Below are positions 1-64,000 of a stretch of DNA of 64,000 bases, one piece after another. Location: NCBI GenBank assembly GCA_963817955.1, contig CAWFQK010000003.1, positions 192,001 through 256,000 on the forward strand, in the 5' to 3' direction. How positions within the stretch are numbered: the stretch's first letter is position 1; each line of letters opens with the position of its first letter. The translations under genes and the position numbers were made by a program. The DNA comes from an uncultured Gemmatimonadaceae bacterium (GTDB taxonomy: Bacteria > Gemmatimonadota > Gemmatimonadetes > Gemmatimonadales > Gemmatimonadaceae). The notes beneath the pieces are model-generated. The model was not told where the DNA came from and made no database searches. It saw nothing but the letters and a program-made list of their open reading frames with translations.

Positions 1-128
1 CGCTCTCTGACATATTGAGATGTGTGTTGTGCGTATAATGCCAAGCAGGTGGTCACTATACGCTGCGGAAGCGTACAATACAACCGCGACGCGAGCAGCG
101 TAGCACCACGGAACTTACGCCGTCGTCG

Positions 129-1583
129 TCACGTGACGCCGAGCATGGCGCGGCCGACGGTGTCTCGGTCAAGCGGGCATTCGCGAACCGTTCCGCCGTG
201 AATCACCAACACGCGCGTCGCGAGACTGAGCACCTCATCGAGATCGCTCGAGTACACCACCACGGCCGCGCCGCGTGTTGCCGCACTGCGTAGGTGTTCA
301 TGCACCGCGCGCGTCGCGCGAATGTCGAGACCGCGTGTCGGGTTCTCTGCCACGAGGAGAAGCGGCTCGCCGTCGAGCTCTCGCGCCAGCACGAGCTTTT
401 GCTGGTTGCCGCCCGACAGGGATCGCGCCAGCGTGGTGGGGTCGCCGCCGCGCACATCGAATGTTCTGACAAGCCGGTCTGATCTTCGCCGGATGTCTTT
501 CAGTCGCAACCGCCCCCGCCGCGTGCCGGCGTTCTTGAGCGCCACGTTCTCCGCGAGCCCAAAGTCGAGGACGAGCGCGTCGCGAAGCCGGTCCTCGGGT
601 ACGAAGCCGATGGCACTCGGTGCGCGCAACTCGCCGCTCGTGGGACGAAGCCGGCCGGCGAGCGCACGCAACAGCTCGTGTTGGCCGGCGCCTTCGACGG
701 CGGCGATGCCGACGATCTGGCCCGCGGCAATCTCGAATGTGGCGCCGCGAACGACGCTGGCGCCACGCGAATCCGAGATGTTCACGTTCGTTGCACGCAC
801 GATGATTGATGCCGGTCTGTCCTCTCCCCTGACCGCAGCTTCGGCTGGCATGTCTTCGCCGAGCATCGCGGAAGCGAGCGCACCTGTCGTAACGTCAAAG
901 GCCTTGCTCCGCAGGGTCACGCGTCCTCGGCGAAGCACGGTGACCTCGTCGGCCACGGCAAGCGCCTCTTTGAGTTTGTGTGTGATCAAGACGACGGCGT
1001 TCCCCTGGGTGGCGAAGGTGCGGAGCCAGCGGAGCAACTCCTCGGCTTCGGCCGGCGCAAGTACGGCCGTCGGCTCGTCGAGAATCAACACGCCGGCATC
1101 GCGCGCCAGCGCTTTGACGATCTCGAGCCGCTGCTGCGCACCGACTGGCAGGTCTTCGGCGCGAACGTCAGGATCCAACGTCAACCCGGTACGCTCGGCG
1201 ATCTCGCGCACGCGCGCCGCAGCCGCACCCTTCCGGAATCGTCCGCTGCCGCCGAGCGCGACGTTCTCCGCCACGGTCATCGCCGGCACGTTCGTAAAGT
1301 GCTGATGGACCATGCCGATGCCGGCGGCGATGGCGTCGGCCGGAGACGCAAGAATGTGAGTGCGGCCGACGATCACCACGTTTCCAGCATCCGGAGCCAA
1401 CAGCCCGAACGCAACGCGCATGAGCGTTGTCTTTCCCGCACCGTTCTCGCCGAGCAGCGCGTGCACCGTGCCGCGACGCAGCGCGAACGACACGTTGTCG
1501 AGCGCCGCCGTAGCGCCGAACCGTTTTGTGATGCCGGTGAGCGCGAGCACGACGTCGTCGCGCATCGCCGCTTCGGTGATCAC
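129..1583 (-). CDS. ABC transporter ATP-binding protein (two-domain sugar/nucleoside type)
   Basis: Walker A GENGAGKT, GMVHQHF Q-loop, LILDEPT and second-domain LSGGNQQK; GTG start overlaps the upstream stop. Confidence 0.92.
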   Translation of the reverse strand: MITEAAMRDDVVLALTGITKRFGATAALDNVSFALRRGTVHALLGENGAGKTTLMRVAFGLLAPDAGNVVIVGRTHILASPADAIAAGIGMVHQHFTNVPAMTVAENVALGGSGRFRKGAAAARVREIAERTGLTLDPDVRAEDLPVGAQQRLEIVKALARDAGVLILDEPTAVLAPAEAEELLRWLRTFATQGNAVVLITHKLKEALAVADEVTVLRRGRVTLRSKAFDVTTGALASAMLGEDMPAEAAVRGEDRPASIIVRATNVNISDSRGASVVRGATFEIAAGQIVGIAAVEGAGQHELLRALAGRLRPTSGELRAPSAIGFVPEDRLRDALVLDFGLAENVALKNAGTRRGRLRLKDIRRRSDRLVRTFDVRGGDPTTLARSLSGGNQQKLVLARELDGEPLLLVAENPTRGLDIRATRAVHEHLRSAATRGAAVVVYSSDLDEVLSLATRVLVIHGGTVRECPLDRDTVGRAMLGVT

Positions 1584-2353
1584 AGGCCGGTGGGAGCGTC
1601 GATGAAGGTAGATGTCATGCCAAACGCCGACGCGAGTCGCTCGCCCAATGCACGTACGCCGAGCGTTTCCGTGGCATAATGGCCTGCATAGAGAACGACT
1701 ATTCCCAGCTCGCGCGCCTCGACGGCGGTGTGATGCGGTCCTTCGCCGACGATCACCGTGTCGATTCCGCGCTGTGCCGCTTCACGCAGTGTGGACGAGT
1801 CGGCACCTGCGCCGGTGCACACTCCCCACCGGCGAGTAATGCGATCACCGTCGAAGGGGGTGGCTACCAAGCGACCGCCGTGCTCCTGCGCCAACTCCTC
1901 GGCGCGTTCAGCAATGATCCGCGTCGGAAGATCGGCGTCGCCGCTAAGGCCCACATCGATTGTCTGGTACTTGGCGAAGCCGCCGGACGGGGTGAGGCCG
2001 AGCCGTTTTGCCAGCAGCGCGTTATTGCCGATTTCCGGATGCACGTCGAGCGGCAGGTGCGCCGCATAGACAGCCACGTCGTGGGTGATGAGCGCCGAAA
2101 GGCGTTTGTGGCGATGCGCGGTGATCGGCTGCACACCGCCCCAAAACATTCCGTGGTGCACCAGGAGGAGGCGCGCGCCGGCGTCGATTGCGCCATTTAC
2201 GGTATCAGTAGAGAAATCCACTGCCGTGGCGATCTGCTCGATGTTCTTGGCGTTCGCCAACTGCACGCCATTCACGGCATTGGGATAATCAGGAACGCCG
2301 CCAATGTGCAGCGTGGTGTCGAGAAAGTGCGCGAGCTCGGCGAGTGCGGGCAT
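1580..2353 (-). CDS. Nif3-like dinuclear metal-centre protein (YbgI/DUF34 family)
   Basis: NGVQ, LLVHHG, HLPLDVHPEIGNN and GHYATE motifs. Confidence 0.9.
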   Translation of the reverse strand: MPALAELAHFLDTTLHIGGVPDYPNAVNGVQLANAKNIEQIATAVDFSTDTVNGAIDAGARLLLVHHGMFWGGVQPITAHRHKRLSALITHDVAVYAAHLPLDVHPEIGNNALLAKRLGLTPSGGFAKYQTIDVGLSGDADLPTRIIAERAEELAQEHGGRLVATPFDGDRITRRWGVCTGAGADSSTLREAAQRGIDTVIVGEGPHHTAVEARELGIVVLYAGHYATETLGVRALGERLASAFGMTSTFIDAPTGL

Positions 2354-2355
2354 GG

Positions 2356-3417
2356 TCAGGGTTTCGCAGGCGCGTGATCGAGTGGTACCGAATACTGGCC
2401 GGCGAGCATGCGTGATTGCAAAGAGTCGATGTGCGCGCGTGTCGCGGCAGGGACCTTTGCCTGGAGGGCCGGGTTCAGCACGAGCGTAACGACGTGGCTC
2501 TTCTCTCCCAACTCAATGACCCCGGGCTTGAATGTGCCGTCCTTGACCGCGCGCGCGATCGTCAGGAACGCACGCGGGAGATCGATGACGACGCTGGCGA
2601 GCGTGACATCTGGCGCAACATCATTCTGGTTGGAGTTGGAGCCAATGACGTAGGTGTCCTTGGTTTCTCTCGCGGCCTGGAAGACGCCCAGTCCCGCGGC
2701 ATCCGCGTTCTGGAAGATGACGTCGGCGCCTTGTGACAGTTGCGCGAGCGCCTGTTCCTTGCCGGCGCTTACGTCGTCCCAGTTGCCGATGTACGACGTT
2801 ATGATCTTGATGTTGGGATTCACGTCGTGCGCACCTTTCTCAAAGGCCCGAAAGCTTTCGACCACCGGTGGTAACGCGGTTCCGCCGAGCACACCGAGTT
2901 TGTTCGTCTTCGTCACGGACGCGGCGAGGATGCCAGCGAGGTACGAAGCGTCGGCGAAGGCGAAGGTCATGCCTGCGAGGTTGGGACCTGACGTCGTGCC
3001 GGATGTCGTCACATATATGGTATGCGGGAACTCGGGTGCGACGCGGCGGGCTGCGTCCTGAAACTCGAATCCATGACCGAACACCAACGTGTAGCCCTGC
3101 GCGCCGTACTGCCGGAAGTTTTCCTCGAATTCAGCCGGGGTCTTTGTCTGGATATGGCTGACCTGGGCGCCGAGGGAGTCGCGGATTTGTAGGAGGCCTT
3201 GGTAGGCACCGCCGTTCCATGATTGGTCGGAGACCGGTCCCGGCGTGAGCAGCGCGACTTTGAACGACGTGGCGTGCGTGGTGTCGCCAGACGTTGGTTT
3301 CGCCTGACGGTTGCAGGCGGCGATGGCAGCAAGCGTGACGAGCGAAGCCGTCACGATAGAGCCTCGTCGGCCGTTATACAGGCGCCTTAGTGGCGCCAGG
3401 TTGGGTTCAAAAATCAC
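2356..3417 (-). CDS. BMP-family ABC substrate-binding lipoprotein (probably nucleosides)
   Basis: Lipobox AIAAC, DQSWN, GHGFEF, YLAG and GADVIF motifs; exact start uncertain. Confidence 0.88.
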   Translation of the reverse strand: MIFEPNLAPLRRLYNGRRGSIVTASLVTLAAIAACNRQAKPTSGDTTHATSFKVALLTPGPVSDQSWNGGAYQGLLQIRDSLGAQVSHIQTKTPAEFEENFRQYGAQGYTLVFGHGFEFQDAARRVAPEFPHTIYVTTSGTTSGPNLAGMTFAFADASYLAGILAASVTKTNKLGVLGGTALPPVVESFRAFEKGAHDVNPNIKIITSYIGNWDDVSAGKEQALAQLSQGADVIFQNADAAGLGVFQAARETKDTYVIGSNSNQNDVAPDVTLASVVIDLPRAFLTIARAVKDGTFKPGVIELGEKSHVVTLVLNPALQAKVPAATRAHIDSLQSRMLAGQYSVPLDHAPAKP

Positions 3418-4324
3418 GCCTCTGCTCCCTGAGGATCAGGTCGAGCATGCGGTCGAGATCGTCGGCAGAGTAGAACGATATCTCGATTTTACCCTTGGAT
3501 TCGCCGGACAAATGGACGTGGACGTCCGTCTGGAGGTACCGGCGGAGGTCGTCCTGAATACGCCGGACCGTCGGATCTACCGTTGAAGGAGATTGTGCCT
3601 TTGGCTGTGTTGCACGCGCCTTGTTCCGCTCGATAGACGGAGGGGCTGGTACGCCGCTGAGCACGCGGACGTATTGCTCGAGCTCGCGGACCGACAGACC
3701 GCGCTGTGCAGCCGCGCTTGCTACTTCGGCCGCAGAGATAGATGGGCTGAGGGCGAGCAACGCACGGGCGTGTCCGGTGGTGAGCGTTCCCTGCTCAACC
3801 ATCTGCTGCACGGCGTCAGGTAATGTGAGCACTCGCAACAGGTTGGTGACCGTTGTGCGGTCTTTTCCAACGACCTCGGCCACCTGCTGCTGGGTGAGTT
3901 GGAACTCGTCTATCAACCGGCGATAGCCGCGCGCCTCTTCGATCGCGTTGAGATTGGCTCGCTGCAGGTTCTCGACGAGCGCGAGCACGAGCATCGTGCG
4001 ATCGTCGAAGCTGCGAACAATGGCCGAGATCTCGGTCCAGCCAAGGTTGGTGGCGGCGCGAAAGCGGCGTTCACCGGCGATGAGCTCATAGGCATCGCCG
4101 CGTTGGCGAACGGTGATTGGCTGGAGCAGTCCGCTCGTTTTCAGCGAGGCCTCGAGCTCGGCGAGCTCGGTGGGATCGAACTCTCGGCGGGGCTGAAATG
4201 GATTGGGCCGAACGCGTGCGATGGCGATGCGCTGGAGGTCGCTCGCCGGCGCGCTCGGCGATGCAGCCGAGCCAATCAGCGCTTCGAGCCCGCGTCCAAG
4301 ACGGCGGGGCTTTTCGCTGGTCAC
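3407..4324 (-). CDS. parB: Chromosome partitioning protein ParB
   Basis: LGRGLEALI, NPFQPR, LIAGERR and ALVENLQR motifs plus HTH. Confidence 0.96.
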   Translation of the reverse strand: MTSEKPRRLGRGLEALIGSAASPSAPASDLQRIAIARVRPNPFQPRREFDPTELAELEASLKTSGLLQPITVRQRGDAYELIAGERRFRAATNLGWTEISAIVRSFDDRTMLVLALVENLQRANLNAIEEARGYRRLIDEFQLTQQQVAEVVGKDRTTVTNLLRVLTLPDAVQQMVEQGTLTTGHARALLALSPSISAAEVASAAAQRGLSVRELEQYVRVLSGVPAPPSIERNKARATQPKAQSPSTVDPTVRRIQDDLRRYLQTDVHVHLSGESKGKIEISFYSADDLDRMLDLILREQRRDF

Positions 4325-5088
4325 TTGCGCCTCGCGATAAGTTCTTTGGCGACACTCATATACGCCTGTGCGCCGACCGAAGCAACGTCGTACAGGATGA
4401 TCGGCTTTCCGAAGCTCGGTGCCTCTGCTAAACGGACGTTTCTCGGGACGACGGCGTCAAAGACCTGCGATCCGAAATACTCGCGTGCCTCGCTGGCAAC
4501 TTGCCGCGACAGGTTCAAGCGGGCGTCGTACATGGTCAAGAGCACGCCGTCGATCGCCAGTTCTGGGTTTACGCTGTGCTGAACCAGGTGCACGGTGTTG
4601 AGTAGCTGAGACAGCCCCTCAAGCGCGTAGTACTCGCACTGGAGCGGGATCAGCAACGCGTCGGCAGCCGCTAGCATGTTCAGCGTGATCAAGCCGAGCG
4701 ATGGCGGGCAATCGATCAGGACATAATCGTAATTCTGCGCAACGGACGCGACCGCAGTGCGCATCATCAGCTCGCGATTTGGTCGGTCGACAAGCTCGAC
4801 CTCTGCGCCGGCGAGATCGGGCGTTGCGGGCACCACATCCATGTGCTTGAAGTGCACCTGTCGTATTGTCGCGTCCGCGATTGTGCGGTCGCCGATGAGC
4901 ACGTCGTACACGGTGGGTCCGAGCTGATCGCGTAGGAGCCCGACGCCGCTGGTCGCGTTGCCCTGTGGATCGCCATCGATGAGCAGGGTTCTTTGCTCCG
5001 CGGCAGCGAGGCTGGCAGCGAGGTTGACGGCGGTGGTCGTCTTACCGACGCCGCCCTTCTGGTTTGCGATCGCTATGACGCGAGCCAC
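4321..5088 (-). CDS. parA: Chromosome partitioning ATPase ParA/Soj
   Basis: NQKGGVGKTTT, DPQGN, DCPPSLG and EAPSFG motifs; GTG start at 5088 chosen over 5139. Confidence 0.96.
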   Translation of the reverse strand: MARVIAIANQKGGVGKTTTAVNLAASLAAAEQRTLLIDGDPQGNATSGVGLLRDQLGPTVYDVLIGDRTIADATIRQVHFKHMDVVPATPDLAGAEVELVDRPNRELMMRTAVASVAQNYDYVLIDCPPSLGLITLNMLAAADALLIPLQCEYYALEGLSQLLNTVHLVQHSVNPELAIDGVLLTMYDARLNLSRQVASEAREYFGSQVFDAVVPRNVRLAEAPSFGKPIILYDVASVGAQAYMSVAKELIARRK

Positions 5089-5198
5089 TATTTGCGAAGC
5101 TGAAAGAGGGTGTCGTGCCCACGCAGCGAAACGTCGCATGCGATTGGGGTAATTCGGGCCGACGGCGCCAATCTATTCCCCAGTAGGGCGCGAAACAA

Positions 5199-5214
5199 CG
5201 TGCCACGTGGCACA
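5199..5214. promoter_or_regulatory. parS-like palindrome 1 (cGTGCCACGTGGCACa)
   Basis: Perfect 14-bp palindrome with the CACGTG core of parS, directly upstream of parA. Confidence 0.7.
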
Positions 5215-5225
5215 ACAGCACATGC

Positions 5226-5254
5226 AGGTCCTTCGCCTTCGGCTCAGGATGACA
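5226..5254 (-). repeat. REP-like repeat TGTCATCCTGAGCCGAAGGCGAAGGACCT
   Basis: Closely similar copy at 39136-39162 on the + strand. Confidence 0.7.
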
Positions 5255-5261
5255 ACCTCTA

Positions 5262-5277
5262 TGTGCCACGTGGCACT
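5262..5277. promoter_or_regulatory. parS-like palindrome 2 (tGTGCCACGTGGCACt)
   Basis: Identical 14-bp palindrome 63 bp from the first. Confidence 0.7.
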
Positions 5278-5290
5278 TACTTCCGATCGA

Positions 5291-6061
5291 CTATCGCTGC
5301 GGAAGGAATGTCCAGCGTGCCGACACGGTCGTGGTGACAGCCTGCTGCCCCGGCTCGATGGGCGTGGGGGCGAATGCATCCGCCGTCATCCGCGCCATCG
5401 CCATCTCGGTCCGCGGCATCTGGAACGATGAGGTCTGTAGCTCGAGCAAGGGACCGAGCGCTCCGCCGGCAGCTCGCGCGAGCGTCTCCGCGTCGGCCCG
5501 AGCGTTGACCACCGCAGCGGCAAGTGCCGCGCGTCGAGCCGAATCGGCCTTGGATGAGTAAAATTGGAGGCTGGAAATCTGGTTCGCGCCCTTGGCGAGC
5601 GCTGCGTCGATCAGCCGGCCGACGTCGTCCAGCTTTCGAACTTCCGCGCGGACGGTGTTGGTGACGGTGTAGCCAGTCACTCTGGGCGGAATCTGCCCGT
5701 TCGGACTGTACTGCATCTCCGGCGACACACTGTAGTTGATGGTCGATAGCTCGTCGCCCGTGAGACCGAGCGCGCGAAGCGTGTCGAGGATCGCCCGTTG
5801 ACGGCGAGCGTTATCGATGCCGGCAGCAGCAGCGGTCGTTGCCCGGCTCTGTACTCCGATAAAGATTGTTGCGCGATCGGGCGAGACGCGGGCTTCGCCC
5901 GAACCCGTCGTGATGATCTGGGGCGGCGCAGCGGCGGTCTGCGCCGAAGCGCGCGTCGTCGTCGCCGAGGCTGCCGCGGCGACGACGCCTGCCGTGAGTA
6001 TCCAGGTACGCAAACCAAGTCTCCGTGTGAGTGGGTGTGGCGAGCTGACGAGTGCCCGCAA
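5291..6061 (-). CDS. SIMPL/DUF541 domain periplasmic protein
   Basis: Signal peptide; ITTGSGEARVSPDRA, GYTVTN, GANQI and IEPGQQ motifs. Confidence 0.88.
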   Translation of the reverse strand: MRALVSSPHPLTRRLGLRTWILTAGVVAAAASATTTRASAQTAAAPPQIITTGSGEARVSPDRATIFIGVQSRATTAAAAGIDNARRQRAILDTLRALGLTGDELSTINYSVSPEMQYSPNGQIPPRVTGYTVTNTVRAEVRKLDDVGRLIDAALAKGANQISSLQFYSSKADSARRAALAAAVVNARADAETLARAAGGALGPLLELQTSSFQMPRTEMAMARMTADAFAPTPIEPGQQAVTTTVSARWTFLPQR

Positions 6062-6133
6062 GGCTCGTGCTCGATATTAATGCGCAAGTCGATACTAATT
6101 GCGAGCGCGCAATGGTCTGAGACCCTGAACGGG

Positions 6134-8074
6134 TCAGCGCGCCTCCGATCTGCGGCGCCGCTTCTCGATCTCGAGCACGAGGTTCTGTAGGTCCGTGGGG
6201 CTGACACCGGGAATGCGCGCCGCCTGGGCCAACGTCCCCGGGCGAATGGCGGCGAGCTTCTGCCGCGATTCGAAGGACAGCGACACCATGTCTCCGTACG
6301 GAACGCTCGCATCGAGGGCGAATTGCCCCAGGCGACGCATCTTTGCTGCCTGATCGCGCTCGCGGATGAAGTAGCCCGCGTACTTGAGCTCCAGTTCCGC
6401 CGTGATGATCGCATCGCGCTGCAGGTCCTGTCCGACGTGCGCGGCATCAAACAACTCTGATAAATAAACTCTCTGACGCCTGGCTACCTCGGCGATCTTC
6501 ACGGAATGCGCCAGCGGCGCGCTGTCGGCGCGCACCAGCAGTGGATCGGCCTGCGCCGGTACGATGCTCGTCGCCTCGGCCAGTGCGCGCGCTCGGTCTT
6601 CGTGCGCGAATCGTACGTCGATCATCGCGCGCTCGGTGTCGCTGAACAACCCAGCTTCGAGTGCGATCGGCGCAAGGCGGCGCAGGGCGTTGTCCTGGCG
6701 CACCGTCAAGCGGAACTCGGAACGCGACGTGAACAAGCGATACGGCTCGTCGACGCCGCGGGTGACCAGATCGTCGATCAGCACACCGATGTACGACGTC
6801 TCGCGCCCGAGCACGAGGCTCGAAGCGCCGAGGGCCCGGCGCGCGGCGTTCAATCCGGCAACGACGCCCTGCCCTGCGGCTTCCTCGTAGCCCGTGGTGC
6901 CGTTGATCTGTCCTGCGAAGAACAGGCCTGGCAGCGCCTTCACCTGCAGGGTCGCGTCGAGCTGCGTCGGCGGGTAGTAGTCGTATTCAATCGCATATCC
7001 GGCGCGCGTCATGCGTGCCTGCTCCAGGCCCGGCACGGTATGCAGTACGTCGAGTTGTACCTCCGCGGGAAGTGACGTGGAGAGACCGTTGACGTACAGT
7101 TCCGTCGTGTCGTGGCCCTCCGGCTCGAGGAAGAGCTGGTGGCGTTCCGCCGCAGGGAACTTCACGATCTTGTCCTCGACCGAGGGACAGTAGCGCGGTC
7201 CGCGAGCACCAATGGCGCCACCATACATTGCCGACCGGCCAATGTTCTCCTGGATCACGCGCTTGCCGTCCTCCCCGAGGAACGTGATCCAGCACGGCAT
7301 CTGCGTCGGATGGCGAGTGACCTCGCCCACTCGCCGAGCCGTCGTCCAGAAGTGCGACCACGAATAATCGAACGCTTCGATCTCCGTTTCTTGCCGAGCG
7401 AGGCGCGAGTAGTCCACAGATCGACCATCGATGCGCGGCGGCGTCCCTGTCTTGAATCGATCGACGACGAGTCCCAGCTGCTCGAGTTGCTCGGCGAGAT
7501 GTGTCGCCGACGATTCCCCTGCGCGGCCTCCAGCGATCTTCGTCTCAGTGCCGATGTAAATGCGCCCACGCAGGAACGTTCCGGTGGTGATCACAACGGA
7601 GGTCGCGCCGAAGCGGCGTCCCTCGAGCGTTTCCACGCCGGCGACGGCGCCGGTTGCCGAGTCGGTGAGCAGGCGCGCGACGGTGCCCTGGATTGTCTGA
7701 AGCGCCGCGTGCTCCTCGAGGAGAGCCCGAACGGCGCGCCGATACAATCCGCGATCGCACTGCGCGCGCGGCGACCACACCGCGGGCCCCTTACTGCGAT
7801 TCAGCATGCGAAATTGCAGCGAGGCAAGGTCGGTGGCGCGCGCCATGATCCCGCCCAACGCATCGACTTCCCGGACGACGGTGCCCTTCGCCACACCGCC
7901 GATGGCGGGATTGCACGACATCTGACCGATGGTCTCGAGCGCGCTCGTCACAAGCGCCACCCGCGCGCCGGCGCGTGCGGCCGCGACGGCGGCCTCGGTG
8001 CCGGCGTGTCCCGCCCCAACGACGAGAACGTCGAACGTGGCTTCGAGCTTTCGGGTCGCGTGCGCGGTGGTCAT
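6134..8074 (-). CDS. mnmG: tRNA uridine-34 5-carboxymethylaminomethyl modification enzyme MnmG
   Basis: GAGHAG, MSCNPAIGG, GPRYCPS and GQINGTTGYEEAA motifs; ATG start at 8074 chosen. Confidence 0.97.
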   Translation of the reverse strand: MTTAHATRKLEATFDVLVVGAGHAGTEAAVAAARAGARVALVTSALETIGQMSCNPAIGGVAKGTVVREVDALGGIMARATDLASLQFRMLNRSKGPAVWSPRAQCDRGLYRRAVRALLEEHAALQTIQGTVARLLTDSATGAVAGVETLEGRRFGATSVVITTGTFLRGRIYIGTETKIAGGRAGESSATHLAEQLEQLGLVVDRFKTGTPPRIDGRSVDYSRLARQETEIEAFDYSWSHFWTTARRVGEVTRHPTQMPCWITFLGEDGKRVIQENIGRSAMYGGAIGARGPRYCPSVEDKIVKFPAAERHQLFLEPEGHDTTELYVNGLSTSLPAEVQLDVLHTVPGLEQARMTRAGYAIEYDYYPPTQLDATLQVKALPGLFFAGQINGTTGYEEAAGQGVVAGLNAARRALGASSLVLGRETSYIGVLIDDLVTRGVDEPYRLFTSRSEFRLTVRQDNALRRLAPIALEAGLFSDTERAMIDVRFAHEDRARALAEATSIVPAQADPLLVRADSAPLAHSVKIAEVARRQRVYLSELFDAAHVGQDLQRDAIITAELELKYAGYFIRERDQAAKMRRLGQFALDASVPYGDMVSLSFESRQKLAAIRPGTLAQAARIPGVSPTDLQNLVLEIEKRRRRSEAR

Positions 8075-8163
8075 GCCAAAAGGTATGGTGCCGCACCACA
8101 TGCAGGGAGCACGCGACGCTTGCATATATTGCAGGCCGTCAATTGCACGCAGGGAGTAGAGAG

Positions 8164-8454
8164 ATGGCTCTGAACATCAGCAGCGGCGCGCCCACGTTGT
8201 TCATTCGACGCCCGGCGTACGAATTGAGTGGACTCACGCGGGCCGCGCTCGATGAGCGACTGGGGCTCACGGCAGATGAGTTTCAGGTGGATGGCAACCT
8301 CGTAGCGATCGGTCCCATCTATGGCGCCGATGGGGGAGCCCTTGGCGATCTGATCGCTGAGCTCGAAGGAATGGGCCTGGTGTATTTCGACGACTTTTTC
8401 GAGCTCTCGGGAAACTGGCCGGAGTGGCTCCGACTACACGTCTCCGCTCGTTAA
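8164..8454 (+). CDS. Small hypothetical protein (96 aa)
   Basis: GGGAG/AGAGAG RBS-like sequence before ATG 8164; fills the gap divergent from mnmG. Confidence 0.7.
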   Translation: MALNISSGAPTLFIRRPAYELSGLTRAALDERLGLTADEFQVDGNLVAIGPIYGADGGALGDLIAELEGMGLVYFDDFFELSGNWPEWLRLHVSAR

Positions 8455-8469
8455 TGACCTTCAGAGAGG

Positions 8470-9405
8470 TCATGCGCCGAGGAACTTGCGGAACCAGCCG
8501 ATCGTCAGCGGCCAAGCTTGACCGCTGGCCTTGACGTTGGCGTCGATCGGCGCGCCTGACTGGGGATCGTTGCGCTGACGAAGAAATCCGTGGCCAGCTC
8601 CCTCGAATGTGTGGGGATCGTACGTCTTGCCGTCCGCCTTCATCACCGAGTCGGTAGCGGGGATCGTAGCGCCAATGCGCTGATCGCTGCCGCCGTAGAG
8701 GCCGAGGACAGGCACCTTCACGTTCTTCACCTGTGAGTACTGTGCCGGCGTGATCGATCCGTAATACACTACCGCTGCCGCTAGCCCCTTCGGTGAGAGC
8801 AGTGCGTGGGCGAATGAAGCAGACCCTCCCCAGCAGAACCCGACAATGCCGTACTTCTTCTGTGCGGAGGGCAGGTTCATGCCCCAGTTCGCCACGGCCT
8901 CGAGCTGCCGCTGGTAATCCTCCGGCTTGATGTTTCGGATGGCGGCCGTTGCCGCCTGCGCTGCGACGGTGTCACCCTGAATGTGCTCGACCTTCCCTGT
9001 GAGCAGGTCCGGGGCAATCGCGATGTAGCCGTCGGCGGCGAGCTGATCGGCGACGCCACGAATCCAGGTGGAGAGGCCGTAGATCTCGTGGATCACGACC
9101 ACGACCGGTGCATTCGTGCGCCGCTGCGGGTACACCACCCAGGCGAGTACGCTGTCCGATGGTCCCGTCTTGATCATTTGATATTCGCCATGCCGTGGAG
9201 ACGCGGCGAGCCGCGCGGCAACTTCGGCCGAGCTTGCAGGATATGCCAAGTTCTGCTGCGAGAGCGGCACGGCCACGACTCCTGCTGCCGTACCGGAATC
9301 GTGGTGGCTATGATCGGAGTCCATGGTGCTGGTTCCACGCGCTTCGCAACCGGCGAGAACGCCGAGGGCGACGACGGGGAGCAACCCGAGGGGACGAACG
9401 GTCAT
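8470..9405 (-). CDS. Dienelactone hydrolase family lipoprotein
   Basis: Lipobox LAGC; HEIYG, GFCWGG and GAGHGF motifs; AGGAG RBS. Confidence 0.9.
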   Translation of the reverse strand: MTVRPLGLLPVVALGVLAGCEARGTSTMDSDHSHHDSGTAAGVVAVPLSQQNLAYPASSAEVAARLAASPRHGEYQMIKTGPSDSVLAWVVYPQRRTNAPVVVVIHEIYGLSTWIRGVADQLAADGYIAIAPDLLTGKVEHIQGDTVAAQAATAAIRNIKPEDYQRQLEAVANWGMNLPSAQKKYGIVGFCWGGSASFAHALLSPKGLAAAVVYYGSITPAQYSQVKNVKVPVLGLYGGSDQRIGATIPATDSVMKADGKTYDPHTFEGAGHGFLRQRNDPQSGAPIDANVKASGQAWPLTIGWFRKFLGA

Positions 9406-9482
9406 GCGGCTCTCCTGCTGACGTGGTCAGCGCACCTGAATAGCAAATGAAGCGGTCGAGACTCTATCCGCTCATTTGCAAG

Positions 9483-10529
9483 TCAAGCACCGAACGCCGT
9501 TCTGAGCTCCTCGTTCAGAAATTCGCAGGCCCGCCACTCCGCATAGTAGATCGGGTGCCAGGGCCATCGTCCCGCGACGAATCCGACGTGCCCGCCATGC
9601 TCAGAGAACTCCGGCACGAGGCAGCTGTTGTGATCGGCAATCGCACGAACTTCGTCGAGCACTTCGGCGGGCAGGAACGGATCGTCTACGGCGCTGAGCA
9701 GCAGCGTTGGCCGAGCAATACGAGCGAGCCAGTGGAGGGAGCTGGAGCGCGTGTAGTAGTCATCTGCGTCGGCAAAGCCGTGCACGGGAGCCGTCACAGC
9801 GTCGTCGAAATCGTAGACCGATCGAGCGCGCTCGAGGGCAGCGCGGTCAAACAGGCCCGGATACCGCTCCAGCTTGGCGAGCGCCTTCTTGCGTAGTGAT
9901 CGCAAGAAATGCCGGTCATAGACGCGGGCGAATCCATGTGAGATGAATCGGCAGCCGCGCTCGAGATCAAAGGGTACAGATATGGCCGCCGCGGCTCGCA
10001 CACGGCTCGATAATGCGCGTCCCTGCTCCCCGAGATACTTGAGCAGCACGTTGCCACCGAGCGATACGCCGGCGAGCAGGACCGGCGCAGATGGATCTTC
10101 CGCCAGGATTCGATCGAGCACGAACGCGGGATCGGTGGTCTCACCCGAGTGGTAGAAACGCGGTGTCCGATTTGGCTCCTCACCGCACCCGCGAAAGACG
10201 AGGAGGTCGGCTGCCCAGCCGCGCCGTTTAGCTTCATTGAAGAAGCCGCCGACGTAATGCGATCTGATGGTGCCCTCGAGCCCATGGAGCAGGAGCAGTC
10301 GCGGCGCACCCCTTGGCGCGTCGAGGCGGTGGAGATCGACGAAATCGCCGTCCGGCGTGTCCCATCGCTCCCGGCGTGTTGGGACGAGCGGACGCGGACG
10401 GAAGAACTTGCCCCACAGGGTCTGCACATGAGCACCCCGTACCCACCATGCGGGGCTATAGGTATACTCGCTTTGGCGATGTGATGACACGAAAGGCTGA
10501 TTCCCCGGCGAATGGTGGCCGGCAATCAA
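9483..10529 (-). CDS. YheT-family alpha/beta hydrolase
   Basis: HVQT, LHGLEG, GVSLGG, DDPF and GGHVGF motifs; start uncertain. Confidence 0.88.
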   Translation of the reverse strand: MIAGHHSPGNQPFVSSHRQSEYTYSPAWWVRGAHVQTLWGKFFRPRPLVPTRRERWDTPDGDFVDLHRLDAPRGAPRLLLLHGLEGTIRSHYVGGFFNEAKRRGWAADLLVFRGCGEEPNRTPRFYHSGETTDPAFVLDRILAEDPSAPVLLAGVSLGGNVLLKYLGEQGRALSSRVRAAAAISVPFDLERGCRFISHGFARVYDRHFLRSLRKKALAKLERYPGLFDRAALERARSVYDFDDAVTAPVHGFADADDYYTRSSSLHWLARIARPTLLLSAVDDPFLPAEVLDEVRAIADHNSCLVPEFSEHGGHVGFVAGRWPWHPIYYAEWRACEFLNEELRTAFGA

Positions 10530-10548
10530 TAACAGACCAGCGCGACCG

Positions 10549-10896
10549 ATGGAAGTTCAGATCTTTGGCATCAAGAAAAGCTCCGATACACGGAAGGCAC
10601 TTCGCTTCTTTTCCGAGCGGCGGATCAAAACGCACTTCGTCGATTTCGACGAACGCGCCGCCAGCCTGGGGGAGTTGCGCCGTTTCGTACAGAAGTTCGG
10701 CCTGGACCGGCTGATCGATCGCGAGTCGAAGCGCTATGGCGATCTTGGCTTGCGCCACGCGCGCATGTCCGACGAACGCTGGTTGGAGAAGCTCCTGGAC
10801 GAGCCACTCCTGCTGCGGATGCCGCTCGTACGCAACGGCAACGCACTGACTGTGGGCTTGGCTGAAAACGACTGGAAGGACTGGACGACAAAGTGA
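10549..10896 (+). CDS. ArsC/Spx/YffB-family protein lacking cysteines
   Basis: N-terminal IFGIKKSSDTRKA and C-terminal PLLLRMPLV...VG match the family pattern. Confidence 0.8.
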   Translation: MEVQIFGIKKSSDTRKALRFFSERRIKTHFVDFDERAASLGELRRFVQKFGLDRLIDRESKRYGDLGLRHARMSDERWLEKLLDEPLLLRMPLVRNGNALTVGLAENDWKDWTTK

Positions 10897-12851
10897 CGCA
10901 CCTCGCAGTCTCGAATGCAGTGGTTGAATTCGGCGCCACGCTCCTCTTCAAAGACATCTCCTTCACCGTCGAGGCTGGCGATCGCTGGGGGATTGTTGGC
11001 CGCAACGGCACGGGCAAGACGACTCTGTTTCGTCTCCTCACTGGGGAGATGCAGCCGTCGAGCGGCCAGATATCTCGGCAGCCGGGCATCCGTGTGTCGC
11101 TCATGGAGCAGCACCGCGAGTTCGCCGGAGCGACAACCATCTGGGAGGTGGCGGCGGGCCAGTTCGCGGACTTACTCGCCCTCGAACAGTCCATCATGGA
11201 GCAGGCGAGCCAGCTCGAGCACGACGCGAGCGAAGCAGCGCTCGAACGATACGGCCGAGACCTCGAGCGTTTCGAGCGAGAGGGCGGATATACGATTGCA
11301 CCCCGCGTGGACGCGGTGTTGCACGGCCTTGGCTTCGATCCGGCAGCTGCGCGTACGACGCCGATCGTGCAACTGAGCGGCGGAGAGCGAGGTCGGCTCG
11401 GTCTCGCGCGGCAGCTCGTCAGCCCGGCAGACGTTCTGCTGCTCGATGAGCCGACGAACCATCTCGATCTGGAAACGACCCGTTGGCTGGAAGAGTATCT
11501 CGCCGGCGTGTCTACAACGGTGCTGCTGATCAGTCACGATCGCGCGTTTCTCGCGGCCGTCGTCGATCACGTGCTGCACTTCGAGGGCAATTCGGCAGAC
11601 GCCTATGTCGGTAGTTACGCCGCGTTCGTGGAGCAGCGAACGCTTCGCCGCCTCACGCAGCAGCGCCAGTTTACCCAGCAGCAAAGGAAGATCGCGAGCG
11701 AGCAGGACTACATCGCGCGGAATCTCGCGGGCCAGAACACTAAGCAGGCCAAGGGAAGGCGGAAACTTCTCAACCGGATGCCGCGGCTCAGTGCGCCGGT
11801 GGGTGAGGATGGCACGATGGCTGTGCGCTTCGACGTAGCCGAGCGTGGTGGCGATCGTGTGATATCCGCCGAGCATGCAAAGGTGATGGTTGGGGACCGC
11901 GTGCTGATTCAGGACCTCACTGCAACGCTGATGCGTGGTGACACCCTCGGCCTCCTGGGGCCGAATGGGTCTGGAAAGTCAACGCTCATCCGCACCTTGC
12001 TCGGCGACCATCCGATCTCGGGGGGCGAATTGCGCATCGGTGGCGGAATCAAGGTTGGCTATTATCGCCAGGACATGACGCAGGTACCGCTCGACAAAAC
12101 GCTGTTTGACGTGATCAACGACCTGCGCCCCACGTGGGATCGACGCATGGTGCAGGGTCATCTCGGTCGCTTCGGCTTTTCCGGCGACGAGGCGCAGCGA
12201 CGTGCCGATACGCTGTCCGGAGGCGAACGCGCTCGCATCGCATTGGCGATGTTGATGCTCAGTCGCGCAAACTTGCTGATCCTCGACGAACCGACCAACC
12301 ATCTCGATGTCGAGTCGATTGAAACACTGGAAGACGCGATCGAGCAGTACGAGGGCAGCGTACTCCTCGTGAGCCACGATCGAGAGCTGCTCCGAGCATT
12401 GACGACGCGATTGTGGGTGTTGCACGAACGGCACGTGACGGACTTCGACGGCAACTTCGCCGAGTGGGAGGTGGTGTCCACGGAGCGACAGCACGCGGCA
12501 ACGGTGCGTGCGTCGGAAGACGAAGCACTGCGTCGTGTGCAGGAAAAGAAGAAGACGGTGCGGCGCGAAGAGGCGAGTCGTGGCACGAAGCACGCGAACC
12601 GTACTGCGGAGCGCACCGCCGAGCGGCGGGTGGCGGAACTGGAGGCGGATATCCAGAGACTCGAGCTGCGTATCGAGACGCTGACGCACGAGCTCGAAGA
12701 TCCGGAGCTGTACACCAAGCCGAACGGTGTGTCCCGGGCAACGGAATTGGGATCGCAGCTCGAGGTGCTCAAGCGCGATCTGGAACGCGCGCTCGACGCA
12801 TGGGGTACGGCCACCGAAGCGCTCGAAACTTTCACGAAGAGCAGTTCCTAG
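10893..12851 (+). CDS. ABC-F family ATPase (Uup/YheS-like)
   Basis: Two ABC domains (GRNGTGKT, GPNGSGKS, LSGGE, DEPTNHLD), no TM segments, C-terminal coiled coil. Confidence 0.93.
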   Translation: MTHLAVSNAVVEFGATLLFKDISFTVEAGDRWGIVGRNGTGKTTLFRLLTGEMQPSSGQISRQPGIRVSLMEQHREFAGATTIWEVAAGQFADLLALEQSIMEQASQLEHDASEAALERYGRDLERFEREGGYTIAPRVDAVLHGLGFDPAAARTTPIVQLSGGERGRLGLARQLVSPADVLLLDEPTNHLDLETTRWLEEYLAGVSTTVLLISHDRAFLAAVVDHVLHFEGNSADAYVGSYAAFVEQRTLRRLTQQRQFTQQQRKIASEQDYIARNLAGQNTKQAKGRRKLLNRMPRLSAPVGEDGTMAVRFDVAERGGDRVISAEHAKVMVGDRVLIQDLTATLMRGDTLGLLGPNGSGKSTLIRTLLGDHPISGGELRIGGGIKVGYYRQDMTQVPLDKTLFDVINDLRPTWDRRMVQGHLGRFGFSGDEAQRRADTLSGGERARIALAMLMLSRANLLILDEPTNHLDVESIETLEDAIEQYEGSVLLVSHDRELLRALTTRLWVLHERHVTDFDGNFAEWEVVSTERQHAATVRASEDEALRRVQEKKKTVRREEASRGTKHANRTAERTAERRVAELEADIQRLELRIETLTHELEDPELYTKPNGVSRATELGSQLEVLKRDLERALDAWGTATEALETFTKSSS

Positions 12852-12871
12852 AGCGCGCCGACTCGCCGCGA

Positions 12872-15010
12872 ATGCTCAGCCTTCTCTTGTTCGCCCAGCT
12901 TTCGGTGAGCGCGCCGAAGGCGGACTCCACGTACTCGACCGCCGCGCTGCGGAGCCTGGTTGCCCGCGCGGCCGTCGAGAATCACCGCCCGCCTGCCGAG
13001 CTGCGATCATACAGCAGCCACGTGGAAACAGAAGTCGCGTTGATGCTCCGCGACACGCTCGGCCGCGAGCGTTCCGCGGAGATGGAACAGATGGCCACGA
13101 ATGCCACGTGGGATCGCGGCGGACGATACGATCTGCACATCGTGGGGTATCGTTCGCAGAGCGTGGGCGTGCCGTATTCCACATTGAGCATCATCCGCGC
13201 GTGGACGGTGCCGACGCTGTATGGCGAGCGGCTTTCGCTCGGCGCGTACTTCACGCGCACGAACCTGGGCGACACGCTCATCGCCGTACATCCGTTTGCA
13301 GCCGACCGCGATCGCTATTATCGCTTTTCCGGCGGTGATACGGTTGCAAGCCTGCACGCCGGCAATCGGACCATTCAGATCGTGCGAGTCCGGGTGCACC
13401 CGGCATTTCAGTCGCGAACACCGCTCGGTGCATTTGACGGCGAGATCGATCTCGATGCTGAAAGAGGACAGATCATTCGCATGCGCGGCCAGTTCATGAG
13501 GCTCGGACCGGCGGCGAGCAAACGCGAGGCGCTGTCCAAGTGGAGCGGCATGGTCGCGGTGGCGTATATCGAGTTCGTCAACGCGGAAATCGGCGGCAAG
13601 TACTGGCTGCCGTCGTTTCAGCGCACCGAATTTCAAGCCAGCTTTCCGCTTTTTGGACAGACGCGGCCAATCTTCCGCATCGTATCGACGATCAGCGCCA
13701 TCGCGGTGAACGATACGGGTGCGGTGACGCCAGACACGATCGACTTTCCTCGAGTGATCGTGAGCTGGGCGCCGACCGACAGCGTGAATCGGTTTGCCGA
13801 TTGGCAGCGCGATCTTGGCACGCAGACCGCGTCGGTGCACTCCGATGACTTCGCCGACATGGCGCCCGACGAGTGGCGTTCCGATGGACCGCCGCGACTC
13901 GACATGTTCCCGAACAGCACGGCGCGAATCATCCGATTCAATCGTGTGGAAGGCCTGTACACGGGTGTTGCGCCGACGGTCAATTTTCGAAGCGCGGCGC
14001 CTGGGTTGAGCGTCGGCGCTGATGCCGGCTGGGCGTGGACCGAAAAGACGGTTCGTGGTGGCGCCTTCGTGAATTTCACAACGCAGCAGTGGACATATGG
14101 TCTGCGTGCGGAGCGTTCGCTGGAATCGACGAATGATTTCGTCTTGCCATTCAGCCAGGATCCCGGCGTCGGGGCCATCCTCAACTCGATCGACCCCTAC
14201 GATTATGTCGATCGCCGGACGGCGATGGCCTCGGTCACGCGGGTATTGCGTAGCGTTGATGTGGGCGTCGTGACACTGCAACTCGGCGGTGGCAGCGACA
14301 ATCCCGAACGCGCGCGACTGTCGCACGGTTTGATCCCTGGCGGCGCGCCGTTCCGTCCCAACCGCGGTGCCGCCGCAGGGAGCTACGCCATTGGGCGCGC
14401 TGACCTGGAGTTCCATCCGAACGTGACCGGAGACTTCGTGGAGCCCGGCCTCGGAATGCGCGCGCACTACGAAGCGGCATCGGGAACGCTCAACTGGCAG
14501 CGTGCCGAGTTGTCGCTGTCGGCTCGGAAATATTTCGGACCAGTGTCGCTTGCCGCACACGCGGACGGGGGCCTGCTGTTCGGCGCCGCGCCACCACCGC
14601 AAACGTTATTCGAGTTAGGCGGATCACAATCGCTCGAGGGCTATCAATACAAACAGTTCGCCGGCGACCGCGCTGCCCTGTTCCGCACCTTTGCGAGCTA
14701 CCGATTCGATCTCTGGAAACGTCCCTGGCATTTCTGGCGAAACTACTACCTGCCTGGAATCAGCCCCGGAGTAGCGGTGAGCGCGCAAGGCGGTTGGACT
14801 GAAATCTCGTCGCCCGGCGTAGCTCAGGCTGTGCGGGAGCTGGGTCTCGATGCAAATGGCAATCCTGTTTCGACCGCGACGGGCGGCGTGCGGGCTACCA
14901 TTGGCGGCGGGCTCACGCTGTTTTCCGACATCGTGCACATCGGCATCGCTCGCCCCGTGGACCGTCCCGCGCCATGGAGGTTCGTCATCGGATTCGGGCC
15001 GGCATTCTGA
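12872..15010 (+). CDS. Probable outer-membrane beta-barrel protein (DUF5686-like)
   Basis: Signal-like N-terminus at ATG 12872, RFNRVEG motif, amphipathic beta strands, C-terminal Phe. Confidence 0.65.
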   Translation: MLSLLLFAQLSVSAPKADSTYSTAALRSLVARAAVENHRPPAELRSYSSHVETEVALMLRDTLGRERSAEMEQMATNATWDRGGRYDLHIVGYRSQSVGVPYSTLSIIRAWTVPTLYGERLSLGAYFTRTNLGDTLIAVHPFAADRDRYYRFSGGDTVASLHAGNRTIQIVRVRVHPAFQSRTPLGAFDGEIDLDAERGQIIRMRGQFMRLGPAASKREALSKWSGMVAVAYIEFVNAEIGGKYWLPSFQRTEFQASFPLFGQTRPIFRIVSTISAIAVNDTGAVTPDTIDFPRVIVSWAPTDSVNRFADWQRDLGTQTASVHSDDFADMAPDEWRSDGPPRLDMFPNSTARIIRFNRVEGLYTGVAPTVNFRSAAPGLSVGADAGWAWTEKTVRGGAFVNFTTQQWTYGLRAERSLESTNDFVLPFSQDPGVGAILNSIDPYDYVDRRTAMASVTRVLRSVDVGVVTLQLGGGSDNPERARLSHGLIPGGAPFRPNRGAAAGSYAIGRADLEFHPNVTGDFVEPGLGMRAHYEAASGTLNWQRAELSLSARKYFGPVSLAAHADGGLLFGAAPPPQTLFELGGSQSLEGYQYKQFAGDRAALFRTFASYRFDLWKRPWHFWRNYYLPGISPGVAVSAQGGWTEISSPGVAQAVRELGLDANGNPVSTATGGVRATIGGGLTLFSDIVHIGIARPVDRPAPWRFVIGFGPAF

Positions 15011-15028
15011 CGCGGCTCCAACGCGCCG

Positions 15029-15985
15029 TCAGAACTCGCCGATGAATCCAATTTCCGGTTCGAGGAGAACACCGCACTCGGCCACCACCTTGTCTTGAGC
15101 GATCGAGATCAACTCGCGAACATCCTTGGCGGTGGCAGCGCCGAGGTTGACCATGATGTTCGCATGCATATGTGAGATCTGGGCATCGCCATGGCGAAAG
15201 CCCTTGAGGCCGCACTGATCAATGAGACGACCGGCGCCGACGCCCTCCTTCTTCTTGAAGATGGAGCCGGCGCTCGGATGCCACTCGAGCCAGGGGTGCT
15301 TGCTGCCGCGCCAGCTCAGGTTCTCCTGAAGGATGCGTTGCAACTCTGCCTGATCGGCACGCGCCAACTTGAAGGTGGCCGACAGCACGATATCGCGCCG
15401 ATGGTGGAAGACCGTGTCGTCGTACCTGAAGTTCACATACGACGCGTCCACGACCCGGCGCTGGTCATCCTCGGACAGGATCTCGCAAGATTCAAAGACC
15501 TCCGCAATGAACATCGTCCGCTCGCGCTTTGGTGCCGGCGACAGAAAATGTAGATTCTGCCAGATGGCGCCGCCCACGGTGCTGGGAATTCCGACATAAT
15601 GTTCGAGGCCGGACCACCCGCGGCGTACAGATTCCTGAATAAGATCCTTGATGATCGCGCCGCTCTCGCTCCGCAGATGACAGAGGTCACCTTCTTCGCG
15701 GAACTCGTGAGCGTGGGCGGTGTTCCGAATGACCAACCCACGAAAGCCGCGGTCGCCGATCAGCACATTGGCACCGAGACCGAGCACGAAGTAGGGTACG
15801 TGTGCCTCGCGCGCGGCGAGCACGGCATTCGCAAGGGCGTCGGCGGACACGGTCTCGAAGAACAAATCGGCCGGTCCACCAATCTTGAAGGTGGTATACG
15901 GGCCCAGCGGCTCGTCGCGTTTGAGGTGCGTCGCATTTAGGCGCGCCGCCACACGGTCCAATGCTTTCGGTTCGGAGCTCGACAT
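15029..15985 (-). CDS. murB: UDP-N-acetylmuramate dehydrogenase
   Basis: TTFKIGGPAD, GLGANVL, SGLE..GIP.TVGGA, SAGSIFK, HAN and LEPE motifs. Confidence 0.94.
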   Translation of the reverse strand: MSSSEPKALDRVAARLNATHLKRDEPLGPYTTFKIGGPADLFFETVSADALANAVLAAREAHVPYFVLGLGANVLIGDRGFRGLVIRNTAHAHEFREEGDLCHLRSESGAIIKDLIQESVRRGWSGLEHYVGIPSTVGGAIWQNLHFLSPAPKRERTMFIAEVFESCEILSEDDQRRVVDASYVNFRYDDTVFHHRRDIVLSATFKLARADQAELQRILQENLSWRGSKHPWLEWHPSAGSIFKKKEGVGAGRLIDQCGLKGFRHGDAQISHMHANIMVNLGAATAKDVRELISIAQDKVVAECGVLLEPEIGFIGEF

Positions 15986-16058
15986 GATAGGGGTAAAAGA
16001 AACCATGGATGACCTCGAGGCGCCACCGTGCTCCGTCCGGAGCAGGCGCGCAACGCGC

Positions 16059-17420
16059 GTGCTGGCGCTCCTGCTCTGGATTCCGTCACTGCTCGGCGCG
16101 CAGCGCGCCGAGCTCGTACGGCGCATTCAGCGAACGACGTTGCCGAACGGCCTGGACGTTATCGTGGTCCAGAATCGCGGGGTGCCTCTCGTCACGATCG
16201 AAGCAGACGTGAAGAACGGTTCGTTCACACAGGGGCCGGAGTTCGAGGGACTCTCGCACCTGTACGAGCACATGTTCTTCAAGGCGAACGCGTCGTATCC
16301 CAATCCTGATGACTTTGTGGCGCGTGCGTCGGAGCTTGGCGCCGAGTTCAACGGCACGACGAGCGAAGAGCGCGTCAATTACTACCTGACCGTGTCGGCC
16401 GACAGTGTGGAAGGCGGCATGAAGTTCCTCGCCGCCGCGCTCATGACGCCGCTCTTTCGACAGGACGAACTGGAACGCGAACGCGAGGTTGTGATCGGGG
16501 AATACGACCGCAACGAGTCCAGTCCGTTCTTTCAATTCAACACCGCGATGAGCAAGGCGCTGTGGACCACCGCATGGAGCCGAAAGAATCCGCTCGGCGA
16601 GCGTGCAGTCATCCAGAGCACGACACCGGAGAAGATGCGCACGATTCAACAGCGGTATTACGTGCCCAACAACACGGCCATCATCATCACGGGCGATATC
16701 GCGCCGGACCGCGGCGTCGCGCTGGCCCGTACGATCTTCGGTGGCTGGAAACGGGCAGCCGACCCATTCGCCGATGACCCAATTCCGGCCATTCCACCGC
16801 TCCTCCGCGATACGGCCCTCATCATGGAGCAACCGATCGGAAGCGTCATTGTCATGTTGCAGTGGCAGGGACCGAGCGCGCGAAAGGACGTGGCGTCCAC
16901 CTATGCGGCAGATGTGTTCTCCGACGTGCTCAACCAGCCCGGTTCGCGTTTTCAACGCCGATTGGTGGACAGCGGCCTCTTTCAGTCGGCCAACGTCAAC
17001 TACTACACGTTGAACCAGGTCGGGCCAATCACGATACTCGGCGAGACGACAGCCGCGCGCCTGAAGGAGGCGCTCGCGGCGTTGAACGACGAAATCAAGA
17101 AGGTGGACGATCCGGGCTACTTCTCCGCTGAAGAGCTGAACGCCACGAAGCAGCACCGGATCGTCAGCACCATGCTCAGCCTGGAGCGCGCGTCCGGCTT
17201 TGCGCACCAGCTCGGATTCTGGTGGGCTGTGACGGGACTCGACTACTTCTATGGATACGTCGACACCATGGCCGGTCAGTCGCCAACCGACCTGCAGACG
17301 TATGCCAAGAAATACATTCTCGGCAAGCCGCACGTTGTCGGCGTACTGCTCTCCGCCGACGCGCGCCGGTCGCTGAACCTTACAGCGGCCACGCTCGTTG
17401 GCCCGGGAGCACGCCGATGA
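16059..17420 (+). CDS. M16 (pitrilysin) family Zn peptidase, catalytic subunit
   Basis: Inverted zinc motif HLYEH, LPNGL, EREVV..E; start 16005 or 16059. Confidence 0.9.
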   Translation: MLALLLWIPSLLGAQRAELVRRIQRTTLPNGLDVIVVQNRGVPLVTIEADVKNGSFTQGPEFEGLSHLYEHMFFKANASYPNPDDFVARASELGAEFNGTTSEERVNYYLTVSADSVEGGMKFLAAALMTPLFRQDELEREREVVIGEYDRNESSPFFQFNTAMSKALWTTAWSRKNPLGERAVIQSTTPEKMRTIQQRYYVPNNTAIIITGDIAPDRGVALARTIFGGWKRAADPFADDPIPAIPPLLRDTALIMEQPIGSVIVMLQWQGPSARKDVASTYAADVFSDVLNQPGSRFQRRLVDSGLFQSANVNYYTLNQVGPITILGETTAARLKEALAALNDEIKKVDDPGYFSAEELNATKQHRIVSTMLSLERASGFAHQLGFWWAVTGLDYFYGYVDTMAGQSPTDLQTYAKKYILGKPHVVGVLLSADARRSLNLTAATLVGPGARR

Positions 17421-18715
17421 TCGCGCGCATTGCTCTCCTCGTGCTGTTGCTCGCTGCGCCCGCGGCGTCGGCACAGACCGACACGGCGACGTCGAGCTTC
17501 GACGTCAACGGCCTGAAGGTGATTCTACGCCGCAACACGGCGAATGACGTCGTCGCGGCGAACGTGTACCTGCTTGGCGGAACGCAGCAGCTCACGCCGG
17601 CGACGCAAGGCCTGGAGGTCTTCCTGCTCCGGGCCAGCGAACGCGGTACGCGCCGGTTCCCTGGCGACGCCGTGCGCCGCACCGTCGCGCAGCTCGGCAC
17701 CGACATCAACGTCGAACCGTCCGCCGACTGGACGATGTTTGGCTTTACCAGCACGCGCGCCACGCTCGATTCCACATGGAGTGTACTCGCCGACCGGCTC
17801 ATGGCGCCGCGGCTCGATTCCGCCGAGGTCGAGCTCGTGCGCGCGCGCATGCTCGCCGACATGCGCGAGGTGCAGAACAATCCCGACGAACTCCTCAATC
17901 AGCTTGCAGACAGCCTCGCCTATGTCGGTCACCCATACAGTTTCTTGCCCTCCGGCAACGAGTCATCGCTCGAGTCGATCAGACTCGCGGCGCTGCGAAA
18001 TTATGAAGCCACCCAGATGGTGACGTCGCGCATGCTCGTCGTGGTAGTGGGGAACGTCGATCGGCCACACGTGGAGCAGCTCGTGCAACGCACGCTCGCT
18101 CATCTTCCGCGCGGCAACTATACGTGGTCAGCGCCTCGGCTTCCGGCGCAGTTCGGACGTGCGTTGGTCGAGAAGGATGCAACGCTTCCGACGAACTATC
18201 TGCTTGGCTACTACGCTGGCCCGCCGGCGCGCGACCCGGACTATCAGGCGTTGCGTGTCGCGACCGCCGTGCTCTCCGGACGCTTCTTCACCGAAATCCG
18301 ATCGCGCCGCAATCTGTCGTACGAAGTGGAAGCACCGTTCGTCGAGCGCGCCGTGGCGAACGGCGGCGTATACGTGACCACGACCGATCCGAACACGACG
18401 TTGCAGATCATGCGCGCCGAGATCACCCGTCTGCAAGAGGAGTTGATCGACCGCCGCGGCCTTGACCGGCTCATTGGCCAGTTCATTACTGATTACTTCT
18501 TGAAGAACGAAACGAACGGCGACCAGGCCACGTTTCTGGCGCGCGCGCAGATCTACCAGGGAGATTATCGCGGCGCCAATCGTTTCGTGCAGGATCTGCG
18601 TCGCGTGAGCCCCGAAGATGTTCGCCGCGTGGCCCGACAGTACATGCGCGATTTTCGTTTCGTGTACATCGGGAATCCCGCGTCACTGTCGCGCGCGCTG
18701 CTCGCGACGTTTTAA
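17417..18715 (+). CDS. M16 family peptidase, non-catalytic partner subunit
   Basis: Signal peptide, no HXXEH, IRSRRNLSY motif; ATGA overlap with the upstream gene. Confidence 0.88.
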   Translation: MIARIALLVLLLAAPAASAQTDTATSSFDVNGLKVILRRNTANDVVAANVYLLGGTQQLTPATQGLEVFLLRASERGTRRFPGDAVRRTVAQLGTDINVEPSADWTMFGFTSTRATLDSTWSVLADRLMAPRLDSAEVELVRARMLADMREVQNNPDELLNQLADSLAYVGHPYSFLPSGNESSLESIRLAALRNYEATQMVTSRMLVVVVGNVDRPHVEQLVQRTLAHLPRGNYTWSAPRLPAQFGRALVEKDATLPTNYLLGYYAGPPARDPDYQALRVATAVLSGRFFTEIRSRRNLSYEVEAPFVERAVANGGVYVTTTDPNTTLQIMRAEITRLQEELIDRRGLDRLIGQFITDYFLKNETNGDQATFLARAQIYQGDYRGANRFVQDLRRVSPEDVRRVARQYMRDFRFVYIGNPASLSRALLATF

Positions 18716-18727
18716 TCAAGGCAAACG

Positions 18728-19441
18728 CTAGCCGCCGAACTCCTGGGCTATAGATCGCGGGTCGAGCAGGCCTGAGTACAACTCCGCACCGAGCAATACG
18801 GCCGAGATGCCGCGGTGCTCCAAGGCGCGCAGGTCGCTGACGGACGTTACCCCGCCGGCGGCGATCACCGGGAACGCGCAGGCATCCGCTATGTCTTCAA
18901 GTAGCGTGAGATCGGCGTTGCTCCAGTTGCCGTCGCCGTGGGCCGCGGAAATCAGTAGCCCACCAAGAGGAAGTGAATTCAAGTCCTCGACGACATCGAG
19001 GATATCGAGCGGCAGCGTGCGGACCCACCCGCGTGTCACCAGCCGCCGCTCGCGAACATCCGTTTTCAAAACGATGAGTCCTGGATACGACTCGGCCGCA
19101 CCGGCCAACCACTCGGGCTCTTCAATTCCGCGGCCTCCAATGATGACCCGCGCGGCGCCGGCATCGAGGAGCCGTTCGATTTCGTCGTAAGACGCGATGC
19201 CGCCGCTCGCCTGTATCTCGAGCGTGCTATCGCGAATGATGTCTTCGACGATGCTCGCATTGGACCCGTTCCCGCTTGCCGCGTCGAGGTCAGTCACCTG
19301 GATCCGACGGAATCCGGTGGAGGCCCAACCTCTGGCGACGCCAACCGGGTCGCCGCCGACAGGCCCAGTGTCACCATTGGCGGAAAACGGTGCACACACG
19401 CCGTCACGGATGTCGATCGTAGGAATGGCTATCATGCTCAT
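18728..19441 (-). CDS. HisA/HisF-related TIM-barrel protein (divergent HisA paralog)
   Basis: IPTIDIRDG, DLDAA, SGGI, GAARVIIG and AAGGV motifs. Confidence 0.8.
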   Translation of the reverse strand: MSMIAIPTIDIRDGVCAPFSANGDTGPVGGDPVGVARGWASTGFRRIQVTDLDAASGNGSNASIVEDIIRDSTLEIQASGGIASYDEIERLLDAGAARVIIGGRGIEEPEWLAGAAESYPGLIVLKTDVRERRLVTRGWVRTLPLDILDVVEDLNSLPLGGLLISAAHGDGNWSNADLTLLEDIADACAFPVIAAGGVTSVSDLRALEHRGISAVLLGAELYSGLLDPRSIAQEFGG

Positions 19442-19612
19442 GCAGCATACACGGCTGACATAGGTAGGATGTTGACGGTCCAGCGGCCCGAGCTTTGCAC
19501 GCAGTTGACTCGTTTGCGTTGGGGATAGGATGTGATACTTTCACAGCCTCCGCGACTTCGCGGCGAGCGACTCTAAACGATCTCAGCTAGGCACTACTGG
19601 AGGCACTAAGAA

Positions 19613-20110
19613 ATGCGGTTCAACGGACTTGCGCTCTTGGCGGGCGCGGCTGTTCTCGGTGCGTGCGGCGGCGGCGAAAAGAAGGCGTCGGACACGACCA
19701 GCAGCACTCCTGCGGCTGGTGCACCGGCAACACCGGCTCCGGCCGGGAGTGCGGTTGCGGCAATGCCAGCGACTGGCGATACGGTGCAGGTCAAGATGAT
19801 CGGCGACGACAAAGGCTATCGGTTTGATCCCGCCAATATCACGATAAAGAGCGGTCAGGCGATCAAGTTCATCATGGTCAGCGGCGGCCCGCACAACGTA
19901 GCGTTCGATCCGGCTACCGTTCCGGCCACCTCGAAAGATCAGCTCAACGCCAACATGGTTGGCCAGATCTCCGAGCTCTCGAGCCCCATGCTCATGAACC
20001 CGAATGAGTCATACACGATCTCATTTGCCGGCGTGAAGCCCGGGGTGTACCCATTCCACTGCACACCGCACCTCGCGATGGGCATGAAGGGCACGATTAC
20101 GGTCCAGTAA
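19613..20110 (+). CDS. Plastocyanin/azurin-family blue copper lipoprotein
   Basis: Lipobox LGAC; copper ligands in PHNV and CTPHLAMGM; GGAGG RBS. Confidence 0.92.
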   Translation: MRFNGLALLAGAAVLGACGGGEKKASDTTSSTPAAGAPATPAPAGSAVAAMPATGDTVQVKMIGDDKGYRFDPANITIKSGQAIKFIMVSGGPHNVAFDPATVPATSKDQLNANMVGQISELSSPMLMNPNESYTISFAGVKPGVYPFHCTPHLAMGMKGTITVQ

Positions 20111-20133
20111 GCGCTACAGGCGTATTGTGTTGG

Positions 20134-20164
20134 AAGAGCGGAGTCCTTCGGGCTCCGCTCTTTT
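20134..20164 (+). terminator. Intrinsic terminator
   Basis: AAGAGCGGAG stem with cTTCGg loop, followed by TTTT. Confidence 0.8.
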
Positions 20165-20282
20165 GCGGAGCAGGATCAACAATGCGACATCCTCCTTGCG
20201 TGGTGGCCCATTGCCTGCCACGGTACGGACGGGGGTCGCGTCACGCTTGCGCCGCATGCCCCGTGGGTGAGAGTATCGCAGC

Positions 20283-22013
20283 ATGGCACCAATGACCGGC
20301 GACGTTCCTCGAGCGATCGCACGCCCCGCGTGGCTCACGGCGCGTGCTCGCAATGCGGTGAATCGACCAATATTCATTGCCGCTGTGGGCGGCGGTGCGT
20401 TCATCGCTGTGCTCATCGCGCTGCTCTTCGCCCCGCAGCAGGTCAGGCGCATCGCACACGCGCCGTCGCTCCCCGTCGAGGCACGGCCGGATACCGCTCC
20501 GCTCATTGCGGCACTTGCGCACGCGCGCACTCGTTTTGGGGCCGCGGAGGGCTCACTCTCGGCAGCGCGGTCCCATGCCGCGGAGGAACCGGCGCAGGTG
20601 GTGGACACGATAAGCCCGCGGCTCATTGCTCTGCGGGATACGCTTTCCGGCGCGGTCAACGATCTCGATGCGCTACTGACTCGAGTCGAAACCGCGCCGC
20701 TCACCGCGTCGTACCGCGCCCTCGCTGAATCCCCGCAGCTTACGTCGAACCCGCGGGTCAAGGCACTTCTCGACTCGCTGGCCGACATCGAGCGCGACCG
20801 TGACTCGTTCGGGACCACGGGCGCCGCCGACCCCGTGTACGTAGCGCTCACTGCGCGCGCCATGGAGATCGGGCGCGCCATCCAAGCCATTGCCCAGACG
20901 AAGCGTGACGCCCTGCGACTGGAAATATCAAAGCTGAACGCACCAGCCGTACGCCAGGCTGAGGTTCAAGCGCCCTCTGCCGACACGACCGCCTGGATAG
21001 CAGAGCGCGACTCGGCGCAGTCGATGCTGCTGCAGGCAAATACCGCGCTTGCCGATGCCCGGATGAAGGCGACGGAATACGATGTGGAAGTAGCGCACGC
21101 GACGGAGGCAGCGAAATTCAATGCCCCGCCCGTGGCGCTGCTCGGAGCTGCGCTGGTGTTCGGTATCGCACTCGGGTTCGGCGTTGCCTTCTTTGGCGAG
21201 ATGCAACACCCGCGGGTGCGCGACGAGCACGAAACAGAGCGATTGACCGGAGCGCGCGTGCTGGCGACGATTATACCTCGCCCGCCGAGGCCGGACCGGC
21301 AACGCCGGGCGGCCGACAAACAGGCACCGCCTCACTTCGATCCTGGCGCCGACGGATATCAGCTCACGTATCTCCACGTGGCGCGGGCCGGCGCCAGTCG
21401 GCTGATGCTGACAATTGCCAGCGAACACACGGAAATTGCAGCGGTCATTGCGACGAACGTCGCGGCGATTGCTGCTGATGAAGCCCGCAGCACCATCCTC
21501 ATCGACACCGATGAACGGAACTCGCCGGTTGCGGCCGCGCTGCGGATACACGCCGAACCCGGCGTGGCGGACGTCATTGATTCCAAACTGGACTGGGCGG
21601 AGGTCACCACCCAAGTAATGGTGGGGCGGGATCGGGTGATAGACGTGCTTCCTAGCGGCACGTCGAGCGGCGTGCGTAACCCGAGGCAAATTCTCGACCT
21701 GTTCCGGCAGGAGGGGCCTCGCCTGGCGCGCCACTACGAAGCGATCATCCTGGTTGCCGCGATGGAACAGACCAAAGCTGGGCTGCCCGGAGTGCTGCCG
21801 ATTCCCGACACGATCCTCTGCGCGCGAATTGGTCATACCAAGATCGCCGACCTACGTAACGCCCTTTCTGCGGTGCGGGAGTCAGGAGGACACCCCGTAG
21901 GGGTGGTCTTGTGGGATGCGCCGCCTCCGTCACTTCCGTCGCCGGAGCGGATTGCCAGGGCGCCCCGGACGCTGCGCACCGATGAGATGAAGGCGCTCAG
22001 CCGCACCTCCTGA
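20283..22013 (+). CDS. Wzc/GumC-like membrane protein with degenerate BY-kinase-like domain
   Basis: Two TM segments around a coiled coil; C-terminal CapB-like ILIDTD and PGVADV motifs, but no Walker A. Confidence 0.65.
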   Translation: MAPMTGDVPRAIARPAWLTARARNAVNRPIFIAAVGGGAFIAVLIALLFAPQQVRRIAHAPSLPVEARPDTAPLIAALAHARTRFGAAEGSLSAARSHAAEEPAQVVDTISPRLIALRDTLSGAVNDLDALLTRVETAPLTASYRALAESPQLTSNPRVKALLDSLADIERDRDSFGTTGAADPVYVALTARAMEIGRAIQAIAQTKRDALRLEISKLNAPAVRQAEVQAPSADTTAWIAERDSAQSMLLQANTALADARMKATEYDVEVAHATEAAKFNAPPVALLGAALVFGIALGFGVAFFGEMQHPRVRDEHETERLTGARVLATIIPRPPRPDRQRRAADKQAPPHFDPGADGYQLTYLHVARAGASRLMLTIASEHTEIAAVIATNVAAIAADEARSTILIDTDERNSPVAAALRIHAEPGVADVIDSKLDWAEVTTQVMVGRDRVIDVLPSGTSSGVRNPRQILDLFRQEGPRLARHYEAIILVAAMEQTKAGLPGVLPIPDTILCARIGHTKIADLRNALSAVRESGGHPVGVVLWDAPPPSLPSPERIARAPRTLRTDEMKALSRTS

Positions 22014-22080
22014 TCGGCCTTTCGCTCCTCGAGTACCGGATTGGGATGAACATTGGGCTCGATGCGGGTTACCTTGGGGC

Positions 22081-22575
22081 ATGGCCGAAGTTGCGCTCGA
22101 TCTTCGTCATCTGCCCAAGGACCGGTCGTACGCGCAGTTGCACGCGTACGTGCTGAACACGCTGGCGGGCATCGACGACGAGATTGCGGCAATGGCGACG
22201 ATGAGCGCAATGATTCATCATGCCTTCGGTCATCTCTGGACGGGATTCTATCGTGTCGTGGGCCCTGGCTTGCTGCGCGTGGGCCCGTACCAGGGAACGC
22301 TTGGCTGCCTCGAGATCGCCATCGGTCGCGGAGTGTGCGGCACGGCGGCTGCGGAGCGGCGGACGATGGTCGTGCCCGACGTGGACCAGTTTCCGGGCCA
22401 CATCGCTTGCGATGCACGGTCAAGGTCGGAAATCGTCGTGCCCGTGTTCGACAAGTCGGGGGCGCTCATTGCGGTTCTCGACGTCGATTCCGACCAGCGT
22501 GGAACCTTCGACGAAGAGGACGCACGCGCACTCGAGCGCATCGTGCGCTGGTTCGCCGGCGAAGGTCGCAGTTGA
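22081..22575 (+). CDS. GAF-domain protein (free methionine-R-sulfoxide reductase-like)
   Basis: WTGFY, GPYQG, GRGVCG, PGHIACD, SEIVVP and LDVDS motifs. Confidence 0.88.
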   Translation: MAEVALDLRHLPKDRSYAQLHAYVLNTLAGIDDEIAAMATMSAMIHHAFGHLWTGFYRVVGPGLLRVGPYQGTLGCLEIAIGRGVCGTAAAERRTMVVPDVDQFPGHIACDARSRSEIVVPVFDKSGALIAVLDVDSDQRGTFDEEDARALERIVRWFAGEGRS

Positions 22576-22609
22576 CGCGAATGATCCGCACATATAGGGT
22601 GTTCTGCTC

Positions 22610-23236
22610 ATGACGATTACCGGATATTCGGACCGCATCAATCACGCACTGGCGTTCGCGGCCAAGCACCATGATCAGCAGGTGCGGAAAGGCACGCGCC
22701 TGCCGTACCTGACGCATCCGGCAAACGTTGCGATCATCCTCACACGCTATGGCCAGAGCGACGGAACCGTCGTCGCCGGCATCCTGCACGACGTGATCGA
22801 AGACTGCGTGCGTGAGGCCTACACGCAGGAGATGCTCGAACAGCGCATCGGAGACAAGTTCGGCGACGAGGTACTAGAAACGGTCCTTGCTGTCACGTAT
22901 CGCCTCATTGACGATGACGGCGTCGAGCTCTCGCATGACGACCGGCGAGATGACTATCTCGCGCGGCTCGCGCAGGCGAACGAATCCGCGCGTTGGGTGT
23001 GCGCGGCCGACAAGCTGCACAATGCCAGCACGATTGTCGCCGACCTGCGTCGCACCATCGAATCGAACAGCGTCTGGAGCCGCTTTACCGGAGGCAAGGA
23101 TGCGACCATTCGCTGGTATCGCCGCGTCTACGACCGCTTGAACGAGATCGGGTTCCACGGCGAGATCATGATCGAGCTCGAGAAGATCGTCGTCGCGCTC
23201 GAGGAGCATGAACCGGCGGAATCGGCGCGTTCCTGA
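22610..23236 (+). CDS. Stand-alone HD domain protein, small alarmone hydrolase/Mesh1-like
   Basis: H..Q.RK..PYLTHP, LHDVIED and ADKLHN motifs. Confidence 0.8.
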   Translation: MTITGYSDRINHALAFAAKHHDQQVRKGTRLPYLTHPANVAIILTRYGQSDGTVVAGILHDVIEDCVREAYTQEMLEQRIGDKFGDEVLETVLAVTYRLIDDDGVELSHDDRRDDYLARLAQANESARWVCAADKLHNASTIVADLRRTIESNSVWSRFTGGKDATIRWYRRVYDRLNEIGFHGEIMIELEKIVVALEEHEPAESARS

Positions 23237-23323
23237 CGTTCGCAGCACACAACGCTGGACTGGAAAGCCGAACCTGACCGGACCCGAGATAGTGGCGAGG
23301 GCCGGGAGTGGCTCCAGTACCCC

Positions 23324-23378
23324 ACTTATATCGACATTGCTGGATTATACTTGATATCGAGTATAGTCGACTATAAGT
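23324..23378. promoter_or_regulatory. Nested palindromes upstream of AAA ATPase (putative operator)
   Basis: TATACTTGATATCGAGTATA (23346-65) and TATAGTCGACTATA (23362-75). Confidence 0.55.
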
Positions 23379-23386
23379 AGCTCGGC

Positions 23387-24571
23387 ATGGATCCGATCAA
23401 GAACCCTTTCTCTCCGGGCGCCGGGGCTCCGCCGCCTGAGCTCGTTGGTCGAGACCCTGTACTCGAACTGACTCGAGTGCTGCTGGGGCGAGTACGACAA
23501 CGCCGACCAGAGAAGAGCGTGCTCCTGACGGGACTACGAGGCGTCGGCAAGACGGTTCTACTCAATGAAATCGAGCGGCAAGCAACCTCAGCGGGCTATC
23601 GGACGATTTTCATTGAAGCCCACGAGGAAAAACCCCTCGGGCCGCTACTCGCACCCTACCTCCGCAGCACTTTATACGAGCTCGATCGTATGGCTGGGGT
23701 CGGCGACAAGGCGAGGCGGGCTCTCCGAGTGCTCCGCGGCTTTCTCGGCTCGCTCAAGATCACCTACGCCGATGTAGAGATCGGCTTGGACGTCGATCCC
23801 GAACAGGGAACTGCGGACAGCGGCGATCTCGAGATCGATCTGCCCAATTTGCTCGTCGCGGTCGGCGAGGCAGCGGAGGAACGAGGAATCGCGGTAGCCG
23901 TTCTCATCGACGAAGTTCAGTACTTCGCCGAGAAGGAGCTGGGTGCGCTGATCATGGCGATGCACAAGGTGCAACAGCGCCAGCTTCCCGTCGTTCTCCT
24001 CGGCGCTGGCCTTCCCATTCTTCCGGGCCTCGCTGGCGAGTCCAAGTCCTACGCCGAGCGGCTGTTCAGCTTCCCCGAGGTCGGCGCGTTACTAGAACAA
24101 GACGCCGCAAAGGCGCTGCGTGAGCCGGCTCAAAACGCCGGCGTCGTCTTCGAGCAAGATGCGCTCGACGAGACTTACCGGCTGACCAAAGGGTATCCGT
24201 ATTTCCTGCAAGAGTGGGGTTATCAGTCCTGGAACCATGCGCCCACGAATCACATCACACTCGCCGTGGTGCGGGCCGCGACAACGAACGTCATCGAACG
24301 GTTGGACCGAAACTTCTTTCGCGTTCGCTTCGACCGCCTCACACCAAGTGAGAAACGATTCCTCCGCGCGATGGCCGAGCTCGGTCCGGTCGCGCAGCGA
24401 ACCGGCGACATCGCCGACGCTCTCGGCGTGAAGGTGACGAGCCTCGGCCCCGTTCGCGCAAAGCTGATCCGCAAGGGAATGGTGTACAGCCCAGGATACG
24501 GCGAGATGGCCTTCACAGTTCCGTTATTCGACGAATTCATGCGTCGTGTGATGCCGACATTCGCGCGTTAA
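23387..24571 (+). CDS. AAA-family (STAND-like) ATPase with C-terminal winged-helix region
   Basis: NPFSPG, LVGRD, GLRGVGKT, LIDEVQ and GYPYFLQ motifs; C-terminal HTH-like LIRKGMVY. Confidence 0.85.
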   Translation: MDPIKNPFSPGAGAPPPELVGRDPVLELTRVLLGRVRQRRPEKSVLLTGLRGVGKTVLLNEIERQATSAGYRTIFIEAHEEKPLGPLLAPYLRSTLYELDRMAGVGDKARRALRVLRGFLGSLKITYADVEIGLDVDPEQGTADSGDLEIDLPNLLVAVGEAAEERGIAVAVLIDEVQYFAEKELGALIMAMHKVQQRQLPVVLLGAGLPILPGLAGESKSYAERLFSFPEVGALLEQDAAKALREPAQNAGVVFEQDALDETYRLTKGYPYFLQEWGYQSWNHAPTNHITLAVVRAATTNVIERLDRNFFRVRFDRLTPSEKRFLRAMAELGPVAQRTGDIADALGVKVTSLGPVRAKLIRKGMVYSPGYGEMAFTVPLFDEFMRRVMPTFAR

Positions 24572-24605
24572 GCAGGAGGCATCCGGCAAGGAAGGCTGGA
24601 CCGTT

Positions 24606-25850
24606 TCATCTCGCGTCAGCGGTTGCCGCCGTTCCATCCGATGCAAAATGCGATGCGACGTAGTCCTCCAGGATCTTTAAGAAATCCTGAACGATGGTGT
24701 CGCCCTTCAGTGTCGTGAACAGCGCGCCATCCACGTACACGGGCGCCTTCGGTTCCTCGAAGGTGCCGGGGAGCGAGATGCCGATGTTCGCGTGCTTGGA
24801 CTCGCCGGGCCCGTTCACCACGCAGCCCATCACCGCGACCTTCAACTCTTCCACCCCGGGCCGTTGCTCGCGCCACACCGGCATCTGTTCGCGGATATAG
24901 GTCTGGATATCTTCCGCCATGTGCTGGAAGAACGTGGAGGTCGTGCGGCCGCAACCGGGGCACGCCGTGACCTGTGGCGCGAAGCTCCGCAATTCGAGCG
25001 ACTGCAGAATCTGTTGTGCCACGAGTACTTCCTCGGTGCGATCGCCGTTCGGTTTCGGGGTGAGGGAAACGCGAATCGTATCGCCGATGCCTTCGGCGAG
25101 CAGAATCGACAGGCCCGCCGTGCTCGCGACGATGCCCTTGGTCCCCATGCCGGCCTCAGTCAGCCCGAGGTGCAACGGGTAGTCGCAGCGCACCGCGAGA
25201 CGACGGTACACTTCGACCAGATCCTGCACTCCCGACACCTTCGCAGAAATGATGATGTACTCATGGGCAAGTCCCACCTCTTCGGCCATCTCTGCTGAGC
25301 GAAGTGCGCTGGCGAGCATCGCCTCGATATAGACATCCTTCGCGGTCCGCGGCGTCGTCGCGCTCGCGTTCGCATCCATCATCTCCGTGAGCAGTTCCTG
25401 GTCGAGCGAGCCCCAGTTCACGCCGATCCGCACGGGTTTGTCACTGTCGACGGCGATCTGTACGATCGTCCGGAAGTTCTCGTCACGCCGTTTGCCGCCG
25501 ACGTTGCCAGGGTTGATGCGGTATTTCGCCAGCGCGCGCGCCGTGTCCGGGTACTTCGCGAGTAGCAGGTGCCCGTTGTAATGGAAGTCACCGACGATCG
25601 GCACGATGACTCCAGCGTCGATCACACGCTGCACCAGTTCGGGCACCGCCGCCGCCGCCTGCTCGTTGTTCACGGTCACGCGGACGAGCTGCGACCCAGC
25701 GCGCGCCAAGGCAACGACCTGGCGGGCGGTCGCGCTGGCGTCCGCGGTATCGGTGTTCGTCATGGACTGTACGACAACTGGCATGGCGGAGCCCACTGGA
25801 ACACCGCCTACCCAGGTCGTGACCGTCTGTCGCCGCCTCTCAAATGCCAC
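24606..25850 (-). CDS. ispG: (E)-4-hydroxy-3-methylbut-2-enyl-diphosphate synthase
   Basis: [37 protein letters not shown] and [10 protein letters not shown] motifs; start at GTG 25850. Confidence 0.96.
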
Positions 25851-25937
25851 TGTCAGAATCCTCTGCTTCGGGGCCGCCGAAAGATAGTTGCCGTGCGGCG
25901 CCCTCTCACCTGGCTCGGCCGATTGTTCACAACGTGC

Positions 25938-25966
25938 TTGACCGAATTTTAATGGTTTGCTACCTT
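25938..25966 (+). promoter_or_regulatory. sigma70-type promoter of the cold-shock gene
   Basis: TTGACC-N17-TACCTT with extended TG; gives a ~100-nt 5'UTR, typical of csp genes. Confidence 0.55.
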
Positions 25967-26072
25967 GGCGTCGCTGGAGGCGGGCCGCCGGGAGTGCCGG
26001 GAGCCGTTGGCGCCAGCGAGTATGGCCCCGCACAACATGGTGTTGTGGCGGCAGTTCTTTCAGGAGTCGGAC

Positions 26073-26288
26073 ATGCGTACGACTGGAAAGGTGAAGTGGT
26101 TCAACGACGCCAAGGGCTTTGGTTTCATCACGCCGGACGGCGGTGAAAAAGACTGCTTCGTCCACTACAGTTCCATCCAGGGAAACGGCTTCAAGACGCT
26201 CGCCGAAGGTGATCCGGTCGAGTTCGACCTTGTGCAGGGCCAGAAGGGGCCTGCGGCCGAGAACGTGAGCAAGGTCGCCGCGCAGTAA
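26073..26288 (+). CDS. Cold-shock protein (CspA family)
   Basis: [15 protein letters not shown] and FVHYS motifs; AGGAG RBS. Confidence 0.96.
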
Positions 26289-26313
26289 CCGCGCGTCGTT
26301 CTCGCTGCAGGAC

Positions 26314-26346
26314 AACGGGACGCCGGATGCCGGCGTCCCGTTTTTT
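26314..26346 (+). terminator. Intrinsic terminator
   Basis: AACGGGACGCCGG-atg-CCGGCGTCCCGTT followed by TTTT. Confidence 0.85.
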
Positions 26347-26387
26347 CGGCCACAAATGGCGGTACTCGCTCCCGATGGCGTCTCGCC

Positions 26388-26780
26388 TCATTCGCCATGT
26401 GGGACCGCGCCTGGCGGGCGTCCACGCCGGCGGGGGACGACCGACTCGACGGCTTCAGCGACGAGCGCGTCCACTGTTCGCTGGAATGAGTCTCGGTCGA
26501 GCTTGAGCTCCAGATCGGCGCCGAGCGTTACATGCGTAGCGTTTGTGGTCAGGAGTTGGCCGGCCAGTTGGACGGCCCGCTCTGTCGGGACGCCGAATTC
26601 CAGGCACAGCCGCCGGATGAGGGCGATGTGGTAGATGCCCGTCGAGGAAACCCTTCGCGCAACGCCCTGCTTCCCACCGTCAACACCCGGAATGTCGAAG
26701 TGGGACAGGAGGTTGTCGATCCACTTACGATCGACAGTCGCCGCGAAGCGTGCAATGTCAACGTGATAGTGTCGGGCCAT
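26388..26780 (-). CDS. Hypothetical DNA-binding protein (MerR-like N-terminus?, C-terminal AT-hook-like RRRGRPP)
   Basis: Clean 130-aa ORF with a PRRRGRPP tail and an adjacent palindrome. Confidence 0.65.
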   Translation of the reverse strand: MARHYHVDIARFAATVDRKWIDNLLSHFDIPGVDGGKQGVARRVSSTGIYHIALIRRLCLEFGVPTERAVQLAGQLLTTNATHVTLGADLELKLDRDSFQRTVDALVAEAVESVVPRRRGRPPGAVPHGE

Positions 26781-26808
26781 TATTTATCCTGAAATAGTAG
26801 GATAAATA
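26781..26808. promoter_or_regulatory. Operator-like palindrome TATTTATCCT-N8-AGGATAAATA
   Basis: Perfect 10-bp arms abutting the start codon at 26780. Confidence 0.6.
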
Positions 26809-26972
26809 CTATCAGCCAGCAATAGAATAATATTACTTCACTGGAAGGATAATATCCTATCGGAACAGGGTCTGGGGGTTGGCCCTGCGAGGTCGCACCG
26901 GCCGTCGCAACGTATGTAGAGTCTGGCACGGAACTGGAAGCCGTTTAGCCGTCACTGCTCACAGGAGACACA

Positions 26973-27506
26973 ATGACTCGTCTGCTACGCTGCGGGGTTG
27001 TCCTCGCCCTGTTGGCCGCGGAACCGGTGGCCGTGCGCGCCCAGTCCCCGTCGAACAAGGTCACGCTGAACATTGCCGCCGGTCTGTCGCTGCCTACGGG
27101 ATCGTTCTCCAATGGCAACGACGCAGGTTACAACCTGATCGTCGGCGCCGGTGTCATGCCGCCACTGTCGCAGCTTGGATTCCGCGTCGAGGGCATCTAC
27201 ACGGAATTCAACGCGAAAGACTTCAACGAGAAGTCGCATGCTGGAGGGGTGACTGCCAACGTCGTATACGACCTCAACCCCGTGAACCCCCGCCAGCCGG
27301 GAAGCACGATCTATCTCATTGGCGGCGCCGGCTACTACAGCACACGCGACGTCTTCTTCGACAATGGGGGAAACCTCGGGTGGAATGTGGGGGGAGGATT
27401 CCGCTTTCCGCTCAGTGGCTTTTCGGCGTACCTCGAGGCACGGTACCACGCTGTCACCAACACCGAGGTGAGGTTCGTCCCGATCAGCTTTGGGCTGGAA
27501 TTCTGA
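26973..27506 (+). CDS. Outer-membrane beta-barrel protein (OmpA/OMP_b-brl type)
   Basis: Signal peptide, about 8 amphipathic strands, YLIGGAG, YLEARY, terminal Phe; AGGAG RBS. Confidence 0.85.
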   Translation: MTRLLRCGVVLALLAAEPVAVRAQSPSNKVTLNIAAGLSLPTGSFSNGNDAGYNLIVGAGVMPPLSQLGFRVEGIYTEFNAKDFNEKSHAGGVTANVVYDLNPVNPRQPGSTIYLIGGAGYYSTRDVFFDNGGNLGWNVGGGFRFPLSGFSAYLEARYHAVTNTEVRFVPISFGLEF

Positions 27507-27528
27507 CGGGTTGCACCATTGCCGGAGG

Positions 27529-28938
27529 CTACCCGATCGCCGTCTGCGCGGCTTCGAGTTGCGCGCGCACGGCACTCGGGCCGGTGCCGCCTTCCACCTC
27601 GCGCTGTTCCACCGATTGCAGGGCCGACAGTGCGTCAAATACGTCCTGCTCGAACAACGGATGCGCGCTGCAAAAGGCGGAGAGCGGTAGCGTGTGCAGT
27701 TCGAGCTTCTCTTCCTCGCATTGGCGAACGAGCCGGCCCACGGCGCCGTGTGCTTCTCGGAAGGTCGCACCCTTGCGAACGAGATAATCCGCCAAGTCCG
27801 TCGCCATCATCGTGCTCGACAGCGCCGCACGCATCCGCTGCGGCTTGAATTCGCACTCGTCGAGGGCTCCGGCAACAGCTGGGAGTACCAATAGGAGCGT
27901 GTCCACCGCGTCGAACAGCACGCGCTTGTCGTCCTGCAGATCCTTGTTGTAACTCGTTGGCAGACCCTTGAGCGTCGCCAGGAGCGCGGTCAGGTTGCCG
28001 AGCATACGCGCCGCGGACCCGCGCGCCAGCTCGAGCGCGTCGGGGTTCCGTTTTTGGGGCATCATGCTCGATCCTGACGTATACATGTCGCCAAACTGTA
28101 CGAAGCCGAACTCGCTTGAGCCGTAAATAATGAGATCTTCGGCGAGGCGCGACAGGTGCGTACCGATCATCGTCGCGGCGAACAGCAATTCAGCTACGAA
28201 GTCGCGATCGCTCACTGCGTCGATGGAGTTCGGTGAGATCGCACCAAAGCCCAGGCTACCCTGGAGAAGCACACGCGAGATCGGATAGGCGCACCCGGCC
28301 ACCGCGCCGGAACCCAATGGCAGAACACCAGCGGTACGCTGCGCTGAACGCAGGCGTGCGCGATCGCGCTCGAGCGGCCAGAAGTGCGACAACATCCAGT
28401 GTGCGGCGGAAACCGGAATTGCGCGCTGCATGTGCGTGTACGACGGCATGATCGCGGTCTCGAGACCCTGGGCCTGATCGATCATCACCTGCTGTAGCGT
28501 GCGCACGGCCAAGTCGAGCCGAATGGCGGCTTCCATCGACCAGAGGCGTGTCGCGGTCGCGACCTGATCGTTGCGGCTGCGCCCTGTGTGGAGCTTTGAC
28601 GCGACGTCGCCGACCTCGGCGTGGAGCAGCCGATCGATGAGTGTATGCACGTCTTCGTCGCCGTCGCCTGGCCGCTCACCGGCCGCGAGTCGCGCACCGA
28701 CGGCGTCGAGACCGATCTCGATCTCGCTGCACTCTCCCAAAGTGAGCACGTCGGCCTTGTACAGCGCCATCGCCCACGCTTTGGAGAGCCGGATGTCGTA
28801 TGGCCACAGGCGAAAGTCGATGTCGATGGAGTTGTTCAGTGCGTCGAACTCCGGGGCAGGACCGCCAGAAAACCGGCCGCCCCAGAGCTTGTGCGACTTT
28901 CCCGACAACAGGGGGCGGGACGCAGCGGCGGCCGTCAC
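27529..28938 (-). CDS. argH: Argininosuccinate lyase
   Basis: [27 protein letters not shown] and YNKDLQ motifs. Confidence 0.97.
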
Positions 28939-30203
28939 GCGATCTGCAGTGCTGGTGCTTCCTGCGCTTCCTTCCTTAATGGTGTCGCCGGCGCCAGCCC
29001 CATCTCCTGATCCTTGAGCGCCCGGACGCGCGCCGGCAGCGCGAAGAGGCGGATGAAGCCTGCAGCGTCGCTCTGCTGATACACGTCGTCCTCACCGAAT
29101 GTGACGAACCGTTCGTCGTACAACGCATGCACGCTCTCCCGACCGATGACCTGCAGGGAGCCCTTGAACAGGCGGAGCGTGACCGTGCCAGTGATCCGCT
29201 CCTGGGTGATGTTGACGAAGGCGTCGTACGCTTCGCGTTCGGTCGTCCACCAGCGGCCCTCATAGACGAGATCCGCATAACGTGGCGCGATCATGTCTTT
29301 GGCCGCGAGCGTGCGGCGATCGAGTACGAGCTGCTCGAGCTCCGAATGCGCGGCGTAGAGCAATGCTCCACCCGGTGTCTCGTACACGCCGCGGCTCTTC
29401 ATGCCGACCATACGATCTTCGACCAGGTCAACGACGCCGACACCGTGCTTGCCGCCAATGCCGTTGAGCGCGGCAATGAGATCGACCGCGCCAAAACGGG
29501 CGCCGTTCACCGAGACCGGCGTGCCCTTTTCGAAGCCGATCACGACCTTCTCCGGCGAGTCCGGCGCATCGGTGACGTTCCGCGTGAGCATGAGCAGATC
29601 GTCCGGGGGCGCGTTGTTCGGATCCTCGAGCACGCCGCCTTCATGCGACAAATGCCAGAGGTTCGCGTCACGGGAATAGATCTTCTGGCGTGTGGCCGTG
29701 ATAGGAATGCCACGCGCTTCAGCGTACGCAATAGCGTCCTCGCGGCTCCGGATGTCCCACTCACGCCAAGGCGCGATGACGGGTAGGTCGGGAGCAAAGG
29801 CAGCGAAAGTCATCTCGAAGCGCACCTGATCGTTACCCTTGCCCGTGCATCCGTGGGCAAGCGCATCCGCACCAACCTGGCGGGCGACCTCCACCTGCCG
29901 CCGAGCAATGAGCGGGCGGGCCATGGAGGTGCCGAGCAGGTATTTGCGGTTGTAGATCGCCCCAGCGCGGAGCGTGGGGTAGATGAAGTCTTCGACGAAC
30001 TCCTCGCGGAGGTCTTCGACGAAACAGTCGTCGGCGCCGGACGCGATGGCCTTGGCGCGCACGCCGGCCAGCTCCTCGCTGCCCTGCCCGATATCGGCGG
30101 CAACGCAGATGACGCGGGCCCCACCATAGTTCTCCTTGAGCCAGGGAACGATGATGGAGGTATCAAGACCGCCAGAATAGGCGAGGACGATCGTGCGAAA
30201 CAT
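28935..30203 (-). CDS. argG: Argininosuccinate synthase
   Basis: [23 protein letters not shown] and KSRGVYETP motifs. Confidence 0.97.
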
Positions 30204-30216
30204 GGGCGCTCCTTAG

Positions 30217-30255
30217 CATGCACTGTTATGCAACCGGAACGCATATTTAATCACA
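30217..30255. promoter_or_regulatory. Tandem ARG boxes upstream of argG
   Basis: CATGCACTGTTATGCAAC-N3-AACGCATATTTAATCACA: two 18-mers with a 3-bp spacer. Confidence 0.75.
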
Positions 30256-30315
30256 ATTTGCCCGCCCGTCAATCCTTAATTCAGTGTTGCGGGTTCATCC
30301 AGGCTGCCAACGCCG

Positions 30316-30774
30316 TCATTTGCCGTGCGACAGGCGCACCAGGCGATCGATGAGCGTTTGGCGAGCCTCGGCAGACCGGCAGACAATGAGTACGGTGTTC
30401 TCGCCAGCCAACGTGCCGATGATCTCTGGCCATCCCTGCGAGTCAATGGCCTCGGCAATCGGTTGTGCGCCACTGGGAAGGGTGTGAAGGACGACGAGTT
30501 CACCGACGCCATCCACGCGCGAGAATAATTGTGGTAACAGCATGCCAAGAGCCGGCTTAGACTCGTCGGACACCATCTCCGGCAGCATGTAGCGAGAGCC
30601 GTCTTCGCCCGGCGCTCGCACCACACCAAGGTCGCGTAAGTCGCGCGATAATGTCGCCTGGGTCACGATCAGCCCACGGGCCGCAAGGAGCTGCTTCAGC
30701 TCCTCCTGGCTCGCCACATGGTGACCGCTCACGAGCTGAACGATCGCGTTCTGGCGCGCTTCCTTGTTGCTCAT
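30316..30774 (-). CDS. argR: Arginine repressor
   Basis: SQEEL, TQATLSRDL and GTLAGENT motifs; ATG start at 30774 chosen. Confidence 0.93.
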   Translation of the reverse strand: MSNKEARQNAIVQLVSGHHVASQEELKQLLAARGLIVTQATLSRDLRDLGVVRAPGEDGSRYMLPEMVSDESKPALGMLLPQLFSRVDGVGELVVLHTLPSGAQPIAEAIDSQGWPEIIGTLAGENTVLIVCRSAEARQTLIDRLVRLSHGK

Positions 30775-30848
30775 CGATGGTTCGGTATCAATAGCACCGG
30801 AATTGGCCACAGGCGGCCTCTGAGTGATCGTGGGATTGACTTCGGAGC

Positions 30849-30887
30849 GGTGAATTATTATGCATCACGTGTGAATATAATACCGAT
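30849..30887. promoter_or_regulatory. Tandem ARG boxes between argR and argC
   Basis: GGTGAATTATTATGCATC-N3-TGTGAATATAATACCGAT; the second box overlaps the argC GTG. Confidence 0.75.
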
Positions 30888-31830
30888 CGGGGTGCTCGGG
30901 GCCAGCGGTTATGCCGGCCGCGAGCTCTGCGCACTCATTCATCGCCACCCGGCGCTTTCGCTCGCCTTTGCCACGGCGAACGACCAACGCGGCAGCTCCG
31001 CCCGCCTCGGCGGACGGGACGTAACGTTCGTCGCGCCCGATGATGTCAATCTGAGTGACGCCGAACTCGTGTTCAGTGCCCTGCCGCATGGTGCATCCAT
31101 GGAATGGGTTCAGCGTGCGCAAGCGGCCGGTGTCCGCGTGGTTGATCTATCGGTAGACCTGCGTCCCGGCAATGGGTGCCAGGGTTTCGCCTACGGTCTC
31201 ACGGAACTCAACCGGGAGTTGGTGAAAGGCGCCAGTGTCGTCGCCAATCCAGGGTGCTATCCCACGTCCATCCTCATGGCGCTGGCACCCCTGGTGGAGC
31301 GCGGACTCGTCGCCGACGGTGGGACGATCATCGCCAACTCCGCAAGCGGTGTGACGGGTGCCGGCAACTCGCCGAAACGCGAGCTGCTGTTCGCCGAGGT
31401 GGCGGACGACTACCGCGCGTACGGCATTGGCAACACGCACCGCCACCTGAAGGAAATGCGGGCGACGCTCGACAGCTGGGGCTCTCCGGCAGATCTGGTT
31501 TTCACGCCGCACCTGCTGCCAGTCGCGCGCGGCATCCTGTCATCGATCACCGTGCCGCTCACCAGAGCACTCCCCGACGCGCTCGAGCCATGGCGGGCCG
31601 CGTTTGCCAATGAGCCTTGCATTGAGATCACGGATTGCACGCCGTCTCTCAAGGACGTGGCCCACCGGAACATTGTCCGCATTTCGGCGACCATGGTGGC
31701 TGGAACGCGCGCGCCGATGCTGCTCGTGACCTCGGCGATCGACAATCTGATGAAAGGCGCTGCCGGACAGGCGGTTCAGAACGCGAACCTCATGCTGGGT
31801 CTCGACGAAACCCTCGGGCTGCCGTTATGA
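30871..31830 (+). CDS. argC: N-acetyl-gamma-glutamyl-phosphate reductase
   Basis: GASGYAG, ANPGCYPT, SGVTGAG and DNLMKGAAGQAVQN motifs. Confidence 0.96.
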   Translation: MNIIPIGVLGASGYAGRELCALIHRHPALSLAFATANDQRGSSARLGGRDVTFVAPDDVNLSDAELVFSALPHGASMEWVQRAQAAGVRVVDLSVDLRPGNGCQGFAYGLTELNRELVKGASVVANPGCYPTSILMALAPLVERGLVADGGTIIANSASGVTGAGNSPKRELLFAEVADDYRAYGIGNTHRHLKEMRATLDSWGSPADLVFTPHLLPVARGILSSITVPLTRALPDALEPWRAAFANEPCIEITDCTPSLKDVAHRNIVRISATMVAGTRAPMLLVTSAIDNLMKGAAGQAVQNANLMLGLDETLGLPL

Positions 31831-32585
31831 CGCGCGTCATCAAGGTCGGTGGCCGGCCGCAGAGCAATCCCACGTTATCGGCGACGCTTGCCGCGGTCAG
31901 TCGTACGAATGGGGGCGTCGTGCTCGTGCATGGCGGTGGAGATGAAGTGACCACGCTGCAATCGATCCTTGGCGGGAGCACGACGTTCGTGAACGGCCGT
32001 CGCGTGACAACCGAGAAAGACATAGAGATCCTTCGGATGGCGCTCTCGGGAAGCGCGAACAAGCGGCTCGTCTCGTCGCTCATCACGAGCGGTGTTTCGG
32101 CGGTGGGCGTGTCCGGCGAGGACGCCGCGCTGATTGGCGCCTTGCCGATGGACGCTGAACGGCTCGGCCATGTCGGTACGCCGGCGTCGATCAACGTCAC
32201 GTTCCTGAGGCACCTGCTCGCCGGTGGATATCTGCCGGTGATCTCGCCCGTCAGCCGCGGCGCGAGTGGCACTCCAAACGCGGCCCTGAATGTGAACGGG
32301 GACGATGCCGCCGCGGCAATCGCCGTGGCGCTGGAAGCGACTGAGCTGCTGCTCGTGGCCGATGTGGAAGGGGTCATGCGAGATGGCGTGGTGATCCGCT
32401 CGCTCACCCCGGACGGGGTGCACGAGCTGATCGCGGACGGAACGGCCGCGGGCGGTATGCATGCCAAGCTGCAGGCGGCGTTGACGGCGGTGGCGGGCGG
32501 AGTCCGGCGCGTGCGCATCTCGGATATCGCGGCGATCTCAGACGCCGATCGTGGAACGGTATTGCAGCCCATTGGAGAATTGTGA
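31827..32585 (+). CDS. argB: Acetylglutamate kinase
   Basis: VIKVGG, VHGGG, GRRVT, NVNGD and GGMHAK motifs; ATGA overlap. Confidence 0.94.
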   Translation: MTRVIKVGGRPQSNPTLSATLAAVSRTNGGVVLVHGGGDEVTTLQSILGGSTTFVNGRRVTTEKDIEILRMALSGSANKRLVSSLITSGVSAVGVSGEDAALIGALPMDAERLGHVGTPASINVTFLRHLLAGGYLPVISPVSRGASGTPNAALNVNGDDAAAAIAVALEATELLLVADVEGVMRDGVVIRSLTPDGVHELIADGTAAGGMHAKLQAALTAVAGGVRRVRISDIAAISDADRGTVLQPIGEL

Positions 32586-33808
32586 TGACTATTTCACTCG
32601 AGTCGGCAGGCGTGGCGAGCGACGCGACGAGCACGACGGCCGCCGCCGGCGTCTCGCCGGCGGATGCGCTGCTCGGCACCTACAAGAGAGCGCCCGTTCA
32701 GTTTGTGCGCGGAGAAGGCGTGTATCTCACGGACGCCACCGACAAGCGCTACCTGGATTTCGTGAGCGGTATCGCGGTCAATGCGCTTGGCTATGGCGAC
32801 CCGGGCCTCCGCGCCGCGATGCACGCCGCAACCGACGGCCTGATCCACGTGTCGAACCTGTACGCAACCGAACCCGGCGAGCGCCTCGCCGCCACGCTCG
32901 TGGCGAAATCGTTCGCGGACAAGGCGTTCTTCTGCAACTCCGGCGCTGAGGCGAACGAAGGCGCGTTCAAGTTCGCACGTCGCTGGGCAGGCACGCGGGC
33001 CGATGCCAAGCACGAGATCGTTTCCCTGCGCGGAGCATTTCACGGCCGCCTCTTCGGCACCCTCGCGGCCACCGACCGGCCCTCGTATCGCGCGCCCTTC
33101 CAGCCGCTCGCCGGTGGCATCAGTATCGTCGAACGTGACATTGAAGACATCGCAAGCGCACTGAATTCCGAGACGACTGCGGCGCTCATTCTCGAGCCGG
33201 TGCAGGGCGAAGGCGGCGTGCGCGTGCTCGACGCCGGCTTTGTTCGCGAAGTGCGCGCGTTGACCAAGGAGCGCGACGTCGCGCTGATCCTCGACGAGAT
33301 CCAATGCGGCCTCGGCCGAACCGGGACGCTGTTCGCCTACGAGCAGTTCGGTGTCGAGCCAGACATCCTTACGCTCGCGAAGCCGATTGCCGGTGGTTTG
33401 CCGATGGGTGCGATTCTCATCACGCAAGCAATTGCCGACACGATCAAGCCTGGCGACCACGGTACCACATTCGGCGGCGGCCCGTTCGTGGCGTCGGTGG
33501 CGAACTACGTGGTCGGGCGCCTGTCCGACCCGGCACTCCTCCGCCACGTACACGACAACGGCCTCTGGTTTGGCAAGCAGCTGCAGGACATCGCACACCG
33601 CACCGGTCGCATTCGTGCTGTGCGTGGCCTGGGATACATTTGGGGAATTGACGTCATGGGCACTGCGTCGCACGTCGTGAACGAAGCCTTCGCGGCCGGA
33701 CTGCTCACCTGCGCGGCCGGCGATTACACCGTGCGTCTGCTGCCGCCGCTCGTCGCGACGCGCGATGAGCTCGCCCTCGGTCTCGGGATCCTCGAAGAGA
33801 TCCTCTGA
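32582..33808 (+). CDS. argD: Acetylornithine aminotransferase
   Basis: CNSGAEANE, FHGR, EPVQGEGG, DEIQCG, LAK and HGTTFGG motifs. Confidence 0.94.
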   Translation: MMTISLESAGVASDATSTTAAAGVSPADALLGTYKRAPVQFVRGEGVYLTDATDKRYLDFVSGIAVNALGYGDPGLRAAMHAATDGLIHVSNLYATEPGERLAATLVAKSFADKAFFCNSGAEANEGAFKFARRWAGTRADAKHEIVSLRGAFHGRLFGTLAATDRPSYRAPFQPLAGGISIVERDIEDIASALNSETTAALILEPVQGEGGVRVLDAGFVREVRALTKERDVALILDEIQCGLGRTGTLFAYEQFGVEPDILTLAKPIAGGLPMGAILITQAIADTIKPGDHGTTFGGGPFVASVANYVVGRLSDPALLRHVHDNGLWFGKQLQDIAHRTGRIRAVRGLGYIWGIDVMGTASHVVNEAFAAGLLTCAAGDYTVRLLPPLVATRDELALGLGILEEIL

Positions 33809-34299
33809 TGACGGCCGATGTCGTCATCCGGCGCGCACGCCCGTCGGATGCGGAGGCGATCGCCCGCCTGATCGCGGTATTCGCGGCCGAAGCGCTGATG
33901 CTTCGCCGTACGCCCGAGATGGTGGCGCTGGCGATCGACGATTACGTATTGGGCGTGAACCCCAACGGCGACATCGTGGCGTGCGGCGCACTCAAGGAGT
34001 ACTCGCCTTCGGTCGCGGAGGTCGCGGCGATCGCCGTGTCGCGTGACGTGCACGGCTGCGGGGTCGGCAAGGCAATCGTGAGCGCGGTAGAAGACCTGGC
34101 GCTCAAGCGCGGCATCTACGATGTCTTTGCGCTCACGTTGCAGCCGGCATTTTTTTCGGCGATCGGCTACCAACGCGTTGATCGGGCGCGCTATCCGGAG
34201 AAGATCCGGCGCGACTGCCTGTCGTGTACGCGGCGCTTTGCCTGCAACGAGATCTGCTTCGCGAAGAATCTTCAGTTACAGGCAATGGCAGCCGCATAG
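33808..34299 (+). CDS. argA: Short GNAT N-acetylglutamate synthase (ArgA-like)
   Basis: GNAT fold, C-terminal PEKI..DC..C...C.E motif, located in the arg operon. Confidence 0.75.
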   Translation: MTADVVIRRARPSDAEAIARLIAVFAAEALMLRRTPEMVALAIDDYVLGVNPNGDIVACGALKEYSPSVAEVAAIAVSRDVHGCGVGKAIVSAVEDLALKRGIYDVFALTLQPAFFSAIGYQRVDRARYPEKIRRDCLSCTRRFACNEICFAKNLQLQAMAAA

Positions 34300-34358
34300 G
34301 CCTGCTCGTTGCTGGCTGCTCGCTATGGTCAAGATTCGAACTTGATAGATTCTGAGGA

Positions 34359-34973
34359 ATGAAACGTCCGAAGCACACTGTTGGGCTGCGCGGACTTCCT
34401 CAGGCGTTCGACGAGGTCCGGTTTGGTGCGAAGCGCACGTTGAATCTGCGCGAGTCGCTACCGACCGCGGCCGACGCGTCGGCGCGCGCCGAGGCGTGGC
34501 TAAGGCAGCAACAAGTGGATCGCCCGGACGAAGTGCTGATCATCACTGGCCGCGGGAATCAGAGCGAAGGCGGTTACTCAGTGGTCCGCGAGGCGGTCAT
34601 TCGGTTGTTGTACAGCTTGAAGCGCAAAGGCGTCGTCGGCGGCCACCAGGAGCACACCGCTGGCTCGTTCGTCGTCACCCTTGCCCCCGTATCCGCCCTC
34701 TGGGAGTCGCCGAAGCGGAACAACGGGCGTGGAGTGGCCCCACCACCAGCGACACCGCCTTCGCTCGACGACCTCGATGGCGAGACGCAGGTGCTGCTGC
34801 GCAATCTCGCCGAGCGTGCACTTGAAGAGTTGGGTGTCAAGGACACCGCCGCGTTCCTGCATGGCGAAATGCTGAAACAATTCGGCGCACTCGCAGCCAC
34901 GGTCGGTAGCGCCCCGGGGCGCGAGGCGCGCCTTCGCGCTGCCGTCCGCGCCGCGCTCGACCAGCACGAATGA
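34359..34973 (+). CDS. Smr/MutS2 C-terminal domain protein
   Basis: TLNLR, VLIITGRGNQS and GSFVV motifs. Confidence 0.8.
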   Translation: MKRPKHTVGLRGLPQAFDEVRFGAKRTLNLRESLPTAADASARAEAWLRQQQVDRPDEVLIITGRGNQSEGGYSVVREAVIRLLYSLKRKGVVGGHQEHTAGSFVVTLAPVSALWESPKRNNGRGVAPPPATPPSLDDLDGETQVLLRNLAERALEELGVKDTAAFLHGEMLKQFGALAATVGSAPGREARLRAAVRAALDQHE

Positions 34974-37123
34974 GCGATGTCCGTTCTTCCGCGGTAGGTT
35001 GTTTGTCTCACTTCCACACGGGTCTACACGTGCACACACGCATTGCCCTGGCGTTGCTCGTCGGATTGAGCGCGTCCGCGTCGTCGCAGCAGATGGTGGG
35101 ATACTCGGCCAATAGCGCCACCCGCGAACGCCAGATCGAAGCCGACGCCATCAAGCGTCCATCCCCGGCGAGTGCGGCGGCGCAGTCGAAAGTGCTGTCA
35201 CGCGAGACCCATGTTTCCGGTACGCCGGCGCAGGCTCGCACGCGCGATTATGTGATCGATCAAATGAAGAAGTGGGGAATCGACACAGAAGTGCGCACGT
35301 ACGACGTCTGGATGCCGCATCCGACGTCGGTGCACGTGTCGCGCGTGTCGCCCCAGCCCAAAGAGTTTGCTCTCGCCGAGCCGCCTGTTGCCAGTGATCC
35401 CACGTCGAAACTGGCACAGTACCCGACAGTCAACGGCTACAGTGGGGAAGGCGACGTCACTGCCGATGTCGTGTATGTGAACTACGGCCTCATCGAGGAT
35501 TATGCGCAGCTCGACTCGATGGGCGTGTCGGTAAAAGGGAAGATTGCCATTGCGCGCTACGGTCGCTCGTTCCGCGGCATCAAGGCGCGGGAAGCGGAGA
35601 AGCATGGCGCCCTCGGCCTGATCATCTATAGCGATCCGCAGGACGATGGATACGTCGCAGGCGATGTGTATCCTGACGGGCCGATGCGCAACAGCAATGG
35701 CGTCCAGCGCGGAAGCGTTCTCAACATCGACGGAGATCCTTCGACTCCCGGGTACGGCAGCACCGCCGGCGTCCCCCGACTGACGCCCGACAAGATGGAG
35801 ATCCCGCACATCCCGGTCGTCCCGATCAGCTACGGCAATGCCAGCGAGCTGCTGAAGTACCTAAAAGGAAAGGACGTGCCGCGGGGGTGGCAGGGCGGCT
35901 TGCCCTTTCACTACCATGCCGGTCCCGGGCCGGTGCGTGCGCGCGTCGCCGTGAAGGATGATCGGGCAACCAAGGCGATGAAGCCAATCTACGACACGTT
36001 CGGAATCGTGCGGGGCAGCGAGTTCCCGAACGAGCTGGTCATCATCGGGGGGCATCGCGATGCCTGGGGTCCCGGCGCGGCCGATAACGTCAGCGGCACC
36101 GTGAGCATTCTCGAAGCAGCGCGCGCGGTGGCTGAAGGACTCAAGGCCGGCATTCGGCCCAAGCGGACGATCATCTTTGCGACATGGGATGCCGAAGAGT
36201 GGGGTCTGCTTGGTTCCACGGAATTCGTCGAAGACGATTCGTTGCGACTGAGCCGTGATGCGGTGGTCTACTTCAACCAGGACGTTGCCGCGCAGGGCGC
36301 GCGCTTCAGCGGCGGGGGTTCGCCGTCGCTACGCGCGACACTTCGCGACGTCGCCCGCACCGTGCCCGATCCGAACGGAAAGGGCAGTGTGTACGGCGAA
36401 TGGCGCCGCGCAACCGCGGTCGCGGATACAGCGGAACCGGCGATGGGAGATCCGGGCGGCGGTTCGGATTTCGCCGGGTTCTACAATCACCTTGGCATTC
36501 CGATCGCGGAGTGGGGCTTCGGCGGCCCGGGCGGAGTGTACCACTCGCAGTACGACAGCTACACATGGATCTCCAAGTTCGGTGATCCCGGCTTCCTGTA
36601 CCATGCTGCCGCGGCCCGTGTTGGCACGGCAATGCTTCTGCGGATCGCGAACGCCGACGTGCTGCCATTCGACTACGTGGAATACGCGCGCACCATGCGT
36701 CGCTATCTGCCCGGCATTGACCGGGCCGTGGCGACGCATCACTGGAATGCGCCGACGACTGCGCTCGGTCTGGCGATCGATCGGCTGGAGCGAGAGGGCG
36801 CCGCGTTCGGCAGCGCGCGCGATTCGGCGCTCGCGGGCTCGGTGACGACGACGGCGCTCCAACAAACGAATCACGCGCTCATGCAGGTGGAACGAGCGCT
36901 CGTTCGGTCGGAAGGGCTGCGCACGCGGCCCTGGTTTCGCAACCTGATCTACGTGGCCGACGAAAATAACGGATACGCGAACATGGTCTTGCCGTCGATC
37001 AACGAAGCGATTCGCGGCAACGACGAAGCGCTGACGCGGAGTGAAATCGCGGACCTGGCTGGCCGCTTCGATCGCGCGGCGCAAACACTGGTTACGGCGC
37101 GTGAGGCGCTGCGGGTCCACTAG
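34970..37123 (+). CDS. M28 glutamate carboxypeptidase II-like peptidase (PA and TFR-dimer domains)
   Basis: YVNYG, VQRGS, GGHRDAW, GAADN.SG, WDAEEWG, GSDF and YHS.YD motifs; alternative start 35030. Confidence 0.92.
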   Translation: MSDVRSSAVGCLSHFHTGLHVHTRIALALLVGLSASASSQQMVGYSANSATRERQIEADAIKRPSPASAAAQSKVLSRETHVSGTPAQARTRDYVIDQMKKWGIDTEVRTYDVWMPHPTSVHVSRVSPQPKEFALAEPPVASDPTSKLAQYPTVNGYSGEGDVTADVVYVNYGLIEDYAQLDSMGVSVKGKIAIARYGRSFRGIKAREAEKHGALGLIIYSDPQDDGYVAGDVYPDGPMRNSNGVQRGSVLNIDGDPSTPGYGSTAGVPRLTPDKMEIPHIPVVPISYGNASELLKYLKGKDVPRGWQGGLPFHYHAGPGPVRARVAVKDDRATKAMKPIYDTFGIVRGSEFPNELVIIGGHRDAWGPGAADNVSGTVSILEAARAVAEGLKAGIRPKRTIIFATWDAEEWGLLGSTEFVEDDSLRLSRDAVVYFNQDVAAQGARFSGGGSPSLRATLRDVARTVPDPNGKGSVYGEWRRATAVADTAEPAMGDPGGGSDFAGFYNHLGIPIAEWGFGGPGGVYHSQYDSYTWISKFGDPGFLYHAAAARVGTAMLLRIANADVLPFDYVEYARTMRRYLPGIDRAVATHHWNAPTTALGLAIDRLEREGAAFGSARDSALAGSVTTTALQQTNHALMQVERALVRSEGLRTRPWFRNLIYVADENNGYANMVLPSINEAIRGNDEALTRSEIADLAGRFDRAAQTLVTAREALRVH

Positions 37124-37285
37124 CACGTTGCGGTAGGCACAACCGAGCCGGACCGTGTGGCGGGGCTCCGCGTCCAGCGAAGCTCCGCCACTGATCGCCG
37201 ATCAGCGAACTGTCAAGCGCGGCCCGGACATTGCAACCGCGAAATACGGGTTGCGGATGTGAGGATGGTTGTGAGGGAGACAAAC

Positions 37286-38002
37286 ATGGGATTCACGCGG
37301 CTGACCGACAGCGAGCGTGAAGCGCTCGCGGCGTACGCGGCACGCGCGTCATGGCCTGCCGGTTTCGCGATCTACCAGCGCGGGGCCGCCGCCGATGGCG
37401 TATTCGTGGTGACCGGCGGCCGTGTCGTGCTGCGGAGCCGAGTACGCGCAGGTCGCGGATTCGTTCCATGGATCGCGATGCCCGGTGAGACCTTTGGGTC
37501 CGAAGGGCTGTCGCAGAACAACCGCTATGCCACGGACGCGCGCGCTGATGAGGAAAGTGAAACTTTGTTTCTCAGTGCCGCACGCTTCCGAGCGTTCGTG
37601 CGCGAGCAGCCGCAACATTCGCTCACCCTGATCAACCAGCTGATGGCGGAGCGGACGGCGCTGCTCGACAGACTCCGTGAGCTCACCACGTTGAGCGTCG
37701 AGCAGCGGCTCGTCGCGACGCTCGTTCGCATGGCCGACCACGACATCTTCACGTGCGAGGATGGTCGGGTCACGCTCTGTGCCACGCGCTACCGGCTGTT
37801 GTGCGAGCTGGTCGGCGCCACGCGTGAGTCGGTGTCTCTGGTGCTCGGGCGGCTGACAGGCGAAGGGCTGGTCGAGCGAAAGGGCACGACGCTGATCATT
37901 GCCCGGCCGGCGCAGCTTGTCGAGCGCATGGAGCTCGGGGCACTCGATAACGAGCTGCAATTTCCGGCGATCGCCGACGGAGCCGAGCAGGCGCTCCAGT
38001 AG
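37286..38002 (+). CDS. Crp/Fnr family transcriptional regulator
   Basis: cNMP-binding PGETFG, SVEQRL, HTH GATRESVS; GAGGGAG RBS. Confidence 0.9.
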   Translation: MGFTRLTDSEREALAAYAARASWPAGFAIYQRGAAADGVFVVTGGRVVLRSRVRAGRGFVPWIAMPGETFGSEGLSQNNRYATDARADEESETLFLSAARFRAFVREQPQHSLTLINQLMAERTALLDRLRELTTLSVEQRLVATLVRMADHDIFTCEDGRVTLCATRYRLLCELVGATRESVSLVLGRLTGEGLVERKGTTLIIARPAQLVERMELGALDNELQFPAIADGAEQALQ

Positions 38003-38131
38003 GCAACGGACCAGCGGCTCGTGCGCGCCCATTCGCCTCGGCGAATGGGCGTACGTATTTTCGTACATGATGAAAGCACATCCCGCCGCGGCATTCGCGG
38101 CTCGTCGTCGTTCACCTGGCTGCAGCGGCTG

Positions 38132-39031
38132 ATGCCGATCCTCGCGGCGGTTATCGTCGTCGCTGCTGCATTGATATGGCGCGCGTCTTTCCTTCGGCGA
38201 AGAACGGCGCAGACCCTGCGTCACCGCCGGCTGGGGCCAGACGGCGTTGTGATTGGCGGCGAAGGCTTCGTACTCAATTGCGCCGGCGCGCCGGCAATTC
38301 TGCTGCTACACGGCGGCGGCGACACGCCGCAGACACTACGCTACCTCGCCGACGAATTGCACGCGCGCGGGTTTCACGTCGTCGCGCCGCTACTCCCAGG
38401 TCATGGCCGCAGCGTACGTGATTTCGCGCGCGTGACCGCGGACGATCTGACCCGCGCCGCATTCGCGAACTATGAGGAGTTGAAAAACGCCCACCCGTGG
38501 GTAGGCGTGATCGGGCTCTCTATGGGCGGGGCACTGGCCGTGCAGATTGCCGCGGCCGACCCAGGGCTACCCGTGCTTGGGCTCCTCGCACCGTACCTGG
38601 CCATGCCTCCGCGCATCGCGCGAGCCGCGCGGTTGTCCCGCGTCTGGGGATTGTTCGTCCCGATCGTTCACTCCGGAGATAGTGCTTCGGTGCGCGATCC
38701 CGTGGAGGCACGTCGTGGCCTGGCGTATGGTGTCTTCACCGCAGCAGGGCTGCGGGCACTGTATGTCACCATGCGGCGGGCCGTCGATGTTCTGCCTCGG
38801 GTGGCCGCGCCGACACTGATGATTCAGTCACGCGAGGATAACCGGATTGCGGCAATCGACGCCCAACGTGCCTTCGATCGGCTCGGCGCGACGGAGAAGC
38901 GGCTCGAGTGGACCACCGGCGCGGGCCACGTGATTACTGTCGACTACGGACGTGAACACGTGATCGCGTCAATGGCGGCGTGGATGCAGGCGCACCTGCC
39001 GGCGCGCGGATCCGGTGCGAGCCGGGACTAG
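38132..39031 (+). CDS. Alpha/beta hydrolase (carboxylesterase-like), membrane anchored
   Basis: LLHG, LPGHG, GLSMGG and GH motifs; N-terminal TM segment. Confidence 0.85.
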   Translation: MPILAAVIVVAAALIWRASFLRRRTAQTLRHRRLGPDGVVIGGEGFVLNCAGAPAILLLHGGGDTPQTLRYLADELHARGFHVVAPLLPGHGRSVRDFARVTADDLTRAAFANYEELKNAHPWVGVIGLSMGGALAVQIAAADPGLPVLGLLAPYLAMPPRIARAARLSRVWGLFVPIVHSGDSASVRDPVEARRGLAYGVFTAAGLRALYVTMRRAVDVLPRVAAPTLMIQSREDNRIAAIDAQRAFDRLGATEKRLEWTTGAGHVITVDYGREHVIASMAAWMQAHLPARGSGASRD

Positions 39032-39115
39032 TTCACGACTAACAGACTGTCGAACTACGAGTGAATCGCCAGCAATCGGTTACGCGGCTGCGAAGATCGT
39101 GATCTGAGCGAAACC

Positions 39116-39162
39116 TGTCATCCTGAGCCACTGGATGTCATCCTGAGCGGAGCGAAGGATCT
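39116..39162 (+). repeat. REP-like repeats: partial TGTCATCCTGAGC plus full TGTCATCCTGAGCGGAGCGAAGGATCT
   Basis: Two tandem starts at 39116 and 39136; a related copy lies at 5226-5254. Confidence 0.7.
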
Positions 39163-39169
39163 CCGTGAA

Positions 39170-39510
39170 CGGCGCAACAACTCTTAACGCAGAGGACGCA
39201 GAGAACTGCAAGAGAACTGCAGAGGACTGTGAAGGATTGTCTCGCAGGGAAGTCTTGGCTGATGCCGTCGTGACGCCCCGATGGTATCGCCCAGGTCGGG
39301 ATCATCACCGATATAAGCGGAATGATTGTGGACTCGGCAATCACGGTTCATTCCACCGATACGAGCTTCCCTCTTCTGTACGCTTACAGTTCTCTTTTAC
39401 AGTTCCCTTTTCCAGTTTCTCTTTTGCAGTTCTCTTTTGCAGTCCTCTGCAGTTCTCCTTGCAGTTCTCTGCGTCCTCTGCGTCCTCTGCGTTAAAAGGC
39501 TGTTGCGCCG
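39170..39510. mobile_element. Decayed element with long imperfect terminal inverted repeats and a GxxExxY-like gene fragment
   Basis: 39170-39229 matches the reverse complement of 39440-39510 (AACGCAGAGGACGCAGAG units); internal ITDISGMIVDSAITVHST. Confidence 0.6.
39301..39357 (+). pseudogene. N-terminal fragment of a GxxExxY-family protein
   Basis: IITDISGMIVDSAITVHST resembles the segment preceding LGPGLLESxY; no in-frame start and the motif itself is missing. Confidence 0.5.
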
Positions 39511-39586
39511 TCTGCGCTAAAGAACGCCGCCCGACCCTCGAACTGATCTGACTCCTGTCCAGCACTATTTCAACAGTCTGCCAACA

Positions 39587-39615
39587 GAAAACGGCCGGCA
39601 ACAGCCGGCCGTTCT
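39587..39615 (-). terminator. Intrinsic terminator for the 39649-40056 gene
   Basis: On the minus strand AACGGCCGGC-tgtt-GCCGGCCGTT followed by TT. Confidence 0.65.
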
Positions 39616-39648
39616 CCATTCGCTCTATTCGCCCGACGCTATGCGTCG

Positions 39649-40056
39649 TCAGCTCGTGACGCGATCGACGATCGATTCGCCGAAGTCCTTGAGCGTTTCC
39701 ACTCCTTCCGTTACCGCGGTCGTTGCCTGCTGTGCTACTTCGCGCGCGACACGCGAGACGCGCGTCAACGGATTATTCGACTGACGTGGTGCAGCCTTCT
39801 TGACGGGACTCTTCTTCGCGACGGTCTTTTTCGCGCTGCTCTTCTTGACCGCGCTCTTCTTCACGGCGCTCTTCTTCACCACGTTCTTCCTGGCGCTGCT
39901 CTTCTTCAATGCCGGGCCGCGCGAGCGAGCCACACTCTTCTTCTTCGCCGTTGGACGCTTGGCGCTCGAAGAACTGCCACGTGACTTCGCAACGCTGCGT
40001 TTCGGTGCAGCTTTGCCTCCAGACTTCCCGCGAGATGTCTTGGCGCGTGTTGCCAT
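39649..40056 (-). CDS. Lys/Ala/Ser-rich histone H1-like basic protein
   Basis: KKSAV/KKSSA/KKTVA pentapeptide repeats; GAGGA RBS. Confidence 0.75.
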   Translation of the reverse strand: MATRAKTSRGKSGGKAAPKRSVAKSRGSSSSAKRPTAKKKSVARSRGPALKKSSARKNVVKKSAVKKSAVKKSSAKKTVAKKSPVKKAAPRQSNNPLTRVSRVAREVAQQATTAVTEGVETLKDFGESIVDRVTS

Positions 40057-40232
40057 GTTCTTTCCTCGGAGTCGGTGGTGAACGTCAGCCTTGAGGATAG
40101 CAAGAAGTGGACACAGCGGTAAGAGCGGGATGTTGCCGCGCGACGAACCGGCGCATACAATCCACCTTCTTCACGTCCCACCTGCGTCACCTCGCCCGGC
40201 GCCTCCCCCCCTCCCGCCCCCCCTTCCGGCCC

Positions 40233-41225
40233 ATGTCTCCTCTCGTCATCCCACAACTCGCGTCGGGCGACCGCGTGACCGGTGAGTTGCTGGTGTATGA
40301 CCGCGCCGAGAAGAAGACGAGCGCCGGCGATCCGTACGTCGTGCTCACGCTGGGCAATTCCAGCGGGCGTATCGACACGGCCCCCATCTGGTCGGACAAG
40401 CTGGAATGGGCTGACGGCGCGCGCTCGGGCAAAGTGATTCAGGCGATCGGGGACATTACGATCTACGCCAAGGGCGGCCCGGGAAAGAAGCAGCTGCTCC
40501 TCACCGCTCCCGTGCGGATTCTCCCCGACGAGAGCTTCCGGGCAGAAATGTTTTTGCCCTCCATCGATGGCGACTGCACCAAGCTCTGGGCCTGGATCGA
40601 TCGTGTGCGGGGCGAGGTCGAATCCAGAACGCTCGGACGCGTGCTGGACGTGTTCTTTGGCGACGACGATTTTCGCGTACGCTTCGAGCGCACTCCCGCA
40701 TCAACCGCTGGACATCACGCGAAACTCGGGGGGCTGCTGCTTCATGTCTATGAGGTGACGAGCATCGCCCGGCAGACGGCGCGCACCATGCGCGCCAACA
40801 TCGATCTGGTGATCACCGGCGCGCTCCTCCACGATGTCGGTAAGGTCGAATCCTACGAGGTAGGGCCCGGCGGGTTCACGTTTACCTCGTGCGGGTTGTT
40901 GGTCGGGCATGTCGTGCTTGGTGCGCTGATGCTCGAGCGGCGGCTCGCGGCGCTCGGAGCGCCGTTGTGCACCGACGCGCAGTTGACCGAACTGCATCAC
41001 ATGATTCTTTCGCATCACGGGTCGCTGGAGTATGGCAGCCCCATACAGCCGATGACCACGGAAGCCGAAATCGTTCATTGGGCCGACGAAGCCTCGGCCA
41101 AGGCAGCCGACATGACCGAGATGCTCAGTGATCCGGAGTTGTTCGGCGCTGGACGAGAGTACTCCGATCGCTCGCACTGGCGATTGGGCCGGCGGATCTG
41201 GCGTCGACCGCACTCCTGGGACTGA
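40233..41225 (+). CDS. YhaM/Cbf1-family 3'-5' exoribonuclease (OB and HD domains)
   Basis: N-terminal OB-like region; HHA..GGLLLH, LLHDVGK, GH, ILSHHG and HWAD motifs. Confidence 0.87.
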   Translation: MSPLVIPQLASGDRVTGELLVYDRAEKKTSAGDPYVVLTLGNSSGRIDTAPIWSDKLEWADGARSGKVIQAIGDITIYAKGGPGKKQLLLTAPVRILPDESFRAEMFLPSIDGDCTKLWAWIDRVRGEVESRTLGRVLDVFFGDDDFRVRFERTPASTAGHHAKLGGLLLHVYEVTSIARQTARTMRANIDLVITGALLHDVGKVESYEVGPGGFTFTSCGLLVGHVVLGALMLERRLAALGAPLCTDAQLTELHHMILSHHGSLEYGSPIQPMTTEAEIVHWADEASAKAADMTEMLSDPELFGAGREYSDRSHWRLGRRIWRRPHSWD

Positions 41226-41260
41226 CGGGTCGCGGTTGCGGCCGGCCTCTGCAACGTCCA

Positions 41261-41370
41261 ATCAAGGGAACCATTGATTGCCCTGGACGTATATACAGAT
41301 GTACCGATGCGCGCGCCAAAGCGGGCTCGGCTACCTCAAGGCCTCCAGGTGACAAAAGCATACCCTGGAT
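41261..41370. ncRNA. Candidate rod-shaped structured RNA (6S-like?)
   Basis: Nested complementary segments with a central bubble, in an ORF-free gap. Confidence 0.3.
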
Positions 41371-41455
41371 AGTCTTAGAGCATTAGAGGGTTAGTCGTGT
41401 ATAAGGCGGTCCGGCGCCGTCAAACCGGGGCTGTTTTGTTGTTGAGGAGGTACAA

Positions 41456-41668
41456 ATGCGCAAGCCACGTCCGGCTACGTACAACCCAGCGCAAGCACTG
41501 AATCTGATCGCGAACGACAGAACGGGTTCGGCGCTGCGCTGCCCGTCGTGCTCTTCTGGTTCGATCGAGCGCATCCCCGACGAAGTTCCACCGCCGCCAC
41601 GATCCCACGTCACGCTCCGCTGCAGTGAATGCGGCCGTGTCGCCCGATACATCGCGGGCGCCGCCTGA
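41456..41668 (+). CDS. Small zinc-ribbon protein (70 aa)
   Basis: CPSC...CSEC motif; strong GAGGAGG RBS. Confidence 0.75.
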
Positions 41669-41882
41669 GCGACTGGTTCTCCCACAAGTTTCTGGTACCG
41701 CCGACGGGACTCTCAATCCCCCGGCTGGGCCGCGAGTTGCACAGAACTTGCTCGACGACCAGATAAGCGAACTCGCCGATTCTCTACGGGTTCGCGATGC
41801 GGAGGTAGGATCACGCCTCAGAGCCGCAACATGCTCTCCGGCGCGGGATCAGGATCACAGCTTCTTGCAAGAGGTACGATCA

Positions 41883-42089
41883 ATGGCTCGTCTTACCGGC
41901 ACCGTGAAGTGGTTCAACGACGCCAAGGGCTACGGTTTCATCTCCCGTGAGGGCGGCCCTGATGTGTTCGTTCACTTCAGCGCCATCCAGGGAAATGGCT
42001 TCAAATCCCTGGCTGAGGGCGATCAGGTGGAATTCGAGATCGTGCAAGGCCAGAAGGGACCGCAGGCAGCAGACGTCACCAAGCCGTGA
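41883..42089 (+). CDS. Cold-shock protein (CspA family)
   Basis: [15 protein letters not shown] and VFVHFSAI motifs; GAGGT RBS. Confidence 0.96.
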
Positions 42090-43156
42090 TCCCGCGCGAA
42101 TGGGCAGGAGTAGCGCCCCGGCATTCGCCGGGGCGTTTTCACACAAGCGAACCCGTAAAACCTCCTCGCCGCCGCACACCGACGCCGTCATCCACCGGGG
42201 CCATCGTCCGACAGCTCGAGGACATCGAGCGCGACACGGGCAATGGCACCCTGGAATTCGCGCCGGGCCGAATGCTGCACGTGTCCAGTCTGGACAAGCC
42301 GTACTTCCCGCTCGACGGGATCACAAAGGGCGACGTCATGCGTTACTACGCCACTGTCGCCCCCGCGTTGTTGCCGGTCATCAAGGACCGTCCGCTCGTA
42401 CTCAAGCGGTATCCCGATGGCATCGAGGGCCCATCGTTCTTTCAGCAGAATGCCGGCGAGCATGTGCCGAAAGGCGTGCGCGTGGAGCGCATCACGACGG
42501 GGGGAGGGCGTGGAACGGTCGTCGACAGAATCGTCGGCGGCGATCTACTCACGCTGCTGTACACGGTTCAGATAGGCACGATTGCGGTGCACACGTGGCA
42601 GGCGCGCATCCAAAGCCATCGGTACGCCGATACCACGACGATCGATCTCGATCCGGGCGACGACGTGAGCTTTCGCGAGGTTGTTGAGCTCGCAAAGAAC
42701 GTCAAGGTCGAGCTTGACAAGGCAGAGCTGAAAGGCGGAATCAAGACATCGGGGTCCAGTGGCATTCACATCGTACTCCCGCTTCCGCCGGAAACCACGT
42801 TCGACGAGGCGGCGCGTGTCGCTCAGGTGATTGCCGAACGCGTAGTGGAAGCGCACCCCGAACGCGCGACGCTCGAGCGGAGTATCAAGTCTCGTCCAGC
42901 GGAAACGATCTATGTCGACGCCTTGCAGAACGCGGAAGGAAAAAGCGTGGTCGCGGCCTACTCTGTGCGGGAACGACCAGGGGCGACGGTCTCGGCGCCA
43001 TTGGATTGGCGAGCCCTCCGGAGCACACTCCGTCTCGACTCGTTCACGATCGAGACGATGCCGGCCCGGCTGAGAAGAACCGGAGATATTTGGGGCGCCG
43101 CGATGTCGCGCCGCAACACGAAACGCCTGATCGACCGCGTCCTGCGCGATACCTGA
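42086..43156 (+). CDS. Stand-alone LigD polymerase (primase-polymerase) domain protein
   Basis: LDKPYFP, ITKGD...YY, RYPDG, IDLDP, KTSG..GIH, YSVR and VSAPL.W motifs; start uncertain. Confidence 0.88.
42113..42139 (+). terminator. Intrinsic terminator after the cold-shock gene
   Basis: CGCCCCGGC-attc-GCCGGGGCG followed by TTTT. Confidence 0.65.
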
Positions 43157-43175
43157 GCTGGAGAGGAGACTGGTG

Positions 43176-43469
43176 ATGGACCCAGAGATGATGAGCGAAG
43201 ATGTCGCGCCAGTCTATCGGCGTGAGTTGCCCGGCGGCGGATATGTCGCGATCGATGTCCGTCGCGAACGCGAAGTGCCGCGGACGTGCGTGTCGGTGGA
43301 ACGTCGTGCGAAGCACGACCGCCGCCCCGGACACAAGCCGGTCGTGATCGCCGAAGCAGAGGGCGACGATCGCTCGCCGGCATTTCAGGATCTCTACCGG
43401 CTGGCGGCCGACAACGCGGCCATCGCACGCGCGATCCTCGTGATCGAGGGCCCGCAGCGCGCGGACTGA
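43176..43469 (+). CDS. Hypothetical protein
   Basis: GGAGAGGAG RBS; clean 97-aa ORF. Confidence 0.65.
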   Translation: MDPEMMSEDVAPVYRRELPGGGYVAIDVRREREVPRTCVSVERRAKHDRRPGHKPVVIAEAEGDDRSPAFQDLYRLAADNAAIARAILVIEGPQRAD

Positions 43470-43471
43470 GG

Positions 43472-44170
43472 TCAGCCGAGTAGGTCGAAGCGGATCCCGT
43501 GTCGGGGCCGCCGCCGACGCGGCGGCGCGTAGCGGAACAACTGTGCAGGCCGTCCTCGGCCCTCGCTACGCCATTCGTCCGTGGCCTCGACGAGTGCCGA
43601 GGCATGCAACGAGCGTCGGAAGCTGGCCTTATGTAAGCGCCGCCCGAGCAACAATTCGTAGACGCTTTGCAGCTCGCTGAGGGTGAAGGACGGCGGCACG
43701 AGCTTGAACGCAATCGGTTGCTGATCCACGCGGTTACGCATCGCGGTCAACGCGCTGTCGATGGCCGCGCGATGTCGCGTCGCAAGGTTGTCGGCCGCCG
43801 ACATGGCGACCCACTCACCTGCATGCCGCGACACATCACCTCTCTCGGAAACGAGCCCGAAATAGATGATGCTGATCTCGGCGCCATCGGGCTGGCGTCG
43901 CGCGCCGCCAATGGCGGCCGCCTGTTCCAGGAGCGACGGAACGTCACCCCACGCCTCAGATGCCACACGCAACGCGGCGTCGTTCAGCGACTCGTCGCCA
44001 CGCAGCGTGCCGGACGGCAGCGACCATCCGTCTTGCGCACGGCCGCGCCCAGTAGGCGGCGACAACAGAATGGCCAGTTCGCTCCCCTGAGGCGTGAAGA
44101 GCACCACGTCAATGGCGAGCGTCAAGCGGCGAGTGGCGGCTCCGCGTGGGGAATTCGACCGTGCAGGCAT
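43472..44170 (-). CDS. NrtR-family Nudix/wHTH transcriptional regulator
   Basis: IDVVLF, WSLPSG, degenerate Nudix box, FTLSELQSVYE, SFRR and GRPAQLF motifs. Confidence 0.88.
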   Translation of the reverse strand: MPARSNSPRGAATRRLTLAIDVVLFTPQGSELAILLSPPTGRGRAQDGWSLPSGTLRGDESLNDAALRVASEAWGDVPSLLEQAAAIGGARRQPDGAEISIIYFGLVSERGDVSRHAGEWVAMSAADNLATRHRAAIDSALTAMRNRVDQQPIAFKLVPPSFTLSELQSVYELLLGRRLHKASFRRSLHASALVEATDEWRSEGRGRPAQLFRYAPPRRRRPRHGIRFDLLG

Positions 44171-44180
44171 CGCACGCGAA

Positions 44181-44201
44181 TTAGTAGCAACTTGCTAATA
44201 A
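44181..44201. promoter_or_regulatory. 21-bp palindrome, putative NrtR operator
   Basis: TTAGTAGCAACTTGCTAATAA, 10 bp upstream of the regulator's ATG. Confidence 0.65.
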
Positions 44202-44229
44202 AGTCAAGTCCGCGTACGTACCGGCTTCT

Positions 44230-46089
44230 CTACGGACGCGCGCGCGGCGCGGCGGGCCGGTCGAAGCCGGTGCCGAACGGCAACAGGGGGGGAATACTGA
44301 TGGGGAGACGTCCAGTAATCGGCGCCGTGCCAACCAGGGCACGGCCCGCAGCGGCCTGCGACACCGGAAAGCCTCCCCACGCCACCAGGTAGCTCGAGAC
44401 TCCTGGCACCTGTTGCAGAAGATACGGGTTCCCGAACGCTACGAGAACCGTGCGCGCATGACGTTGTGCCAGATCACGGATGAATTGTGCGATCGCTTCC
44501 GGCGCACTCACGTTGGAGACGGTCGTGCCGGTCGTCAGGTACGATCCTACGACGGCGACGTCGACTGAATCGGCTGCGGCGAGCAAACGGACGAAGTTGG
44601 GCGATGGATCGTCCGGGTTGATCAACTCCGTGCGCAGGCCCGGAATGACGCGCCGTAACTCGCCATTGAATGTTGCGCCCGCTGGGAGATCGGTGCGGCT
44701 GGCGATCGTGATGGACAGCACCCGCGGCGCTGGCATGCCAGGGCGAACGAGCGGTACGACGCTCAACGAGTCCTTGGCGAGCGTGATCGACCGCTGCGCC
44801 GCCGTGGCGGCGATCGTCAGGTGACTGGTGTCGGCGACTGTGATGCGCACGCTGTCCAGGCTGACGACGCGCTGGCGATCGAGGGCGAGCCGTTGTTTCG
44901 TCTCGAGCACGCGCCGCACTGATGAATCGACGCGCGCCTGGGTAAATCGGCCTTCGCCCACGCCAGCGACCACCGCGTCGATGGCCGCCGGGACGTCGCT
45001 CGGCATCAACAGGATGTCTGCGCCCGCGACGATGGCCATTTTGCACGCCTCGGCTATTCCGATGCTGTTCCGAAGGACGCCGTAGTTACCGGCAACCGTC
45101 TGCGCCTGCACAGCCGGAGCGGCGCTGATGCGCGACAGCACGCCGTTCATGTCCATCGCGTCGGTGATCACCATGCCCTTGAATCCGAGCTGTTGACGCA
45201 GCAAACCGGTCATGATCGTTGGCGACAGCGTCGCGGGCACCGGCGTCGTGTCGAGCGCCGGGACCATGCCATGGAACGTCATTATCCCTTGCACGCCCGC
45301 GGCAATGGCGCGGCGGAACGGCACCAACTCCACACTGTCCAGCCGGGCGCGGCTGGCGTGAATCGTCGGCACGGTGAGGTGGGAATTCTCGTCCGTGTCG
45401 CCATGGCCGGGGAAGTGCTTCCCCGTCGCCATCATCCCGTGCTCCTGCAAGCCGTGGATGAGCGCTGTGCCCATGTCGCCGACGAGCTGCGGGTCTTCTC
45501 CAAATGAACGAACGCCGATGACCGGATTCGCTGGATTGTTGTTGACATCGAGCACCGGGGCGAATGCGATGTGCACGCCCATCGCGCGTCCCTCGAGTGC
45601 GGTAATTCGACCCTGCTCGTACGCCAGCGACGTGTCGCGCGTCGCGCCGAGCCCCATCTGTGGCGGGAACATCGTCGCGCCGCCCAGATAGATGTTGTTC
45701 GGCAGAAAGTAGCCGCCGCGCTGGCGAAATGCCGCACCCGTCTCGTAGTCGGCGCCAATGACCAGCGGCAGCGCGCTGAGTCGCTGCATGGCATTCAACT
45801 TCTCGGCGGTCTCGATCGGCGAGCCGATGGACATGATGAAACCGCCAACATGCTGCCGCGTGACCAACTCATCGATGCGCGTCCAACTGGCGCTCGATGT
45901 CGACGTGAAGTCACCGAATAATTGCGGCCACACGAGTTGCGCTGCCTTGTCGCGAGGCGACAGGGTGGCCATGACGGAGTCGACCCACCGCGAGTGTGCG
46001 GTGGAGAGCGGCGATGGGCGAGAGGAGTTGGACGCCGGTGCGCACGCGAGCGCGGCCATTGCCAGCATTGCCCATCGCGCTCTCACCAT
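44230..46089 (-). CDS. Glycoside hydrolase family 3 (beta-N-acetylhexosaminidase) lipoprotein
   Basis: Lipobox LAC; FAPVLD, RSFGED, KHFPGHGDT..SH and ITDAMDM motifs. Confidence 0.92.
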   Translation of the reverse strand: MVRARWAMLAMAALACAPASNSSRPSPLSTAHSRWVDSVMATLSPRDKAAQLVWPQLFGDFTSTSSASWTRIDELVTRQHVGGFIMSIGSPIETAEKLNAMQRLSALPLVIGADYETGAAFRQRGGYFLPNNIYLGGATMFPPQMGLGATRDTSLAYEQGRITALEGRAMGVHIAFAPVLDVNNNPANPVIGVRSFGEDPQLVGDMGTALIHGLQEHGMMATGKHFPGHGDTDENSHLTVPTIHASRARLDSVELVPFRRAIAAGVQGIMTFHGMVPALDTTPVPATLSPTIMTGLLRQQLGFKGMVITDAMDMNGVLSRISAAPAVQAQTVAGNYGVLRNSIGIAEACKMAIVAGADILLMPSDVPAAIDAVVAGVGEGRFTQARVDSSVRRVLETKQRLALDRQRVVSLDSVRITVADTSHLTIAATAAQRSITLAKDSLSVVPLVRPGMPAPRVLSITIASRTDLPAGATFNGELRRVIPGLRTELINPDDPSPNFVRLLAAADSVDVAVVGSYLTTGTTVSNVSAPEAIAQFIRDLAQRHARTVLVAFGNPYLLQQVPGVSSYLVAWGGFPVSQAAAGRALVGTAPITGRLPISIPPLLPFGTGFDRPAAPRARP

Positions 46090-46361
46090 TCGATCGTCCC
46101 CTTCTTCGTCGTATCGACGTCTTCTTCGCTGCCCGTCTTGAACAGGAACGCCTCCATATTCTGCTTGAGAAAGGCGCGTGCCTGCGGGTCCATGACGTTC
46201 AGCCCATAGTGGTTGATGAGCATGGTCTGCTGTCGAAGCCACAGGCCCCAACAATCCTGGCAGATATTCTCGGCCACGCGTTGGCCGATGGCGCCGGGAA
46301 AGGGCATTCGGTCAAACCCAAGCTTTGTTTGGCCGCAGCGGGAGCAGGTGATGTCGGTCAT
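46083..46361 (-). CDS. Fe(II)-trafficking/oxidative damage protection protein (YggX family)
   Basis: PFPG.IGQRV..NIC..CW..W...QTMLIN motif. Confidence 0.9.
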   Translation of the reverse strand: MTDITCSRCGQTKLGFDRMPFPGAIGQRVAENICQDCWGLWLRQQTMLINHYGLNVMDPQARAFLKQNMEAFLFKTGSEEDVDTTKKGTIEW

Positions 46362-46390
46362 TGGGATCCTCAGGTGTCCCGAAATTTAGT

Positions 46391-46422
46391 GACACGGGAC
46401 ACGGGACACGGGACACGGGACA
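46391..46422 (+). repeat. Heptamer tandem repeat (GACACGG)x4.5
   Basis: gacacgg gacacgg gacacgg gacacgg gaca. Confidence 0.85.
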
Positions 46423-46433
46423 AGCGCGGCGAC

Positions 46434-48485
46434 TTAACGTTTGATGGGTGGAATTGGCGGCACCAGGCCACCTGCGGTCGAAGCCGCTGTGCGGTCTGGG
46501 GGCGGGGCGTCGCCCCAGACGTCGTTGGATGCATTGAAGTCGGGTACGGTCGGATCCGGCCACAGGCGCACGCCTACGACCGGGCGGTTCACGTCGATGC
46601 TCGCCATGTACCGGTCCGTGCGAGACCATATCTGCACGGGCAGCTTCACATCCTGTGTCGTTCCGTCATCGAACTTGAGACGCATCGTGACGGGGAACGG
46701 AATACTCGTCGCACGCCGCAACTGAATCTCCGCCACGTCCTGTCCGCTCACCTGCCGCATGGAAACACCATCGATTGCGATATCGAGCACATCCGTGCCG
46801 TAGAAGAACGCGTTCCAGAACCAAGAGAGATCTTCACCAGACACGTTCTCGATCGTGCGGAAGAAGTCAGCGGGCGTTGGGTGTTTGAAGGCCCATCGAC
46901 GCGCGTATTCTCGCATCGCCCGGTCCATTGCATCGCGGCCAATCACGTTGTCACGCAAGGCGAGGAGCACCGCGCCGGGCTTGCGATACCCGATCGCGCC
47001 AAGTGCGGCTGCGTCGATGCGATCCGGGGGCGTCATGAGTGGCGACTGCGTCCCGTCTTCCACGGATTGGCGCCAGTTCGACACGTAGGACGGGAATTCA
47101 TTGGTGCCCGGTGCGCGCCGTTCATTGGAGAAGGCATTCTGATAGGTGTTGAAGCCTTCGTCCATCCACGCGTAGCGCCGCTCGTTCGATCCGACGATCA
47201 TCGGGAACCACTCGTGGCCTTGCTCGTGATCGATCGTGCCGAAGATCGACGTGGGATCCGCCGAGCCGTAGTGCACCATGACGAACATGGGATACTCCAT
47301 GCCGCCGACCGGCCCGGCGACCGACGTCGCCTGCGGATACGGGAAGTGCAACCAGTGCTCCGAATAGGTACGAATGGACCACTGGGTTTGCTCGGCCGCC
47401 GATTCCCACGCCCGTCCCGATTTCGGAAACTGATAATACGCCTGCGTCAGCACGCCGTCCCAGCTCGTCGCGTCCCATCGGAAATCCGGCGCGGCAGCCC
47501 ACGCCACGTCGCGGACGTGCTCGGCCCGGAACCGCCAGGTCTTCGTACCATTGACCGCGCGGCGCTTGCCCGCCGTGGCCTCGTCAGCCGTGATGATCTG
47601 CACGACACTGGCCGCGTGTGACGCCCGTTCGATTCGCTCCGACTGTGCCGGCGTCAGCACCTCGGCGCGGTTCTGCAACACGCCGCTGCCCGCGACAACG
47701 TAGCCCGCCGGTACGGTCACCGAGTAATCGATGTCGCCGTACTCGAGATAGAACTCGCCCTGGCCAATGTATGGATCGGTATTCCAGCCGCGCACGTCGT
47801 CGTACACCGCCATGCGCGGATACCACTGCGCGATTTCATAGAGTGTGCTGTCGCGGCCCATGCGATCCGAACCGTGCTCGGGAACCGCGAAGGCATACTG
47901 AAGTCCGATGTTCAGCACGCCGCCATGTGGCGCGAGCGGCGCGTCGAGATCGATGCGCATCATGGTGTCGTCAGTCTTGCCCGCGGCGCCGCGACCATTG
48001 ACCTGCAACCCGGTGATGTCGTAGCCCCCCTGAAAGCCTCGCACGCCCCAGCGTGACTCGGCCGGAAACATCGCCGATCCTTTGCTCCCCGGGCGATACA
48101 GATTCTGGTCGAGCTGCAGCCAGACGAAGCGCAGTGTATCGGGCGAGTTGTTGGTGTAGTGAATGCTCACCGTACCGCGGATCGTCTTGGCGGCGGTGTC
48201 GAGCGTGGCGGCAATGGTGTAATCAGCCCGCTGCTGCCAGTAGTCCGGGCCCGGCATTCCGCTGGCGGTGCGGTACTGGTTGGGCCCCGGCCAGTCCATG
48301 CGATCGATCCGGTGCATAGGATCGTCAGCTACCGTCATCAAAGGTCGCGTGGCCGTCGGCACGGGGGCGGGGGCGGTGGTCGTCACATGGACGGTGTCGA
48401 TGCGCACTGGCGTCAGTACGGGTGTCTGATGCACGGCGCACGCGCCGAGAAACGCGATCAGAGATGCAGCGAACGATGGTTTCAC
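46434..48485 (-). CDS. M1 family metalloaminopeptidase (lipoprotein)
   Basis: YWQQRADY, GGMEYP, HEQGH-x18-E (MDEG) and Y.KPG motifs; lipobox LGAC; AAGGAG RBS before GTG 48485. Confidence 0.92.
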   Translation of the reverse strand: MKPSFAASLIAFLGACAVHQTPVLTPVRIDTVHVTTTAPAPVPTATRPLMTVADDPMHRIDRMDWPGPNQYRTASGMPGPDYWQQRADYTIAATLDTAAKTIRGTVSIHYTNNSPDTLRFVWLQLDQNLYRPGSKGSAMFPAESRWGVRGFQGGYDITGLQVNGRGAAGKTDDTMMRIDLDAPLAPHGGVLNIGLQYAFAVPEHGSDRMGRDSTLYEIAQWYPRMAVYDDVRGWNTDPYIGQGEFYLEYGDIDYSVTVPAGYVVAGSGVLQNRAEVLTPAQSERIERASHAASVVQIITADEATAGKRRAVNGTKTWRFRAEHVRDVAWAAAPDFRWDATSWDGVLTQAYYQFPKSGRAWESAAEQTQWSIRTYSEHWLHFPYPQATSVAGPVGGMEYPMFVMVHYGSADPTSIFGTIDHEQGHEWFPMIVGSNERRYAWMDEGFNTYQNAFSNERRAPGTNEFPSYVSNWRQSVEDGTQSPLMTPPDRIDAAALGAIGYRKPGAVLLALRDNVIGRDAMDRAMREYARRWAFKHPTPADFFRTIENVSGEDLSWFWNAFFYGTDVLDIAIDGVSMRQVSGQDVAEIQLRRATSIPFPVTMRLKFDDGTTQDVKLPVQIWSRTDRYMASIDVNRPVVGVRLWPDPTVPDFNASNDVWGDAPPPDRTAASTAGGLVPPIPPIKR

Positions 48486-48497
48486 GCGGTTCTCCTT

Positions 48498-48640
48498 GGG
48501 ACACGGGACACGGCGACGAGACACGGGAGACGAGTTGCCTTACTGTTCGGAGTTGGTGGCGGGGATGACTCGGTATCCGTTAGCAAAATGTATTCGGGCG
48601 CATTCGTTCGCGTGTCCCGTGTCTCATGTCTCGTGTCTCA
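48498..48640. repeat. Inverted pair of degenerate GACACG(G/A) heptamer arrays
   Basis: gggacacgggacacgg...gagacacgggagacgag (48498-48534) and cgtgtcccgtgtctcatgtctcgtgtctca (48611-48640). Confidence 0.75.
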
Positions 48641-48642
48641 AA

Positions 48643-49806
48643 ATGACCAGCCGCTCTCGAATCACTCGCTTGGAGTCGGCGCCAAGCGTCGACGGTAGCC
48701 AGCTCCGCGCCACGGCGGCGGGCACCGCGCAATACTGCAGGCGTTTCCTGTCGCGGTTCTCTCCGGACTATTTCAGAGCGACCACCTTCGGGGTGACGGT
48801 TTCGTCGATCGGTCTCGGAACCTATCTCGGCGAGAGCAATGCCCAGGACGACGCTGCGTACGACGCTGCGATCGGGCGCGCCATTGAGTCGGGGATCAAC
48901 ATCATCGACTCGGCGATCAACTATCGCTGCCAGCGGTCGGAACGTGCGGTGGGCGCAGCACTTCAGCGTGTCTTTGCCGCCGGAACCCTGTCCAGGCAAG
49001 AGCTCGTCGTGTGCAGCAAGGGCGGATACATCCCGCTGGACGGCAATCCGCCCGCCACACGAGAAGCATACCAGGCCTACGTGCGGCGGGAGTTCGTGGA
49101 TCCGGAAATTCTGCATGCCGACGACATCGTCGCCGGCGGGCACTCCCTGGCTCCGCGCTTCCTGCGCTATTGTCTGGCGAAGAGTCGCCAGAACCTGGGG
49201 CTCCGGACGATCGACGTCTACTACATCCACAACCCCGGCCAGCAACTGGTCAGCGTAGCCCCAGAAGACCTCCGCGAACGCATCCGCGGCGCCTTCACGG
49301 TGATGGAAGAGGCGGCGGGACGTGGCGAGATTGGGGTGTATGGTTGCGCCACATGGGACTCACTCCGGGTGCCACCGGGCGAGAAGGCGCACCTGTCACT
49401 CGAAGACCTGGTGGAGTTGGCGCGCCAGGCAGCGGGGGGCGCTGACCACCACTTCCGGGTAGTCCAGCTACCGATCAACCTGGCGATGGTCGAGGCGGTT
49501 CGAGTGCCGACGCAGAAGCTTGGCGACAGGATGGTGACGGTGCTCGAGGCAGCGACGGAGCTGGGATTGACAGTGGTCGCGAGTGCGGCGCTGATGCAGG
49601 CCCGTCTCGCCAGTGGACTACCGGACCAGCTTCGGGAGGCTTTTCCCGATTGCATGACGGACGCACAGCGGGCAATCCAGTTCACGCGGACGCTGCCGGG
49701 TGTGACGACAGCGCTCGTCGGGGCGAAACAGGCCGATCACGTCGATGAGGACATTCGCTCAGCGCGAGTGACGGAAGAGGCGCCTCATTCGTCATATCGG
49801 GCGTAA
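48643..49806 (+). CDS. Aldo/keto reductase family protein
   Basis: SSIGLGT, NIIDSA.NY, SE, CSKGG and IDVYYIHNP motifs. Confidence 0.88.
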   Translation: MTSRSRITRLESAPSVDGSQLRATAAGTAQYCRRFLSRFSPDYFRATTFGVTVSSIGLGTYLGESNAQDDAAYDAAIGRAIESGINIIDSAINYRCQRSERAVGAALQRVFAAGTLSRQELVVCSKGGYIPLDGNPPATREAYQAYVRREFVDPEILHADDIVAGGHSLAPRFLRYCLAKSRQNLGLRTIDVYYIHNPGQQLVSVAPEDLRERIRGAFTVMEEAAGRGEIGVYGCATWDSLRVPPGEKAHLSLEDLVELARQAAGGADHHFRVVQLPINLAMVEAVRVPTQKLGDRMVTVLEAATELGLTVVASAALMQARLASGLPDQLREAFPDCMTDAQRAIQFTRTLPGVTTALVGAKQADHVDEDIRSARVTEEAPHSSYRA

Positions 49807-49859
49807 GACCTTATGGCGTATTGGGTTGGCGTGTGCGCCACCCTGCTCGTCGTACGCCG

Positions 49860-49914
49860 CGTTACACTAGTCGGTCCAGGTGTAACGGCTGGATAATGGT
49901 GTAGCCATTACTAT
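49860..49914 (+). promoter_or_regulatory. Direct-repeat activator motif, copy C, with -10-like TACTAT
   Basis: GTTAC(49861), GTAACGGC(49882), ATAAT(49893), TACTAT(49909); aligns with the copies at 60526 and 60675. Confidence 0.6.
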
Positions 49915-49987
49915 GCGCCCTGTTCCCGTGCCTTCGTCGGGCCTAACGCGGCGATGACGTCGCGAACGTAACATTGAATAGGTGACC

Positions 49988-50668
49988 ATGATGCTGAAGA
50001 CTATGACTCCCGCGCGCCGCCGCGCTGGTTTCACACTGATCGAGACCATCGTCACGGTGGGTCTCATCGCGGTGCTCGCCGCCTTCGTGATTCCATCGGT
50101 CATTCAAAAGGCCGGCGCGGGCGATCCGGTCAAGGTTCAGAACGACCTGAACACGGTTCGGACGGCAATCGAGACCTTCGCCACCGACACCAAGGCAGGA
50201 TTTCCACATCAAATATCGTTGTTGACCTCCAAGCCAGTCGCGGCGACCGATCACCTCATCGACAGCACCCTGATTACCAGCGGACAGGTGTCGCTCTGGA
50301 ACGGTCCATACCTTGGGGCGACGATCTCTTCGACAGTCAAGGACAGCATCGCCACTGGCTATACGGCGTACATCCGCAATTTCATCGACCGCTACGACAT
50401 CGTGAATAATGCCGCGGCTCACGATACGCTGGGTGTAGTCAATGTGGCATTTTCGGCGACGAGCACGCTCTTCGCAGCAATACGCATCGACGGACTGACC
50501 GTCGCGCAGGCAAAGGCGATGAACACGTTGTTCGACGGCGCAAACGACGCGAACCTGGGGGACGGATCGAATACGACCGGCCGGTTCCGCTTCCTCGCTC
50601 CGGCGCTGACGGGTCCTCAAGCCAACCAAGTCGTCGCCTACTATATGGCTGCACCGATCACCCAATAG
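49988..50668 (+). CDS. Prepilin-type (GspG-like) pilin 1
   Basis: RRRAG/FTLIE plus hydrophobic helix; WNGPYL; NTLFDG; several possible starts (49982-50003). Confidence 0.88.
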   Translation: MMLKTMTPARRRAGFTLIETIVTVGLIAVLAAFVIPSVIQKAGAGDPVKVQNDLNTVRTAIETFATDTKAGFPHQISLLTSKPVAATDHLIDSTLITSGQVSLWNGPYLGATISSTVKDSIATGYTAYIRNFIDRYDIVNNAAAHDTLGVVNVAFSATSTLFAAIRIDGLTVAQAKAMNTLFDGANDANLGDGSNTTGRFRFLAPALTGPQANQVVAYYMAAPITQ

Positions 50669-50677
50669 GCGCACACC

Positions 50678-51394
50678 ATGGTCAGCGAGCTGCAGGACAG
50701 CATGGTCGACATGCGCGCGTTGCGCCAGCGGCGTGGCTTTACCCTCATCGAGACGATCGTCACGGTAGGACTGATTTCCGTGATGGCGGCGTTCGTCGTG
50801 CCCTCTGTACTCAAGAAGGCCGATGCCGCAGATCCGGTGAAGGTGGCGACCGATCTGAACTCCATCTCAACGGCTATCCAGTCGTTCGCGTCAGACGTCA
50901 AGGGTGCTTTGCCTGGGGATCTCGAAGATCTCACCGATCCGTTGATGACCAACGGGACGTGCAACACGATCAATCCGTGCGATTCCACGGTTACGCACGT
51001 CAACATCTTCACGGTTGCGCAGGCGGCGCTCTGGCGTGGACCGTACTTGCAGGCGTCGATTGGTCCGAGCCCAGATGCGGCGATTCGTAGCGGATATGTG
51101 GCAGATATCCACAATACCCTGGTGCGCTACGATGCCACGAGCGGGGTGCCAGAGTGGTGTTCCGGCATCGGAACACAGCTCGTCCCTTGCGCTGGATTCA
51201 TCGTGACGAATCCACTGTACGTAGCGGTGCGGGTGGACAGTCTCAATCTTGCCCAGGCGCTGATCGTCAACAACATCATCGACGGACCAAACGAGGCGCA
51301 GCCAGGCTTGCAGGGACGCTTCCGGTTCCCCACGCCAGCGTCGCCAACGGCTTTGGCGACACCGGCTTACTTCCTGGCTACGCCGGTGCCGTAA
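50678..51394 (+). CDS. Prepilin-type (GspG-like) pilin 2
   Basis: QRRG/FTLIE; WRGPYL; two Cys pairs; NNIIDG. Confidence 0.88.
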   Translation: MVSELQDSMVDMRALRQRRGFTLIETIVTVGLISVMAAFVVPSVLKKADAADPVKVATDLNSISTAIQSFASDVKGALPGDLEDLTDPLMTNGTCNTINPCDSTVTHVNIFTVAQAALWRGPYLQASIGPSPDAAIRSGYVADIHNTLVRYDATSGVPEWCSGIGTQLVPCAGFIVTNPLYVAVRVDSLNLAQALIVNNIIDGPNEAQPGLQGRFRFPTPASPTALATPAYFLATPVP

Positions 51395-51480
51395 CAGTGT
51401 TTGCCGAGAATTAAAGATTGCGGGGCCGAGAGCCGATACTCAAATGTTGGTACCCGGCCCCAGTTCGTATCAGGGATACG

Positions 51481-51531
51481 AAAAGTGGCACAAAATGCTC
51501 CTTGCAAGAGTTGACATTTAGTGCCACTCTT
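51481..51531. promoter_or_regulatory. 17-bp inverted repeat overlapping TTGACA upstream of the large lipoprotein gene
   Basis: AAAAGTGGCACAAAATG vs CATTTAGTGCCACTCTT (15/17 match); TTGACA at 51511. Confidence 0.45.
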
Positions 51532-51725
51532 TAGCCTGGTGGGAATGCTTTTGGCACCGATGTAGGTGCAGCACGAAGTTCGATCGCGCGTGGCAACGCT
51601 GGCCGCGCGTTGGGCAAATCAAATTTGTGACATGGATGGCGGCGCGAATCTTGTGTTCGTTGCCGATGTGTTCGCGCTGTTTCGGCACTCTGCCGTGAAG
51701 TATTTCTTTGGACGAGACCTCGACG

Positions 51726-54700
51726 ATGATCTCTCTCCGGTCGTTCGCTTCCTCTACGGTTCTTGCGTGCGCTGCGCTGCTGGTCGCAGGCTGTACGGAC
51801 GGCCCAATGGGCCCCCTGAGCGCAACGCGTCAGGCGGGCAAGGCGAATTTCGACGGGAAGGTCGGTAGCACTGGCAATTCCGCCAAGAACGGCTCGATCG
51901 ACGTGCGCGTGCTGCTCGACAAGAGCGGCGGCGCGGTGCTCGAGATCCGTACCGGCACCTTTGACGACGCCACGAATACCGGAACGCCTAACGGCTACTT
52001 CCAGAATGTTCAGTACAAGGTGTATGACGGGTCAAAGAAGCAGGTGCAGGTAGAGAACGTCAAATTCAAGACCGACGGAACCACCAAATACGTCACGTCG
52101 ATCAACCTCTGCTCCACGAATGAAGATGAGGAGTACGACGACCACAACCACGACCACGACCACGACCACGACCGCGACCACAACCATGAGAATCGCACGC
52201 CGTCGTGCGCAAAGACGTTCGGCGCCGGCTGGACCGTGTCTGTCCAGGCGAATCTCAAGGGCGTCGGCGGCGACGACAAGAAGACCGACGTTGTTCGCGT
52301 CGATGGAACGCCGGTGTATCTCCCCGACGTCGACCTGACCAAACAGGGCATTTACGTTGTTGGCGCCGACGGATCGCAGTCGCCCGCATCGCAGGTGACA
52401 CCTGGCGTGGCAACGACGTACTCCGTCACGATTCCCAACAACAAGCCTGTGCTTGGCTTGCCGAACAGCGTTGGCGTCGTCACGACGTGCGCCGTGTCCG
52501 TCGATGGCATCACGCAATTCGCACTGCCAACGTCAGGTTTCGGCAAAAGCTCCAATCCGAACCTGTTCAGCTATGTCGGCAGCGGCACGCAGACGATCGC
52601 CGGTGGAGCGAGCGCCCCCTGCCAGTTCACGCTGACATTGTCAGCCGGCAAGCACACCGTCAAGGTGACCGCAGTCGTTCTGTATCCCGGCGATTACGAT
52701 AGTTTGAACAACAGCACTCAGGCGATCACCGTCACGGCGGTCTCCGGGTCGCCGGACATCGCGGCCGGCGTGCTGCAGGCCGACATCGGGAACGGACAAG
52801 TACAGACTCTCGACAAGACGATTTACGCGGGTCAGTCGCTCAACCTCGACCAATGGGTGTCGCTCGTCAGCGGCGCTCCGCCGGGAACCGTGACGTGCAC
52901 CCTGACGATCACCAATACCGCCACGAACGCCGTTACGACGGCGAGCGGCTCCGTGGCACTGACGTCGGGCGATGCCAAGGCTTGCGCGATTCCGTACAGC
53001 TTTGCAGCGGCAGGCACGTACTCGGTGACCAGCGTCGTCATGCCCCCGTCCGGCGTGACCGATCCAGTCCTTGCCAACAATACCGCGACGAATACGGTCA
53101 CGGTGAGCGTGGCTGTCGCATCGGCGAATGTCGTCGTCAGCAGCCTCGCGTTCACGGACGCCGCGGTGAACGCGACGACGCAAGTATTCTCGCCGTCATC
53201 AAATCCAGCGGCAGACACCATTCATTCTGGCGACGTCGTCACGTACGCGGCGACGGTCAGCGCGAGCAACTTCCTGAACGCCACGTCGGTCCCGTCAGTC
53301 ACCTGCACGGCAACGGACAACGGAACCGACATCACCAAGTCCGTTACGTGGATCAAGCAGGCGGTGGCGAGCTTGGGGACGAGCGCCCAATCGTGCAGCT
53401 TCCAGTACACGATCACCGAGAGCGACGTGAATTCGTCGCACCCGCATACGATCGGCGTGTCGGTCTCGACCGGGAATTTCACCAATACCGCGACGACCAA
53501 CGCGACCGGCACGGGAACGGTCACGATTCCGGCGGTTTCCCCGCAGGCTGCGGTCGTCGTAAGCCAGCTGTCGTTCACGGATGCAGCCGAGCACATCACG
53601 TCGCGCGCCTTCTCGCCCACCGCCGATCCAACGGCGGATACCGTACACTCGGGTGACGTGGCCAGGTACGAGGCAACGATCAGCGCCACGGGCTTCCGAA
53701 ATGCTACGGCCGTGCCGGTGACGTGTTCTGCAACGGTGGATGGAGTGAGCGTCACGTCCGGTTGGGTTACGCAGACGATCAGTCTTGGTACGACGCCGCA
53801 AGTGTGCAGCTTTACGCGCGCGATCACTGAGACTGACAATCTGATGCACCCGCACAACATCCAGTTCTTCGTCACGACCGGCACGTTCGTGAACACGGCG
53901 AAACCGGCAGATACGAGCCGGCTCGGTGTGATCAATGACTACCGACGCGTGGATGTTTCGGTGGGCGCGCTTCAGTTGCTCAATGCGAGCGGCAACCCGA
54001 TCGATCTTTCAAAGAACGGTGTGCAGCAAGGCGCGACGGTAACGTTGCAGGTTCCGATCACGAATCTCGATCCGACGACGGCAACGTCGGTGAACTGCGG
54101 TATCCTCTCGAACGACACCGGCGCCCCTATTACCACATTCGCGTTGCCGTCTGCGGACATCGTGGCGAGCTCGCTCAGGCCGGTGACGCTCACCACCACC
54201 GCCATCACTCTGGCGGCGAATGGCACCGGCGTATGCCAGTACAGCGTTACGGCACCGACCGACCAAGGCCTGATTTCAATCCCGCTGGTTGCGTTGGTGA
54301 CGTCCACGACGGATAGTCCGCCCGATCCCGATCCCCGGAACAACGCATCGTTCGGTAGCCTGACCGTCGTCAGCAGCGGCGCGTTCACGAATGTGGCCGG
54401 CGGCGTCTTCAGCCTGGCGCAGGAGTGGACAAATCCGTTCACCCCGGCGTCTGATTGGCCGGTGGTTGGCACGCTCGACAACCAGAACTTTAAGGCGTCT
54501 CAGCTCTCACTGCTGGTCGTGCCGACGAAAAATATTCTGGGAACGTTCGCGCTGAGCGGAACAGTGATTAGTGGCCCAGCCACTGCACCCGTCACGTTCG
54601 GCACCGGGACGCTTCCGGCGGCCGAGCTTCGTGCTTCGACCGGACCGGGCGATACGCCGTGCATCACCATCGGACCGTTGGCTCCGCTCGGCAACGCCGG

Positions 54701-55019
54701 CGAGCCAGAAATCAAGTATTTCGCACAGGTCTGCGCGACGCAGGCGCCTCAGGACGGTTTCCAGGCGATCTTTGTGAACTACTCCCAGTCGATGCAAGGG
54801 CCGCTGGCGCCGACTCCGACCACCCTGTTCTTCACGAATTCGGTTGTGATGAAGATCCGGCTTGATTTCACGCTTACAGGCAGCACCATTGCGGATAAGG
54901 TCACCGCTACTATTACCGTGCCGGTGATTACGCTAGCCGATAATTGCGGCCCCAACCAGGGTGGGACCGCAAATGCATGTTCGACCACCTTCGGAGCCCC
55001 CACGGTTTCGACCCCGTAA
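51726..55019 (+). CDS. Large Thr/Ser-rich lipoprotein with ~5 Ig/CARDB-like repeats (putative adhesin)
   Basis: Lipobox LVAGC; repeated TC...C.F beta-sandwich units, several ending in D...NN; His-Asp loop. Confidence 0.75.
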   Translation: MISLRSFASSTVLACAALLVAGCTDGPMGPLSATRQAGKANFDGKVGSTGNSAKNGSIDVRVLLDKSGGAVLEIRTGTFDDATNTGTPNGYFQNVQYKVYDGSKKQVQVENVKFKTDGTTKYVTSINLCSTNEDEEYDDHNHDHDHDHDRDHNHENRTPSCAKTFGAGWTVSVQANLKGVGGDDKKTDVVRVDGTPVYLPDVDLTKQGIYVVGADGSQSPASQVTPGVATTYSVTIPNNKPVLGLPNSVGVVTTCAVSVDGITQFALPTSGFGKSSNPNLFSYVGSGTQTIAGGASAPCQFTLTLSAGKHTVKVTAVVLYPGDYDSLNNSTQAITVTAVSGSPDIAAGVLQADIGNGQVQTLDKTIYAGQSLNLDQWVSLVSGAPPGTVTCTLTITNTATNAVTTASGSVALTSGDAKACAIPYSFAAAGTYSVTSVVMPPSGVTDPVLANNTATNTVTVSVAVASANVVVSSLAFTDAAVNATTQVFSPSSNPAADTIHSGDVVTYAATVSASNFLNATSVPSVTCTATDNGTDITKSVTWIKQAVASLGTSAQSCSFQYTITESDVNSSHPHTIGVSVSTGNFTNTATTNATGTGTVTIPAVSPQAAVVVSQLSFTDAAEHITSRAFSPTADPTADTVHSGDVARYEATISATGFRNATAVPVTCSATVDGVSVTSGWVTQTISLGTTPQVCSFTRAITETDNLMHPHNIQFFVTTGTFVNTAKPADTSRLGVINDYRRVDVSVGALQLLNASGNPIDLSKNGVQQGATVTLQVPITNLDPTTATSVNCGILSNDTGAPITTFALPSADIVASSLRPVTLTTTAITLAANGTGVCQYSVTAPTDQGLISIPLVALVTSTTDSPPDPDPRNNASFGSLTVVSSGAFTNVAGGVFSLAQEWTNPFTPASDWPVVGTLDNQNFKASQLSLLVVPTKNILGTFALSGTVISGPATAPVTFGTGTLPAAELRASTGPGDTPCITIGPLAPLGNAGEPEIKYFAQVCATQAPQDGFQAIFVNYSQSMQGPLAPTPTTLFFTNSVVMKIRLDFTLTGSTIADKVTATITVPVITLADNCGPNQGGTANACSTTFGAPTVSTP

Positions 55020-55038
55020 GCTGCGCCGCGCACTTCGT

Positions 55039-55079
55039 AACGCGCCATCGACTCGGATCGTCTGAGTGATGGCGCGTTT
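55039..55079 (+). terminator. Stem-loop after the lipoprotein gene
   Basis: AACGCGCCATC/GATGGCGCGTT and ACTCGGA/TCTGAGT arms; only a short T run. Confidence 0.5.
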
Positions 55080-55104
55080 CGCGTTCCGTACCCGCGTGTA
55101 CATC

Positions 55105-55732
55105 ATGAAGCGTTCTCATCGACTTGGTCGCGGCTTCACCCTGATGGAGGTTGCTGTCGCCGCCGCCATCTTGGCGATGCTTGCCGCGGTAACGTCTCCG
55201 TACCTCGTTGAGTTCATCGACAAGCAGCAGGCCCAAACGACCGCAGACAAGCTCGCGGCGCTCGCCGCAGGCGTGGCTGCCTTCGAGAACAATGTGCACT
55301 CCGGCGCCGCCGCCACGGCTCTGACGTATCCTGGACGCATTGGCGAACTGGCAAACGCCATCACTGCCTCGAACGCGTCATACCGTAATAGTTGTGGGGT
55401 TAACTTCAACGCGACTGCCGTCACGGGCTGGAATAGCTTTGGCCCATTCGTAACGTTCTACGTCGACAGCACCAACGGCTACAGCACGCCGCTTGGCATG
55501 GTGAGTGATGCAATGGTCCGCAATCCGACCACCGCGAACGGCAGCAGCACGGGCGCCGGCACGTTGGCCCTTCGCATGATTGCGATCGACTCTTCCGATG
55601 CCGTCGATCTCGATCTCATCGTTGACGGTGGCGATGGCGGTGCCTCAGGTGTCCTCCGCTACACCATCGGCACGACGACGGCACATATGGCCGACGTGTC
55701 GTATTTCATTCCGGTCGCGGACCAAGTGCTGA
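55105..55732 (+). CDS. Prepilin-type pilin 3 (fused in frame to pilin 4 as given; probable true end ...ADKC* at 55732)
   Basis: LGRG/FTLME; DLIVDG; AAG TGC TGA in the +1 frame at 55724-55732. Confidence 0.75.
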
Positions 55733-56295
55733 AACGCCGCCGCGCACAACAGGGCTTTACGCTCGCCGAAGTGCTCGTGGCCTTCGTGTTGATTGGCGTG
55801 CTCGCGGCCGTCATCGTTCCCACCGTTCGCGGCCGGCTGCAGTCGGGCTACGAGAGCGCCATCATCTCGGAATTCACCAACCTGTCGTCCGCCATCACCG
55901 CGTATCGTCAGGACGTCGGCAAATACCCACCCAGTCTCGATTATCTGTCGGCTCTCCGGACGCCGACGCCGTTAGATCGGTGCGGCATCGCGCTCAGCGC
56001 GAATGCGATTGCCTCGTGGCGCGGACCCTATACCACGCGCACCATTCCGATCGTCGGTGGCGGCGGCGGCTACATGTTCGCGTCAAAGGACACCATCGCC
56101 GATCTCATGTCAGTGAGCACCGCGCCAGTCGGCTTTTCGATCACGCTCAAGGGCCCCGACACGCTCACCGCTCACAACGTCGATCTTCAAGTGGATGGCG
56201 TCGCCAACGCGACCGCCGGCAATCTGCAGTGGACGGTCAACGGGGCGGACGTCTGGATCAACTACATCATTGCCACAAAATCCGGAGCCTGTTGA
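55726..56295 (+). CDS. Prepilin-type (GspG-like) pilin 4
   Basis: GTG start, KRRRAQQG/FTLAE; D.GKYP; WRGPY; DLQVDG; ends in Cys. Confidence 0.82.
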   Translation: MLKRRRAQQGFTLAEVLVAFVLIGVLAAVIVPTVRGRLQSGYESAIISEFTNLSSAITAYRQDVGKYPPSLDYLSALRTPTPLDRCGIALSANAIASWRGPYTTRTIPIVGGGGGYMFASKDTIADLMSVSTAPVGFSITLKGPDTLTAHNVDLQVDGVANATAGNLQWTVNGADVWINYIIATKSGAC

Positions 56296-56298
56296 TCC

Positions 56299-59200
56299 TC
56301 AGCGCCGGACGGCGCGCCCCGGAAGCTCTACCAGCAAGTCCGAAAGCGCGACAGTGCTTCCCGTAGCTCGCCCGCCAAGCCACAATTGCGCGGGCGTTGC
56401 CATTTCATCGCCAAGAAACTTGAGTGAAGAACGCCAGCGCACCTGACCATCCACTGAGAACGTCACGACTTGGTCGCCTCCGATCGTGATCTCGACCGTG
56501 TGGCTGTCGGCTGGACGGAACAGAGATACGGGCTCCGACGAAGTCTGCTGGCCCACCGAGTACATGAGAACGCCAGCCGCGCCGTCCCAGCTCACTGCGG
56601 CCATGGGCGCAAATCGCGGCGCCGCCCGATCGATCGCCGTCACATCGGCCAGCGGCACGAGTGCCATTGTTGCCGTGGCCGCCGACGGACGCCCGCTGAA
56701 TGGCGCAAACAGACGGGCGCGCACGTGCAGTCCGGAACGCAACTCGAGGCCTGGACGCAAGAGAACGCCGCTTTCCCATTCCATGTCGCCGTTCGGATAG
56801 ACCGCCCGCTTCGCCGAGCCGGCGATGACGCCCACGTACGGGAGTGGTGCGCCGAGCGGCAGCCACTGCGCACTCACGGTGCTGCCTATGAATTCATCGG
56901 TGATGTGAAGCCGCTCCGTCGATGTCACCGCGAGCGTGAGTGTGTCGGCGCGCCAACCAGGAAGCAATGCGACGACACGAACGTTGCCTACGGCGCGCCC
57001 GACGACTTTCAATCCGGCGGTGTTTCCCGTCCCCGGCGCCGAGTCGCTCAATGCAATTATGCCTGGGTCGAGCACCTTCCAGTCAGCAATCGTTCCGCTG
57101 ACGAGCGCTCCCGCAACGGAAACGGTGAATGCGGTCAGCCGCACCGTATCTCCCACGCCGAGCGCTGCGCTGCCGAGGACCCGGACGCGGTCGATGTACA
57201 CGCGCGCGGCCCCATCCCACCGTGCGATGCCGAACTGCCGGCCCGGCGGCGTGACACGGCGGGGTGATCCACCGAGCGTCGGCCGAACGTAGATCCCCAG
57301 ATCGCCATCTCGCACCGACTGGAATGCGAGCATGCGGCCATCGGGCGAGAACACCGCACCATCGTCGCCATTCCGATCGGAGACGGGCCACAGTCGCGCA
57401 TTGTCGAAATCGTATACGTAAAGACGCGGTCCGCCATTCCGTGTGCTCGTGAACACGAGCATCGAACCATCCGGCGACCAATTGATGTTGTAGTCATCAG
57501 CTGGATTAGCACTCAGGTTTCGTTGCTCCGAACCATCCGGTCTGCTGACGAACACGTCGCGCTGCCTCCCGGAGGTGGAGCGGGCCACCCACGCCACCCA
57601 TAAACCTGTCGGCGACCAGCGTGCTTCCGTCACGGTACGCGATGCAGACGTGTCGATTGGAACGAGCACATTGCGTTGGTCAATCGACGCGCGAAACAGA
57701 TCGGTGTCGAAGCTCCCGTCGTCGAGCGTGCGCGACCGGGACACCAGCAGCGACCTGCTGTCCGGCGACCAGGCGAGTGCCGTATTGTCTCCGGGGCCTG
57801 CCGCTATGATCAGTGTGTCATGCCGATCGGCGGACAAGACATACACCTCCCGTCCGCGAGTGGTAACCCGCTCGAGCGCGACGCGTTGGCGATCGGGAGC
57901 GACGATTGGTGCGAGCCAGGGTGCGCCGAGCGAATCAATCCATTGCAGCCCGGCGGCGTTCGTCGGAATCGGGACGAGCACACTGGCTCCCCGAAGCGCC
58001 CCAACGTCGGCGCGCAACTGATTCTGTCCGCGCGCGTCGCGCTCCGACACGATCAAGGTATCAGCCACGCTGCCCGCGGCCATTCGCGTGGTGACGGCGC
58101 GGCGAAAAGCCATACCGGCGAGGAACACGACGATCGAAATCGCGATTGCGCGAGCCCATTGCGCCCGAGTGGCCCTTTTCCGGACGGCGAAGGGAATGTG
58201 CGCGGTGGCGGACGTCGACGGCTCCGCTGTCTGCGCTGGCAAGTCGAGTGGCTCGACCACAACGTCAGGTTCGCTCGCCTCGACGGTCTCGACCGCCGGC
58301 GCCGCAGCCGCCTCCTCAGGCGACGGCAGGGCGAGTCGGCCGCCTCCAAACGCGACCAGCAGAGCGTCAATGTCCTGGCGTGCCGCGGCGTTCGGCGCAA
58401 AGGTCAGCGCGATGCCGAGTAGGCGCACGACCTCTGGAGAAGCTCCCATTGATGCCGCGGTGAACGCAGCCTTTCGTGCATGCGCGAACGCCTCGCGCGA
58501 TCTGCCGGCAACAGCGTAGAGCGCCGCGAGCTCAGAGTCGGTGCAATCCGGCTCTGCCGCGAGGGCATCCCCTGCCCACCCTGCGAGCAATGCTCGTCCC
58601 GCCAGTCCGCTGCCGTCCACGAGAAAAGACGTCGTCGAGTCGTGCGACACGACGTAACCATCGGATATCGCGCGCAGCAGTCCGACGCGCGTCAGGTCCT
58701 CCACGGCGTCAAAGGTCGCGCTCTCCGGAAGATGCGCCGCGGCAGCGAGCAAACGCAGCGAGGCGGTACGCTCAAAGAGAGACGCAGCAAAAAACACGCG
58801 TCGCTGTGAAGGCGACGCGCCTTGAAGTCGCGCCCACAACATGTCGCGCATCGATGCAGGAAGATCACTGGCTCCCTGACCAGCCGCCGCGCGCCGCGCC
58901 AGCTCGATGGCCGTGACCGGAACGCCCCGCGAAGCGTGGGCAATCCGCTCGACGTCAACCGCCGTGCGCGTTGCCTCTGGAAGCTGCTCGCGCACGAGCG
59001 TCGTCGTCTCGTCATGGGACAGCGGACCAAGCTCGATCCGGGTGTCGGGGCTCTGTTCATCGACCGTCGCCAGCTCGCGCAACCGTTCGATGGTTTGCTG
59101 TGCGCTTCGATCGGGACTGTAGGCGACGACAAATAGAATGGGCGAGTCGTGCAGACGGTGCGACAGATACGTCAACAGGTCGAGCGTCGAGCTGGATGCA

Positions 59201-60462
59201 TGCTGAGCGTCGTCGAGTAGCACGCAGAGCGGACGTTCGTACGCGGCGGCGTCGGTCAGCGCAGCGATGCCCTCGAAGAAGCGAATACGTCCGGCCTCGT
59301 CCTCCACTGCCGGCGCGTTCGGCAAATCGAACGAGTCTCGGAGCTCCGGCAGGAGCCGCGCGGCCTCCGCGAGCAAGTGCCGGCTTGCACCAGATATCCC
59401 CGACGCACGCACCAAGGGCCGGAGTGCTTCAGCGATGCTTGCATAGGGAAGGGCGCCCCCGGTCGTGGCCTCGTGGCCGCGAAGGACCTGCACTCCGCCA
59501 AGGCTGCGCACCCGATCGGCAAATTCGTCGAATAGGCGCGACTTGCCCATGCCCGGATCGCCCTCTACGAGAACCGTAGCTCCCTTTTCGGATCGCAGGC
59601 GCGTGAGCCGCGCGAGCATGCGTGAGATTTCGGATTCCCGTCCCACGAACGTGGCGACCTTGCGACCGTTGGCGGCGACTTCCGCCTGGGCGCGTGGCGT
59701 GTCTTTAGGGTTCCGCCGCTCGAGCCGCTCGATGATGGCGCGGATATTCGACGGAACCGGAAGGTCCAGCTCTTCCTTCAGGCGGGCCGCGTAGGCCTTG
59801 GCAGCTGCGAGCGCGTTGGCATGGCGTCCCGCAGTGACGAGCGTATTGACCTGAAAGACGGCCGCTTCCCCGTCGAATGGCGCCATGGTCGTGAGCCGCT
59901 CGGCGAGCTGGATGGCGTCGCGAATCCGGCCCGAAGCGACTGCCTGTTCACCGGCCGCAAGGAGGGCTTCCTCGAAATGCGACCGAAGACGCACTCGCTC
60001 GGCGTCTGCCCAGCGGTCGAAAGCCGACTCTCCCACCTCAAACGCCTCGAGGAATTCGCCGCCGTATGCGGCGATGGCGTCGTCCCACCGCCCGTCCTCG
60101 AACGCAGCAACAAAGACGTCGCGATCGGTGGCAAGTCCACAGTTTGGTGCAATGGCGACGTCGTCACGGTGTTGCGGGAGCACCTCGTCGCCCAATGCGG
60201 TGCGCAGGCGGTGGAGAGACTGGCGGAAGGCGTTGCGTGCCTTTTCTTCCGGGATCTCGCCCCAGAGAATGCTGATCAGCTCGTCGCGCCGGGATCGGCC
60301 GCGTACCGCGATGTATGCCAGCATTGCCAGAGACTTGCCTGGACCGAGTCCGGGCAGCGCCCGTCCGTCCTGCGCGGCGATGGCGGGCGAGCCGAGAAGC
60401 CGCAAGGAGTAGCGGGGTGGCTCGTTGGATGGTGGGTCTTGCGGCTGGATTGGCGGCGTCAC
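56299..60462 (-). CDS. SARP/BTAD transcriptional activator fused to AAA (STAND) ATPase, TM helix, PD40 beta-propeller, Ig-like and lectin-like domains
   Basis: LRLLG..RDELISILW..RQSLHRLR; W...ER BTAD; FVGRE, GDPGMGKS, LDDAQ; TM AIAISIVVFLAGMAF; WSPD repeats. Confidence 0.85.
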   Translation of the reverse strand: MTPPIQPQDPPSNEPPRYSLRLLGSPAIAAQDGRALPGLGPGKSLAMLAYIAVRGRSRRDELISILWGEIPEEKARNAFRQSLHRLRTALGDEVLPQHRDDVAIAPNCGLATDRDVFVAAFEDGRWDDAIAAYGGEFLEAFEVGESAFDRWADAERVRLRSHFEEALLAAGEQAVASGRIRDAIQLAERLTTMAPFDGEAAVFQVNTLVTAGRHANALAAAKAYAARLKEELDLPVPSNIRAIIERLERRNPKDTPRAQAEVAANGRKVATFVGRESEISRMLARLTRLRSEKGATVLVEGDPGMGKSRLFDEFADRVRSLGGVQVLRGHEATTGGALPYASIAEALRPLVRASGISGASRHLLAEAARLLPELRDSFDLPNAPAVEDEAGRIRFFEGIAALTDAAAYERPLCVLLDDAQHASSSTLDLLTYLSHRLHDSPILFVVAYSPDRSAQQTIERLRELATVDEQSPDTRIELGPLSHDETTTLVREQLPEATRTAVDVERIAHASRGVPVTAIELARRAAAGQGASDLPASMRDMLWARLQGASPSQRRVFFAASLFERTASLRLLAAAAHLPESATFDAVEDLTRVGLLRAISDGYVVSHDSTTSFLVDGSGLAGRALLAGWAGDALAAEPDCTDSELAALYAVAGRSREAFAHARKAAFTAASMGASPEVVRLLGIALTFAPNAAARQDIDALLVAFGGGRLALPSPEEAAAAPAVETVEASEPDVVVEPLDLPAQTAEPSTSATAHIPFAVRKRATRAQWARAIAISIVVFLAGMAFRRAVTTRMAAGSVADTLIVSERDARGQNQLRADVGALRGASVLVPIPTNAAGLQWIDSLGAPWLAPIVAPDRQRVALERVTTRGREVYVLSADRHDTLIIAAGPGDNTALAWSPDSRSLLVSRSRTLDDGSFDTDLFRASIDQRNVLVPIDTSASRTVTEARWSPTGLWVAWVARSTSGRQRDVFVSRPDGSEQRNLSANPADDYNINWSPDGSMLVFTSTRNGGPRLYVYDFDNARLWPVSDRNGDDGAVFSPDGRMLAFQSVRDGDLGIYVRPTLGGSPRRVTPPGRQFGIARWDGAARVYIDRVRVLGSAALGVGDTVRLTAFTVSVAGALVSGTIADWKVLDPGIIALSDSAPGTGNTAGLKVVGRAVGNVRVVALLPGWRADTLTLAVTSTERLHITDEFIGSTVSAQWLPLGAPLPYVGVIAGSAKRAVYPNGDMEWESGVLLRPGLELRSGLHVRARLFAPFSGRPSAATATMALVPLADVTAIDRAAPRFAPMAAVSWDGAAGVLMYSVGQQTSSEPVSLFRPADSHTVEITIGGDQVVTFSVDGQVRWRSSLKFLGDEMATPAQLWLGGRATGSTVALSDLLVELPGRAVRR

Positions 60463-60525
60463 GCGTCAGTTGATGAAGACTAGACGTAAAGTCGTAAACG
60501 AAACCACAACAGCATCTTGCGAGGC

Positions 60526-60579
60526 CGTAACACGCGAAAGGACAGGAGTAACGGCCAGCTAACGGTCGGGGGCGATAAT
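60526..60579 (+). promoter_or_regulatory. Direct-repeat activator motif, copy A, with -10-like GATAAT
   Basis: GTAAC(60527), GTAACGGC(60548), CTAAC(60559), GATAAT(60574). Confidence 0.65.
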
Positions 60580-60674
60580 ACCAGCGTATGCAGCAAACTG
60601 AAGCACGTACAGCAGGGGTGGACGGCAGATTCGGATGGCCCAAGTCTATGGTTTAGACGGCTATTTGCCACCTC

Positions 60675-60728
60675 CGTAACACGGCAGCCGTGAGCAGTAA
60701 CGGCGGCGTAACCCTGCACTCGTATGTT
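60675..60728 (+). promoter_or_regulatory. Direct-repeat activator motif, copy B, with -10-like TATGTT
   Basis: GTAAC(60676), GTAACGGC(60697), GTAAC(60708), TATGTT(60723). Confidence 0.65.
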
Positions 60729-60772
60729 CGTCTTTGTTGGATGGCAGTACTGAACAGTGACTGGGAAGGAAG

Positions 60773-61362
60773 ATGAACCTTCGACGCAGAAGCACGAGAC
60801 GGAAGACCGGATTTACCCTGCCGGAAATCATCGTCACCATCTCGCTGATCGCGGCACTCGCGGCGGTTGTGGTGCCGACGGTGATCAGTCAGGTGAAGAA
60901 GGGAGATCCATCTCGTATCGGGAATGATTTCCTCGCCGTGCGCGGCGCGTCGGAGCAGTTCCTGACCGACATACGGAAATACCCGAGTTCGATGTATCAA
61001 CTCACGAACGTCATCACGACGTCGCAAACGGGGCTCGTGGGTACGTCGATCGCGAACTATGGGCAGGCCGAAGTGAACCGCTGGCGCGGGCCGTATCTGA
61101 ATAAGGACAGCGCGGCCGCACGCATCACCGGCTACGGGCTGACAGATGAACATCAACTTCGATACGGTGTCGCTGGCTTCGAGCGGCGCTGCGAGCGCGG
61201 CGGGACAGAAGTATATGGTCATTGCGATTCCGATGACCGACTCGCTCTGCTGCTCTCGAGGTGGACCGCCAGTTCGACGACGGCGTGTTACTGACCGGTG
61301 CAATCCGGTATTTGAAAGGGGCGACAGACACGCTGAAATTTTTATTGATGCCTATTTACTGA
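60773..61362 (+). CDS. Prepilin-type pilin 5, interrupted by two +1 frameshifts (~61144, ~61248)
   Basis: RRKTG/FTLPE; WRGPYL; the reconstructed tail ALEVDRQFDDG...LKFLLMPIY* matches its paralogs. Confidence 0.75.
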
Positions 61363-61441
61363 GCCGATTGCGGCTCTGATGGACTTTTCGATTCCCCGCA
61401 GCAGGCAGTTCGTTCCCTACTCGACCCTTAGGAGAAGACAG

Positions 61442-62033
61442 ATGAAGAAGAACGTTCGTCGCGGCTTTACGCTGCCTGAGATCTTGGTGACGGTGACGGT
61501 AGTGGCGGTGCTCGCCGCCGTGGTCGTGCCGGCGGTGACGCAGTATGTGAGCAAGGGCGACGTCGCCAGCGACCCTGTCGGACATCCAGCAGGTACGCAA
61601 TGCGATTACGGCCTATATTGCGGATACACGTGTTAATCCCCACGTACTTTTACGATCTGACGTCGACCAGTAATGGCGTCACGGGGTACAAGGGTTCGTA
61701 TCTGGCCGCCACGCTTACTGGGGTAACTGGGGCGGGCACGTTCACGAGCGCGGGACTCGGAATCAAATTTGGTCCGAGTCTGGACGCTGATTAATACCAC
61801 CGGGGTACTTGACTACTTCGCTCAAGTTCCCGGATAACACTAAGTGCTCAGTTCTCTTCGCCCTGGACCAGGCGATTGATGGCGCCGGTGGCGTCACCTC
61901 CTCGGCGACGTCAGGGACCACGGCAACCACCGGTTCCCTCGTCTGGAGTGCCACCAATACCTGTAACACCAATCCAAACGGCACGATAACCGGCACTGAT
62001 GTCACGCTCAAACTTGTGGCGATCGGAACCTGA
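61442..62033 (+). CDS. Prepilin-type pilin 6, interrupted by 3-4 frameshifts (~61568, ~61641, 61783-61805)
   Basis: AGGAG RBS; VRRG/FTLPE; YKGSYL; tail C..LFALDQAIDG...C. Confidence 0.72.
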
Positions 62034-62049
62034 TCTGAGGCGCGCGATG

Positions 62050-62096
62050 TAAACGAGAGGGGCGAGCGTATGATGTACGCTCGCCCCTCTCGTTTA
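62050..62096. terminator. Perfect 21-bp inverted repeat, probable bidirectional terminator
   Basis: TAAACGAGAGGGGCGAGCGTA-tgatg-TACGCTCGCCCCTCTCGTTTA between convergent genes. Confidence 0.8.
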
Positions 62097-62107
62097 ACCT
62101 CACCGGA

Positions 62108-63815
62108 CTACTTGCCAATAATGATATGTCCAATCGCCATGATCCGTATTGGAAGGTGCTGACGCTCCAACTCAGGTTTTGTGACTACATGCACCGAGAC
62201 ATGTCGCGCTTTCATTGAGTCCACGAAGTTCCGCGGCAGCTGGTCCGCATTGAAGATCTTCGGCACGTCGCGCAAGAACGGATCGTTTCGCAGTAGCTGG
62301 CGTCCCCACATCACCTGATCTGACGGAAATACGACGGCGTCTGCCCGCAGCGACGCCATCCACTCGTAGCCGCGCCGGTACGGTCCAACGATGCGCTCGA
62401 CGCCATTTGCGCGCAGCGGGATCTGCGCCACGATCGTGATACCGACCGAGGCCAACACCAGTCTGGCGGCACGACGCCAGCCAACCGCGCGCGCCAGCAA
62501 CTCGGCGCCGATAGCGGCCAACAACGCCAGGTTGCCGAGCCCATCATACATGTATCTGTAGCCCCAACCCTCGCCTTGCAAAGGGCTAAGAAAGGTCCGT
62601 GCGATTACGATGAATAGCAGTGACGCAGCAGCATCGCGTGAAAACGTGTCGAGCCGCCGCCACCGGATTATCGCCGCCACAGCGAGAATCGTCACGATCA
62701 ATCCATTCCAGCTCGGGAATAAGTGCGAGGTCCATGGCTGAAGTCAAACGGACTTCGGCAGCCGGGATCGAAAACAGGTGAGCCGCGACGCCGGCCGTCG
62801 CGCTGGGAGACGCAAAGGTCGATGAACCTGGCGACGAGAGTCCCTGCATGTACCCATACCAGTACGAAAGCCCCAACAGGTACACGGCAGCGACGTATCC
62901 GAACACCGCGAACCGCTTGTCGCGCAAATACCGCAGGATAAAGACCGCCGCAAACAGACCATGCGGAAACGGACTGTGGACGCCAAGCGCAATCACGCCG
63001 ACCCATGGCAGCAATAGCAGGCTGGTGCGCCGGTTGTCGACGTACAACCAGAGCCAGACGAGCGACACGAGCAGGTGTGTCGGCATCGAGAAGAAGGTCA
63101 TCGACATGAACATGACCTGCGTCGATGTCGCGAAGAACAGCGCCGCCAAGTAGGCGCGCGCCGGCCGATCGGGCCACACCTTTCTCGCGATCGATGCCAC
63201 GAGGCAAAGCGATAGTGCCGCAATGACGGGTCCACCGAGCCGTCCAACGCCAGCGGCAATGAACGGCGCGTTGATGAGCGAGTGGAGCGGCAAGAAGCCC
63301 AATCGCCAGGTACAATCGGCTCCGGCAACGATCGACGTCGGCGTCAATGCGTTGATGTAAGGGCACCACGCTGCGGGAACCGTCGCAAAGGCGCGCCCCC
63401 GCGCGAATATCTGCGCTTGAAACCATGCCGAATACTCGTCATCGGCCAGCAGGTATCCGTGAAACACGAGCCGGATGCCCGCGTACACGACAACCAGCAA
63501 CGCGAGGGCGAGCAGGGCGATTCGCCACTGCTTGAATTCCCACTGTGGCACATCTCGCGGTATGTCGCTGTCGCCCGCTGCGGTCCTCAGAGTGAGCAGC
63601 ACCACGGCGGCAAAGGCCGCGACCAACAGCAATGCGGGCGCCTCTATCTTCACATACTGCTCAAAGAAGAGGCTGTACATCGTGTATTGCACGTTGTCGA
63701 CGACAGGGATGGCGAGAAGCCCTGCGCCTATAATGCCGAGCGTGCCGAAGCATGCCAGTCGAATAGCCGCGCGAGCAGACGGAACGTCCATCTGATCGCT
63801 GATTGGGACGGGCAT
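62108..63815 (-). CDS. Polytopic membrane glycosyltransferase (GT-C/ArnT-like), one frameshift at ~62716
   Basis: Many TM segments; ADDEYSAWFQAQIF acidic loop; GWGYRY; removing one base of the GGG at 62715-17 joins the two ORFs; GGAGG RBS. Confidence 0.65.
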
Positions 63816-63846
63816 GTCTGGTCCTCCGGCGAGTGGATACGCGGCG

Positions 63847-64000
63847 CTACGGTTTCACGCGCGCATTGACGATCAATTCCGCCACCCCGCGCCCAACGCC
63901 GAACCGCTTCATGATCGCGTCCGCCGAGAGCGAGTCCACATTCACCGGCAATTGATAGAACACCACTGCCGGCACGCTTGGCACCTTGCTCGCCGAGTTG
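63847..64000 (-). CDS. 3' end of a gene with a helix-hairpin-helix-like tail (partial)
   Basis: LPVNVDSLSADAIMKRFGVGRGVAELIVNARE resembles a ComEA-type HhH; the stop position assumes another +1 frameshift. Confidence 0.35.
   Translation of the reverse strand, partial: NSASKVPSVPAVVFYQLPVNVDSLSADAIMKRFGVGRGVAELIVNARVKP

Follow-up and report, generated by a model that had tools for sequence, protein, structure and literature searches.

Two non-coding regions of one pilin gene cluster, 10.7 kb apart, carry copies of the same gapped repeat, which raises the question of whether both ends of the cluster are controlled together and, if so, by which protein. The cluster lies in a window of 64,000 nucleotides (the whole stretch of DNA analysed here, with a G+C content of 63%) from an uncultured soil bacterium of the family Gemmatimonadaceae. 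An earlier inspection of the letters, which we call the sequence-only reading, had taken the repeat ahead of the left-most pilin genes (copy C) to be the third copy of a motif present twice at the other end (copies A and B).

The cluster contains six prepilin-type genes. An aldo/keto reductase gene (48496-49806) is the left neighbour of copy C, and prepilin-type genes 1 and 2 (49982-50668 and 50678-51394, plus strand; Pfam N_methyl and NCBIfam IV_pilin_GFxxxE) lie downstream of copy C. On the same strand, an ORF of 1103 residues (51708-55019) is located between this pair and prepilin-type genes 3 and 4 (55066-56295), which appear as one ORF of 409 residues with two N-terminal methylation motifs. 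The gene for a putative regulator of 1387 residues (56299-60462, minus strand) lies between the two motif-bearing ends. Divergent from it are prepilin-type gene 5 (60773-61294, plus strand) and then gene 6 (start at 61443, broken into three ORF pieces; genes 5 and 6 together span 60773-62033, plus strand). All six genes score above the cut-offs of Pfam N_methyl and NCBIfam TIGR02532, which places them among the type IV pilins and pseudopilins, and none of the equivalog models (GspG, PilA and others) reaches its cut-off for any of them. The 1103-residue ORF has no Pfam or NCBIfam match; an atlas search gave a weak lead alone, to CARDB-type clusters (score 0.81). No full sigma-70 promoter (TTGACA-17-TATAAT) was found in the pilin intergenic regions.

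Copy C extends from 49861 to 49914 on the plus strand and consists of GTTAC-N16-GTAACGGC-N3-ATAAT-N11-TACTAT; the letters previously given for 49859-49914 match the window exactly. Box 1 is GTTAC (49861-49865), or GCGTTAC with its flank. Box 2 is GTAACGGC (49882-49889), whose conserved core is GTAACG (49882-49887), and box 3 is ATAATG (49893-49898, with ATAAT at 49893-49897), a variant of a GTnACG box. Next comes a -10-like hexamer, TACTAT (49909-49914), whose first base is 16 bp beyond that of box 3, so that the start-to-start spacings are 21, 11 and 16. In both of the other copies, A (60527-60579) and B (60676-60728), which are also on the plus strand, they are 21, 11 and 15. The boxes of copy A are GTAAC (60527), GTAAC (60548) and CTAAC (60559), with GATAAT (60574-60579) as the -10-like hexamer; copy B has GTAAC at 60676, 60697 and 60708, and TATGTT at 60723-60728. 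Both copies are inside the 310-bp gap between the start of the regulator gene and the divergent prepilin gene, and both face the latter, with copy A 64 bp from the regulator's start codon and oriented towards the pilin gene. Between A and B we found no conserved small ORF or structure: the alignment is without conservation there, and the fold has a z-score of -1.75.

Recurrence and conservation of the motif

Copy C proved to be a true third copy. It has the same 21+11 spacing as A and B, and the exact three-box pattern GTWAC-N16-GTAACG-N6-TAAY finds only these three copies in the window, compared to a mean of 0.00 matches in 100 shuffles. The looser pattern GTWAC-N16-GTAAC, with up to one mismatch, has eight strand-hits in the window against a shuffle mean of 1.65, and none of the 100 shuffles reaches eight. 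By contrast with these patterns, the octamer GTAACGGC alone is unremarkable (four window matches against a mean of 1.55, with at least four in 5 of 100 shuffles). We also trained a weight matrix of 57 columns solely on 29 sites of other genomes and then ran it over the window, where its top three matches are copies B (37.5 bits), A (35.2 bits) and C (18.5 bits). The maxima of 100 simulated windows have a mean of 8.5 (sd 3.2) and a largest value of 17.8, so copy C is barely above this null. Its low score is explained by the ATAAT third box and the 1-bp shift of its -10 hexamer. The shift, which the sequence-only reading had noticed as an offset of 16 in place of 15, is real, and the four orthologues of copy C have 15. 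A possible degenerate second copy at 49922-49976 scored 12.7 bits, within the null range, and was rejected.

A scan for the regulator, using one genome per species, yielded 32 loci, of which 30 belong to Gemmatimonadota, one to Longimicrobiales and one to Anaerolineales. In these loci and the window (545,780 bp) we counted matches to three GTNAC boxes, with up to one mismatch in 12, for 81 different spacings. The (21,11) spacing has 39 matches, compared to a background of about two per spacing. The neighbouring spacings (21,12) and (22,11) have 11 and 10 matches respectively, and the remaining 78 cells have 0-8 each. For 31 of the 39 (21,11) matches, a prepilin GFTLxE motif is encoded on the same strand at most 300 bp downstream, a property that only about 2.5% of strand positions share. 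The other eight are without a downstream prepilin gene, among them several that mirror true sites on the opposite strand or are located at contig ends. The sequence-only reading had asked for the chance expectation of the gapped motif across the genome. Over the sequence scanned, which comprises the 64-kb window and 482 kb of related loci, the motif exceeds the null. Chance recurrence of the motif is excluded.

The 31 sites with a prepilin gene give the consensus (c)GTnAC(r)-N15-GTAACG-N5-GTnACG-N9-tAtntT, in which conservation extends beyond the search pattern. The letters T, A and A of box 2 occur in 31, 29 and 31 of the 31 sites, and the base after box 2 (motif position 26) is G in 28; both the central A and this G are outside the pattern. 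So is the hexamer tAtntT, which starts 15 bp after the start of box 3 and has its A in 29 of 31 sites and its T in 30 of 31. At the centre of box 1 any base can occur (A in 15 sites, T in 8, C in 4 and G in 4). There is no fourth box between boxes 1 and 2, where the mean number of mismatches is 2.9-3.0 of 4. The earlier description of GTAACGGC as invariant must be narrowed to GTAACG, as positions 27-28 vary; since the octamer is not significant alone and its GGC is not conserved, we dropped it as an element.

The gene order of the window is kept in its relatives, in that a pilin pair is divergent from the regulator gene and further prepilin genes are found downstream of the regulator on the opposite strand. 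On the regulator-proximal side we considered the loci in which 120 bp or more is available ahead of the regulator, including the window. In 24 of these 30 loci a motif with at most one mismatch is present within 480 bp and points away from the regulator, which is true of 2.5% of random 480-bp segments. The other six have no upstream match at this tolerance. On the distal side, corresponding to the position of copy C, 16 loci have at least 7 kb of downstream sequence, and 12 of these have a site ahead of the outermost prepilin gene (the window and related loci L001-L004, L010, L013, L014, L016, L017, L022 and L023), and there is also one in L024. The distal site is absent in L008, L012, L015 and L019, and the last two have no prepilin gene there. 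The earlier observation that the motif recurs ahead of pilin genes at both ends of the locus is thus a property of the family, and since motif copies are found on both sides of the regulator across this family, co-regulation of both ends would be the natural reading.

Individual copies are conserved in the boxes more than around them. In an alignment of copy C from the window and loci L001-L004, the elements GCGTTAC, GTAAC, TAATG and the T of the -10 hexamer are present in five of five sequences, while the spacers and flanks diverge (mean column identity 56%). TACnnT is likewise kept in all five at an offset of 15 or 16, the orthologues having 15, and more distant loci have GTnAC at the position of copy C's third box. 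The boxes of copy A are unchanged in six of six aligned sequences (the window and L001-L005), where the mean column identity is 51%. Locus L002 is without the aldo/keto reductase gene yet retains copy C, so the motif belongs to the pilin operon. The three-box motif is therefore real and conserved in related genomes. In seven loci that we studied in depth, the pilin pair adjoins genes for a T2SSE ATPase, a T2SSF platform protein, a secretin, an ExeA/MshM-like AAA_22 protein and a TPR protein. Judged by the predicted proteins, this gene set is a complete type IV filament machinery.

The regulator and its resemblance to SARPs

The regulator begins with a predicted SARP domain (residues 1-260; Pfam BTAD at 126-246, E = 8e-11), which precedes an AAA_16/STAND ATPase (residues 271-445, E = 1e-23). 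A single strongly hydrophobic segment at about 770-790, with arginines on its flanks, is predicted to be a membrane helix, and after it come a PD40/TolB-like propeller and a C-terminal region. Pfam Trans_reg_C was undetected in the protein at E-values up to 1, and there is no TPR match outside the BTA region. In phmmer comparisons its residues 14-257 align with EmbR (E = 5e-6) and AfsR (E = 2e-3). An AlphaFold2 model of residues 1-260, made with an alignment of 30 sequences, has a pLDDT of 93 and a pTM of 0.85. The six best matches of this model in a Foldseek comparison with the PDB are all AfsR or EmbR (E = 3e-10 to 6e-9, TM 0.66-0.74), and the seventh has an E-value of 2e-3. As modelled, residues 1-260 carry the SARP fold, with an OmpR-type DNA-binding domain and a BTA domain.

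The best-conserved part of the N-terminal domain is the recognition helix, A75-R87, which is invariant or nearly so in 30 homologues with an overall identity of 37-59%. Among the fetched loci this invariance is partly by construction, since the peptide patterns used for retrieval included the recognition helix; the alignment of 30 homologous proteins is free of this bias. AfsR reportedly touches bases through T88 and R92, which in the alignment correspond to Q81 and R85 of the regulator. Among the candidates scored there are 720 homologues of the regulator at E-values up to 1e-10, and all those with organism names are from Gemmatimonadota. Many of them have the JGI label 'DNA-binding SARP family transcriptional activator / Tol biopolymer transport system component'.

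Published SARP promoters offer a standard for the motif. According to excerpts of PMC10936776, they have direct repeats, with a distance of 8 bp between the 3′ repeat and the -10 element, and with neighbours 11 or 22 bp apart. The same excerpts place the afs box of AfsR at -40 to -19, centred on -29.5, over a poor -35 element whose contact is taken over by two SARP protomers side by side. Excerpts of PMC10972967 describe SARP heptamers with spacers of 4-15 nt that overlap the -35 element, several sites having three repeats, and three-repeat sites are also described in PMC3367932. In the motif studied here the repeats are 21 and 11 bp apart, the longer spacing being 21 and not 22. The heptamer of box 3 occupies motif positions 32-38 and the predicted hexamer positions 47-52, so the gap is 8 bp, or 9 bp in copy C. 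At the predicted place of a -35 element, positions 24-29 read ACGnnn in the eight commonest forms, which cover 16 of the 31 sites; the overlap of the repeats with the -35 region is predicted from the presumed transcription start site (TSS).

The closest known counterpart is AfsR at the afsS promoter of Streptomyces coelicolor (PDB 8hvr and 8k60). The two proteins have the same SARP fold by model comparison (TM 0.70-0.74), the regulator is, like AfsR, a putative large SARP with an ATPase of the STAND/NOD type (AAA_16), and R92 of AfsR is matched by the nearly invariant R85. Both promoters have two boxes 11 bp apart, at roughly -38 to -21 here if the predicted TSS is correct, a 3′ box with 8 bp between it and the -10 element, and a -35 element that is poor or absent, here as judged from sequence. 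However, there are also several differences. The regulator is from Gemmatimonadota and not from Actinomycetota, its sequence identity with AfsR is only about 24%, and T88 is replaced by Q81. Its box is GTnAC(G), as opposed to CGTT(T/C)ATCG in excerpts of PMC10972967, and an extra third box lies two turns upstream, at 21 bp. While large SARPs of the AfsR type have an ATPase and then TPRs, here AAA_16 is present but a hydrophobic segment and PD40/TolB-like repeats stand in place of the TPRs, which gives the regulator one membrane segment and a TolB-like propeller that is predicted to be periplasmic. Finally, the putative targets are prepilin genes, and not a regulator of antibiotic synthesis.

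Other systems share single features with this locus. The regulator resembles ToxR/CadC-type proteins in its predicted general plan, as these have an N-terminal cytoplasmic winged helix of the OmpR type, a single membrane helix and a periplasmic sensor, and they bind DNA while anchored in the membrane. However, they are not known to have a BTA domain or a STAND ATPase, and the cytoplasmic part of the regulator, with approximately 765 predicted residues, is much longer than theirs. The operators of ActII-ORF4, DnrI, FdmR1 and PimR likewise have three repeats on one face of the helix, the classical ones overlapping the -35 element (excerpts of PMC10972967), and the PimR operator is intergenic and beside its own gene, as is the case here (PMC3367932). 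Their three heptamers are spaced by 11+11 bp (with 4-bp spacers), whereas the spacing here is 21+11, with no box between boxes 1 and 2 and with a palindromic core. GSU1771 of Geobacter sulfurreducens is a non-actinobacterial SARP-type regulator whose loss alters the expression of pilA (excerpts of PMC10599522), and as a SARP-type protein with an effect on a pilin gene it is the closest precedent. It consists of a receiver domain and a SARP region, with no ATPase, membrane segment or propeller, and it is a global regulator and not one encoded within a cluster. In Pseudomonas aeruginosa, FimS/AlgR is a dedicated activator of a minor-prepilin operon that includes the large non-pilin protein PilY1 (excerpts of PMC4064291). 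The operon here, with a pilin pair, the 1103-residue ORF and a second pilin pair, is comparable to that fimU operon. AlgR, on the other hand, has a LytTR domain and belongs to a two-component system, its sites CCGTTTGGC and CCCTCGGGC are laid out differently, and a LytTR gene was not found in the ORFs scanned here.

Candidate mechanism and competing explanations

On the sequence evidence, we consider it probable (roughly 60%) that the regulator binds the boxes and activates all three pilin promoters. The link is the published SARP layout, since the repeats lie one or two turns apart, the last of them is 8 bp before the -10 hexamer, and no -35-like hexamer was found. Copies A, B and C would then be three activator-dependent promoters of the type IV filament (pilin) gene cluster, each with three GTnAC boxes on one helix face, a predicted -10 element tAtntT at the distance from the third heptamer given above, and no -35 element. 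From the hexamers we infer TSSs 6-7 bp further downstream, near 49921 for copy C, 60586 for copy A and 60735 for copy B, which would put the starts of the boxes near -59, -38 and -27. The regulator's SARP domain would occupy the boxes as side-by-side protomers, with boxes 2 and 3 as the presumed counterpart of AfsR's 22-bp afs box, and the bound regulator would replace the missing -35 contact as AfsR does ('sigma adaptation'). The motif with its spacing and conservation, its association with the prepilin and regulator genes, and the modelled SARP fold are shown by the data, and binding by the regulator, activation rather than repression, and the signal are inferred. The ATPase, membrane helix and periplasmic propeller could couple the activation of the pilin genes to a signal from the envelope.

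Taken to its full extent, this proposal describes a previously undescribed envelope-to-gene signalling system in Gemmatimonadota. A membrane-anchored, NLR-like (STAND) SARP would sense a surface or envelope cue with its TolB-type propeller, would directly activate three prepilin promoters by AfsR-like sigma adaptation, and would feed back on its own gene through the proximal copy. We offer this extended version tentatively, and regard it as rather doubtful in its entirety.

Several features of the locus speak against a SARP. In copy C the first two boxes are inverted relative to each other (GCGTTAC...GTAACG), although SARP sites, as published, are direct repeats. With a palindromic core such as GTnAC, only the central base and the flanks can define a 'direct' orientation. 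The longer spacing also departs from the rule, at 21 bp in place of 22. Copy C has ATAATG and not GTnAC as its third box, which could itself be a -10 element. Membrane anchoring, as predicted for the regulator, is unusual for a SARP. Moreover, the location of the motif near the regulator is inseparable from its location near pilin genes, because the two are always together in the fetched loci. In favour of a SARP, we found no other candidate regulator near the motif. The other DNA-binding proteins of the window are ParB, a Crp-like protein (37157-38002, 12 kb away), an NrtR-like protein and a cold-shock protein. None of the scanned window ORFs encodes a LytTR regulator, an OmpR-type response regulator or a sigma factor (ECF or sigma-70 family), and the same classes are absent from 107 scanned ORFs of the seven related loci, where 129 ORFs were called and the other 22 are prepilin ORFs and two ORFs that were scanned separately. 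Nor does any other transcription-factor family recur in these seven loci, in which NrtR-like proteins were found in two, a cold-shock protein in one and a PAS histidine kinase in two.

This survey bears on the idea that the motif is a real cis-site of the pilin genes, but one bound by a factor encoded elsewhere (a LytTR protein such as AlgR, or a member of the OmpR/PhoB or CRP/FNR groups), with the SARP-like protein having other targets or another role. We judge this to be unlikely. The 5-N6-5 layout of boxes 2 and 3 does resemble CRP-family sites, and a Crp-like gene is present in the window, while the link between motif and SARP is drawn from sequence. However, that gene is distant, a Crp-family domain occurs in 0 of the 107 ORFs, and the box 2/3 pair is centred near -30.5 and not at the class II position of -41.5 (excerpts of PMC10936776). 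As regards LytTR proteins, their sites consist of two direct repeats that are imperfect, 8-13 bp long and separated by about 12 bp, and thus have a period of about 21 bp, and there is the precedent that AlgR activates a prepilin operon, fimU-pilVWXY1Y2E (both from excerpts of PMC4064291). The 21-bp period fits the motif, but the LytTR scheme has no third box 11 bp downstream and 8 bp before the -10 element, and LytTR and OmpR-type genes were found neither in the window nor among the 107 ORFs. Also, PMC4227749 places the centre of the promoter-proximal AgrA repeat near -60, while the boxes here would extend to about -21.

The peculiarities of copy C could alternatively mean that its inverted repeat, GCGTTAC-N14-GTAACG, is the operator of a dimeric repressor or of a class II activator, that the -10 element is nATAAT (49892-49897) with a TSS at about 49904, and that A and B share only a half-site. 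Boxes 1 and 2 are indeed a perfect inverted repeat in copy C and its four orthologues, and (A/G)TAATG is invariant there, with GATAAT, CATAAT and AATAAT all being -10-like. Yet TACnnT at offset 15 or 16 is kept in the same five sequences, box 1 is GTAAC (direct) in A, B and 15 of the 31 sites, and distant distal promoters (L010, L017 and others) have a GTnAC third box and a -10 element at offset 15. One common architecture accounts for all copies, which argues against a separate operator at copy C and makes this explanation quite improbable. Even less credit is due to an alternative sigma promoter of the ECF type, with box 1 as its -35 element, box 2 as its -10 element and a TSS at about 49895. 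The motif has a likeness to ECF promoters in its short -35-like pentamer with AAC at the end, its spacer of 16 bp and its GT-containing -10 candidate, and this spacer fits the approximately 16-17 bp between the two elements of ECF promoters, whose sigma factor is often encoded close by. But the downstream conserved elements do not fit: the third box and two well-kept hexamer positions (A in 29 and T in 30 of the 31 sites) would be unexplained, the centre of box 1 is free, and a sigma-70 family domain is found neither in the scanned window ORFs nor in the 107 ORFs. At the bottom of the scale, with a negligible probability, is an element acting at the RNA level, namely a leader hairpin formed by GTTAC...GTAAC, or recurrence by chance. 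The two boxes are complementary and the arms are paired in the MFE fold, but the hairpin is no better than shuffles (z = -1.0, with 30 of 200 shuffles folding as well), box 1 is direct in A and B, and the motif is upstream of the predicted -10 element. There are also 0 Rfam matches at the gathering score in the whole window, and on the basis of the z-score and this result we dropped the RNA-structure reading.

To our knowledge, almost every known SARP is an activator of antibiotic synthesis in an actinomycete, and it was in this group that the promoter rule and 'sigma adaptation' were worked out. The present locus combines a SARP-like promoter geometry with a neighbouring SARP-fold regulator in a different, poorly studied phylum, and its candidate targets encode a surface filament. 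The promoter architecture belongs to a known family; the novelty lies in the phylum, in the sequence of the box and its 21+11 arrangement, in the putative type IV filament targets and in a predicted membrane-spanning regulator composed of SARP, STAND and propeller parts. We found no description of this system in PMC Creative Commons full text or in bioRxiv, a search that had subscription journals outside its scope. If activation by the regulator is correct, SARP sigma adaptation would be no actinobacterial speciality, and a SARP could act from the membrane. The motif can also serve as a cis-element for predicting the regulon in hundreds of soil Gemmatimonadota genomes.

A hairpin ahead of pilin genes 3 and 4

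The sequence-only reading had also proposed a weaker GTAAG/GTAAC pair, at 55016 and 55037, ahead of pilin genes 3 and 4. This pair is not a copy of the motif, but a stop codon and a conserved hairpin. GTAAG at 55016 overlaps the TAA stop codon of the 1103-residue ORF, and on reading the four orthologous regions we saw no three-box arrangement in any of them. GTAAC (55037-55041) is in the 5′ arm of a plus-strand hairpin after this stop codon (55039-55078), which has a predicted folding energy of -32.4 kcal/mol and a z-score of -4.7. Hairpins occur at the same place in loci L002 (z = -7.1), L003 (z = -5.6) and L004 (z = -4.7), and the feature is thus present in four of the four sequences folded.

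Motif variants and a regulator-side element

In a subgroup of five related loci that carry homologues of the regulator (L008, L009, L010, L011 and L017), the regulator-proximal motif copy takes the form GTGAC-N16/17-ATAAC-N6-GTCAC/GTGAC/GTAAC. In this variant, box 1 shares bases with the probable initiation codon of the regulator gene (ATGTCAC; positions 1221-1227 in L009), an arrangement that would fit autoregulation. In the window, a conserved element with the consensus AATAATGACAGnnnATT is located at about 60500-60516 (alignment columns 128-146 of the copy A region), approximately 15 bp beyond box 1 of motif copy A in the direction of the regulator. The ACAG within this element is invariant in all six aligned sequences, and the element, read on the minus strand, could supply the -10 region for the promoter of the regulator gene itself.

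Two further resemblances to the motif were also seen. Immediately 3′ of copy C and 5′ of the pilin start codon, positions 49922-49976 match the motif matrix with a score of 12.7 bits, which is inside the null range. In the Anaerolineales locus (L032), whose regulator homologue is only 30% identical, a GTAACG-N6-GTAACG pair with a 12-bp period lies 5′ of that homologue (about 9950-10000), and may be due to chance.

Broken and fused genes, and an intergenic hairpin

Prepilin gene 6, the second of the right-hand pair (61379-62033, with its start at 61443, MKKNVRRGFTLPE...), is divided into three ORF pieces (61379-61636, 61600-61794 and 61809-62033). Its orthologues are unbroken single ORFs of roughly 190-200 aa, and the split reflects either frameshifts or sequence errors. 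A membrane protein gene on the minus strand (62108-63815) is likewise represented by a pair of ORFs that overlap (62586-63815 and 62108-62701). The first of the pair aligns, at 59% identity, with residues 21-376 of what in L001 is one 577-aa ORF. There are thus two broken genes within 2.5 kb. Prepilin genes 3 and 4 are fused into one 409-aa ORF with no intervening stop (55066-56295), whereas in L001 and L002 they are separate genes with a 7-nt overlap.

Between the stop codon of the 1103-aa ORF and prepilin gene 3, folding reveals a strong hairpin (55039-55078; -32.4 kcal/mol, z -4.7), immediately 3′ of that stop. Hairpins occur at the equivalent position in three related loci (L002, L003 and L004); of the four sequences, window included, L002 alone has a clear T-run on the 3′ side. 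Possible roles for the structure are termination, attenuation or stabilisation of the mRNA within the operon.

Genomic surroundings of the pilin genes

In the upstream flanks of seven loci (L001, L010, L012, L014, L017, L019 and L022), the pilin pair is adjoined by genes for a T2SSE ATPase, T2SSF, a secretin, an AAA_22 protein (ExeA/MshM-like) and a TPR protein. This gene set is MSHA-like or T2SS-like filament machinery, and the corresponding genes in the window would fall past position 64000. At the opposite end, parB, parA and mnmG/gidA are clustered at 3407-8125, which suggests that the window is close to the chromosomal origin region.

The pilin gene of L009 (393-998), which has the same direction as the regulator, has inverted copies of the promoter region on both sides (overall span 290-1242). 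The arms at 290-396 and 1136-1242 are 84% complementary, and those at 1062-1149 and 1155-1242, only 5 nt apart, are 91% complementary. Two readings fit the 290-1242 stretch, an invertible segment or an artefact of assembly; in L010, a close relative, the gene order is the usual one.

Follow-up and report, generated by a model that had tools for sequence, protein, structure and literature searches.

A predicted transmembrane SARP-STAND protein as the probable regulator of pilin genes in an MSH-like filament locus of Gemmatimonadaceae

Pilin genes, accessory genes and the assembly operon

The window analysed here, a 64,000-nucleotide stretch of DNA from an uncultured Gemmatimonadaceae bacterium, carries six paralogous prepilin (N_methyl) genes in three pairs, all on the + strand, just as a sequence-only reading of the same DNA had described them. 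They are accompanied by a large regulator gene on the opposite strand, two accessory genes and the edge of an assembly operon:

49982..50668, + strand: prepilin 1 (start at 49982, or at 49988 or 49991), N_methyl; type IV pilin fold (AF2 model, pLDDT 94)
50678..51394, + strand: prepilin 2, N_methyl; best NCBIfam model GspG, under cut-off
51726..55019, + strand: lipoprotein of 1097 residues (lipobox LVAGC), putative adhesin, accessory
55105..55732, + strand: prepilin 3; final codons (KC-stop) in another frame, running on into pilin 4 in the assembly
55726..56295, + strand: prepilin 4, N_methyl, weak T2SSG match
56299..60462, - strand: regulator, 1387 residues; BTAD, AAA_16 and PD40 matches
60773..61362, + strand: prepilin 5, three frame segments in the assembly
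61442..62033, + strand: prepilin 6, four frame segments in the assembly
62051..62095, no strand: perfect hairpin of 20 bp where the genes for pilin 6 and the GT-C-like protein converge
62108..63815, - strand: multi-pass membrane protein, putative GT-C glycosyltransferase, accessory; two frame segments, with a frameshift near 62700
63847..64000, - strand: small STN-domain lipoprotein gene, 3' end
G000:C3:256374-266210: MSH-like operon (mshE, G, I, J, K, L, M and N-like genes), continuing past the window

This genome assembly has frameshifts in pilins 5 and 6 and in the GT-C-like gene, and pilins 3 and 4 share one open frame in it; in relatives these are two genes, with pilin 3 ending in KC. The hairpin is probably a bidirectional terminator, and was not reported by the terminator scan. 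The labels given by the sequence-only reading to the two accessory products, an Ig-repeat lipoprotein and a GT-C enzyme, find no confirmation in any library: the lipoprotein has no Pfam or NCBIfam match and only a CARDB lead in the Atlas (0.80), and the membrane protein has no Pfam or PDB match and a weak match to NF047440 (E=0.0047). The latter displays six hydrophobic peaks and, in an early loop, a DE pair invariant across 51 relatives, a candidate for the acidic motif of the first external loop of GT-C enzymes.

The assembly operon, absent from the earlier reading since it lies outside the window, and the pilin genes form separate transcription units. Equivalents of mshE, mshG and mshM (MshEN with T2SSE, T2SSF and AAA_22) occur within the one operon, as judged by the MSH criteria of the Denise et al. 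2019 model (PMC6668835), the MacSyFinder profiles themselves not being applied. The c-di-GMP motif of the MshE equivalent lies above cut-off (62.3 vs 38 bits). As in the MSH pilus of Vibrio cholerae (mshHIJKLMNEGF-BACDOPQ), assembly and structural genes share one locus, and the two systems have in common an MshEN ATPase with a c-di-GMP motif, a platform, an MshM AAA protein and an MshN TPR protein, with MshL as the best model, below its cut-off, for the secretin here; the gene order here is E-G-I-J-K-L-M-N, however, and by HMM the large pilins resemble GspG rather than MshA. Read from its genes alone, the locus is MSH-like and is not assigned as an MSH member.

Under the same regulation as proposed below, the filament might, rather than a surface pilus, be a pseudopilus of T2SS-like type serving to export or display a substrate (e.g. 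the large lipoprotein), which is a less probable reading. The nearest HMM of the pilins is GspG, with all GspG/H/I/J matches below cut-off, and a WxGPY-like motif, presumably a GspG trait, is found in 117 of 144 pilins; the operon ATPase scores 520.8 bits against GspE and 504 against PilB, the platform protein is closest to GspF, there is no PilT within the locus, and the model of prepilin 1, the single one of the six pilins that was modelled, matches Shewanella MshA with only Z 2.6. Against this, the best fold matches of the same model are true pilins, namely C. difficile PilA1 (Z 8.6, rmsd 2.4, 107 aligned) and CofA (Z 6.8), compared with Z 6.2 for EpsG. The secretin is likewise nearest to MshL (TIGR02519, 208.7 bits, below the cut-off of 250.2, vs 151.9 for GspD), bears a weak Secretin_N_2 match and is followed by the MshM- and MshN-like genes, while the locus lacks a GspH/I/J/K-type set and holds five to seven large pilins, and C6 carries a T2SS-like cluster of its own that includes a GspG-like gene.

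Domain architecture of the regulator

The regulator is composed of a SARP module (OmpR-type wHTH and BTAD), a STAND ATPase, one predicted membrane helix, a TolB-like propeller, an Ig-like part and a ConA-like domain, in this order and at these approximate residues:

~15-100: ODB
~105-250: BTAD
~270-615: STAND NBD/HD/WHD, then a helical arm
~770-790: membrane helix
~798-1085: TolB-like propeller, then the Ig-like part
~1183-1382: ConA-like domain

BTAD is matched above cut-off at residues 126-246, residues 14-264 align with EmbR (E 1.3e-6) and AfsR over both ODB and BTAD, and a profile match extends over AfsR residues 38-349 (E 1.7e-11). With BTAD placed after an OmpR-type DNA-binding domain at the N-terminus, the protein is, by its predicted domains, a SARP-family member; with Walker A, Walker B and an HD latch, it bears the signature of a STAND NOD; and, with a DNA-binding domain and a transmembrane segment (predicted from hydropathy only) in a single chain, it is a transmembrane one-component regulator. 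Its C-terminal 600 residues, preceded by a hydrophobic helix, are modelled as a propeller, Ig-like strands and a ConA-like sandwich. In this model of the periplasmic part (pLDDT 93), the propeller matches 8wt1 (Z 22.6, rmsd 3.0, 271 aligned) and TolB (Z 20.6, rmsd 5.1, 260 aligned), and model residues 396-594 match lichenase (Z 16.1, rmsd 2.9, 170 aligned). The model of that part shows no C-terminal TPR sensor of the AfsR type.

Conservation was counted over the 120 near-full-length relatives listed, most of which share its domain order, have one membrane helix and leave the ATPase signature intact. Each conserved position of the recognition helix (ARNAFRQxLHRLR), which aligns to that of AfsR and EmbR, is found in 112-117 of them, the Walker A Lys (K307) in 115 and the second Walker B Asp (D418) in 112; the His (H607) and Asp (D608) of the HD latch occur in 84 and 82, respectively, and the latch is missing from about 30% of relatives. 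A membrane-length hydrophobic segment (19-residue hydropathy >= 1.6) is present in 106, and in 105 no other part of the protein peaks higher. The linker on its N-terminal side is variable and probably flexible. A sister family shares the sensor end and has no ATPase, so that the ATPase is in principle not required for sensor function.

This architecture and the promoter sites described below suggest a regulator that turns on pilus subunits upon an outside cue. Its input could also be feedback from the system itself, such as free inner-membrane pilin in the manner of PilS, or a proteolytic release of the cytoplasmic part: the candidate regulon is confined to pilin genes, much as PilSR autoregulates pilA via direct contact with pilin (PMC6058289), and the variable linker would couple the two sides of the membrane poorly. 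These inputs are nonetheless unlikely, as the membrane helix has no conserved residue among the 120 relatives, whereas 30 positions of the propeller and 12 of the ConA-like domain are conserved in at least 95% of them, and the sensor recurs in the ATPase-less sister family at loci where no pilin was seen within 1.5 kb.

The promoter box and its linkage to the regulator

Upstream of the pilin genes lies a box of three GTAAC-type heptamers at offsets 0/21/32, followed by 8 nt and a weak -10 element:

49861..49914, + strand: Box A1, promoter of pilins 1-2; -10-like TACTAT 9 nt past the last heptamer; 19.7 bits (13-site matrix)
49922..49974, + strand: Box A2, weaker tandem box; -10-like TAACAT 8 nt past the last heptamer; 17.4 bits
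60527..60579, + strand: Box B1, facing pilin 5 and away from the regulator; 8 nt, GATAAT; 36.4 bits, a training-set site
60676..60728, + strand: Box B2, in tandem with B1 and 149 nt downstream of it; TATGTT; 36.6 bits, a training-set site

The boxes at 49861, 60527 and 60676 are the three best consensus matches in the 4.53-Mb genome, a circular ranking given that the consensus was drawn from them. With a matrix from 11 sites of other genomes, only partly independent in that the window consensus had been used to find its training sites, the same three rank 1-3 (26.4, 25.5 and 24.4 bits), the next site scoring 20.7 and the best sites of three shuffled genomes 20.9, 23.2 and 17.9. SARPs follow a rule by which the 3' of the direct repeats lies 8 bp from the -10 and 11 bp from its neighbour, with further repeats at 11/22 (PMC10936776), and the boxes, as read from their letters, display this activator geometry: among 65 picked by heptamers alone, 57 have xAxxxT exactly 8 nt downstream. 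The upstream repeat departs from the 11/22 rule: in 40 of 45 boxes its distance is 21 bp, and in no box is it 22.

The triple box stands at the pilin promoters only and is absent 5' of the assembly operon, the GT-C-like gene and the adhesin, the latter two being accessory; for this reason the candidate regulon is one of pilin subunits. The earlier proposal that the regulator turns on glycosylated pili and an adhesin can be kept for the box-linked pilin genes. It lacks support for the adhesin, whose gene, present at 8 of 22 loci, is without a separate box, and for glycosylation, since the GT-C-like gene has no box, ends the assembly operon on the strand opposite to the pilins and is found at 4 of 22 loci.

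The regulator is found in 22 of 401 genomes of the family, all 22 of which have the MSH-like assembly operon. Of 23 genomes with the regulator, 19 match the strict box pattern, and of 137 without it none does, the positive count being partly circular, as pattern and matrices were built on boxes from many positive genomes, and kin not being independent; one of the four genomes missed, G540, has a 22.4-bit box by matrix. A prepilin gene is the target of 27 of the 29 strict-pattern matches, at 61-247 nt ahead of the prepilin motif, and in held-out metagenome loci 37 of 39 box matches lie no more than 450 nt upstream of a same-strand prepilin; 42 control BTAD/AAA loci (728 kb) contain none. Genomes G689 and G648, which nest within two separate supported regulator-positive clades, keep the operon and four pilins and have neither regulator nor box, and pilins 1-2 are gone along with their box; as their genomes read, these are two lineages that lost the box together with the regulator. 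G039 is likewise devoid of both, its best site scoring 11.2 bits. Much of the sequence-only reading is thus borne out: the BTAD, STAND, transmembrane and propeller domains of the regulator, the direct repeats ahead of pilin pairs 1-2 and 5-6 and their SARP-like placement beside the -10, and, through co-occurrence and co-loss, the linkage to pilin clusters in relatives on which that reading had staked itself.

The SARP domain very probably binds the box, and the regulator is likely to activate the box promoters. That it should bind the same boxes and repress the pilin promoters until induction is improbable. Loci without the regulator do retain intact pilins and machine, which makes the regulator dispensable, the boxes overlie the -35 region, and Geobacter GSU1771, the only SARP with a known effect on pilA, is reported, for planktonic cells, to repress it (PMC10599522), but no common -35 hexamer is found at the boxes and the -10 elements are weak, the fixed 8-nt spacing to the -10 is the AfsR activator layout, and the disappearance of pilins 1-2 with their box in G689 and G648 is what would be expected had they gone silent. 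It is very improbable that another SARP paralogue reads the box in trans, the neighbouring regulator being linked by history alone: BTAD proteins are many in these genomes, yet the box is missing from G689 despite 8 paralogue matches at E <= 1e-25, no regulator-negative genome matches the strict pattern, and G131 encodes a paralogue, 37% identical, whose helix differs and which is accompanied neither by pilin genes nor by a box >13 bits.

A proposed mechanism and its precedents

The whole is best explained, with reasonable confidence, as a type IV filament system, MSH-like in kind, to which a one-component regulator in the membrane is dedicated. The SARP domain would bind the box and recruit RNA polymerase in the manner of AfsR, with two protomers on the 11-bp pair that covers the -35 region, 8 bp from the weak -10, and a third site two helical turns upstream of this pair, and the STAND module would hold the SARP domain off until nucleotide exchange. 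A periplasmic cue, likeliest a glycan or envelope ligand at the propeller or ConA-like domain, would be relayed via the single membrane helix and release the STAND latch; these are the least certain steps, and a relay of the periplasmic signal through the ATPase is slightly favoured. Filament subunits would be made on demand, with pilins 3-4 and, where present, the adhesin probably expressed through read-through, and the machine would be expressed from other promoters, its ATPase probably gated by c-di-GMP. The boldest form of the proposal, a transmembrane NLR-type receptor that is itself a transcription factor, in which a propeller/lectin sensor trips the STAND latch and an oligomer on three phased sites switches on a filament repertoire, has perhaps an even chance of being correct.

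AfsR and other large SARPs of Streptomyces share the ODB, BTAD and STAND ATPase (PMC10936776; bioRxiv 10.64898/2026.09.02.748808). The direct repeats of AfsR, 11 bp apart, 8 bp from the -10 and over the -35 region, have the layout seen here, and its HD motif (H603/D604) falls at the place of H607/D608, a correspondence by position and motif only. AfsR has a C-terminal TPR sensor and acts in antibiotic production, whereas here a membrane helix, a periplasmic propeller-Ig-ConA sensor and pilin targets are predicted, along with the third repeat at 21 bp and a host from a diderm phylum. Other transmembrane transcription regulators also combine a DNA-binding domain and a membrane segment in one chain, and several control pilin genes. 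Those of the ToxR type are small proteins that have a periplasmic domain and are not known to carry a STAND ATPase, and several use a ToxS/TcpH-type partner, of which no gene was noticed in the present loci. Transmembrane regulators of pilin or fimbrial genes in the table of one survey include ToxR/TcpP, PsaE, MyfE, PypB, WmpR and ArnR (PMC10269533, Table 1), and SARP, BTAD and PD40 are absent as terms from its main text. The known regulators of V. cholerae msh are RfaH, VC1371 and ToxT, with no dedicated embedded regulator, unlike here.

GSU1771 of Geobacter sulfurreducens is a SARP-family regulator from outside the actinomycetes that alters pilA expression, in a direction that depends on condition; as far as that account extends, it has a receiver domain and a broad regulon, the bound promoters listed do not include that of pilA, and no ATPase, membrane helix or periplasmic sensor is described (PMC10599522). 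As is proposed here, PilS-PilR of Pseudomonas and others controls pilin transcription through a membrane sensor reserved for it and separately from the assembly genes, but it is a two-component kinase and sigma-54 activator, unrelated to the present regulator in proteins and promoter type (PMC6058289). The earlier assertion that no pilus regulon of this kind had been described must be narrowed, with membrane regulators of pilins and a SARP affecting pilA in print and AfsR, the ToxR-type proteins and GSU1771 as partial precedents; a literature search found no description of a bacterial STAND protein that takes its signal from outside the cytoplasm and has a defined operator and regulon.

STAND and NLR proteins are known as sensors located in the cytoplasm, SARPs mostly as regulators of antibiotic production, and here both are joined to a predicted periplasmic sensor. 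If true, the proposal would provide a bacterial example of a STAND switch that is tripped from beyond the cytoplasm and whose operator and regulon are defined, and the co-loss ties the regulator to a precise operator and to a regulon of narrow scope. With operator, DNA-binding domain and candidate latch defined, transmembrane STAND activation becomes testable in a simple reporter strain. Beside PilSR and the ToxR-type proteins, such a system would represent a third solution, in which pilin is supplied on demand and the machine is built separately, and it may provide a regulatory handle on the surface filaments of the Gemmatimonadota, an abundant and barely cultured soil phylum.

Regulator architecture and the promoter box

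The regulator lies on the strand opposite to the pilin genes, and the six prepilin genes proposed by the sequence-only reading are all recovered as N_methyl prepilins:

60462-56299, minus strand: regulator, 1387 aa, with BTAD (residues 126-246), AAA_16 (271-445) and PD40 repeats
49982, 50678, 55105, 55726, 60773 and 61442 (starts), plus strand: six N_methyl prepilins, pilins 1-6

The architecture of the regulator is established by sequence and model. Its alignment to EmbR and AfsR spans the OmpR-type domain and BTAD (residues 14-264). A homologue search returned 598 proteins at E <= 1e-30. The regulator's named relatives belong to the Gemmatimonadota, most of them to the Gemmatimonadaceae. Among the best 120 of the 598, 118 cover at least 92% of the query, and the recognition helix ARNAFRQxLHRLR keeps each of its conserved positions in 112-117. 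Of the same 120, 115 have the Walker A Lys, 112 have the second Walker B Asp, and 106 have a hydrophobic segment of 19 residues ahead of the propeller. H607 (84/120) and D608 (82/120) stand at the place of the AfsR latch, reported as H603/D604 (bioRxiv 10.64898/2026.09.02.748808), a correspondence drawn from position and motif only. The model of residues 788-1387 (pLDDT 93) shows a propeller of the TolB/S9 type (two fold matches, Z 22.6 over 271 aligned residues at rmsd 3.0 and Z 20.6 over 260 at rmsd 5.1), together with a ConA-like sandwich that aligns to a lichenase over 170 residues (Z 16.1, rmsd 2.9). The middle domain of this modelled part is comprised of strands only, with one relative matching Big_2 at E 1.7e-4, and we read it as Ig-like. 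The propeller and ConA-like folds identify no ligand, a shared fold being insufficient for this.

Proteins of a sister family, about 890-930 aa long, combine BTAD with the same propeller-to-ConA sensor end (loci L052, L053, L054 and L055 of genomes G059, G206, G398 and G049), without an AAA match and with no pilin seen within 1.5 kb. One relative of this kind, whose frame ends in a glycosyltransferase-1 match, is located roughly 8 kb away from Tad-like genes (CpaE, TadA, TadB, TadC-like), with polysaccharide genes nearby (genome G270; the two regions concerned are L084:1420-6082 and L084:13910-17167).

The repeat motif proposed upstream of pilin pairs 1-2 and 5-6 is likewise borne out, as the window sites rank 1-3 genome-wide with a matrix built from 11 sites of other genomes. 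The box is composed of three heptamers at offsets 0, 21 and 32, a geometry that is directly observed: xAxxxT lies exactly 8 nt past the last heptamer in 57 of 65 distinct boxes selected on the heptamers alone, and the first heptamer is found at 21 nt in 40, and at 22 nt in none, of 45 boxes selected without using it. Published SARP repeats lie 8 bp from the -10, are spaced by 11 or 22 bp and cover the -35 element (PMC10936776); the 8 and 11 seen here fit this rule, whereas the 21 does not. PimR is reported to bind three heptamers with 4-nt spacers (PMC5930380). A standard sigma-70 scan gave no promoter at the boxes, as expected because they have no -35, and a comparison of the window and of three loci with Rfam found nothing.

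A match of at least 15 bits occurs in 26 of 30 held-out metagenome loci, where 37 of 39 matches lie at most 450 nt upstream of a same-strand prepilin, compared with none in 728 kb of control loci. In three of the four held-out loci without such a match the regulator starts at the contig end, and the fourth is itself a partial match without pilins. In a sample of 160 whole genomes, picked by handle and not at random, the strict pattern occurs in 19 of the 23 that have the regulator and in none of the 137 that lack it; the positive side of this comparison is partly circular and the negative side is not. Of the 29 strict matches, 27 are directed towards a prepilin 61-247 nt away, and the other two belong to one locus with inverted copies.

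Two box arrangements are of separate note. In one subgroup (window 60527-60728, L001, L088, L097, L103, L135), tandem boxes 149-187 nt apart precede pilin 5, separated by DNA that is not conserved and matches nothing in Rfam. At G599:C221:305-1227 (loci L156, L170, L177), three near-identical boxes occur, of which two flank a pilin gene in inverted orientation and the third faces the regulator; the inverted boxes represent either a real inversion or an assembly artefact.

Linkage and co-loss across genomes

Linkage of the regulator to pilin clusters in relatives, a check set beforehand, was found in the metagenome loci retrieved with the regulator, 28 of 30 of which contain a prepilin motif; of 42 control loci with other BTAD/AAA proteins, three gave a prepilin-pattern match, and one of the three looks real. 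Among 401 family genomes the mshI-like gene is present in 27 and the regulator in 22, all within the 27, and the distribution is again nested among 401 phylum genomes (mshI-like gene in 9, one weak; regulator, counted by its C-terminal part at E < 1e-40, in 7). Some loci are present twice across collections in these locus counts. The recurring order is operon, pilins 6-5, regulator, pilins 4-3, pilins 2-1, and plasmid records gave no match at E 1e-20. The flank at window 43472-49806 encodes an NrtR-type regulator, a GH3 hydrolase, an Fe-trafficking protein, an M1 peptidase and an aldo-keto reductase, the last of which marks where the locus usually sits, being next to pilin 1 in 12 of the 22 loci that carry the regulator.

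Regulator and box are also lost together. The operon is present without the regulator in five family genomes, the contigs of two of which end before the pilins, and the co-loss reading rests on two of the five loci, those of G689 and G648. Each is contiguous with four pilins, and the regulator, pilins 1-2 and any box of at least 12 bits are absent; completeness is 79% for G689 and 89% for G648, and the absence of the regulator lies inside the assembled locus. In MshG and MshE trees (17 and 16 rows, only the loci gathered here), G689 and G648 nest in two different clades whose support is full or near-full, and both have sister loci that carry the regulator. G039, from another family, retains the operon and five pilins, with no regulator orthologue and a best box score of 11.2 bits. 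The G648 locus, which has neither regulator nor box, contains before pilin 5 an extended -10-like TGTGGTACGAT (L126:11455-11612), identified by eye and perhaps a replacement promoter.

Pilins, assembly machine and extent of the regulon

By HMM comparison, GspG is the nearest family for the pilins. Among fold matches of the pilin 1 model (pLDDT 94), C. difficile PilA1 scores highest (Z 8.6, rmsd 2.4, 107 aligned), followed by CofA (Z 6.8), EpsG (6.2) and MshA (2.6), and Foldseek gave no match for this model at E <= 0.001. In the assembly under study (4.53 Mb, 9 contigs, with the window at C3:192001-256000), pilins 3 and 4 have one frame in common, the pilin 3 stop (KC-stop) lies in another frame, and relatives have pilin 3 as a separate gene; pilin 5, pilin 6 and the GT-C-like gene (62108-63815, minus strand) fall into three, four and two frame segments. 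The breaks are local, because four of the eight frameshift positions from a rough screen (138 kb of genome covered by related proteins) fall in C3:253.1-254.7 kb, and they may reflect either poor polishing of this patch or decay of recent date.

The assembly operon continues beyond the window, on the minus strand and upstream of the GT-C-like gene. It encodes an MshEN-T2SSE ATPase, whose c-di-GMP motif scores above cut-off, a T2SSF platform, and genes in the PilM/N, PilO and PilP positions, which are labelled mshI/J/K-like on that basis. A secretin closest to MshL, an AAA_22 and a TPR protein, and a small STN lipoprotein complete the set. From the mandatory MSH set of mshA, E, G, L and M (Denise et al., PMC6668835), E, G and M are present, MshL is the best model for the secretin with a score under cut-off, and the pilins are ambiguous as to mshA; we call the machine MSH-like. 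It is an additional system, because other T2SS-like and T4aP-like genes exist elsewhere in the genome (C6, C4, C5). The STN lipoprotein was rejected as an obligate partner, since G689 and G039 retain it despite the loss of the regulator and some loci that carry the regulator (G540, L099) gave no match for it.

In this genome no box was found before mshE of the assembly operon (best score -7.2 bits), the GT-C-like gene (-6.2 bits), the adhesin (51726-55019, plus strand; 1.1 bits) or pilin 3 (0.9 bits). The proposal that the regulator switches on glycosylation is not supported. The GT-C-like gene occurs in at least 4, an adhesin-type lipoprotein in at least 8 and an O-antigen-ligase-like gene in at least 5 (a sixth weak) of 22 regulator-bearing loci, all of these being lower bounds with some loci ending early. 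Pfam, PDB and homologue searches returned no annotation for the GT-C assignment. Pilin glycosylation is plausible in some lineages and lies outside the conserved regulon. Conserved autoregulation is rejected, since the box faces the divergent pilin in 35 of 37 regulator upstream regions and the regulator in 3, which are probably mirror matches of a near-palindromic core.

In another subgroup (L075:1-12000 of G052, L078, L080, L101, L143), O-antigen-ligase-like (Wzy_C + TPR) genes lie among the pilins, in G052 adjoining sugar-nucleotide genes, and pilin glycosylation by a different enzyme is possible there. Between pilin 2 and the adhesin, a long imperfect hairpin (window 51480-51532, z -2.46) is not visibly conserved in six loci, and a GCCGATACT motif directly past pilin 2 is common to most of six loci. 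Near the N-terminus of the lipoprotein, a His/Asp repeat (HNHDHDHDHDRDHNH, window about 52110-52180), with an Asp run in the L001 relative, is a possible metal-binding loop.

Proposed mechanism and known systems

SARP dimers on an 11-bp pair are reported to recruit RNA polymerase, with NOD inhibiting until ATP binds (PMC10936776). Here, the SARP domain would likewise recruit polymerase from the 11-bp pair, with NOD holding recruitment off until ATP binds and a third protomer sitting two turns upstream, and a periplasmic cue would release the latch via the membrane helix. The sister family of about 900 aa without an AAA match and the absence of the HD pair in about 30% of the best 120 of 598 relatives count against a central ATPase role. 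A glycan or envelope ligand is favoured as the cue, because conservation is seen in the sensor domains and not in the membrane helix. Pilin feedback is possible by analogy to PilSR, which provides the precedent (PMC6058289). A predicted complex of pilin 1 and the periplasmic part scored 0.03, with the mark at 0.32, and speaks neither for nor against such contact.

Membrane regulators of pilin genes are known (PMC10269533), and the terms SARP, BTAD and PD40 are absent from the main text of that source. GSU1771 of Geobacter is described as a SARP that alters pilA levels (PMC10599522), and RfaH, VC1371 and ToxT are given as the known msh regulators (bioRxiv 10.64898/2026.09.27.754871). In the passages covered, SARP appears in a STAND survey solely within a reference (PMC13581612), and a survey of the phylum notes type IV pili without regulators (PMC10581226). 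The article texts searched contain no account of the regulator or the box; supplements could list the family. The regulator-operator-pilin module is real and conserved, and its SARP domain would, to judge from the sequence, bind the operator.

Follow-up and report, generated by a model that had tools for sequence, protein, structure and literature searches.

The intergenic region between a divergent regulator gene and pilin 5 of an uncultured Gemmatimonadaceae bacterium contains two tandem modules, each made of three TAAC repeats and a -10-like hexamer. These repeats are very probably conserved docking sites of the neighbouring SARP regulator, which would replace the -35 element and activate the pilin genes. 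The sequence, its conservation, the register of the cores, their co-loss with the regulator and the SARP fold of its N-terminus were established computationally, and it is binding, activation, start sites, topology and signal that we infer. The window, i.e. the whole stretch of DNA analysed, comprises 64,000 nucleotides; the coordinates of its relevant features are given in Table 1.

By their usual description, SARPs activate antibiotic genes of actinomycetes. Here pilin genes are linked to the complete AfsR promoter geometry, with natural gains and losses serving as controls, both in Gemmatimonadota and, as a separate case, in Betaproteobacteria. While the promoter design is a known SARP design, three aspects are new, namely the proposed regulon of pilus genes, the putative membrane-spanning sensor and a covariation between residues and bases. 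With a named regulator, three predicted promoters and exact bases, the locus makes pilus control testable in a soil phylum that is abundant but hardly cultured. Neither SARP boxes in Gemmatimonadota nor SARP-controlled MSHA-type pili nor a SARP recognition code were the subject of a paper in the literature searched, most subscription papers and supplements lying outside the search.

Table 1. Positions of the regulator, pilin genes and putative promoter elements in the window
Feature	Position	Strand	Details
Third putative promoter, before first pilin	49862..49914	+	TTAC 49862, TAAC 49883, TAAT 49894, hexamer TACTAT 49909
Extra two-repeat site	49944..49974	+	TAAC 49944, TGAC 49955, TAACAT 49969; this genome only
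Left operon	49982..56295	+	Two pilins, 1103-aa protein without Pfam match, two further pilin frames
1387-aa regulator	56299..60462	-	SARP domain, AAA_16 NTPase, hydrophobic stretch, TolB-like beta-propeller, beta-rich domains
Degenerate extra half-sites 5' of copy A	60495..60512	+	TAAAC, CAACAG; from ortholog columns and alignment
Copy A, putative promoter/operator	60525..60579	+	TAAC cores 60528, 60549, 60560; 5-mers GTAAC 60527, GTAAC 60548, CTAAC 60559; -10 hexamer GATAAT 60574-60579
Copy B, putative promoter/operator	60674..60732	+	TAAC cores 60677, 60698, 60709; 5-mers GTAAC 60676, 60697, 60708; TATGTT 60723-60728, then CGTC
Pilin 5	60773..61363	+	Type IV prepilin motif; frameshifted here; two frames, against intact G009 ortholog
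Pilin 6	61442..62033	+	Frameshifted in this assembly; duplicated in G009
Convergent MSHA-type assembly operon, end	62586..64000	-	Continues beyond window

Triple-repeat modules upstream of pilin 5

The initial annotation had described two tandem copies of a triple GTAAC repeat, with 21- and then 11-bp spacing, at a fixed distance from a -10-like hexamer, and both copies were recovered as described. They share the grammar TAAC-17-TAAC-7-TAAC-10-hexamer (core-to-core spacings of 21 and 11), with the first base of the hexamer 15 nt beyond that of the third 5-mer, which is 10 nt past the TAAC core. The copies are 149 nt apart and their spacers are indeed unrelated, save for the bases flanking the cores. 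The repeat is present, but not strictly as GTAAC: the third repeat of copy A is CTAAC, the G preceding repeat 2 is found in 11 of 26 modules and that preceding repeat 3 in 16 of 26, and judged from these sequences the conserved core is TAAC(G), the leading G being variable. The proximal pair is 11 bp apart in 26/26 modules (by selection). The distal repeat lies 21 bp further up, i.e. 32 bp from the last one; 21 is one base off the canonical 22, a deviation that counts against the SARP reading, and 32 also occurs in TCAC-type paralogs.

The exact pattern TAAC-N17-TAAC-N7-TAAC occurs twice in the whole 4,533,955-base genome, both times at this locus, against a genome-wide expectation of 0.001 from the TAAC frequency of the genome. 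In the genome scan that had been proposed as a check, a weight matrix made from 24 orthologous modules, copies A and B left out, ranked the two sites top with 44.4 and 41.1 bits. The next site (15.8 bits) precedes the first pilin. As to a wider regulon in this genome, the genome scans gave nothing above 16.4 bits outside copies A and B. A single GTAAC with a -10 showed no genome-wide excess.

A generic sigma-70 promoter scan found no -35/-10 pair at the modules, as is expected where repeats replace the -35 element; this result and the AfsR register of the cores agree with the original proposal that the repeats stand in for a -35. With the hexamer counted as -12 to -7, the cores of copy A are predicted at -58, -37 and -26. 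Application of the AfsR/afsS geometry gives predicted start sites at 60586 (copy A) and 60735 (copy B), the latter 38 nt 5' of the pilin ATG.

The extra half-sites 5' of copy A, where orthologs have TAAC at -34 and TGACAG at -22 relative to the first core, may coincide in part with the leftward promoter of the regulator gene. As they approach its start, the neighbour could be thought to bind the repeats but mainly to repress the pilins or itself. The accessible part of a study on the Geobacter SARP GSU1771 reports repression of pgcA, pulF and relA, with pilA affected both ways (PMC10599522). Such a repressor is nevertheless highly improbable here. The lack of a -35 element favours activation over repression, and a 10-nt gap to a hexamer with A2 and T6, found in 11/11 right-hand and 7/7 left-hand modules, is the activator geometry of afsS. 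A leftward -10 at equal gap on the minus strand (GATGCT here) was dropped from consideration, as it is without conservation in orthologs. TAGTCT (60477-60482, minus strand), approximately 15 nt before the start codon, is a possible -10 of the regulator gene and is not clearly conserved.

The divergent regulator

The SARP domain of the regulator (residues ~15-255) consists of an OmpR-type winged helix and a BTAD. Pfam models matched BTAD (42.9 bits, cut-off 22.1), AAA_16 (84.9 bits) and PD40, and there was no match to Trans_reg_C. A profile search gave EmbR (1e-17) and AfsR (5e-17), and the best PDB matches of a model covering the first 250 residues (pLDDT 95) were the AfsR SARP and EmbR (Foldseek, TM 0.67-0.73; for AfsR SARP 8k60, E 1.3e-10 and TM 0.71-0.73).

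W74, E76, R87, R92 and R94 of AfsR correspond to W67, E69, R80, R85 and R87 of the regulator in a gapless alignment, and further equivalences in the helix (regulator/AfsR) are N77/A84, Q81/T88 and H84/S91. Of the residues by which AfsR contacts DNA, W74, R87, R92 and R94 are kept, while T88 is replaced by Q81, S91 by H84 and K95 by T. Among those contacting RNAP, E68, E76, L243, E246 and L247 are kept and V249 is replaced by L; D71 has become S64 and R240 has become A. The replaced residues count against the SARP reading. The recognition helix, ARNAFRQ[SA]LHRLR, is identical in 8/8 orthologs despite an N-terminal identity of 49-61%.

The NTPase belongs to family AAA_16, not NB-ARC, and its Walker A motif (residue 301) is present in 7/7 proteins read. 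There is one hydrophobic stretch (~772-790), whose hydropathy score is only 1.5-2.5 in 5/6 orthologs, a point against a membrane segment. The C-terminus comprises a PD40/TolB-like propeller and beta-rich domains in place of a soluble TPR sensor. The C-terminal half would lie outside the membrane and sense a signal; as its model (pTM 0.48) is reliable for little more than the propeller, no ligand is named.

Proposed promoter architecture and known systems

In the proposed mechanism two SARP protomers would occupy the neighbouring TAAC cores at -37 and -26, take the place of the -35 and bring sigma-70 holoenzyme to the -10 hexamer, like AfsR at afsS, with a third protomer two turns further up at -58. 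The regulator would activate pilin genes from three promoters (two tandem ones to the right and one to the left), leaving the assembly genes outside its control. The NTPase domain probably keeps the SARP domain off until it is released, probably by a signal sensed outside the membrane via the propeller or beta-rich domains.

For AfsR, the available text of PMC10936776 shows a pair of adjacent SARP protomers that cover 11-bp repeats between -40 and -19; the last of these repeats is 8 bp from the -10, and sigma region 4 is kept away from the DNA. In that of PMC11301090, AfsR reads -37T, -36C and -35A. The cores here present T-A-A at -37 and -26, i.e. T-x-A in the register of AfsR. This register, the SARP fold of the divergent gene product and the joint presence and absence of repeats and regulator gene (see below) favour the SARP-type activation that had been suggested for these promoters.

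AfsR/afsS of Streptomyces coelicolor (8HVR, 8K60) shares with this locus the SARP fold, an NTPase after the SARP domain, 11-bp repeats in place of a -35, a T-x-A core at -37/-26, a poor -10, the W74/E76/R87/R92/R94 set and the LxxEL motif. Its core, however, is TCAG/TTAT (TAAC here), the third repeat 21 bp up is a feature of the present locus, and a putative membrane segment and TolB-like propeller take the place of the TPR sensor. The predicted targets here are pilins, not antibiotic regulators, and the host is a member of the Gemmatimonadaceae.

Activators of the ToxR/CadC type are membrane-bound, one-component winged-helix proteins with an outside sensor, and ToxR/TcpP control a pilus regulon. 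In contrast to these, the present regulator has a BTAD and an NTPase between the DNA-binding domain and the putative membrane segment, and the predicted target is an MSHA-type pilus. This probable membrane-spanning SARP-NTPase layout raises the question of how an outside signal would reach an intracellular NTPase switch.

The three-heptamer sites of DnrI, ActII-ORF4, VlmI and FdmR1, as given in the accessible part of PMC10972967, likewise have three repeats, a 4-nt heptamer spacer and a cluster-situated regulator; the same source gives 10-bp units for the SARP-LAL PimR. The modules here differ in having a distal spacer of 14 nt (21-bp period), a core of 4-5 nt and two tandem promoters. GSU1771 of Geobacter sulfurreducens is a non-actinomycete SARP that influences pilA and binds promoters directly (PMC10599522, PMC12325454), but it is a receiver-SARP global regulator, partly a repressor, and the available portions of these papers define neither a repeat box with -35 replacement nor binding at pilA. 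Two further sources, each available in part, bear on distribution: a survey considered proteobacterial and other non-actinobacterial SARP hits doubtful (PMC7040171), and a 2026 preprint placed AfsR-like regulators in Actinomycetota (10.64898/2026.09.02.748808).

Conservation of the modules and co-loss with the regulator

A regulator ortholog was present in 7 of 24 sampled genomes of the genus, with 49-61% identity over the first 301 residues; non-orthologous matches had ≤ 39% identity among the matches listed. The triple repeat was kept at 21/11 spacing and at the same place in 7/7 of these genomes, so the motif is conserved in orthologous intergenic regions, one of the points on which the initial annotation had staked its proposal. 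Eleven modules were collected with a search pattern asking only for three TAAC, not for a hexamer. In these, hexamer position 2 was A and position 6 was T in 11/11, CG before the first core and G after the second were likewise found in 11/11, and the spacer columns were saturated across orthologs, with cores and A2/T6 invariant.

A local duplication, or a chance pattern without function, would account for the resemblance of copies A and B (74% identity over 31 nt), and many two-repeat TAAC matches elsewhere are chance. However, invariant cores and A2/T6 amid saturated spacers, together with an expectation of 0.001 per genome, make this explanation scarcely conceivable.

Copy A is present in 7/7 orthologs. 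Copy B, which was also found in metagenome loci, is complete in 2/7 genome orthologs, decayed in 4/7 and absent from 1/7. Across the genus (31/31 genomes surveyed) the exact module with a -10 occurred in eight genomes, and the regulator ortholog in the same eight; the sole other match among the 31 has one mismatch and adjoins a different BTAD gene. An MshL-like secretin was found in 11 genomes of the genus. In G002 and G016 pilins and secretin are retained, but the pilins are adjacent, the regulator gene having gone from between them; no repeat pair was found in the 400 nt upstream, and the regulator was not found in either genome. The co-loss evidence in the genus consists of these two incomplete genomes (79% and 69%), with the gap within one contig and a further genome, G775, not judged, and the relatives compared in the conservation and co-loss counts are not independent.

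Family-wide, the exact triple was found in 8/301 genomes; of four matches outside the genus, three look like chance and one lies by a BTAD gene. Among all species genomes the strict pattern gave 31 loci, made up of six known orthologs, one betaproteobacterial locus and 24 that are unrelated or unexplained. A strict metagenome scan gave 68 loci, 15 of which precede a pilin (14 by script and L338 by eye). The regulator is visible in ten of these 15, four have < 200 nt upstream and two duplicate genome loci; in L316 the module lies between two pilins with no regulator within the 900 nt in view. The other 53 metagenome loci are unrelated or unexplained, and a protein-seeded metagenome scan gave no matches. 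The same module occurs in six public Gemmatimonadaceae/Gemmatimonadetes records. Alphaproteobacterial matches to the strict pattern (L198, L199, L201, L352 and L356) contain TTAA-N7-(C/T)TAA, which we take to resemble a CtrA box.

Possible other factors at the repeats

Decay of copy B bears on whether this copy might (also) serve an ECF sigma factor, the promoter being GTAAC-N16/17-CGTC and the third repeat its -35. The ECF-like element persists in the four orthologs with a decayed B triple. Modules with TAACC as third core have a preceding G in 9/9 and CGT[CT] right after the hexamer in 6/9, compared with 1/17 of the others. GTAAC-N16-CGTC was also seen upstream of 1/23 sigma genes in this genome, and the accessible text of PMC6180224 lists ECF promoters that contain GTAAC or CGTC. 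In spite of this, an ECF promoter is an unlikely explanation: GTAAC-N16/17-CGT has no genome-wide excess, TCGTC may be just the start region of copy B, and copy A, the left promoter and the two upstream repeats would be left unexplained. Docking of the SARP regulator, the preferred explanation, is compatible with an ECF promoter at copy B, and the two can coexist.

The initial annotation, whose repeats at copies A and B were confirmed, had overlooked the main rival, a PhoB-like protein of the OmpR family. On this reading a response regulator of the PhoB/OmpR family, not the neighbour, would be the main factor at the repeats. PhoB/SphR pho boxes share with the modules an OmpR-type winged helix and 11-bp repeats 10 bp upstream of the -10, as in E. 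coli; the cyanobacterial core is TTAACC and the Synechocystis box CTTAACCT (PMC1906773, available portion). An afs box common to PhoP and AfsR is mentioned in the accessible part of PMC10972967. In this order, GTTAC-N6-GTTAC, the reverse reading of the repeat, precedes genes for polyphosphate kinase (three), phosphate porin (two) and an ABC permease, and in this genome GTAAC-N6-GTAAC lies between two divergent pstS-like genes (G000:C4:212984). All three cores of copy B have a preceding G.

PhoB and SphR, however, are two-component, global regulators without BTAD, and their boxes in this order face the opposite way and keep GTTAC: phosphate genes are on the GTTAC strand and pilins on the opposite, TAAC one. 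GTTAC requires a G that is present at only 11/26 second and 16/26 third repeats. Furthermore, the module was lost along with the SARP gene, and this genome has no further copy of the full module. A PhoB-type protein as main factor is therefore very unlikely, while a secondary role for it is possible, most of all at copy B, in competition with the SARP like that of PhoP with AfsR at afsS (PMC10972967). The pstS-like site and the ppk, porin and permease sites (L173, L180, L184-L188) suggest that the pho box of the order is GTTAC-N6-GTTAC.

A third putative promoter and the pilus genes

Also overlooked at first was a third putative promoter (49862-49974), before the first pilin, which is the third-ranked site in both genome scans. 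Its gap from core to hexamer is 11 nt here and 10 in orthologs, where TTAC-17-TAAC-7-TAAT-10-(TAnnnT) was found in 7/7, TAnnnT not being part of the search pattern. G016, which has no regulator, has the first pilin and lacks the left site. The additional two-repeat site at 49944 was not seen in five orthologs read.

The left operon is syntenic among the orthologs read, and no TAAC site was found before its 1103-aa gene (51708-55019). The product of this gene is beta-rich, has a His/Asp-rich insert and no Pfam match, and is 42-46% identical over ~600 aa in orthologs; it is a candidate for the pilus tip adhesin. A single 409-aa frame with two prepilin motifs (55066-56295) corresponds to two genes in several orthologs.

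The repeats lie between the regulator and pilin 5 as originally placed, with the qualification that pilins 5 and 6 are both frameshifted in this assembly. A membrane-protein gene (62108-63815) is also split, being one ~577-aa frame in orthologs, and all of these look like an assembly error.

The convergent assembly operon encodes an MshEN-bearing PilB/GspE ATPase, PilC/GspF, a PilM-like protein, an MshL-like secretin, an ExeA-like ATPase and a TPR protein. Its synteny is kept in the relatives read, and no TAAC site was found upstream of it. The MshEN domain scored above cut-off, the best secretin model was MshL (208.7 bits, below the cut-off of 250), and GspE and PilB models were below cut-off. 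By these matches the locus appears to encode an MSHA-like type IV pilus, and a type II secretion role is possible for the assembly locus.

Some paralogs share the geometry and vary in the core

The paralog sample comprised 147 loci among the 150 matches listed (135 more matches lie beyond these), L035 and three paralogs of this genome; 150/151 were aligned. A 5-mer repeated exactly after 11 bp and followed 10 nt later by an A2/T6 hexamer was found on the divergent strand at 24/142 loci (8 orthologs left out), compared with 5 on the other strand and 0 in shuffles. Other repeat periods gave no comparable peak, except for multiples of the helical turn. Rule-based callers recognised sites at 36/142 loci (controls 8 and 0-4) and at 40/141 (controls 3 and 0-4); approximately 70% of paralogs are without a callable site, which counts against the SARP reading.

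Cores of the paralogs vary (TCAC, TGAC/TGAT/TGAG, CGAT, TTAC and TAAC). Over 24-26 lineages, clustered at 50-60% (45% merged unlike proteins), position 77 of the regulator was the best predictor of the second base of the core (permutation p 0.0005, ~0.03 after 66 tests). His goes with G in 8/8, Asn with A in 2/3 and Val/Trp with C in 3/3, Ala and Gly being mixed. At position 81, Gln goes with T as first base in 15/15 (p 0.001-0.003).

As a forward test, two-repeat TAAC sites were sought in 401 genomes of the order (150 of 223 matches listed) and 70 were read, 30 of them fetched automatically and 40 chosen with neighbours unseen; one half of these 40 followed the order of the list and the other was picked by eye for a good -10. 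A divergent BTAD gene was present at 16/70 sites, with Asn at position 77 in 13/16. The remaining 54/70 have no divergent BTAD gene, which again counts against the SARP reading, and a reversed-pattern control gave a similar number of matches. When L035 and L372 were included, Asn was present in 8/10 lineages, which were grouped by eye and one of which was already known, compared with 8/97 distinct unselected helices (Fisher p 1.5e-6). Among the 18 Gemmatimonadales regulators selected by way of TAAC, three carry Ile, Leu or Gly at position 77, all with His at 84. In a quick tree, which includes the helix columns and has nine labels set by eye, Asn/TAAC regulators are scattered among His/TGA and TCAC ones. 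The covariation of core and residue looks like a partial code, from which SARP specificity becomes testable by single substitutions. A universal Asn-for-A code was rejected in view of these three regulators and of Ala at this position in betaproteobacterial TAAC readers (see below).

Taken jointly, these results permit a broader reading that we put forward tentatively, as somewhat short of an even chance. SARP activation would be a general, modular promoter language beyond actinomycetes. Gemmatimonadota would have dozens of one-component SARP paralogs, some membrane-spanning, reading private T-x-A-x repeats set largely by position 77 (His-G, Asn-A, small or hydrophobic residues mostly C) and position 81 (Gln-T), and MSHA-type pili in two distant phyla would be under TAAC-reading SARP-NTPases. 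If so, targets could be predicted from protein sequence, orthogonal activator-promoter pairs could be selected, and type IV pili would be subject to an unrecognised mode of control.

Some further sites were seen. For two other SARP-like genes of this genome (G000:C4:1605752 and G000:C2 near 168950), divergent sites with cores AAAC and TGAG were seen, as would be expected if each regulator had a private box. At L010, L012, L019 and L025, TCAC-type sites precede tandem genes for ~48-aa peptides with an ELEERIAP-like ending, resembling RiPP precursors. Genomes of genus g3 (G026, G032, G034, G338, G364 and G366) have 5-17 matches each to a TAAC pair with hexamer, compared with 0 for the reversed control, and the excess may reflect either a larger regulon or a repeat. 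TAAC pairs also precede secreted or lipoprotein genes with no BTAD in view (L225, L226, L227, L229, L231, L255 and L256); a trans-acting SARP may have its targets at such sites.

A betaproteobacterial parallel

The one betaproteobacterial match to the strict pattern, in an uncultured Hydrogenophaga sp., lies 70 nt 5' of a pilin heading an MSHA-like operon, with two SARP-NTPase-TPR genes upstream of the pilin operon. This pilin was found in 9/201 genomes of the betaproteobacterial family. A regulator homolog lies directly upstream at 5/9 pilin loci, and a TAAC/AAAC pair, 11 bp apart and 10 nt before TAnnnT, was present in 5/5 of these; at the 4/9 loci with no regulator homolog no pair was found in 400 nt (0/4). 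The SARP N-terminus was seen in G570, G701, G600 and G667, and is cut by the contig end in G618. These regulators have TPR and no hydrophobic stretch, and their helix, RANLR[VL][VL]LAD, has Ala at position 77, which breaks the Asn rule. At L190, L263-L269 and L298-L302 the MSHA-like operon lies behind one or two SARP-cyclase-like-NTPase-TPR genes. In G570 the regulator gene(s) directly follow rpoN.
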